From an uncultured virus (IMG/VR IMGVR_UViG_3300043395_001428) (taxonomy: Duplodnaviria > Heunggongvirae > Uroviricota > Caudoviricetes): a DNA stretch of 20,000 nt. The notes under the pieces are model-generated. The model was not told the origin of the DNA, did no database searches, and was given only the letters and a program-made list of their open reading frames with translations. The translations under genes and the position numbers were made by a program. Positions 1-20,000 of this stretch are shown here, one piece after another. Positions within the stretch are counted from its first letter, which is position 1; every line of letters begins with the position of its first letter. The stretch is from IMG/VR virus record IMGVR_UViG_3300043395_001428; one strand, written 5' to 3'.

Positions 1-941
1 GAGAGTTCTGTGAACGGTATTCGTCTGAGTTCGTACCACGGCCCTTGTATCGCATTTACTGCTGAAGTAGCACTTGAACCTGAAAATGACGTGGCATAGA
101 TGATATATCCCGTCGCCTTTGACGGTGGGGCAGAGGTCGAACCAAAATTGAAACTAAACGTCGAATTAGCGGCTGTGATCTGATACCCTGTGGTTCCGCC
201 TGACAATAACGTGGCAGTAGGATTTCCGTACCCATTTGTAATATCCGAGTAGTAGGCTATCCGAAACGAATAATACCCTGCGGACATATTCTTCGTGCCG
301 CCCGACCCGACTACCGTGATAGCAGAGTTCACCGTATTTGGCGCGGCATCAAACCCTAGTTCTTCCACTGAGTAATTATTCGATGCTGAGTCGTACAGTG
401 CTATCTGCGCACGTCTCGTTGCTACCAACGATTCTCCTGCTAACACAGCACCGTTCACATACAATGCACCGTCACCTACTGCAATGATATTGCCCTTGTC
501 TGTAAGAGTCGCGTTACCCCATAGTAAAGACGCTCTTTTCGTGTCAAGCGAGAATATTCCCGGCACTCGATAACCTGTTGTACTTGCTGTCGTCGTGGTC
601 GGGGGCAGATACGTGGTGAATTGTGTTTGTGAATCAATGGATTGTACTACAAGCGGTCTATCCCCGACGATATGCACCATTTGACCAAAATGCAGTTCAT
701 CTTGGAAAGCCGTCCCTGTTCCTGTAATGACATTTGACGCGGGACTAAATGCGAGAGTTCCTGTTAAGGCAACAGCGGGTATCGGTTCACCTAAGTTCTC
801 TGACCCGTTATATGCCGCATAAAACTGCCTGCCGGGAACGCCTCTCAATAACATATTCTGTCCGCGATAGATGGTCTGCTCGCTTCCTGTGATGGGCGAA
901 CTAGGCTTATATGGGACAGAAACTAATGTTGTTTCGGGCAT
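1..941 (-). CDS. Putative tail/virion structural protein (candidate tail hub or nozzle), truncated at the window edge
   Basis: Not in the ORF track. ATG at 941 opens a frame with no stop to the window edge (313 codons: MPETTLVSVPYKPSSPITGSEQTIYRGQNMLLRG...GPWYELRRIPFTEL). Rich in T/S/G/A and beta-strand-like, and follows the adaptor-like genes, where podovirus-type phages place the hub/nozzle gene. Confidence 0.7.
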   Translation of the reverse strand, partial: MPETTLVSVPYKPSSPITGSEQTIYRGQNMLLRGVPGRQFYAAYNGSENLGEPIPAVALTGTLAFSPASNVITGTGTAFQDELHFGQMVHIVGDRPLVVQSIDSQTQFTTYLPPTTTTASTTGYRVPGIFSLDTKRASLLWGNATLTDKGNIIAVGDGALYVNGAVLAGESLVATRRAQIALYDSASNNYSVEELGFDAAPNTVNSAITVVGSGGTKNMSAGYYSFRIAYYSDITNGYGNPTATLLSGGTTGYQITAANSTFSFNFGSTSAPPSKATGYIIYATSFSGSSATSAVNAIQGPWYELRRIPFTEL

Positions 942-957
942 AGCCTTATGATATAAT
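929..957 (+). promoter_or_regulatory. Sigma70-type promoter for the HNH endonuclease gene
   Basis: TTGTTT (929-934), 17-bp spacer, TATAAT (952-957) with an extended -10 TG at 949-950. It overlaps the ATG of the divergent tail gene. Confidence 0.6.
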
Positions 958-1036
958 AAATGCAGGTCGAAAGAAGTTGTCGCTTCCAACGACCCTGACC
1001 TTAATATTTTCTATCAAGGAGAAAACATCTTGGCTA
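958..1036 (-). ncRNA. Predicted cis-antisense RNA to the HNH endonuclease translation start (ends approximate)
   Basis: Minus-strand promoter TTGACC (1071-1066)-N17-TACGAT (1048-1043) lies inside the HNH ORF. The transcript would cover the start codon, the RBS and the hairpin at 963-997. Inferred only, and its terminator looks weak. Confidence 0.4.
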
Positions 1037-1716
1037 ATTCTAATCGTAAACTTATAAACCTTGTAGGTCAAACATTTGGACGTTTGACTGTTACGCAAGA
1101 AGTTAGCAGTCTGTTTCACGCAAGACGTGCGGCGAGTGGCAATATTGTGCAACAAAAGACTCGTAGATGGGAGTGTATATGTATCTGTGGAACTGTTTCT
1201 ATTGTTCGTCAAGGGAATCTGCTTAGAAAGCATACCACTAGCTGCGGATGCTTGGTTCGTGAACGCCTGAAAGAAGCATCCCAAACACACAGAATGAGTA
1301 GGACTCCTGAATATCGAGCTTGGGGTGCAATGTTTACTAGGTGTTATAACCAGAAGATTCCTAAATATAAAGATTATGGAGGACGTGGTATCACTGTATG
1401 TGATAGGTGGCACAAGTTTGAAAATTTTTGGGCTGATATGGGTAATCGGCCTAGTCCTAAGCATTCCCTTGACCGTATTGATGTAAACGGTAATTATGAA
1501 CCACAAAATTGCAGATGGACGACTATGATTGTGCAAGTAAATAATAAACGAACTAATCATTGGATAACTCTCGGTAATCTAACATTAACGATTGCCCAGT
1601 GGGCTAGAAAACTACAATTACATCCTTCTACGATTTATCGTCGGCTACATCATACAGACGACCCTGTTCAAATATTACGCCCATCGTGTCGTCCAACTAC
1701 GTTGGCAACGGTGTAA
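1030..1716 (+). CDS. Free-standing HNH homing-type endonuclease with C-terminal HTH
   Basis: Phage HNH-family motifs LVGQTFGRLTV, WECICICG, TTSCGC, YGGRGITVCDRW and SLDRIDVNGNYEPQNCRW..Q.NN, plus C-terminal TIAQWARKLQLHPSTIYRRL. TTG start with AAGGAG RBS. Opposite orientation to the surrounding operon. Confidence 0.9.
   Translation: MANSNRKLINLVGQTFGRLTVTQEVSSLFHARRAASGNIVQQKTRRWECICICGTVSIVRQGNLLRKHTTSCGCLVRERLKEASQTHRMSRTPEYRAWGAMFTRCYNQKIPKYKDYGGRGITVCDRWHKFENFWADMGNRPSPKHSLDRIDVNGNYEPQNCRWTTMIVQVNNKRTNHWITLGNLTLTIAQWARKLQLHPSTIYRRLHHTDDPVQILRPSCRPTTLATV
1043..1071 (-). promoter_or_regulatory. Antisense sigma70-type promoter inside the 5' end of the HNH gene
   Basis: TTGACC-N17-TACGAT on the minus strand. 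The -10 element sits at +14..+19 of the ORF. Confidence 0.55.
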
Positions 1717-2239
1717 CACCCTGAAGGGCTAGGGCTAAGGCAAGGATAACATCGTTTGCGGTTTGGTCTGACGGAAATGTAACAGTCGTTGTTACAGTAG
1801 GCGTAGACGGTACAGTAACGTATAGACTCCCCGTGTAAGGGTCGTTAGGTAACGGAGCAGTGTAGTTAAAAGTATCACCCGTGATATAGACATATCCTAG
1901 TTGTTCATAGTTCTGTCCGCTGTTGTAATCCGATGCGTATTCGTAATAAGTGATAAGACTGTCATCATCGTCGGCAAAATTCGCTTGTCGCAAGAACTCT
2001 CTCATCACGCCTGTCGGGACTGTACCTGTTCCTGATGTAATAGTCACCGTATGCTTTACTGTAATGTCCCTGACGAACTTAGGGTCTTTAGCCTTGCCTC
2101 TGTAGACGTTTGCGATGACGTGGGGCAAAAGAGCGAACAATCCGCCTCGCGCGTCAATAAACGCAGATGCGTTGGCATCTACACCACCCGCTTGCGTGGC
2201 AATCGTCCTTGCCCTTGAGAGTATTTCCGAAACATTCAT
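1697..2239 (-). CDS. Putative virion protein, adaptor/ring-like
   Basis: 180 aa. N-terminal helix (MNVSEILSRARTIA), beta-rich middle and C-terminal FP...VILALALAL helix, a layout typical of podovirus adaptor proteins. ATGA overlap with the upstream gene. Confidence 0.55.
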   Translation of the reverse strand: MNVSEILSRARTIATQAGGVDANASAFIDARGGLFALLPHVIANVYRGKAKDPKFVRDITVKHTVTITSGTGTVPTGVMREFLRQANFADDDDSLITYYEYASDYNSGQNYEQLGYVYITGDTFNYTAPLPNDPYTGSLYVTVPSTPTVTTTVTFPSDQTANDVILALALALQGVTPLPT

Positions 2240-2553
2240 TGAGCTAATCTGCGAAAGGCTTCTTTGGAATCAAGATATTCAGCCCCGTCAATATTGTCCA
2301 CCAACAGCTTCGATTGTGTCTGACATCCGTTGATGACAGCGTGTTCAATGACTTGCAATGGTTCAAAGGATACGACTTCTGCTATCTTACCGCCAAGCTC
2401 GAACTTCTCGCCTATCATTGGCAGATACTTAACTTCTTTTGCGGGTTTCGGTTTCACGGGAATCTCGAATGTGGTCTCAGGGTGTTCCTTTGCAAACTTC
2501 TTCGACACTATCTTTCCCGTCTCTGCTGATTTCGCTACTGTTTTCTTTGCCAT
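2236..2553 (-). CDS. Hypothetical protein with basic N-terminal motif
   Basis: 105-aa ORF tightly packed in the operon. N-terminus contains KSAETGKIVSKKFAKEHPETT. Confidence 0.7.
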   Translation of the reverse strand: MAKKTVAKSAETGKIVSKKFAKEHPETTFEIPVKPKPAKEVKYLPMIGEKFELGGKIAEVVSFEPLQVIEHAVINGCQTQSKLLVDNIDGAEYLDSKEAFRRLAQ

Positions 2554-2557
2554 AACT

Positions 2558-3268
2558 TTATCCTGCTGTCGTTTCCGTACTTGCTAATGGTGTGTTCGGC
2601 AGCCCCATTAACAACATCTGATACCCTTGCTGATACAGATTCATATCTACACCCGCAAGACCTGCGTTATCCGTCCAACCTACTTGTAGAGAGTTGCCAC
2701 ACACGCCGTTGACGTGCATATTTGCACACGCTTGCGGTAGAGGTGAATCTTCGTCAGCATCATAAGCCGCACTTTGCGTATCATAATCCCACACGCATCC
2801 TTGCAGATATGCTGTCGAACGTGTGTGCCTGAATTGATTTCCTGTCAGATTGTAGTTGTAAAGATTTACATTATTAAAGAAATCATCTTCGTAATCTGCC
2901 AATGTCTGTGTCGGCATCCACGTCAGCGGAGCGTTGGTATCTTCGTCCGCCGCTGAGTCGAACACTCCGACGAACTCCACACCATCATCGTCTACCGTTG
3001 GCGTTGAAGCTAGATTAGCTAACGCCTCACTGCGTCCATACAACAATGACCGAGCAGGATGCTGAGGGTTATTACCGATGACCTGAGCCATTTCCTTCTC
3101 GATCATCAATATCATATCCTTAAACGCACTCTTAGGAATTTCAGCCCCGTCTAGGGCGCTCGCCCACGCACCTGCATAGGCGGCTTCCAATGTGGCTTGG
3201 TCAGCGCCAATTATCTGTGCAAGGCGTAATGCCGCTTGGCGTTTAATTGTTAAATAGCTGTACGGCAT
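2558..3268 (-). CDS. Putative virion protein, adaptor/ring-like
   Basis: 236 aa, acidic, with helical N-terminus, beta middle and SPLPQAC...VNG near the C-terminus. Start abuts the upstream stop. Confidence 0.55.
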   Translation of the reverse strand: MPYSYLTIKRQAALRLAQIIGADQATLEAAYAGAWASALDGAEIPKSAFKDMILMIEKEMAQVIGNNPQHPARSLLYGRSEALANLASTPTVDDDGVEFVGVFDSAADEDTNAPLTWMPTQTLADYEDDFFNNVNLYNYNLTGNQFRHTRSTAYLQGCVWDYDTQSAAYDADEDSPLPQACANMHVNGVCGNSLQVGWTDNAGLAGVDMNLYQQGYQMLLMGLPNTPLASTETTAG

Positions 3269-3655
3269 CTATCCCCACGTCGCAGCGGTTTGCTGTGCCC
3301 AAACTTCGTTAATGTCCGCTGTCCCCTTGTTCTGAATACGGATGAACCCTGACAGCCTGACAAGCGTTGTCCACGTATAGACCGTATCCGTCGTTGCAGG
3401 CACGGACTCAAGAATGTACTCAGTGCTGAAATCGGGGTTGATGTCGTACATCACGTCAAAGGCGTCAGTTGTCGGCGCGGCGTCGAACAGCACATTAATC
3501 TCCGTCGCTAGTCCTGCGTTGACCGCGATGCCCATTGAGTAATCGTCATCGGGTATCACAGGGTCAGGTGTGCGCATTGACAGCCACACGGGTTCTTGAG
3601 GGTTCGATGATGCAAGGGTTAGTTGAAGCCCCTTACCGGGATAAAGTGTGGCCAT
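3269..3655 (-). CDS. Putative small beta-rich virion protein
   Basis: 128 aa with AAGGAG RBS upstream. Alternating beta-strand pattern ending GFIRIQNKG. Lies in the structural operon. Confidence 0.65.
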   Translation of the reverse strand: MATLYPGKGLQLTLASSNPQEPVWLSMRTPDPVIPDDDYSMGIAVNAGLATEINVLFDAAPTTDAFDVMYDINPDFSTEYILESVPATTDTVYTWTTLVRLSGFIRIQNKGTADINEVWAQQTAATWG

Positions 3656-3664
3656 AATTACTCC

Positions 3665-4402
3665 TTAGCAGTTCCAATCCTCCAGAAAGACGGGTTTTGG
3701 AATTGCGATACTTTTAATATATCTACTAAATAATGGTTCTTTGATCTGTAATTGATAATCGAACCCCATCATCAATTCTTTTCTCTTAGCGAGATTTTCT
3801 GCCTTGTCATCACTCCACTCAGTATATGGCAAGAGTGCCATTGCATTACGAAGTCTGACAAGTTCTGCGTGTTCGGGCAACTGTACCGCAGATGATAATG
3901 GGTCATTGACCCCGATGTACCCACTGAGATAGTGGATATTGTACGTCCAACTCGTCATTGGCTGAGGCTGAATCCTCACCATATAGTTCGAGTTGAGTAC
4001 GCCTGAGCGATAGAATGACATCCGTTCAGGCGTTTCCGTTACCCACGGTAAAGTCCCGTATGACCCCATATAATACTGCCATACAGTGCCGTAATCTAGA
4101 TCGTCAACGTCGGAGAACGGAACGTTCACATACCTGATGTAAGGGTCGCCCTGTATTCTTTCAACATACAAGACTTTACCGAAGTCCTCTGCGTTTATCG
4201 TGTAGGTGTCTTGCCCTACAATGTAGTTCAATTGATAGGTTGATATCGCCCACGGTTTTGCTGAGTTATTGGTCGCGTTGACAATATCCATCTCAGTTGA
4301 TATTTCCTGTCTAAGCAACTGATGGAAACTAGGGCGATTGGGCAACGGATTGTCCAATAAGTCCCTAGTCCTGAAGATTTGTTCAATACGACTTACACTC
4401 AT
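3665..4402 (-). CDS. Putative head-tail adaptor protein
   Basis: 245 aa. GQDTYTINAEDF, VRIQPQP and QLPEHAELV match the G..Y.l..Df / i.P.P / lPe pattern I recognise in podovirus-type adaptors. Lies downstream of the capsid gene. Confidence 0.65.
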   Translation of the reverse strand: MSVSRIEQIFRTRDLLDNPLPNRPSFHQLLRQEISTEMDIVNATNNSAKPWAISTYQLNYIVGQDTYTINAEDFGKVLYVERIQGDPYIRYVNVPFSDVDDLDYGTVWQYYMGSYGTLPWVTETPERMSFYRSGVLNSNYMVRIQPQPMTSWTYNIHYLSGYIGVNDPLSSAVQLPEHAELVRLRNAMALLPYTEWSDDKAENLAKRKELMMGFDYQLQIKEPLFSRYIKSIAIPKPVFLEDWNC

Positions 4403-5619
4403 TGATTATGTTGGAAACAACGGGTCTCTCCCTCTCTAAGCTCACGCTTACACGCTTCACCATTAGCCTTAATCGCCCCACAAGTACCAATCATTGCCCC
4501 CATTGCTGTGAGGTTACTCACGGTAGGTTCTTCCTCTACAGACGGCGTGTAATACGCCTTTACAGGTTCCGCCTTCCGCATCCCAAGCCGAATCTCTTCA
4601 TCAATGTCACGCTCTCTCAGTCCTGCAACTATCTCAGCCGTGTACTGCTTGCGTTCTTCGAGCAAAAGTGCCTTCATTGACGCTTCATCAGTACCAAGTT
4701 CCTTCTTAGCAATAATCTCAGCAAGTCTGTTCACTGCACTATCGTCACCTGCAAGCAAGTCGCTCTTTCTGCGAGTGCCTGTCTGTGCCAAGAGCAGTTC
4801 TGACGCATCCGAGTTGCGTACATCCGTCTGACCTTTATCGAACGCGGTTTTGTAGATGACCTCATCGCCTTTGATGGTGTTCAACCCGTGGCGTTGGAAC
4901 TCTGCTACCGATCTCAGCATATCCCTTGCGATAGATTGATACTGTGTCTGTAATGACGGAGGCAACATCGCAATGTCAGCACGTCTTGCGTGAATATGGG
5001 CTTCCATTGCCTTTGCCGTGTTGGGCAGTTCCGCAACGCCGTTCTTAATATCTTCCCAATTCGGGAAAAAGAACAGTTGGACTTGTTCGATCTCCTCACG
5101 GCTTGCACCTTTGAGTGCTTCGACCTCTACCGTTCCGCCAATACCGTGCGGTACGGTTCGCTGTGTCGCTTTACGTGCATCGTGACCGGGATAACGTTTG
5201 TGAAAGACCAAGTGATTCGACCGTCTGTTCTTGAACACGCCATCTTCTTTGATCGAACGCATATCGCTTTCTAAGAATCCCTGTACGGTCTTTGGCTGTC
5301 CATTGACCGTCTGCGTGAACGACCGTGCAAGCTGCGAACGCATCTCAGGCGGAACCATCATCTCCCAATCCCCGACAGGCGTGAACGCAGGCAATTGAGT
5401 GAACATACAGCGGTAAAGCATATACTTCGACTCTCTCAAGCCGGGGATATGAGGTAGATGTATTCCCCCAAAGCTTTTGAACGGCAGTTCATATTTCTCT
5501 GCATCTGTAATGGCATCCATTGCCATAAACAGAACGCGGGGAATCTGTGCGTCTGCGTCCTCATTAAGAACGACAGGGCTGTTTACGACGGTACTTGTTG
5601 GTATCTGTGCATTTATCAT
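4399..5619 (-). CDS. Hypothetical protein with C-terminal CCCH Zn-finger
   Basis: 406 aa with ATGA overlaps at both ends. Ends CGAIKANGEACKRELREGETRCFQH (C-x9-C-x10-C-x2-H). Confidence 0.75.
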   Translation of the reverse strand: MINAQIPTSTVVNSPVVLNEDADAQIPRVLFMAMDAITDAEKYELPFKSFGGIHLPHIPGLRESKYMLYRCMFTQLPAFTPVGDWEMMVPPEMRSQLARSFTQTVNGQPKTVQGFLESDMRSIKEDGVFKNRRSNHLVFHKRYPGHDARKATQRTVPHGIGGTVEVEALKGASREEIEQVQLFFFPNWEDIKNGVAELPNTAKAMEAHIHARRADIAMLPPSLQTQYQSIARDMLRSVAEFQRHGLNTIKGDEVIYKTAFDKGQTDVRNSDASELLLAQTGTRRKSDLLAGDDSAVNRLAEIIAKKELGTDEASMKALLLEERKQYTAEIVAGLRERDIDEEIRLGMRKAEPVKAYYTPSVEEEPTVSNLTAMGAMIGTCGAIKANGEACKRELREGETRCFQHNQ

Positions 5620-6518
5620 TGAAATCTGTCCTCATCTTGGGCATCAAGTGCCCCCTTGTATATGTGTTCTAGTTCCTTATGTGTTTTGGTAGTCCCGATA
5701 AGTTCAGGGATGTTGCCAAAAAACGCTTCCGAATTAGCAAGCATTATGTCTTTGACCCTTTGTGCCTGCTGTTGCTTGGCTTTCTCAATAAAGTGGCGCG
5801 TACTTGCCGCACCGTCCATCAACACTTTTCTGCTTCTCTCAGCGTCGTTTCTCTGTACAACGCCTGCTCTGTCCATATTTTCCCTTATCGTGCGGACATA
5901 AGCAATATCTTTATCTGACGGCAACCGATATTTACCGTAACAAATCTTATTCACCGCAAGCATTTTCTCACAACACGGCGGAATGTCGCCAAAGACTATT
6001 GTCTCATCGTGTTCTGCGATTATCTTGAGGTGTTGATACATAAACTCAGGCGGCTTCTCAGGGCGAATGTGCGTCTTTACACCGTGATGTAGTACCGTGC
6101 TTGCTTCTTCCCAACTCGCTTCTAACTGTGAGCCGTGCAAGACTTCCATTAGAAGCCAACGCGGTGCGGAAATGTAAATATAGTCCTTGTCATTAACGGG
6201 CAGTTCTGCAAATAACAAAGGTGGCTTCCTTTCGATGTCACCATTCTCATTCAAGAATACGTCCCCGTAACGCCTGTCCCCGCTCCACGCGAGTACGATA
6301 GCATTGGGCGCTCCAAAAGCGGAGTCTAATCTCTTTTGGAAGTCGGCTATCTCGGCAGGCGTCCACGGGGGAGTCTTGAAGTCACCCTTCAGCCAATTGT
6401 TAATATCATCGTAAACGGCTGGCTTAAACTGCTTGAGTTTAGCTTTTGCCGTAGCAATAATTTGCTGTTCTCGTGCTAGGTCTGCCTGTCGCATTTTGCT
6501 TTCTTTTTTCCGATTCAT
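5616..6518 (-). CDS. Hypothetical protein (post-capsid)
   Basis: ORF track gives 5616..6536. The ATG at 6518 overlaps the endonuclease stop (ATGA) and is the more likely start, giving 300 aa. Confidence 0.75.
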   Translation of the reverse strand: MNRKKESKMRQADLAREQQIIATAKAKLKQFKPAVYDDINNWLKGDFKTPPWTPAEIADFQKRLDSAFGAPNAIVLAWSGDRRYGDVFLNENGDIERKPPLLFAELPVNDKDYIYISAPRWLLMEVLHGSQLEASWEEASTVLHHGVKTHIRPEKPPEFMYQHLKIIAEHDETIVFGDIPPCCEKMLAVNKICYGKYRLPSDKDIAYVRTIRENMDRAGVVQRNDAERSRKVLMDGAASTRHFIEKAKQQQAQRVKDIMLANSEAFFGNIPELIGTTKTHKELEHIYKGALDAQDEDRFQ

Positions 6519-7210
6519 ATAGTAACGTGACGCCACGCCTCTCGGTAAGTAATGGCATAAATTAAAGAAACGCTTACATTATATTTTTTAGCCATTGATC
6601 TAACATGTAACGTCCCCTCTTGTTGTTGGCGTAATATGTCTCGAACTTTTTCTTCATTTAACTTTGCTTGCGTGCTTTGTTCGCCAATGATTTTTGATTC
6701 TGGTTTGGTACACCAATGATGTAACCGTCCTTTTCGTGGAGGCAGTTTTGTTTTCATAGGCTGTGGGGGCATTTGCTTTTCTACTCGTATTAGGTAATCT
6801 AAAGCCCGCTTAACCCCTTCAATAGAATCCCCCAATCCGCCAAGTCCCGTGTTACATGTAGAACATAAAAGTCCTCTAATTTGTCCTGTTTCATGACAAT
6901 GGTCTACTCGTAACCGCTTCCCATCGCGAGATTCATACCCACATATTGCACAAGCTCCATGTTGAGAAGCCAATAAATGTTCGTAATCTTCAATCCGCAT
7001 ACCATATCGGCTAAATAAATGTTGGTCACGTGACCGATTGGGGTCTTTCTCTTTATGCCACCTTGCCCTAGCCTTAGCTCTCAAACACATTTTACATTGA
7101 CCGTCTCGCCCATGAGCGTTTTTACCTGCTTTTGCAAATATACGGAACTCGTCTAAGGGTTTAGTTACCTTGCAACACGAACACGCTTTTTCTACAATTG
7201 GATTAGTCAT
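6515..7210 (-). CDS. Free-standing endonuclease VII-type (His-Me finger) nuclease with C-terminal HTH module
   Basis: YG...DYE.LL..Q.G.CAIC, VDHCHETGQIRGLLCSTCNTGLG and ALDYL form the EndoVII signature. N-terminal Zn module CSCC..KPLDEF..CKMC. C-terminal GEQSTQAKLNEEKV...MAKKYNVSVSLIYAI....WRHV. GAGG RBS. Confidence 0.9.
   Translation of the reverse strand: MTNPIVEKACSCCKVTKPLDEFRIFAKAGKNAHGRDGQCKMCLRAKARARWHKEKDPNRSRDQHLFSRYGMRIEDYEHLLASQHGACAICGYESRDGKRLRVDHCHETGQIRGLLCSTCNTGLGGLGDSIEGVKRALDYLIRVEKQMPPQPMKTKLPPRKGRLHHWCTKPESKIIGEQSTQAKLNEEKVRDILRQQQEGTLHVRSMAKKYNVSVSLIYAITYREAWRHVTI
7170..7198 (+). promoter_or_regulatory. Antisense sigma70-type promoter inside the 5' end of the EndoVII gene
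   Basis: TTGCAA (7170-7175)-N17-TACAAT (7193-7198). The -10 element sits at +13..+18 of the ORF. Confidence 0.6.
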
Positions 7211-7275
7211 TTCAATACCTCGTTTATTGATCTAAGATTAGGAATTGGGAAGTGCTTATAACACTTCCCTTTTCC
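7205..7275 (+). ncRNA. Predicted ~70-nt cis-antisense RNA to the EndoVII translation start (ends approximate)
   Basis: Bounded by the promoter at 7170-7198 and the hairpin GGGAAGTG-cttataa-CACTTCCC followed by TTTT (7247-7273). Complementary to the ATG and RBS. Confidence 0.5.
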
Positions 7276-7281
7276 GTGTTT

Positions 7282-7310
7282 ATGTTATCACACAATGTGA
7301 TTAGATTCAA
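7282..7310 (-). promoter_or_regulatory. Sigma70-type promoter for the EndoVII gene with a palindrome in the spacer
   Basis: TTGAAT-N17-TAACAT with extended -10 TG. Inverted repeat ATCACA-N3-TGTGAT at 7287-7301. Confidence 0.55.
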
Positions 7311-7366
7311 TCGCTAAATGCTTTGTTCTCTATCACTTGCGTCAAACCCAAAGTTAGTTGATACAA

Positions 7367-8668
7367 CTAACCTGCCGTTACCTGAGTTGTACCCGATGTG
7401 AGTGCTGCTCTAATAATCAACGCCGATGCGTAGTTACCGTCGCTCTTATTACCATCGCCCGCATCGAATCCGAAATTATAATAACGTCTAACCTGTTCGA
7501 ACCAAGCATCCGCACCGACGTTGTTATAACCCGCCGACTGACGCAGTTTCAGACCGTCTCTGTTGACCGTACCCATAGGGGTAAGTTCAAAACAGAAGTA
7601 ATCTGACCGTCTACGACAATACACGCGATCTTCGTCCATATCGGCGTCTACGATGAACAAGCAATCGCCGTCGATATACTTCTCAGGGTATCCATACGAT
7701 GTGGTTGCCTGACCGTCTGCTGCCTGATACTGACGAGCACCAAAGCCTTGAATGGCTAGGGTGTTGTACTGTCCCGGTGGCAAGTGGCAAATGCGGTTGA
7801 AGTCTTTCGTCGGCGTATTCATACGAATCTGGACTTTCGTTTTGAGCGTATTGATAGTAGCCGATGTCAGAGCGCTGCCGTTGAGGTCAACCTGTGACGA
7901 GTTGAACTCTTGGTAGTTGGTGGTGTCGAGTCCCTGAAACACGCGATCTGCACTGTTAATGAGATACGCAAGTCCGCGAGGAACTTTGTTGAACGCACCC
8001 TGTTCCACGACAAATGCACCGCTGTTATTAACGCTACCTGTGGTGGTACAGGTAACGGTAGCGGAGTTCGTGCCGTTCTGCGTCGGGGTCATCGTTCCGA
8101 CAACTGCGAACGAAGATTCGTCCACAACATCATAGACCACGTTCTTGCAGAGACGGTGTGCGCCTTTGGTGTAGCCAGCGACGGTCGAAGCAGCTGTGGT
8201 TCCTGTGAACGTACCGCCTGTGTTCGAGGTCGTAACTGCGAGAATACCGTAACCATAGTTGTCGCCAATGGCGTAATAGTTAAGGTGCTTCATGTAGTTC
8301 TCAATGGCGAGACGACGAGTCTGAGCATAGTTGATAAGACTTGCTTCAGTGTCCATCGTGTCCATCAAGATACCATCGGTGTACATTGCCTTGCCGGGGT
8401 ATGCCAAACCAACCCACATCGAGGCTGATTCGGGTGCAACAGGGTCGGTAAAGCTGTTACCTGATGCTCCGGGGGCGAGGTACGAGTTCTGACCGTAGTC
8501 AGTGGTAAAGAACGGGAGTTGGAATCCCTGTTGTCCGCCTTTTCTCGTTCGAGTTGATTTATCGAACGAATCGTAGGTCGGGGTCATATACTCACGGATG
8601 GTCGCAACTTCACGTTTGATCTGTTGTGCCTGAGTATCTGGTAGATTACTAAATTCTACTTCTGCCAT
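7367..8668 (-). CDS. Major capsid protein (HK97 fold, probable insertion domain)
   Basis: 433 aa, directly after the portal and scaffold genes, with AGGAG RBS. Segments LNYYAIGD..G, PRGLAYLI and DADMDEDRVY fit capsid proteins, and there is a T/G/S-rich central insertion. Confidence 0.85.
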   Translation of the reverse strand: MAEVEFSNLPDTQAQQIKREVATIREYMTPTYDSFDKSTRTRKGGQQGFQLPFFTTDYGQNSYLAPGASGNSFTDPVAPESASMWVGLAYPGKAMYTDGILMDTMDTEASLINYAQTRRLAIENYMKHLNYYAIGDNYGYGILAVTTSNTGGTFTGTTAASTVAGYTKGAHRLCKNVVYDVVDESSFAVVGTMTPTQNGTNSATVTCTTTGSVNNSGAFVVEQGAFNKVPRGLAYLINSADRVFQGLDTTNYQEFNSSQVDLNGSALTSATINTLKTKVQIRMNTPTKDFNRICHLPPGQYNTLAIQGFGARQYQAADGQATTSYGYPEKYIDGDCLFIVDADMDEDRVYCRRRSDYFCFELTPMGTVNRDGLKLRQSAGYNNVGADAWFEQVRRYYNFGFDAGDGNKSDGNYASALIIRAALTSGTTQVTAG

Positions 8669-8760
8669 ATGATTGCTCCTATAGGTCTAATTTATATAAA
8701 TTGATGCCTGATTCAATATCTCGTGATATTCGGCTCATCATCCAAACCGTGTATAAAACT

Positions 8761-10284
8761 TTATGCGTAGGCAGATGCCTTTTGAGCTTCTATCTCCCTG
8801 ATCGTTTGTTTGGCATACCATTCGTCAAGTTCTCGTGAACCATACGGCAGATGTGCCGGGGGTTCGTTCTTATTGGTTGCCGCTGTTCCTATTGCTTTAG
8901 CAACGGGACGTGCCTTTGGAAGCACCTTACGTTTCTCCACTTCCGTTTCAATGGCTTTTGCCGTACCTGCGACAGCTACGTTCTTTTCTTGGGTCAGGAT
9001 GTCATCGGCAAATTTAAGCCAATCACCTGTGACTGTTTTGAACGCACTCTGAGCTTTACTAAGAGAAACAGGATTCAATGGTTTTCCTTGTGCGTCTACT
9101 GCGTGTTTTTCCACTGCAAGGGCTTGAGAGGCTTTTGATACATCTTCAAGCAGTTTTTGTGCTTTAGCGTAGTCGAACGTCACACCTGCGTCTGCTAACG
9201 CTTGACGGGCAAACTCACCGTCAGGGCCGTCCGAAAAGGCTTGGGTCAGCGTAGTGACTTGCTGTGCTTTGAGTAGGGAGTTCAGTTTCGGGTCAGGCGA
9301 GAATTGCACCGCACTCAATTTCTCAGCCATTGTCTTACGCATTTCTGTGTAAAACGTGGTTTCGGTGTTAATTGCATCGTTGACAAGCGCTTGTTGTTTG
9401 GCTTGCTGTGCTTCTACGAGTCTTTGCTGTTTTTCAATACGAGCGTCGATACCTTCTTGGATATTTCGAAGTTCGCCTAGTTTATTCGTCCGTTCTGCTA
9501 CATAAGCATCATCGTCCCAATACTGCATTTCTTCGCGGGTTTCTTTTGAAAGCGTGTTATATGCCCCATAGAGTTCGGCAGGAATGAACGCAGGCACATC
9601 CGTCAACGCGGCGGTTGCACCAAGTTTCATCTGCTTCATTGTATTATGGTAACGAGACAACACCTGAGCCACAGTCTCGCCTTCTACTGCAAGGGCTTCT
9701 GCAATGCCTTCTTCAAACTTGTTAATGCCGGGATACTTTGTGGACGGCAACATATTGAGGTCGAAGCGAAGATAGTCTGCGGTCAACTCATCTTTCGCTG
9801 CGATACGCTTGGCAAATTCGTCCGTATTCGGTCTGTAACTGCCTTCTTCTTCCCGACGCGAGTAAAGGGTATGATGTTCGTCCAAAACCTCTTTAACAGC
9901 CTCTACGTCGCCGTAATCGGCTATCTGAGTAAAGATTTCAGGAGTCTCAACGGCTTGCGCTTTCATTTGAAGCGCGTCGATATATGCTTTCAGTTCAGGA
10001 GCGTCCGATAGGTCATATTTAGCGAGGACTTGTTCGGCTTTTTCAGCGAATACGGTGTCATCGTCCGTTGCGTCAAAAATGACCACAGGAACTTCTACTT
10101 CTTTGACCTCTTCTGTGGTTTCCTCTACGATCTCTTCTTCCGCAGGAACTTCTTCAGCCGCTTCTTCGGTTGTCTCTGTAACAATTTCTTCCGCAGGGGC
10201 TTCCTCCGTTTCTACGACTTCTACGACCTCCTCTACGATAGGTTCGACTACTTCAACTATTGGTGTTTCTATGTTATCTAGCAT
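8761..10284 (-). CDS. Putative capsid scaffolding protein
   Basis: Lies between portal and capsid. Very acidic low-complexity N-terminus (E/V/T/P), helical coiled-coil body and basic/Pro-rich C-terminus. ATG at 10284 is preferred because the GTG at 10311 lies inside a hairpin. 507 aa. Confidence 0.7.
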   Translation of the reverse strand: MLDNIETPIVEVVEPIVEEVVEVVETEEAPAEEIVTETTEEAAEEVPAEEEIVEETTEEVKEVEVPVVIFDATDDDTVFAEKAEQVLAKYDLSDAPELKAYIDALQMKAQAVETPEIFTQIADYGDVEAVKEVLDEHHTLYSRREEEGSYRPNTDEFAKRIAAKDELTADYLRFDLNMLPSTKYPGINKFEEGIAEALAVEGETVAQVLSRYHNTMKQMKLGATAALTDVPAFIPAELYGAYNTLSKETREEMQYWDDDAYVAERTNKLGELRNIQEGIDARIEKQQRLVEAQQAKQQALVNDAINTETTFYTEMRKTMAEKLSAVQFSPDPKLNSLLKAQQVTTLTQAFSDGPDGEFARQALADAGVTFDYAKAQKLLEDVSKASQALAVEKHAVDAQGKPLNPVSLSKAQSAFKTVTGDWLKFADDILTQEKNVAVAGTAKAIETEVEKRKVLPKARPVAKAIGTAATNKNEPPAHLPYGSRELDEWYAKQTIREIEAQKASAYA

Positions 10285-10294
10285 ATTTTTATAC

Positions 10295-10335
10295 AAAAAA
10301 GCCCTATGCACACCGAATAGGTATGCGCAGGGCTT
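10295..10335 (-). terminator. Terminator-like leader hairpin A
   Basis: AAGCCCTGCGCATACC-TATTC-GGTGTGCATAGGGCTT followed by a T-run, ending 10 nt upstream of the scaffold ATG. Confidence 0.7.
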
Positions 10336-10354
10336 GACGTGTTTCCGTCTCTAA

Positions 10355-10525
10355 TTACTGCGAAAGTAGCATATCCTTACGTTGCTGTAAAGATTCTTTT
10401 ATTTTCGCGACTATTTCCTCGATCTCAAGCAACGTAGGCTCGGTGTCTACGTCACCTATATACAGACTTGCCACGTGTGCAAATCCCCTAAACTCAGCTA
10501 ATGCTCTATCTTCTTTTTGCGTCAT
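10355..10525 (-). CDS. Small hypothetical protein (56 aa)
   Basis: MTQKEDRALAEFRG... is the 3' part of track ORF 10355..10726. The ATG at 10525 overlaps the portal end and the ORF fills the gap to the leader. Confidence 0.5.
   Translation of the reverse strand: MTQKEDRALAEFRGFAHVASLYIGDVDTEPTLLEIEEIVAKIKESLQQRKDMLLSQ
10363..10391 (-). promoter_or_regulatory. Candidate promoter upstream of hairpin A and the scaffold gene
   Basis: TTTACA-N17-TACTTT with extended -10 TG. Confidence 0.4.
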
Positions 10526-12932
10526 TCGCTTTCTTCTGGTTCTGAAGTCGAGCTTGTTCAAGACTGTTCTTACGTTCCTCAGCGTTGTCTGCCAACTCTT
10601 TATCCTGCATTGCCATATCTGCTTGGCGTTGACGTTCATCGTTGACAAACTGCATCTTCGCTGTAGGATCGTTCGCTTGCTGTTCTGCCTGAGCCTGTTG
10701 CTGTTCGGCTTCAAACTGCTGTACAAGTTGTTGGTTTTGGTAATTCATTATCTGTTCGCCCACCAATTCGGGTAAACGTGACATCACCATTCCCATATTT
10801 GTATCGAGTCCGACCTGAGCCTGTCCGAGTGTGGCTTCCTGAAGTTGTACGCTTATCATTTCTTCAACAACATAACGCAATTCTTCAGGGGCATACTGCA
10901 TTTCATCCGAGTCTAACAGTTCTGCCATCCATTTTGCTTTTTGGTCAGCATATAGTTCCTTAGAACTGATAGGTGGCACAAGCCTAGATACGATACTCGC
11001 CGCTAGATTCACATTATCCACAGGCTGTCCTGTCACCGCTGTCATTATCTGCTGAGTCGCTAGTTCCTGTTCAAGCATCTCTTTAGCTTGTTCAATACGT
11101 TTACGGCAAATCCTAGCAATGTCAGGAGTGCGCATTATCGGTAGATTTTGAATCCCGAACGCAGTCACGACTGCATCTGTGAAATCCATATCTATTTGAG
11201 CGGCTTCCATTAACCCCTGCATTCCGCCCGTAAATTGAAATAGACGACTGAGGCTCTGTTCGTTGGCGAATGGGGTCTTAGGGGCTTCGGAGTTAGCAAC
11301 TATCTCAAAATCTATATCGACGTTATCAAATTCATCGCCCGTCAGATACTTACCTGCGGTAATGCCATTCTTTGAACGGGACGCGAACCATTTAGGTTTA
11401 TTGATGAATCTTTTGAACAAGGTGTAAATTACCTTATCACATCTCATTCTTTGCGCAGCTTTGTTAAGATGCTGTGGCAAGAGTTGCTTCAAGGCCAAAC
11501 TTTCGCCTATCTTTGCACCTGTCGCTGTTTCGTTATTCACACCGGGCAATCCTTCCGAAAAAGCCGTGACCTGAAATGCACTCTGCAAATCTTTCTCTAA
11601 TTCGGCTTTGTATTGGAATCCTGCTACAGCAGGGTTAGCAGGCACAAGGGCTTGGATAGCATCGTTGATGGAGCGCACACCGTCAGGAGCATTCGTGAAA
11701 TCTAGCGGAATATTCTTACGGGGTTTGCCGACATCTCTTGCATCGGACTCGCTGACCATATCTTTGTGGTACCCGAATCCCGGCGTCGAGTGCGATTTGA
11801 CGTGAGCTAAGAGTTGCGAATGCAGGTCATTAAGTTCTTTGTAGACATCTACTGCGTCATCTAAGCCTTTACCTACACCTGAGAATGTTCTGTCGTGGTA
11901 GACGCCTGATACGATATGGTCACGATGATTCTCTGCATATAGACCGATAATGGTCTGCATATTGTTGATGCCTACTGCACAGAGTCCTTTTGGAAACATC
12001 TCAAGCAACGAACGTCCTTTAGGAATGGTTTCGCCCGACACTGTTTTTTCGGGGAACGCCAAGTCCCACGTGCAGTACACTTCAGGCTGTAGCCACATCT
12101 CCGTGACAACGACTTCGCCTTTAACATTCTCATACGTGCCGTAGAGCCTGTCTTTGCCTTCGCCTCTTACACCCGTACCTTGTCGGGTGATCTGTTCCAT
12201 TATCTGCAATCCGTAGTGGTCAGATGTATCTTCATCGGGTATATCCACGTCCAAGAGATATTCTAAAGTAGATGTGGCACACTTGGATTCGTAGATAAAG
12301 TAAGGTGAATCTTCCACCATTACTCTCATATCCCACCGACAGGCAGGGAACGGTAAGAGTTCGCAGATAAGGTCATCTTCGCGAGGGTCGAATCTGAATC
12401 GAGTTATCCACGTCCCGAAGTTCGCGGCGCTCATAAACTCTTGTTTTTCGTATGCGGTATTAAAGAACTTTCTGTCGTAGTAGTCTTGGACTATCTTAAC
12501 ATTATCAATAAAGGCTTCTACTTGGTCTTGGTCTGAGGGGCAAATGGGGTCACGAGCAGGACGGGATGATAACCACTCTGCCATTAGGTTTGTCACGTAG
12601 AACTGAAACTTACCACCGACTGTTTTATTGTCCGACCACCGACCGTCAGGTTTGACAAGTCGCATCTGTCCCGTTCGTGCGTGACGCATCGGGACTAACT
12701 TCCCTTCGGTCAGATTCGCTATCATCTGTCCCGTGTTCAGTTTCTCTATCCAATCCTGATAGTCGCGGTCTTTGTATTCTTGGTATTTCTCAGCGAGGGA
12801 TTTGTTTATTTTACAAGGACGAGAGATGCGTCCTTTCTTTGCCAACTCGTCTAAGTCAGCCTTTACAGCCAAGTTATTGCTGTTTTGGCTATAGATAGCT
12901 TTTGGCTGTTGCGAAGATATTGTGGCTGGCAT
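10506..12932 (-). CDS. Portal protein (large, P22-like)
   Basis: 808 aa between terminase and scaffold. Segments SRPARDPICP...D, AANFGTW, GKGLDDAVDVYKELN and ETATGAKI, plus a Q-rich coiled-coil C-terminus, resemble P22-type portals. Confidence 0.85.
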   Translation of the reverse strand: MPATISSQQPKAIYSQNSNNLAVKADLDELAKKGRISRPCKINKSLAEKYQEYKDRDYQDWIEKLNTGQMIANLTEGKLVPMRHARTGQMRLVKPDGRWSDNKTVGGKFQFYVTNLMAEWLSSRPARDPICPSDQDQVEAFIDNVKIVQDYYDRKFFNTAYEKQEFMSAANFGTWITRFRFDPREDDLICELLPFPACRWDMRVMVEDSPYFIYESKCATSTLEYLLDVDIPDEDTSDHYGLQIMEQITRQGTGVRGEGKDRLYGTYENVKGEVVVTEMWLQPEVYCTWDLAFPEKTVSGETIPKGRSLLEMFPKGLCAVGINNMQTIIGLYAENHRDHIVSGVYHDRTFSGVGKGLDDAVDVYKELNDLHSQLLAHVKSHSTPGFGYHKDMVSESDARDVGKPRKNIPLDFTNAPDGVRSINDAIQALVPANPAVAGFQYKAELEKDLQSAFQVTAFSEGLPGVNNETATGAKIGESLALKQLLPQHLNKAAQRMRCDKVIYTLFKRFINKPKWFASRSKNGITAGKYLTGDEFDNVDIDFEIVANSEAPKTPFANEQSLSRLFQFTGGMQGLMEAAQIDMDFTDAVVTAFGIQNLPIMRTPDIARICRKRIEQAKEMLEQELATQQIMTAVTGQPVDNVNLAASIVSRLVPPISSKELYADQKAKWMAELLDSDEMQYAPEELRYVVEEMISVQLQEATLGQAQVGLDTNMGMVMSRLPELVGEQIMNYQNQQLVQQFEAEQQQAQAEQQANDPTAKMQFVNDERQRQADMAMQDKELADNAEERKNSLEQARLQNQKKANDAKRR

Positions 12933-13348
12933 TAGTAGAAAATGTACTGTTCAGGCTTCTGTCGAATAATAGCTTCGTATTCTTCTATCGTTTTAGGAAC
13001 TACGTTGTCATCAATGTCCATTTGGTGCATCATCTCAGCCGCGTAGCGAATCTTCTGCTCCATTGCCTCGTCTATCGGAGGCGATGGTTGCGGTTCGTCC
13101 TCTTTGGCTATTATTGCAAATGAACTCTGGGTTTTAGCATTTTTGCTGATTACATCGGCGTGATGCCGAAGTGTCCTAATTTCAGAGTTGCGTGCCTTTG
13201 TTACTTCTTTCTCTAACGCAGTGGCACGCCATTCTTCGCGTTCAAGCAAGGATTGTAGTTCACTCACTTTACGCTTTTCAAATTCCAACTCACGGGACAA
13301 GGTGTCAATTTGCCCCGCTTGTTGGATATATTTTGACCAAAAGCCCAT
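12932..13348 (-). CDS. Hypothetical coiled-coil protein
   Basis: 138 aa with a heptad-rich N-terminal half. Stop overlaps the portal ATG (TAATG). Confidence 0.75.
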   Translation of the reverse strand: MGFWSKYIQQAGQIDTLSRELEFEKRKVSELQSLLEREEWRATALEKEVTKARNSEIRTLRHHADVISKNAKTQSSFAIIAKEDEPQPSPPIDEAMEQKIRYAAEMMHQMDIDDNVVPKTIEEYEAIIRQKPEQYIFY

Positions 13349-13654
13349 TTAGCAAATCATTCGAGCCTGATGCCCGCCCACAGATGGCCCAGATGCGGTG
13401 AATGCCGCTGTAGTTGACCCGAACGTGAAGCCCATGTTATTAGCAATGGTAAAGCCACGTACCGCTTGTGTACCATAAATACGGTCACAAATAGACAGCA
13501 CGGCTTCCCCTGCTAGGGCTGCGGCTTGAGCAGTCGCGACAGTGGTCATTTCCCCGTCTACGACACCTAAAAGATTGAACGAAATGTTTCCCTGCATATT
13601 GGCTTTCTGACCAATCGGCAAGTCACAGATTGAATGCGTTGATTCCCAAGACAT
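13349..13654 (-). CDS. Hypothetical protein
   Basis: 101 aa with AGGAG RBS. First gene after leader hairpin B. Confidence 0.7.
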   Translation of the reverse strand: MSWESTHSICDLPIGQKANMQGNISFNLLGVVDGEMTTVATAQAAALAGEAVLSICDRIYGTQAVRGFTIANNMGFTFGSTTAAFTASGPSVGGHQARMIC

Positions 13655-13682
13655 ATTTATCTCCTATGATTGCAATTATAAG

Positions 13683-13728
13683 AAAAAAGAGTCCTATGCA
13701 GAGCGAATGACTCTGCCTAAAACTCTTT
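13683..13728 (-). terminator. Terminator-like leader hairpin B
   Basis: AAAGAGTTTTAGGCAGAGT-CATTC-GCTCTGCATAGGACTCTTT followed by a T-run. Related to hairpin A. Confidence 0.7.
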
Positions 13729-13763
13729 GCAAGTATTAAACAAGATTTATTTGCTAATTGCAA

Positions 13764-14012
13764 CTATATTCTTGCTTGGTCAATTTTATGCCGTCGATGT
13801 ATCTGTACTCTCGTCATCTCAGGGTGCATCACCACTAACACGTCGCAGGTGATACATTTAGACGCTCGTTGGGCTTTGTACACGTTTTCAGCGTGTTCTG
13901 CTGTGCGTTGAATCATCCTGTTGACCTGATTAGCAGTCTCTATGTCCTCTACCCACCGTAAGTGGTGGTCAATGATGAGTAAAGCACGTTTGATCTCAGC
14001 GATAGGGGTCAT
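13764..14012 (-). CDS. Small hypothetical protein (82 aa)
   Basis: Track ORF 13764..14081. The ATG at 14012 (MTPIAEIK) overlaps the upstream stop as ATGA. Confidence 0.6.
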   Translation of the reverse strand: MTPIAEIKRALLIIDHHLRWVEDIETANQVNRMIQRTAEHAENVYKAQRASKCITCDVLVVMHPEMTRVQIHRRHKIDQARI

Positions 14013-14227
14013 TGGTAGATTGTGCCACAATGGTCGCAGTTGTCCCGATGTCTTTTCACAGGGGCGGAACAGTTTACACAATTGGCAGAACGTACGCTTG
14101 GCACGTCAACGGTCTTGTTAGTTAAAGTATCGTATTGTCGCGTTGCATACCCCATTATCGCAGGCGTGAAATGCGTGACATCCAACGCTTGTGCTAAAAT
14201 CCTGTCCCAATTTTCTTGATTTATCAT
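14009..14227 (-). CDS. Small Zn-ribbon protein (72 aa)
   Basis: ATG at 14227 just after the terminase stop. C-terminal CVNC-x10-CDHC. Confidence 0.65.
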   Translation of the reverse strand: MINQENWDRILAQALDVTHFTPAIMGYATRQYDTLTNKTVDVPSVRSANCVNCSAPVKRHRDNCDHCGTIYQ

Positions 14228-14228
14228 T

Positions 14229-16499
14229 TCACTCCCAATCGAACTCCTCTTCCAACTCATCTAGTCCCAACGTCATTTTCGCAAGTTCTTCCTCGAACTC
14301 ATACGCAATAGCCGCGCTGAATTTCTGACCTGCTGTGGTAGCCGTTGCTACTGCCATTTTTGTTTCTTCGGGTATCACTTGATAAATCTTTTCATCAGGC
14401 GTCATCCCCGTCGAACGTGTACGAAACTTATGACATATCATTCGCAGGCATTCTGACACAGATGCAGACTTGCTAGGCTTCCCTTTGTCTGTGTATGCCC
14501 ACGTTTTCACTTCTTGTCGTAAAGCAATCAATCCCTTAGCATCTCTAGCCTGTATCGTCTGATTATCGTTGACTACAGCAGATAATCTATCAGGCTGAAA
14601 ATACCAATTCATATCCACAATGCCTGCAAACTCATCTTCTTTGAAGAGCCTGACACCATAACTGAGTTTTTGTCGAATTACTGCTTGAAATGTATCAGAT
14701 TCAGGATGAAGCCAGATAACAGACGCTTGAGGATTCACGCACCATTCCTTCAATGTCGCATCAAGCCACGCAAATAGATAATGGTAATCAGCGGTATAGT
14801 CTTTGTACTCAGCAAGGATAAATAACGAGTCTACGCCCGTAATTTGGGGTGAACGGGCTACAATAACGCCCCCATTTGCCCGATTTGCTTCAGGCGTAAT
14901 ATGCAAACCTACATACACCGTCCATTTTGCAGGAATTTTCTCGCCAAACTGTCCCACAAATGCCGTTTTTGTCAATAATGGCAACGGATTTTGGATAATC
15001 AAGCCTTTAGCGACCCGTTCCGCACATTCGTTATACCCGTCTGACCCTGCATCTACACAATCATCGTTATCCGACAGCGGAAAGTTGCGAAATTCCTTCT
15101 TCACTTCCTTGTTCCACTCCGCTTTAGCAAACGACACCTGCCCTTGATTCATTGCAGATGCTAATGCGTCAGCTCTGCGTGCTTTTGAACCTGTTGTGGC
15201 TCTTTCTACGACCTGATACCCCTCTAAAAGCTGTTGAATGTGAAAAACAGCGGTGTTGCCTGCCGCACCGGGGTCATTAGGAATGGAAATGACTACCTCA
15301 AAGCCGTCTTTTTGAGCAGTAGCGAGTTGCAACTTGTCGCGTCCTGCGGAATCCACTTGTTCCCTGACCACATCAAACAATGTTGCCTGTTTGTCTGCCG
15401 ACATCCCCCACAGTTCGCCCACTGAGTAGTCGCCACCTTCTTCCGTTGCCGCCAAATCCCACGACCGAACAAAGACCGAACATTCTGCACGCCTTTGTTC
15501 TGTTTCTTCTTCTGACAGTTCAACGATCTGCCCGACATTAAAGAACTCGCCCTCTTCTGACGACGGACGACCTTGATTCATTGAACTAAAAACGCGATTG
15601 TTCTTGCGAACTTCGTCATAATACTCAGGCAATCGACGCTCAGAGATGTATTCACCGATTTCACGTCCTAAAGGATCGGGGTATCTCTGTCCCGTCTCGT
15701 CGTGAATGTAGTCCCCGTCGCAAACAGTGGCATAGCGCCAATAATCGAATGAGCCTTTATCGAGTAAATATCCTGCTAAATCTTCAACGTGATACCTGTG
15801 GAACATCCCAAAGACGTTCGTGTACGTGCCCATACGGGACATCACGGTAAAATCCCAAAATTCTTGTAAATGGTTGCGAGTCGTTTCTGAGAATGCTTCT
15901 TTTTGGTCGGCATACGGGTCATCAATGATAAGGTCATCAAATCCCGAACCTGTTAGCCCCGACTGTAAGCCTACGGGATTAAACGAGTCTTGTCCGTCAT
16001 TTAACTCTATTCTTGCCGCCGTAGACCACTTCTCTTTCGACGCTTTCTCGTCTACCCACCCATCTTTATTTGGGAATATCTGCTTATGAATAGGCAGATT
16101 CATTATTCCTATAACTGTTTTCGAGTGTCGTTGGCTTCGTGTGACGTTATAAGTGGCTAGGGCGATTCGGTGAAGAGGCAGATGTCCCAATAACCACGCA
16201 GGGTATGCTTGGGCGAGAATGGAAGACTTCCCTAATTGCCCTTCAGCGTGGATGATAGCCCACTCTCGTTTAGTGGCACGATTCAATGAAGCATTCTGCA
16301 ACCGCTCACAAAAATCCTTTTGCCAACGATCAGTTCTGAGCCTTTTAATACGCTCAAAATATTCCACTAACGGAATTTGTATATAGAACGGTTTAGGAGC
16401 TAAGTCAATGTAGTCAATCGGCTGTGACCGAAAGGACGGAGGCAGTGGTTCTATCCCTGCTAACCTTGTTTGTGTCCTTAGTAGTTCATCCCATCCCAT
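14229..16499 (-). CDS. terL: Terminase large subunit with C-terminal extension
   Basis: Walker A EGQLGKS, Walker B LTGSGFDDLIIDDP, HRYHVEDLAG coupling region, and RNase H-like nuclease motifs RSWDLA...GDYSVG and DNDDCVDA. About 265 extra residues follow. Confidence 0.93.
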   Translation of the reverse strand: MGWDELLRTQTRLAGIEPLPPSFRSQPIDYIDLAPKPFYIQIPLVEYFERIKRLRTDRWQKDFCERLQNASLNRATKREWAIIHAEGQLGKSSILAQAYPAWLLGHLPLHRIALATYNVTRSQRHSKTVIGIMNLPIHKQIFPNKDGWVDEKASKEKWSTAARIELNDGQDSFNPVGLQSGLTGSGFDDLIIDDPYADQKEAFSETTRNHLQEFWDFTVMSRMGTYTNVFGMFHRYHVEDLAGYLLDKGSFDYWRYATVCDGDYIHDETGQRYPDPLGREIGEYISERRLPEYYDEVRKNNRVFSSMNQGRPSSEEGEFFNVGQIVELSEEETEQRRAECSVFVRSWDLAATEEGGDYSVGELWGMSADKQATLFDVVREQVDSAGRDKLQLATAQKDGFEVVISIPNDPGAAGNTAVFHIQQLLEGYQVVERATTGSKARRADALASAMNQGQVSFAKAEWNKEVKKEFRNFPLSDNDDCVDAGSDGYNECAERVAKGLIIQNPLPLLTKTAFVGQFGEKIPAKWTVYVGLHITPEANRANGGVIVARSPQITGVDSLFILAEYKDYTADYHYLFAWLDATLKEWCVNPQASVIWLHPESDTFQAVIRQKLSYGVRLFKEDEFAGIVDMNWYFQPDRLSAVVNDNQTIQARDAKGLIALRQEVKTWAYTDKGKPSKSASVSECLRMICHKFRTRSTGMTPDEKIYQVIPEETKMAVATATTAGQKFSAAIAYEFEEELAKMTLGLDELEEEFDWE

Positions 16500-16546
16500 A
16501 CTTTCGTTAGTTTATCAGATTATTAAGAGTTGTCTTTATCGTGATG

Positions 16547-17308
16547 TCAAGTAAAAAATAATGAAGATTGTGGTTCATAACTTTCAATAGTTCGATTAGC
16601 TACGTCCACGTATTCCCCATCAATCTCCGAACCTAGCCAATCCCTATCTAGTTCGATACACGCCTTTGCTACTGCACCACTTCCCATAAATGGGTCATAC
16701 ACCAAATCTCCAACATTAGAACTTGCCTCGATAAACCGTTTCATCAGTTCTACGGGCTTTTCAGACGGGTGATATTTATTACCGATGTAGTTAGGTATCT
16801 CGAATACAGTCTGTTCGCCAAGATTGTTGACCGACCGCGCAGGACGTTTAGACAACATTAAGATAAACTCCCCATTTTGCATAAAATATTTGTTTGGTGT
16901 GGCATTATTCTTTTTCCATACCAACAAATTCTGATACACAAATCCAACTTTTTCGGCTTCTATCTGCAAGTCTTTCAGATTACGCCCGTTAATCATCACA
17001 TAAGCGTGCGTAGACGGTTTTAAGACGCGATAGCACTCAGGTAGCCATTCGTGGAACTTAATGTCGTTGTGAGCGAACATAGCCCCATCTTTGACCGCAC
17101 TAGGACGTGATGCGTCGGCTTTTAGCCACTTGTTTGAGCAATTTGTTCCATCTGACGTGGTTTTGAATACACCACCTAGATTTTCCACTGTAATGCCCCC
17201 TGCAACAATCTTGTACGGGCAATCGGTCACGATTAAATCTACAAAAGCATCAGGCATCCGTACCATTGTATCTAATGCTGATTCGTGATGTATTTTATTC
17301 AACTCCAT
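16547..17308 (-). CDS. DNA methyltransferase, N4-cytosine/N6-adenine, beta class (no partner restriction enzyme visible)
   Basis: Motif IV DLIVTDCPY precedes HPSEKP and motif I YDPFMGSG. Also has RVLKP and GSEID. Confidence 0.93.
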   Translation of the reverse strand: MELNKIHHESALDTMVRMPDAFVDLIVTDCPYKIVAGGITVENLGGVFKTTSDGTNCSNKWLKADASRPSAVKDGAMFAHNDIKFHEWLPECYRVLKPSTHAYVMINGRNLKDLQIEAEKVGFVYQNLLVWKKNNATPNKYFMQNGEFILMLSKRPARSVNNLGEQTVFEIPNYIGNKYHPSEKPVELMKRFIEASSNVGDLVYDPFMGSGAVAKACIELDRDWLGSEIDGEYVDVANRTIESYEPQSSLFFT

Positions 17309-17373
17309 CGTGGTTACAACCTCTCGAACTCACATTACCCACCAACTCCGCGTCATTCAACTCCGAAATTGTC

Positions 17374-17490
17374 CTACCTATGCCCCCTTTTCCTCACTAT
17401 CCTTGCTATCTGCCGACACGATTCACTGCATATCTTGCTTGATATGCCTGTTTCATAGGAGCGTCCGCATTGAACGCAATATTTTTTCAT
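17374..17490 (-). CDS. 38-aa Zn-ribbon microprotein
   Basis: Not in the ORF track. MKKYCVQCGRSYETGISSKICSESCRQIARIVRKRGHR, with CxxC...CSxxC. ATG overlaps the upstream stop (ATGA) with a GGAGGT RBS. Confidence 0.65.
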   Translation of the reverse strand: MKKYCVQCGRSYETGISSKICSESCRQIARIVRKRGHR

Positions 17491-18143
17491 CGTTTATACC
17501 TCCATATCCCAATGCTTTCACCTACTTGTCCGTTGCTTTCCACGCTAATCTGTGTCCACTCGCCCCCTTTCCATATCGGCAATGGCTTGCCTACTATTTC
17601 GGAGAGGGCGTCAAACGCTCCTGTGCCACCGATTACCTTATCACCGTAAACTTCACTTTCATCCCATATTAAATGGTAATCGAAGTCACGATATTCAATC
17701 CTCGGCACGGGTTTTTGATCTATCGCTTCACGTAATACAGACAATGGAATGTCAAAATGCAAACTCGCATTCTCATCTAATGTAATATCAGCACCTTTGA
17801 CTGAGACATTCAATCGACCTTTTTCCGCTTTCGCTACACAATGATTATTCCATAAATCTATCACCAAAAGCTGTAGTTCTGTTTCCATTTGTGTTTCCTG
17901 TCCATTAAATACCTGATACAAATTCTCAGAGGCTTTGATGTAGCCCTCCCCGACAAGCGACTCGTAGGTGCGGGTGCAGGGGTTGTCGGCTCGTGCTAAT
18001 GCGTGCTTGTAGTGCCAGTCAATAGGGCGTTTGCAGTCAGGGCACAGATTAGGGCATTTGATGTGTTGCCCTGTTATTGGGCTAGTTGCAAAACCTATCC
18101 AAGATTCAACGCCAATTGGCTGATGACATTTTTCACATTTCAT
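17487..18143 (-). CDS. Hypothetical protein with Cys/His-rich N-terminus
   Basis: 218 aa with CEKC...HIKC..LCPDC. GAGG RBS and ATGA coupling. Confidence 0.7.
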   Translation of the reverse strand: MKCEKCHQPIGVESWIGFATSPITGQHIKCPNLCPDCKRPIDWHYKHALARADNPCTRTYESLVGEGYIKASENLYQVFNGQETQMETELQLLVIDLWNNHCVAKAEKGRLNVSVKGADITLDENASLHFDIPLSVLREAIDQKPVPRIEYRDFDYHLIWDESEVYGDKVIGGTGAFDALSEIVGKPLPIWKGGEWTQISVESNGQVGESIGIWRYKR

Positions 18144-18391
18144 TTCGTTTCCTCGCTGTCTATCGGATAGGTCACGGTTGTTTTACCGCCTACCAATCCT
18201 TGCTCGTATAACTGTTTAAGGCTCGGTATCGTCACTTTGTCGCGGATAATGGCTATTTGTTCTTCTTCAGTCAAGGGTTCGACATTTTCCACTATCGAAC
18301 GTCCGCCCCACGCGGTTTGCTCACCGCATTGCGGACAAATGCCTTCCCCACGCCACGAACATTTATGTTGCCAAAAGATTTGGTCGCTCAT
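18140..18391 (-). CDS. Small Zn-ribbon protein
   Basis: 83 aa with HKC...CPQCG. GGAG RBS and ATGA coupling. Confidence 0.7.
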   Translation of the reverse strand: MSDQIFWQHKCSWRGEGICPQCGEQTAWGGRSIVENVEPLTEEEQIAIIRDKVTIPSLKQLYEQGLVGGKTTVTYPIDSEETK

Positions 18392-18573
18392 TTCGTTTCT
18401 CCCGTAGTACAGGGCTGTTCGTTCCGCTTTTTATCTAAGACAGCTGTCGTCAAAATCTGTTTGATTTTATCTGATAACGTCATAAAATTATCCGCCTTTG
18501 CCCATTCCATCAATGCGACTTTTAGCTGATTCGGGACGTAAGCTCCGATAAATACACCTTTTCTTTTACTCAT
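18388..18573 (-). CDS. Ribbon-helix-helix (Arc/MetJ-like) DNA-binding protein
   Basis: Likely start at ATG 18573 with GAGGAG RBS. GVFIGAYVP (strand), NQLKVALMEWAKAD (helix), MTLSDKIKQILTTAV (helix). Confidence 0.65.
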   Translation of the reverse strand: MSKRKGVFIGAYVPNQLKVALMEWAKADNFMTLSDKIKQILTTAVLDKKRNEQPCTTGETK

Positions 18574-18767
18574 CCGATTATCTCCTCGTCCAACCCACCG
18601 TGTTCGCACCCACTTATGGCGTGCTTGGTCATCAGTTCTTGGATTTCCGCACTTACCAATATCGCGTAGGACTCAGCGAGAAGTTTTATGTCAGCAGGTG
18701 AGTGTACGTAATCTTCATTTCCAATGATGTCCTTTAATATCGCGTCTTTTGCTTCTTTTATGTCCAT
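18570..18767 (-). CDS. Small hypothetical protein
   Basis: 65-aa ORF in the tightly packed operon. Confidence 0.6.
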   Translation of the reverse strand: MDIKEAKDAILKDIIGNEDYVHSPADIKLLAESYAILVSAEIQELMTKHAISGCEHGGLDEEIIG

Positions 18768-19226
18768 ATTTGTGCTATAATCAATCAGTTATTTGACAAT
18801 TTCCGCCATATTACATCAGTTAAATCACACGTCACTGATTCGTGGCGGATTCGGAGTTCTTCCTGTAAAACAGCGTTAAATTTCTCGGCCTCGCTCGTAG
18901 GACACAAGGTATTGATCCTGTCTCTCGCAAAATCCGCCAAAATCGCTGTGTACATATGCACTATCTCGTGCACGACTTGAGATTCCTGCGCCGCGTCTTC
19001 CTCTTGCAACCACCCAGACGAAAAATCTAAGCAGATAGCACGATAATCATAGTTCACTTTTATCGCGATGCGTTCCCCATCCACTTCCGCATCCCATAGA
19101 TTGCAATGTACATTTTGTACCCAACTAGGGATCATCCATTCCCATTTAGTTAAATACTGACTAATCTTGTGCTTGTGGTCAGGACGAATATTCTTGTTAT
19201 ATGTAACGTGCATTTGTGCTATAATC
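18768..19226. repeat. 15-bp exact direct repeat ATTTGTGCTATAATC (18768-18782 and 19212-19226)
   Basis: Read directly. The two copies flank the HExxH gene. Confidence 0.85.
18785..19213 (-). CDS. Putative zincin-like metallopeptidase
   Basis: 142 aa with VVHEIVH (HExxH) and a downstream HES that may supply the third-ligand Glu. Confidence 0.7.
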   Translation of the reverse strand: MHVTYNKNIRPDHKHKISQYLTKWEWMIPSWVQNVHCNLWDAEVDGERIAIKVNYDYRAICLDFSSGWLQEEDAAQESQVVHEIVHMYTAILADFARDRINTLCPTSEAEKFNAVLQEELRIRHESVTCDLTDVIWRKLSNN

Positions 19227-19588
19227 TAGTCTTGTTGGTCTTTGAACTGTATCGCAATGCGGTCATACTGATGCACCCATTCGTGACCATTTGCTAATAT
19301 ACAACGGTGACTTCTGCCATTGATGTGATAGATGGTTGAACATCTTGGGGTTCGTTGATACTCCCCTACTGAATTTATACCGTGTTCAGGGTCGCCACCC
19401 AATCTTATAGGTATGCGTTCCCCCTCGACCGTCCACCGCTCTCGTAGCATCTCCAGATAGCGCTCGTTCTCTTTCTCTTGCCAACTCATCGGGCAAGTTA
19501 CGTGTTCGCCACCGTTTTCTCCGTAGTTTTGATTTTCGGTTATATTCATCAGTTTTCCACATTTACCGCAAGTCGTATGCGTTTTCAT
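19226..19588 (-). CDS. Cys/His-rich hypothetical protein
   Basis: 120 aa with CGKC...HVTC and C...HRC....H..VH clusters. Confidence 0.7.
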   Translation of the reverse strand: MKTHTTCGKCGKLMNITENQNYGENGGEHVTCPMSWQEKENERYLEMLRERWTVEGERIPIRLGGDPEHGINSVGEYQRTPRCSTIYHINGRSHRCILANGHEWVHQYDRIAIQFKDQQD

Positions 19589-19626
19589 AATCCCTTTATT
19601 CCCTTGACTTTATCCCTCTTATCCTG

Positions 19627-19878
19627 TCAAGCGTCAGGCACAGAATATTCCTCAGCCTTCTGTGAACGTAACCGATTCACCTCTTGCATATGGGAATCAA
19701 ATGCTACCTCAAACCATCTGTTAAAACACGGGTCGCAACACTCTACATCCCCACCATAGTCAGTGACACAAATTGCAAACCACACACTTACATCATCCAC
19801 CTTCCCAATAATACGACGAGGCTGACTGTCGTGCCACGGCATCTCTTTACTACATAAATCACAGAAATGCTTTATCAT
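19627..19878 (-). CDS. Small Zn-finger protein
   Basis: 83 aa with FCDLC...CCDPC. GAGGAGG upstream. Confidence 0.7.
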   Translation of the reverse strand: MIKHFCDLCSKEMPWHDSQPRRIIGKVDDVSVWFAICVTDYGGDVECCDPCFNRWFEVAFDSHMQEVNRLRSQKAEEYSVPDA

Positions 19879-20000
19879 TCCCCCTCCTCTGCCAACTCCA
19901 TTACCCCGTATGCACTAAGACTCATCTCAGTCGCTACACCATTCTTCACCTCATTCCACTTCCTGTTCCCACACCTCGGACACACAAGAGGAGGCTCAGG
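19875..20000 (-). CDS. Zn-ribbon protein, C-terminal part (start outside the window)
   Basis: ...PEPPLVCPRCGNRKWNEVKNG...EEGE*. Stop overlaps the next ATG. Confidence 0.6.
   Translation of the reverse strand, partial: PEPPLVCPRCGNRKWNEVKNGVATEMSLSAYGVMELAEEGE

Follow-up and report, generated by a model that had tools for sequence, protein, structure and literature searches.

Two nuclease genes in the 20,000-nt stretch of phage DNA analysed here (the window) open with the same promoter and two-hairpin layout, as read at the coordinates given below and as found by folding, and comparison with other loci shows this leader to be a genuine control module that moves together with the nuclease gene. 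The leader may also encode a small antisense RNA that acts as a brake, which is plausible but unproven. We tentatively view each nuclease gene as a self-contained, probably mobile expression unit that brings its own control module, with antisense control as the inferred part, and hold this view with somewhat less than even confidence.

The source is an uncultured freshwater phage, and two unrelated genes for DNA-cutting enzymes lie in the window. The first encodes an HNH-type nuclease of 228 aa from a TTG start (1030..1716, + strand; phrog_374, E 8e-70). It is the only + strand gene here, converges on an adaptor-like gene that it overlaps at 1697-1716, and has a G+C content of 41%, compared with 46% for the window. 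No Pfam HNH match was found for its product even at E values up to 10; PHROG families named HNH endonuclease match it at E 8e-70. The AlphaFold model of the protein (pLDDT 91.7) has as its closest fold match PacI, an HNH restriction enzyme, with a middling score (3m7k_A, Z 6.2, rmsd 2.2, 76 residues). Among the aligned homologues R149, Y156 and C161 are invariant, N160 is nearly so, and eight cysteines are invariant or nearly invariant; the motif was located in 22 of 38 homologue ORFs, where it reads D-R-I-D/N.

This gene's own promoter has an extended -10, TGaTATAAT (949..957, + strand), and a -35 position (929-934, TTGTTT) that matches the consensus at only three of six bases. Hairpin H1 (963..997, no strand assigned; -11.7 kcal/mol, z -2.85), with the predicted sense start at ~964, is followed on the - strand by a U-rich tract. 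Stem-loop H2 (1007..1025, + strand; TTTTCT/ATCAAGG/AGAAAA) has a 6-bp stem and a 7-nt loop ending in AGG, and contains the Shine-Dalgarno sequence AAGGAG (1016-1021). Inside the ORF, an opposing promoter-like site, TTGACC-17-TACGAT (1043..1071, - strand), scores 9/12 and places its -10 at ORF +14..+19, with a predicted start at ~1036, or ORF +6/+7. The antisense RNA predicted from this site, of ~80-85 nt (952..1036, - strand; fold -24.9 kcal/mol, z -3.5), would form the complement of the leader from H1 through the linker and H2 to the first two codons.

The second gene, of the Endonuclease VII (EndoVII) family, encodes 231 aa from an ATG at 7210 (6515..7210, - strand; PF02945, phrog_2633; G+C 41.7%). 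The PF02945 match of its product is above the curated cut-off (79.2 vs 23.6 bits, E 2.1e-22, residues 64-140), and the protein has an extra C-terminal region. The gene is collinear with the structural operon and shares an overlap with the next gene, whose start is at 6536. The HNH-type and EndoVII nucleases both have DNA-binding tails. The EndoVII promoter, TTGAAT-17-TGaTAACAT (7282..7310, - strand), was read by eye; it is missing from the list given by the promoter scan, though by hand count its 5+4 hexamer matches meet the scan rule. A hairpin spans the stop codon of a 433-aa gene (7353..7372, - strand), with TTTGGGTTTG after it on the - strand, and may act as a weak terminator upstream of this promoter. 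H1 of the EndoVII leader (7241..7275, no strand assigned; -18.1 kcal/mol, z -6.2) has its predicted sense start at 7275, and its + strand at 7247-7269, followed by TTTTCC, heads the list of terminator-like sites found in the window. H2 (7212..7230, - strand; TCAATA/AACGAGG/TATTGA), again a 6-bp stem with a 7-nt loop ending in AGG, contains the Shine-Dalgarno sequence GAGG (7221-7218). The opposing promoter-like site, TTGCAA-17-TACAAT (7170..7198, + strand), also scores 9/12, with its -10 at ORF +13..+18 and a predicted start at ~7205 (ORF +6). The antisense RNA predicted here would run to ~7275-7281, a length of ~71-77 nt (+ strand fold -22.3 kcal/mol, z -4.4).

The initial annotation had proposed that these two genes are unrelated in sequence and yet share a specific 5' layout. 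Both points hold: BLASTP between the products gives E = 8, and all four layers of the layout (the sense promoters TGaTATAAT and TGaTAACAT, the H1 hairpins, the H2 stem-loops, and the opposing promoters with their 17-bp spacing) were found in both genes at the positions first reported for them. The shared module, of ~90-100 bp, consists of a -10-dominated promoter of sigma-70 type, H1, a linker of 9-12 nt, H2 and a start codon 1-4 nt past H2, and the first ~20 nt of the ORF form a block conserved at the nucleotide level. From step to step, the spacings in the two window leaders differ by no more than 1-3 nt, and the sense -10 lies 5-6 nt upstream of H1 in both, which places both hairpins within the transcript.

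The rarity of this layout was gauged through the H2 motif, defined as a stem of at least 6 bp with a 7-nt loop ending in AGG and a start codon within 9 nt. Across both strands of the window (40 kb) the motif occurs only at the two nuclease starts; shuffles give it 0.64 times per 40 kb anywhere. In 1.13 Mb of fetched phage loci together with the window it occurs at eight places in seven families, only three of which also have a -10 and a 5' hairpin, namely the two window genes and the HNH-type gene locus of an unrelated phage (L017). The shared layout is far beyond chance. It is missing from 62 of the 63 HNH and EndoVII homologue starts examined, and its carriers beyond the window are one independent homologue, that of L017, and close relatives only.

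The L017 protein is 39% identical to the HNH-type protein of the window, the leaders of the two genes are ~55% identical, and the genes that flank L017 are unrelated to those of the window. Against this divergence, the 26 nt after the first base of the start codon (1031..1056, no strand assigned), which include the antisense -10, are identical. The sense -10 of L017, TACAAT, stands at the same distance from the hairpin as in the window, and its distance from the start codon is 72 nt in both HNH-type genes and 71 nt in the EndoVII gene. The H1 site holds a two-tier hairpin in the same place, rebuilt from different bases, and H2 reads TTCGCT/AAACAGG/AGCGAA, which differs from the window HNH copy by two double compensatory changes. 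L017 keeps the architecture through compensatory changes. Its opposing site, TTGTCC-17-TACGAT, sits at the same offset (+14..+19) and scores only 8/12.

In a ~90% relative from public metagenomes, 19 of 88 leader positions differ, with loops changed and stems kept. The H1 pair 968-991 goes from C-G to T-A, a compensatory change, and changes at 970, 971, 987 and 988 close the internal loop of H1 into three pairs. In H2 only the loop bases 1014 and 1015 differ, the stem being untouched, and no change is listed between 1016 and 1056. The sense -10 carries T954 to C and is still a good -10, and substitutions at 961 and 962 give five consecutive U directly after the antisense hairpin. The GTT..GC apex that had been seen in both H1 hairpins recurs in L017 but is lost in this relative.

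The 85-nt stretch 952-1036, which spans the sense -10 to the predicted antisense start, recurs with two differences on a metagenome contig that does not resemble the window to either side of it. This third context has TTGAAT-18-TGc before the same -10, with a loose end before 952, and keeps AATCGTAA of the HNH opposing promoter inside diverged sequence. Because the L017 flanks are unrelated and the 85-nt stretch sits between foreign flanks, these comparisons support the view that the HNH-type leader is portable. The portability first ascribed to both leaders is upheld for this one, found in L017 and on the foreign contig, but not for the EndoVII leader, which has no relative in any collection searched. 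The position of the antisense -10 expected in homologues is kept in L017 and in the third context, but the leader itself is missing from the remaining 62 of 63 starts.

The two window leaders, compared with each other, have in common a form and a short ORF-start block but not their overall sequence, and no alignable sequence was found between them apart from that block. The single cassette of the initial annotation survives as a common layout; as far as alignment can tell, the leaders are not copies of one cassette, being alike in form rather than in sequence outside the ORF start. The EndoVII ORF start resembles the 1031-1056 block out of frame, at 12 of 16 positions, a likeness reached by only 2 of 969 other ORF starts (p ~0.003). 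Since the reading frame is a different one, the likeness is in nucleotides, not in protein.

Under the explanation that we tentatively prefer, the conserved ORF-start block would supply the -10 and start region of a facing promoter whose TTG-type -35 lies 17 bp away. Transcription from it would begin at ORF +6 and give an RNA of ~75-85 nt that is a perfect complement of the start codon, H2, the linker and H1 and that ends at the complement of H1 and a U tract overlapping the sense -10. By pairing with the nuclease mRNA, this RNA would either keep ribosomes from binding or set off decay, in the way that art200 acts on the IS200 transposase and RNA-OUT on that of IS10, and H2 would add a cis-acting throttle on translation. 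Against this, none of the listed holders of the sequence is recorded as RNA, and a single independent homologue bears the leader. The opposing sites are also ordinary in quality, at 9/12 in the window and 8/12 in L017, and 9/12 matches in the window are at chance density (32 vs 30.7 +/- 4.7 in shuffles). An antisense match with its -10 starting at +8..+20 is found at 16 of 683 mechanically called ORF starts, and with this background of 2.3% per ORF, the same offset in two genes (+14 for HNH, +13 for EndoVII, each with 17-bp spacing) is uncommon, but in genes that were pre-selected it is no proof. The opposing -35 hexamers coincide with the codons for conserved motifs, which are G-Q in the HNH-type family and, in EndoVII, Cys-Lys codons that include the second Cys of CxxC.

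Folding does not set the antisense strand apart. It folds better than the sense strand by 7.0, 1.5 and 5.8 kcal/mol in the window HNH leader, the ~90% relative and L017, and worse by 1.3 kcal/mol in the EndoVII leader; since differences of 5.8-7 kcal/mol arise in 6-18% of arbitrary 67-nt windows, the better antisense folding is not significant. A hand count of G.U versus A.C gives evidence in both directions. As for the ends of the antisense hairpins, the EndoVII + strand carries the terminator-like flag and the HNH - strand is merely U-rich, and a U tract in this place follows automatically from an AT-rich sense -10 set 5-6 nt before H1.

It is quite possible, if on balance doubtful, that the leader acts on the sense strand alone, with H1 as a 5' stabilising hairpin that may also damp read-through from upstream and H2 tuning or hiding the Shine-Dalgarno sequence. 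With the same reservation, the conserved ORF start would then serve translation initiation, and the opposing sites would merely reflect AT-rich N-terminal codons with conserved G-Q or Cys-Lys codons after them. In each of the three leaders (window HNH, EndoVII and L017) the first base of H1 is also the predicted sense start, the covariation suits either strand as well as the other, and several unrelated homologues that lack the leader show antisense promoter-like matches at +8..+17. Hairpins that control the ribosome-binding site (RBS) of homing endonuclease genes are, moreover, presented as established in the relevant part of PMC2988022. What a role on the sense strand leaves unexplained is the ORF start: its 26 identical nucleotides between proteins of 39% and leaders of ~55% identity, its out-of-frame likeness in the EndoVII gene, and the constancy of the -10 offset and of the 17-bp spacing across three contexts. 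H2 is also weak in the window, where five of the six pairs in each copy are A-U or U-A (the stems are stronger in L017). It pairs only the 3' part of the Shine-Dalgarno sequence, with AGG left in the loop.

Another way to view the HNH locus is from the tail-like gene beside it (3..941, - strand; phrog_24607, tail protein), which diverges from the HNH-type gene. Its real start is the ATG at 941, with the Shine-Dalgarno sequence AAGG; substitutions in the ~90% relative recur at every third nucleotide (927, 930, 933 and 936), and this periodicity ceases at 941. Between H1 and this start there is no room for a promoter of its own, and expression of the tail-like gene needs - strand transcription across the HNH leader. 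The - strand promoter in the HNH ORF could read outward and restore the tail-like gene, the structured RNA being the tail leader and any effect on the nuclease secondary, which we consider unlikely. In both the window and L017 the HNH-type gene runs opposite to the flanking tail genes, and past the HNH start a - strand gene begins, at a distance of 89 nt in the window and 130 nt in L017. Invading endonucleases can bring promoters that act on neighbours or that give antisense transcripts, according to a section of a review of T4 mobile elements (PMC2988022). However, the EndoVII module has the same opposing promoter and no + strand gene to serve, and the hairpin with its U tract (five U in the relative) would end transcription immediately ahead of the tail-like gene. 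The last point cuts against antisense control too, as a strong - strand terminator 22 nt before the tail-like start would cut expression of the tail gene. Because - strand transcription must reach that gene, under the explanation preferred above the antisense RNA and the tail leader may be the same transcript, or one a terminated form of the other. That the likeness of the two window leaders is a coincidence, or convergence with no common mechanism, is very improbable: they are unalignable outside the ORF-start block and the EndoVII leader has no relative in the collections searched, but the confinement of the H2 motif to the two nuclease starts, the agreement in spacing and the p value of ~0.003 at the ORF start all count against it.

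Among known systems, the nearest layouts are those of IS200 tnpA/art200 and IS10 RNA-IN/RNA-OUT. In IS200, as portrayed in the pertinent part of PMC4513863, the enzyme gene is likewise headed by two inverted repeats, a terminator-type hairpin and a Shine-Dalgarno stem-loop. There the terminator hairpin precedes the transcription start of tnpA, but H1 of the window genes begins at the predicted start itself; art200 is an RNA that has been detected and put to the test, in contrast to the predicted antisense RNA here, and the enzyme here is a nuclease from a phage-borne element rather than a transposase. IS10/Tn10 likewise has facing promoters with overlapping 5' ends, and RNA-OUT, a structured antisense RNA of 69 nt, pairs with the mRNA of the enzyme at its translation initiation region; because the two regions overlap, a change in the sense promoter also affects the antisense stem (sections of PMC5006887). 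The overlap is 35 nt in IS10, where those sections give RNA-IN no two-hairpin leader, and would be ~72 nt here, the whole leader.

SymE/SymR, as covered in the parts of PMC1891008 that bear on it, is alike in that synonymous changes can silence the antisense promoter, which lies within the 5' portion of the target ORF. SymE itself, a chromosomal toxin that is induced by SOS and has MazE-type antitoxins as relatives, is under LexA and Lon control, whereas neither SOS control nor a toxin-antitoxin pair is indicated here, and a type I toxin-antitoxin label for the window nucleases has no support. Homing endonuclease genes of T-even phages and Aeh1 resemble the window genes in having their own promoters and RNA hairpins at or before the RBS, with RBS hairpins at I-TevI, I-TevII, I-TevIII, segB and mobE and a stable hairpin just ahead of the RBS at seg43(25), going by the portion of PMC2988022 devoted to them. 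In the T-even genes a late promoter nested in the hairpin is described as freeing the RBS on late transcripts, whereas here the only sense promoter-like -10 precedes both hairpins; a T4-type late promoter is absent, and inspection of H1 and H2 by eye showed no TATAAATA-type element. CfrI of cyanophage S-PM2 is a phage antisense RNA that has been observed to run opposite a homing endonuclease gene; this RNA of ~225 nt, for which no function is known, connects the endonuclease gene with psbA, and the passages on it in PMC2984593 and PMC12197685 describe neither a two-hairpin leader nor a promoter at a fixed offset. The large terminase of the phage is at best 28% identical to any phage record.

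The window carries the structural module of a phage whose close relatives were absent from the collections searched. Nearly all of its genes lie on the - strand, among them the large terminase (14229-16499), a DNA methylase (16547-17308), an adaptor-like gene (1697-2239) and a tail-like gene (3-941), and the best match to the terminase among phage records is 28% identical. Megablast and blastn searches against phage records found no close relative of the phage, the only matches being coding-region similarity within the HNH-type ORF. As protein seeds, the 433-aa gene and the adaptor-like gene gave no match in viral contigs, nor did the 406-aa gene in metagenome contigs. The HNH-type gene (1030-1716, TTG start) is the sole + strand gene in the window and is squeezed in between two others, where the adaptor-like gene stops and the tail-like gene starts, while the EndoVII gene (6515-7210, - strand, ATG start) is collinear with the operon. 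Both nuclease genes have a G+C content of 41-42%, against 46% for the window, and their proteins are unrelated (BLASTP E = 8).

Metagenome contigs searched with the HNH-type protein yielded 74 loci, all at 59% identity or less. PHROG families named HNH endonuclease match the protein strongly, and Pfam gave no HNH match for it even at E up to 10. The family alignment shows no variation at R149, Y156 and C161, little at N160, and eight cysteines that are invariant or nearly so; homologues in which the motif was found carry it as D-R-I-D/N. The family annotated as HNH endonuclease has Arg in place of the motif's expected first His. The structure model is confident (pLDDT 91.7) and among solved folds it is nearest to the HNH restriction enzyme PacI, at a Z of only 6.2; at E up to 0.001 Foldseek found nothing like the model in the PDB, and a PDB sequence search returned noise only. 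With moderate confidence, we take the gene product to be a PacI-like beta-beta-alpha-metal nuclease.

The initial annotation had described leaders of like construction before the two nuclease genes, and all the features it claimed at both are present in the sequence. In each, the order is a -10 element, 5-6 nt, a 35-nt hairpin (H1), a linker of 9-10 nt, a second hairpin (H2) with a 6-bp stem and a 7-nt loop ending AGG, a further 1-4 nt and the start codon, giving a distance from the last -10 base to the start codon of 72 nt for the HNH-type gene and 71 nt for the EndoVII gene. If transcription begins 7 nt from the -10, as is usual, the predicted first base of the sense transcript is also that of H1 in both leaders. 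Within the window, H2 with a start codon behind it is found nowhere but at the starts of the two nuclease genes, against 0.64 matches to the motif per 40 kb at any position in shuffled sequence. Across 1.13 Mb of fetched phage loci plus the window the H2 motif was found in 8 places, 3 of which have the full layout of H2, -10 and H1 at the right distances: both genes of the window and, in L017 (an IMG/VR contig of an unrelated phage), the HNH-type gene. Start regions were compared for 63 HNH-type and EndoVII homologues, and the layout recurs in that of L017 alone; it is thus specific to a small group rather than a family trait. An EndoVII homologue in another fetched locus (L001) has an antisense promoter-like site, but the region upstream of the gene folds no better than shuffles.

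Rfam gave no match for either leader at E up to 1, and MAFFT alignments of the leaders were inconsistent with their structures. Pattern searches returned no matches for H2 plus start codon or for the EndoVII ORF-start 19-mer in viral contigs, or for the ORF-block 20-mer in genome contigs. A pattern of Shine-Dalgarno sequence, start codon and AATCGTAA recovered L017 from viral contigs, plus one unrelated small-protein family (~96 aa; loci L117, L119 and L120, about 1490-1801) that we took for a chance product of the search pattern. A GC-rich hairpin precedes its gene, whose protein starts MAKSNRKM and which has AATCGTAA at an identical offset. The same pattern matched genome contigs six times within unrelated ORFs that lack the leader, which we also took as chance; three of these six have one conserved N-terminal motif in common.

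The HNH-type protein of L017 is 39% identical to that of the window, and its gene is flanked by tail genes unrelated to the window's flanks, to which it is again opposite in strand. Its leader, the only one in the whole 10.3-kb record, is only ~55% identical to that of the window HNH-type gene, and consists of TACAAT, 5 nt and a two-tier H1, with a span from -10 to start codon also of 72 nt. H2 reads TTCGCT/AAACAGG/AGCGAA in L017 against TTTTCT/ATCAAGG/AGAAAA in the window, amounting to two double compensatory changes, and the 26 nt that begin with the start codon's second base are identical.

Contigs from three public metagenome studies supplied a relative with ~90% identity across 800-2346 and 3266-6401. 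In it 19 of the 88 leader positions (942-1029) are changed, along with about 9 listed positions in the first 228 nt of the HNH ORF and 12 in 142 nt of the tail-like gene. Changes in the leader are located in loops; pair 968-991 is altered on both sides, four changes turn the H1 internal loop into three pairs, the H2 stem is unchanged, and 1016 to 1056 is without a listed change. A separate contig shares only 952-1036, with 2 differences, preceded by another -35 region and followed by another N-terminal coding sequence in which AATCGTAA is kept. The leader thus moves together with the nuclease gene and is swapped between genes. The claim that the two nuclease genes share a leader is thus borne out by the layout at both starts, beyond chance, and by its full recurrence in L017; portability holds for the HNH leader, given the unrelated flanks in L017 and the foreign context of 952-1036. 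We conclude from these sequence comparisons that the two genes do share a leader, one that is specific to the nuclease genes and portable and that compensatory changes have preserved.

As side observations, divergence from the ~90% relative is about 4% in the HNH ORF (1030-1257), 8-10% in the flanking phage genes and 22% in the leader (942-1029), with 5 of the 6 apex-loop bases of the leader changed. The match also stops at 6401, within the N-terminal part of the 306-aa gene adjoining the EndoVII gene, with unlike sequence beyond and the same loose end in two runs. A search with 6546-7400 in four public runs matched only 35 nt, in one run, and is uninformative on the presence of EndoVII in relatives.

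The leader may be the target of an RNA made from the opposite strand. Promoter-like sites oppose both genes, TTGACC-17-TACGAT at the HNH-type gene (1043-1071, - strand) and TTGCAA-17-TACAAT at the EndoVII gene (7170-7198, + strand), each with 17-bp spacing and with the -10 at ORF +14 and +13, respectively; L017 has TTGTCC-17-TACGAT at the offset of the window HNH-type gene. An antisense site with its -10 beginning at +8 to +20 was found at 2.3% of 683 mechanically called ORF starts. An anchored alignment of the EndoVII ORF start to the HNH block agrees at 12 of 16 positions and needs one gap, so that the two starts are in different reading frames; only 2 of 969 other ORF starts score as high. 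Transcription from the opposing sites would begin at ORF +6 and give RNAs antisense to the start codon, H2, the linker and H1, with a predicted end formed by the complement of H1 and a U-rich tract behind it. The EndoVII antisense end comes first among the terminator-like sites listed for the window, and in the ~90% relative two substitutions yield five consecutive U after the antisense hairpin.

The proposed antisense repressor is a plausible candidate. Consensus matches and positional conservation speak for it, from very few sequences; the opposing sites are 9/12 consensus matches of a kind no commoner in the window than in shuffled sequence, and the better folding of the opposite strand was discounted, since 6-18% of arbitrary windows show differences that large. 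Tentatively, and somewhat short of an even chance, we hold that an antisense RNA explains most of the features. A leader acting in the sense strand only is a serious contender, at a probability clearly below even. Antisense matches at +8 to +17 also occur in homologues without the leader, the U tract follows from the AT-rich sense -10 adjoining H1, and the -35 hexamers fall on G-Q (HNH) and Cys-Lys (EndoVII) codons of conserved motifs. Of the public sequencing runs listed as sharing sequence with the window, none is an RNA run. Codon usage at the antisense hexamers is unremarkable, with the exception of the minority Cys codon TGC in EndoVII, where the -35 requires TGC. That the opposing promoter is a mere outward promoter for a neighbour gene fits poorly with the EndoVII module, which has no such neighbour.

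Gene order at the HNH locus bears on the antisense reading. With just 22 nt between H1 and the start of the tail-like gene at 941, - strand transcription must cross the HNH leader whatever the promoter, and the arrangement of genes makes it nearly certain that some antisense RNA lies over the HNH ribosome site late in infection. Beyond this transcription toward the tail-like gene, a dedicated short antisense RNA may exist.

Of the layouts in the literature, the left end of IS200 comes nearest to the module, in which putative facing promoters of sigma-70 type surround a two-hairpin leader. IS10 RNA-OUT (PMC5006887) and SymR (PMC1891008) have a promoter inside the ORF, as in the predicted antisense module. 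T-even homing endonuclease genes have RBS hairpins with nested late promoters (PMC2988022), a defining feature absent from the window leaders, and CfrI (PMC2984593) shows that a phage can have an antisense RNA running opposite a homing endonuclease gene. CfrI was the sole case of such an RNA found in our literature search, which returned no description of a leader module of this kind.

A bolder reading, which we regard as improbable, is that the leader is a specificity-carrying antisense module with the loops as recognition determinants, such that nuclease elements of the same allele repress each other in trans at co-infection and diverged alleles escape. If true, trans-repressing leader alleles would resemble plasmid incompatibility, for selfish phage nuclease genes. 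It would explain the shuffling of leaders between different nuclease genes, the turnover of loops much faster than that of the ORF, and the same architecture with different sequences on two unrelated nucleases of one phage. Selfish nuclease genes need to be expressed enough to spread without harm to the carrier phage, and published control schemes for them concern mainly T4-type phages, with late promoters nested in RNA hairpins. The module is an arrangement unlike those schemes, and in this phage, which is not T4-like, it stands before genes of two unrelated nuclease families. Its putative promoters resemble ordinary bacterial promoters, so that cloned fragments in a laboratory host would be enough to test the antisense hypothesis and phage culture is unneeded.

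Two minor observations concern repeats and starts elsewhere in the window. Perfect inverted repeats pair 1243-1259 with 7498-7514 (17 nt) and 1115-1130 with 4979-4994 (16 nt), against a rough expectation of about 0.05 exact inverted matches of at least 16 nt in 20 kb. Each has one arm within the HNH-type ORF and the other within a structural gene, same-sense in coding orientation; the 17-mer, by reading, is in different frames in its two genes, and positions 1255 and 1257 within it differ in the ~90% relative. The motif GATTATAGCACAAAT lies on the - strand at 18765-18781, 19211-19225 and about 14192-14200, immediately ahead of the ATG in small - strand genes lacking a Shine-Dalgarno sequence; it may indicate starts with a very short leader or none, or be a signal specific to this phage. 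Its reverse complement is a perfect extended -10 on the + strand.

What the first reader, a model, noticed from the sequence alone, without database searches (positions are those of the whole stretch)
14229..14936. Large terminase with a second, apparently dead nuclease domain in tandem
Seen: a complete ATPase and nuclease (SWDLA D348, DDCVD D483) end near residue 490, but the ORF continues to residue 756. From residue ~522 the extension follows the motif order of another terminase RNase H-like domain. IPAKWTVYVGLHIT resembles IP..W....giDfG, VIVARSP...LFILAEY resembles A.dp...yvydEy, and IWLHPES resembles Dps. AGIVDMNWYF follows, then LRQEVKTWAYTDKGKP and SASVSECLRM resemble E...Y.w...P and DHamDalRY. 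The expected catalytic Asp positions read H533, H and S/E. Inference: a captured or duplicated pseudo-nuclease, closer in motif style to a different terminase subfamily than the first domain, retained for DNA binding, portal docking or regulation of cutting.
Basis: partly seen in the sequence, partly recalled or inferred. Interest (0 to 1): 0.75.

Follow-up and report, generated by a model that had tools for sequence, protein, structure and literature searches.

The report
Terminase with a grafted dead nuclease
This phage DNA-packaging enzyme carries, behind its normal motor and cutting domains, a second cutting-type domain that lacks a key catalytic residue and appears to be left over from a different terminase, probably kept so that the enzyme still fits the phage's head entrance.

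Summary
ORF 14229..16499 (-) encodes a 756-aa large terminase (TerL). Residues 47-500 are a complete phrog_38/Terminase_6C TerL with intact motifs. Residues ~497-697 ("domain X") model confidently (pLDDT 90) as a terminase nuclease fold: Z 18.0 to D6E TerL, and the top 31 PDB entries are all terminase nucleases. The first catalytic Asp is never present in the family (0 of 26; K/R/H in 24), while the other two acid positions are mostly kept.

Domain X is not a duplicate of the first nuclease domain (hhalign 0.5%). It is homologous to the linker plus nuclease of another uncharacterised TerL family, here "P0005-type" (96.8%, E 3e-10). That family shares the ~60-aa acidic C-terminal tail (80% identity).

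Close relatives of this phage, judged by the portal-position protein, carry the P0005-type TerL in the same slot (21 of 23 pairs, and L003). The domain also follows a second, unrelated TerL core (phrog_9).

Best reading: a foreign TerL core was grafted onto the resident TerL's C-terminal half, which survives as an inactive portal-docking adaptor. Docking is inferred, not shown. About 40 clusters carry the domain, all metagenomic, and none of 50,697 phage records does. I rate it a new variant of a known kind.

The parts
14229..16499 (-). Large terminase ORF, 756 aa, of the three-domain 'X-type' described here
   Evidence: phrog_38 at residues 47-500, E 1e-58.
15480..16361 (-). ATPase domain, residues ~47-340. 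Walker A-like GQLGKSS at 87-93 (16221-16241) and Walker B-like DDLIIDDP at 188-195 (15915-15938).
   Evidence: phrog_38 and phrog_4758 matches. Motif positions. The Walker labels are from my own knowledge of ASCE ATPases, not from a tool.
15030..15464 (-). First nuclease domain, presumed active, residues 346-490, with D348, D409 and D480/D483
   Evidence: Pfam Terminase_6C at 346-490, E 1e-10. The motif I Asp is D in 17 of 17 X-type proteins, motif II is D/E in 17 of 18, and motif III is D in 18 of 18.
14409..15029 (-). Linker plus domain X, residues 491-697: a second terminase-nuclease fold that lacks the first catalytic Asp
   Evidence: Model pLDDT 90.3. Z 18.0 to D6E TerL residues 234-417. 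Foldseek PDB gives 21 hits at E<=1e-3, nearly all terminases. hhalign to the P0005-type linker plus nuclease is 96.8%, E 3e-10.
14901..14903 (-). Codon of H533, at the end of strand beta-1, where terminase nucleases carry the first catalytic Asp
   Evidence: Strand beta-1 spans model residues 37-43. Family column: K13 R8 H3 E1 S1, 0 of 26 Asp. It aligns to the invariant D of NDWARTKT in the P0005-type family. The location of the Asp at the end of beta-1 is stated in PMC7672431 (passages).
14232..14408 (-). C-terminal tail, residues 698-756: four predicted helices ending in the acidic/aromatic ...DELEEEFDWE. Presumed portal tether.
   Evidence: Helices at model residues 211-263. 74-80% identical to the tail of P0005, a TerL with an unrelated body. 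51% identical to the tail of the P0005-type TerL in L003.
10506..12932 (-). 808-aa protein in the portal position, the presumed docking partner
   Evidence: No Pfam, PHROG or PDB sequence match. The Atlas places it near SU10_portal/P22_portal clusters at 0.95-0.96, which is a lead only. Homologues lie downstream of TerL in L002 (E 6e-45), L003 (85% over 138 aa) and L005 (hhalign 98.1%).

Best explanation
The protein is a chimeric large terminase. Its first ~490 residues are a complete, apparently active TerL of the phrog_38/Terminase_6C kind (ATPase plus nuclease). From about residue 491 it continues with the inter-domain linker, nuclease domain and C-terminal tail of a different TerL family, called P0005-type here. 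That family is the usual terminase of this uncultured phage group. In the grafted nuclease domain (domain X) the first catalytic Asp has been replaced by Lys, Arg or His, so canonical two-metal cleavage is most likely lost, while the fold and several surface motifs stay under constraint.

Proposed mechanism (inferred): in the packaging motor the last domain and tail of TerL face the portal. Domain X plus the tail would provide the portal-facing ring and tether that this phage group's portal expects. That would let a foreign ATPase-nuclease core drive packaging and cutting.

Shown here: the fold, the loss of Asp-1, homology to the P0005-type C-terminal half, tail sharing, and the distribution on the portal tree. 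Inferred: catalytic inactivity, portal contact, and the adaptor role.
For: Fold. The model has pLDDT 90.3. Its VIA-align top 31 entries are all terminase nuclease domains (Z 12.2-18.0), and the next fold class starts at Z 9.4. Foldseek PDB gives 21 hits at E<=1e-3 and BFVD gives 162.

Origin. hhalign of domain X against the P0005-type nuclease gives 89.2%, E 2e-6 over 204 columns. With the tail junction trimmed it gives 72%, score 39.8, against a maximum of 20.8 in 30 column shuffles. With the linker included it gives 96.8%, E 3e-10. Controls: 0.5% against its own first nuclease domain, 0.1% against the P0005-type ATPase, and 0.1% reversed.

Tail. It is 80% identical over 55 aa to P0005, whose body is unrelated. 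It is only 65% identical over 43 aa to P0004, whose body is 88% identical.

Genomic context. L003 has a portal N-terminus 85% identical to the window's and the same small ORFs, but a P0005-type TerL 3' end with a ...FDWE tail. On a 28-row portal tree the X-type rows fall in one 99* clade nested among P0005-type rows, which needs 1 change.

Module behaviour. Domain X also follows a phrog_9/PF20441 TerL core in P0031, and L007 is a two-domain relative of that core without domain X.

Inactivation. Asp-1 is 0 of 26 in domain X, against 52 of 52 in the P0005-type family and 17 of 17 in the first nuclease domain.

Constraint. Q662 and C684 are invariant (31 of 31), and W667, G673, R661, R686, M687 and F692 are kept in at least 29 of 31.

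Literature (passages read). The C-terminal arm or tether of TerL is implicated in portal docking in D6E and T4 (PMC5727402) and in lambda (PMC9026076). [quoted passage not shown]
Against: No direct evidence shows that the tail or domain X touches the 808-aa protein. That protein's identity as a portal rests on position, size and a language-model lead only, with no Pfam, PHROG or PDB sequence match.

Four conserved acidic columns remain in domain X: 600 is D/E in 24 of 31, 629 in 31 of 31, 663 in 30 of 31, and 683 in 27 of 31. A non-canonical active site is therefore not excluded. I could not inspect coordinates, so residue-to-metal-site mapping rests on secondary-structure position and alignments.

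The 21-versus-2 pairing relies on equal contig lengths taken from two tables, not on the DNA itself. Only the window, L002, L003 and L005 were seen directly.

L006's neighbour did not match the portal family convincingly (13%).

The P0005-type nuclease fold was not modelled. If only the tail mattered for docking, long-term retention of a full ~200-aa domain would need another reason.
Confidence: 0.6

Rival explanations
1. Domain X is mainly a DNA-binding or regulatory pseudo-nuclease, like the vestigial nuclease CTD of phi29 gp16. It would grip or sense DNA and gate the active first nuclease between initiation, translocation and termination. Portal docking would be done by the tail alone.
For: The phi29 CTD is a terminase-derived nuclease fold that lost the Asp at the end of beta-1 yet still binds DNA (PMC7672431, passages). 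Domain X keeps conserved basic and aromatic positions: R661, R686, R693 in 19 of 31, W632 and W667. It also keeps the hairpin-like TW.Y.DKGEP segment.
Against: This reading does not by itself explain why the domain is homologous to the resident TerL family of this phage group. It also does not explain why the domain stays constant behind two unrelated TerL cores. The two roles are not mutually exclusive.
Confidence: 0.2
2. Domain X is a second active nuclease with a modified active site, giving the terminase two cutting centres, for example one for initiation and one for headful termination.
For: Acidic residues are strongly conserved at 537 (D/E in 24 of 27), 600 (24 of 31), 629 (31 of 31), 663 (30 of 31) and 683 (27 of 31), and His598 is kept in 20 of 31.
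Against: The Asp at the end of beta-1 is absent in 26 of 26 and is replaced by a basic residue in 24. It is invariant in both comparison families. It is described as conserved among large terminases in PMC7672431. That it is essential for catalysis in characterised terminases is my recollection, not a call result. Acid-2 is lost in the divergent sub-clade. E663 has a counterpart in the motif of the canonical domain (KKEFRNFP in the first nuclease domain), so it need not be catalytic; that match is by eye.
Confidence: 0.12
3. Tandem duplication of the protein's own nuclease domain, followed by decay of the second copy.
For: Both domains have the same fold class.
Against: The profile comparison of domain X with the first nuclease domain of the same proteins gives 0.5% probability, E 0.11. 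Domain X against the P0005-type nuclease gives 72-97%. The same domain follows a different TerL core in P0031.
Confidence: 0.03
4. Two separate genes were joined by a sequencing or assembly error.
For: None found.
Against: The same continuous ORF occurs in P0004, in 13 full-length 50%-identity representatives and in L005 and L006. Contigs at depth 16-25 bridge the junction with 0 differences and 0 indels, although those runs may be the source sample.
Confidence: 0.01

Closest known systems
phi29 gp16 C-terminal domain, the 'vestigial nuclease' (PMC7672431; passages read)
   Same: It is a terminase-derived RNase H-like domain at the C-terminus of a packaging ATPase. It has lost the conserved Asp at the end of beta-1 and is retained for a non-catalytic role.
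   Different: In phi29 it is the only nuclease-like domain, it is structurally reduced (4 strands, 2 helices), and the phage needs no cutting. Here the domain is full-size (168 residues superpose on D6E at 2.4 A) and sits behind a second, intact nuclease domain in a terminase that presumably still cuts concatemers.
Canonical two-domain large terminases: D6E, SPP1 G2P, P22 gp2, T4 gp17, Sf6 gp2, HK97
   Same: Residues 47-500 have the standard ATPase plus RNase H-like nuclease layout. Domain X has the same nuclease fold (Z 13-18).
   Different: No solved or GenBank phage terminase examined has a second nuclease-fold domain. 0 of 1863 phage records with a TerL match cover 80% or more of the query, and the extension has no match among 50,697 phage records.
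C-terminal portal tether of lambda TerL (gpA) and the C-terminal arm of D6E/T4 TerL (PMC9026076 and PMC5727402; passages read)
   Same: A short segment after the last helix of the nuclease domain is proposed to dock on the portal. Here a ~60-aa helical, acidic tail follows domain X and tracks the head module rather than the enzyme core.
   Different: The tail here is longer. It comes in two classes across the family (acidic/aromatic ...FDWE and basic ...RRFxRR). It is shared between two terminase families with unrelated bodies. Binding was not tested successfully here.
P0005-type terminase family (uncharacterised, named here; at least 141 clusters)
   Same: Linker, nuclease and tail are homologous to residues 491-756 of the window protein. 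The gene occupies the same slot upstream of the same portal-position family.
   Different: It has one nuclease domain, about 100 residues longer, with an invariant Asp-1 (52 of 52) and DD motif (52 of 52). Its ATPase matches phrog_38 only weakly (E 3e-11 for P0046; E 2e-5 for P0005). It has no Pfam terminase hit.

Membership tests
Large terminase, phrog_38 / Pfam Terminase_6C type (residues 1-490) | Nuclease domain matches Terminase_6C above the curated cut-off | tested here: met
   42.3 bits against a cut-off of 22.6, residues 346-490.
Large terminase, phrog_38 / Pfam Terminase_6C type (residues 1-490) | Full-length TerL profile match covering both ATPase and nuclease | tested here: met
   phrog_38 at residues 47-500, profile positions 280-711 of 760, E 1e-58.
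Large terminase, phrog_38 / Pfam Terminase_6C type (residues 1-490) | Catalytic acids of the nuclease and Walker motifs of the ATPase are present | tested here: met
   D348, D409 and D480/D483 are present and conserved in 17 of 17, 17 of 18 and 18 of 18 relatives. GQLGKSS and DDLIIDDP are present. The motif names are recalled.
Terminase RNase H-like nuclease domain (domain X, residues 497-697) | Terminase-type RNase H-like fold | tested here: met
   Z 18.0, rmsd 2.4 A, 168 aligned to D6E residues 234-417. The top 31 entries are all terminase nucleases. Foldseek E 9e-6.
Terminase RNase H-like nuclease domain (domain X, residues 497-697) | Conserved catalytic Asp at the end of beta-1 | tested here: not met
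   H533 in the window. The family column is K13 R8 H3 E1 S1, 0 of 26 Asp.
Terminase RNase H-like nuclease domain (domain X, residues 497-697) | Second and third catalytic acids | tested here: inconclusive
   E600 (D/E in 24 of 31) and E683 (D/E in 27 of 31) lie where these acids are expected from the secondary structure. No coordinates were available to confirm the geometry.
Terminase RNase H-like nuclease domain (domain X, residues 497-697) | Match to a curated sequence model of a terminase nuclease | tested here: not met
   No Pfam family at E<=10 and no PHROG at E<=1 for residues 491-756.
P0005-type terminase C-terminal half | Profile-profile homology over linker and nuclease | tested here: met
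   hhalign 96.8%, E 3e-10, 183 columns. 72% with the tail junction trimmed, against a maximum of 1.5% in 30 shuffles.
P0005-type terminase C-terminal half | Shared C-terminal tail | tested here: met
   45 of 61 identical, E 2e-25. 80% over 55 aa.
P0005-type terminase C-terminal half | Invariant Asp of the NDW motif and the DD motif | tested here: not met
   52 of 52 in the P0005-type family. Domain X has K/R/H at the first position. At the DD position, Asp683 appears offset by about three residues in the hhalign alignment.
phi29-like vestigial nuclease CTD | Reduced fold, sole nuclease-like domain, in a phage that packages unit-length DNA | tested here: not met
   The domain is full-size and sits behind an intact nuclease domain.
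phi29-like vestigial nuclease CTD | Retained DNA binding | not testable with these tools
   Needs a binding assay.
Portal protein (808-aa ORF 10506..12932) | Match to a portal family or portal fold | tested here: inconclusive
   No Pfam or PHROG hit and no PDB sequence hit with a 54-sequence profile. The Atlas feature search places it near SU10_portal (24% of members) and P22_portal (94%) clusters at 0.95-0.96.

The most novel reading that the evidence does not exclude
Linker, dead nuclease domain and tail together form a portable 'portal-adaptor cassette'. In this uncultured phage group the portal-facing ring of the packaging motor is supplied by a catalytically dead relic of the resident terminase. 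Whole foreign terminase cores are plugged in upstream of it: at least two unrelated families, phrog_38-type and phrog_9-type. The tail is re-matched to the local portal by recombination. This would be natural evidence that the C-terminal domain and tail of TerL, not the ATPase, carry portal specificity, and that enzyme core and docking unit can evolve as separable modules.
Probability: 0.45. Interest if true: 0.75.

Novelty: new variant of a known kind. Interest (0 to 1): 0.68.

Why it matters
Which face of the large terminase contacts the portal, and how much of the protein determines portal specificity, has been argued from a handful of model phages. This is a natural experiment on that question. 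The enzyme core has been exchanged for an unrelated one, while the C-terminal nuclease-fold domain and tail of the old terminase were kept, lost catalysis, and stayed conserved across about 40 sequence clusters.

If the adaptor reading is right, it does three things. It marks the portal-specific part of the motor. It shows a route by which terminases are swapped between phages without breaking head-motor compatibility. It adds a second, independent case, after phi29, of a terminase nuclease domain recycled for a non-catalytic role, this time alongside an active copy.

It also matters for annotation. Neither domain X nor the whole P0005-type terminase family is recognised as a terminase nuclease by Pfam or PHROGs.

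Tried and rejected
- **Single-sequence model.** An AlphaFold2 model of the full 756-aa protein without an alignment had mean pLDDT 35.1 and was unusable.
- **PDB sequence searches.** The whole protein gave only a histidine kinase at E 0.12. The A1 profile gave only weak ATPase-region hits. Neither was informative.
- **Tail-portal complex.** Complex prediction with the 808-aa protein (54-row alignment) and the tail (residues 690-756, 33-row alignment) returned no verdict: score 0.00 against a mark of 0.32, and controls were not run. This is no evidence either way.
- **Loci searches that found nothing.** The search for related loci returned no relatives in viral contigs for the extension, the portal-position protein or P0007. 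With alignment A1 the call returned an error because no stretch was conserved enough.
- **Own genome.** No genome is held for this window.
- **Earlier notes of this scan.** Nothing was found by sequence or by place.
- **Portal identity by curated models.** Pfam, PHROGs and a PDB profile search gave nothing.
- **L006.** Its 923-aa neighbour matched the portal family at only 13% probability.
- **L004.** This was a weak 39% match over 53 residues and was not used.
- **Sequencing runs.** X3 and X4 hold only 151-193-base identical pieces, too little to say anything about habitat or architecture.
- **Literature.** 'large terminase / nuclease domain / pseudonuclease' found 135 papers holding at least two of the terms, and none of the 15 listed used 'pseudonuclease'. 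'terminase' with 'second nuclease domain', 'two nuclease domains', 'tandem nuclease', 'additional C-terminal domain' or 'duplicated nuclease' found 10 papers. By title and abstract start, none is about a terminase with two nuclease domains. The library lacks most subscription journals, so this is not proof of absence.
- **Tandem duplication and assembly artefact.** Both were considered and rejected; see the rival explanations.
Full report
**1. What is in the sequence**

The window holds a 756-aa ORF on the minus strand, 14229..16499.
- Pfam finds one domain, Terminase_6C, at residues 346-490 (E 1e-10, 42.3 bits, cut-off 22.6).
- PHROGs finds a full TerL match, phrog_38, at residues 47-500 (E 1e-58).
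- Neither library reports anything for residues 491-756 searched alone.
- The finding's coordinates correspond to residues 522-756.

In 50,697 GenBank phage records the extension has no tblastn match. Of 1863 records that match the TerL, none covers 80% or more of it, and the 30 best listed all stop at residue 490-494.

**2. The extension is a conserved family, always fused to a complete terminase**

An exhaustive phmmer search with residues 491-756 against 1.84 billion representatives gave 40 proteins at E<=1e-3. Of these, 33 were at E<=1e-10 and 13 at E<=1e-30.
- Thirteen are full length (784-1504 aa) and carry the match at their C-terminus. Those above 1100 aa contain inteins.
- I scanned 23 with Pfam. 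13 have Terminase_6C upstream of the match, and one (P0031) has TerL_nuclease PF20441 instead.
- PHROGs assigns P0031 to phrog_9 (E 1e-37). P0007, P0010, P0018, P0030, P0032 and P0033 match phrog_38. P0024 matches only phrog_979 and other nuclease-region terminase PHROGs.
- L007 carries a 508-aa phrog_9-type TerL that is 43% identical to P0031 residues 13-493 and has no extension.
- So the same C-terminal module follows two unrelated, complete terminase cores.
- The short hits begin inside TerL or inside the domain and look like contig-end fragments. I found no convincing stand-alone form, but I did not test this further.

**3. Fold**
- A single-sequence model of the whole protein failed (pLDDT 35).
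- A model of residues 491-756 built on a 32-sequence alignment (A1) is confident: mean pLDDT 90.3, pTM 0.80. Its strand and helix order is b1-b2-b3-a-b4-a-b5 followed by helices.
- Foldseek against the PDB gives 21 matches at E<=1e-3, nearly all large terminases: D6E, SPP1 G2P, P22, T4/RB49 gp17, G20c, HCMV UL89, HSV pUL15, Sf6 and HK97.
- VIA-align gives Z 18.0, rmsd 2.4 A and 168 aligned residues to D6E TerL. Model residues 8-205 align to chain residues 234-417, which is its nuclease domain. The top 31 entries are all terminase nuclease domains (Z 12.2-18.0). The first other RNase H-like proteins (pantothenate kinase, FtsA, RuvC) score 9.4 or less.
- BFVD gives 162 hits at E<=1e-3, and the named ones are large terminases.
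- Residues ~497-697 are therefore a second terminase-type nuclease domain, called domain X here. Residues 698-756 form four helices ending in DELEEEFDWE.

**4. Active-site state**

In large terminases the first catalytic Asp lies at the end of strand beta-1 (PMC7672431, passages).
- In the model beta-1 is residues 527-533, ending at H533.
- Across the family that column is K13, R8, H3, E1, S1: no Asp in 26 sequences and a basic residue in 24.
- In the hhalign alignment this column pairs with the invariant Asp of NDWARTKT in the P0005-type family. That Asp is D in 52 of 52. The first nuclease domain of X-type proteins has Asp in 17 of 17.
- The positions expected for the second acid (after beta-4) and the third acid (start of the last helix) are E600 and E683. 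They are D/E in 24 of 31 and 27 of 31. Acid-2 is lost in the divergent sub-clade.
- Other strongly conserved positions are D/E629 (31 of 31), Q662 (31 of 31), D/E663 (30 of 31), W667 (30 of 31), C684 (31 of 31), and R686 and M687 (29 of 31 each).

My reading is that canonical two-metal catalysis is lost, with a Lys, Arg or His taking the place of the metal-bridging Asp, and that the domain is otherwise under constraint. That reading is an inference. I had no coordinates to inspect and ran no assay.

**5. Origin: captured, not duplicated**

The first homologue search returned a 1031-aa intein-bearing protein, P0005. It shares only the last 61 residues with the window protein (45 of 61 identical, E 2e-25). 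P0005 matches phrog_38 only weakly, at residues 462-674 (E 2e-5), and its only Pfam hit is LAGLIDADG_3. Its family has at least 141 clusters, mostly ~690 aa, many on 60-77 kb contigs, with no Pfam terminase annotation.

Profile-profile comparisons with hhalign:

| Comparison | Probability | E or score |
|---|---|---|
| Domain X vs P0005-type nuclease region, 204 columns end to end | 89.2% | E 2e-6 |
| Same, tail junction trimmed | 72% | score 39.8 (maximum 20.8 and 1.5% in 30 column shuffles) |
| Same, reversed | 0.1% | |
| Domain X plus upstream linker vs P0005-type linker plus nuclease | 96.8% | E 3e-10 |
| Domain X vs the proteins' own first nuclease domain | 0.5% | E 0.11 |
| First nuclease domain vs P0005-type nuclease | 0.1% | |
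| Domain X vs P0005-type ATPase | 0.1% | |

With the linker included, the alignment starts right after the last motif of the first nuclease domain (...DGYNEC | AERVAKGLII...). So residues ~491-756 correspond to the linker, nuclease and tail of a P0005-type terminase.

**6. Genomic context**

The 808-aa ORF downstream (10506..12932) is in the portal position. It has no Pfam, PHROG or PDB sequence match. The Atlas places it near SU10_portal and P22_portal clusters, which is a lead only.
- **L002** is a 77-kb viral contig with the order P0005-type TerL, four small ORFs, then an 868-aa ORF. That ORF is homologous to the window's 808-aa ORF (26% over 613 aa, E 6e-45). The two TerL bodies show no BLASTP similarity.
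- **L003** is a 1956-base metagenome contig with a portal N-terminus 85% identical to the window's. It has homologues of the window's 138-, 101- and 105-aa ORFs (58%, 39% and 58% identity). Upstream lies the 3' end of a P0005-type TerL that runs from its single nuclease domain straight into a ...FDWE tail, 51% identical to the window's tail.
- **Portal family and pairing.** The portal-position family has 101 members. Matching the 'longest contig' lengths between the terminase tables and the portal table gives 23 pairs. 21 are P0005-type (portal 49-77% identical to the window's). 2 are X-type: the window itself, and P0004 with a portal 79% identical. This pairing is indirect.
- **Portal tree.** I built a tree of 28 of the 101 portal-position proteins: the 23 paired rows plus 5 close unpaired ones, with quick IQ-TREE under LG+G4. 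The two X-type rows fall in one clade with 99% SH-aLRT support. That clade is nested in a 100% clade of 9 rows and, beyond that, among P0005-type rows. One change of terminase type suffices.
- **Tail mosaicism.** The window's tail is closer to P0005's tail (80% over 55 aa) than to the tail of its nearest TerL relative P0004 (65% over 43 aa). Yet P0004 is 88% identical in the body and 78.5% in domain X. The tail is therefore mosaic and follows the local head module.
- **Tail classes.** Both terminase families show two tail classes: acidic with a terminal aromatic residue, and basic ...RRFxRR.
- **L005 and L006** are 68- and 69-kb viral contigs encoding X-type TerLs 36-37% identical to the window's over nearly the full length, with other tails. 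L005's 846-aa neighbour belongs to the same portal-position family (hhalign 98.1%, E 6.5e-14). L006's neighbour is inconclusive at 13%.
- Neither the P0005-type TerL nor the 808-aa protein has any match in the GenBank phage collection.

**7. Not an artefact**

Besides the homologues, contigs from two runs of one sample (possibly the source) cover the junction between the first nuclease domain and domain X with no differences and no indels, at depth 16-25. Two other samples hold short identical pieces.

**8. Mechanism**

Shown here:
- a complete TerL core;
- a second nuclease-fold domain lacking Asp-1;
- homology of that domain and its tail to the resident terminase family of this phage group;
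- the module's presence behind two different cores;
- mosaicism of the tail.

From the literature (passages read):
- The segment after the last nuclease helix is implicated in portal docking in D6E and T4 (PMC5727402).
- Lambda TerL ends in a helix followed by a portal-binding tether (PMC9026076).
- The phi29 vestigial nuclease still binds DNA (PMC7672431).

Inference: a foreign TerL core was grafted, at the inter-domain linker, onto the C-terminal half of the resident terminase. The old nuclease became redundant and lost its first Asp. It persists as the portal-facing ring and tether that the portal requires, possibly also contacting DNA.

My confidence in each layer:

| Layer | Confidence |
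|---|---|
| Fold | about 0.97 |
| Capture from the P0005-type family | about 0.85 |
| Catalytic death at the canonical site | about 0.8 |
| Adaptor role | about 0.55 |

The attempt to test tail-portal binding in silico gave no verdict.

**9. Comparison and novelty**

The closest concept is the phi29 gp16 vestigial nuclease. That domain is reduced and is the only nuclease-like domain in its protein. Here a full-size dead copy sits behind a live one. The literature searches I ran found no description of a terminase with two nuclease-fold domains. The library lacks most subscription journals, and I did not read the recent reviews in full. I rate this a new variant of a known kind, of real interest to people working on packaging motors and phage modular evolution.

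Noticed in passing
window 14009-14260 (-): An 83-aa ORF overlaps the terminase stop by 32 bases. It has a C-terminal zinc-ribbon-like CxxC...CxxC segment (Pfam DZR, E 8.5e-4, below the cut-off). No counterpart was found in L003.
   Followed up: partly
window 6515-7210 (-): A 231-aa endonuclease VII-like protein (phrog_2633, E 1.5e-36) with weaker HNH and Lar-like N-terminal matches sits among unannotated genes downstream of the portal-position gene.
   Followed up: no
window 16547-17308 (-): A DNA methyltransferase (phrog_67, E 7e-55) lies immediately upstream of the terminase. No small terminase was recognised among the upstream ORFs scanned.
   Followed up: no
window 946-13654 and 17487-19588: Of the 20 window ORFs scanned against PHROGs, 18 had no hit at E<=1e-3, including the 808-, 516-, 433- and 406-aa proteins. 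This looks like a very poorly charted phage lineage of ~60-77 kb genomes (contig lengths).
   Followed up: partly
P0005, P0012, P0013, P0022, P0036, P0045 and others: Both terminase families are rich in inteins, inserted at several different sites. P0012 and P0022 appear to have two each (Hint, Intein_splicing and LAGLIDADG_3 hits). In P0022 one interrupts the last motif of the first nuclease domain.
   Followed up: no
C-termini of proteins listed: There are two sharply different tail classes: acidic ending in W/Y/F-E, and basic ending in RRFxRR-like strings. Each occurs in both the X-type and the P0005-type families, which suggests two portal-docking chemistries exchanged between terminase types.
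   Followed up: partly
L005 2-8281 (+): A very large ORF of at least 2759 aa, open at the contig end, lies just upstream of the terminase region in a 68-kb viral contig.
   Followed up: no
window 10506-12932 (-), C-terminal ~100 residues: The portal-position protein ends in a long Gln/Glu/Ala-rich segment. By recall it is reminiscent of the helical barrel of P22-like portals. The only PDB profile hits were low-complexity noise in this region.
   Followed up: no
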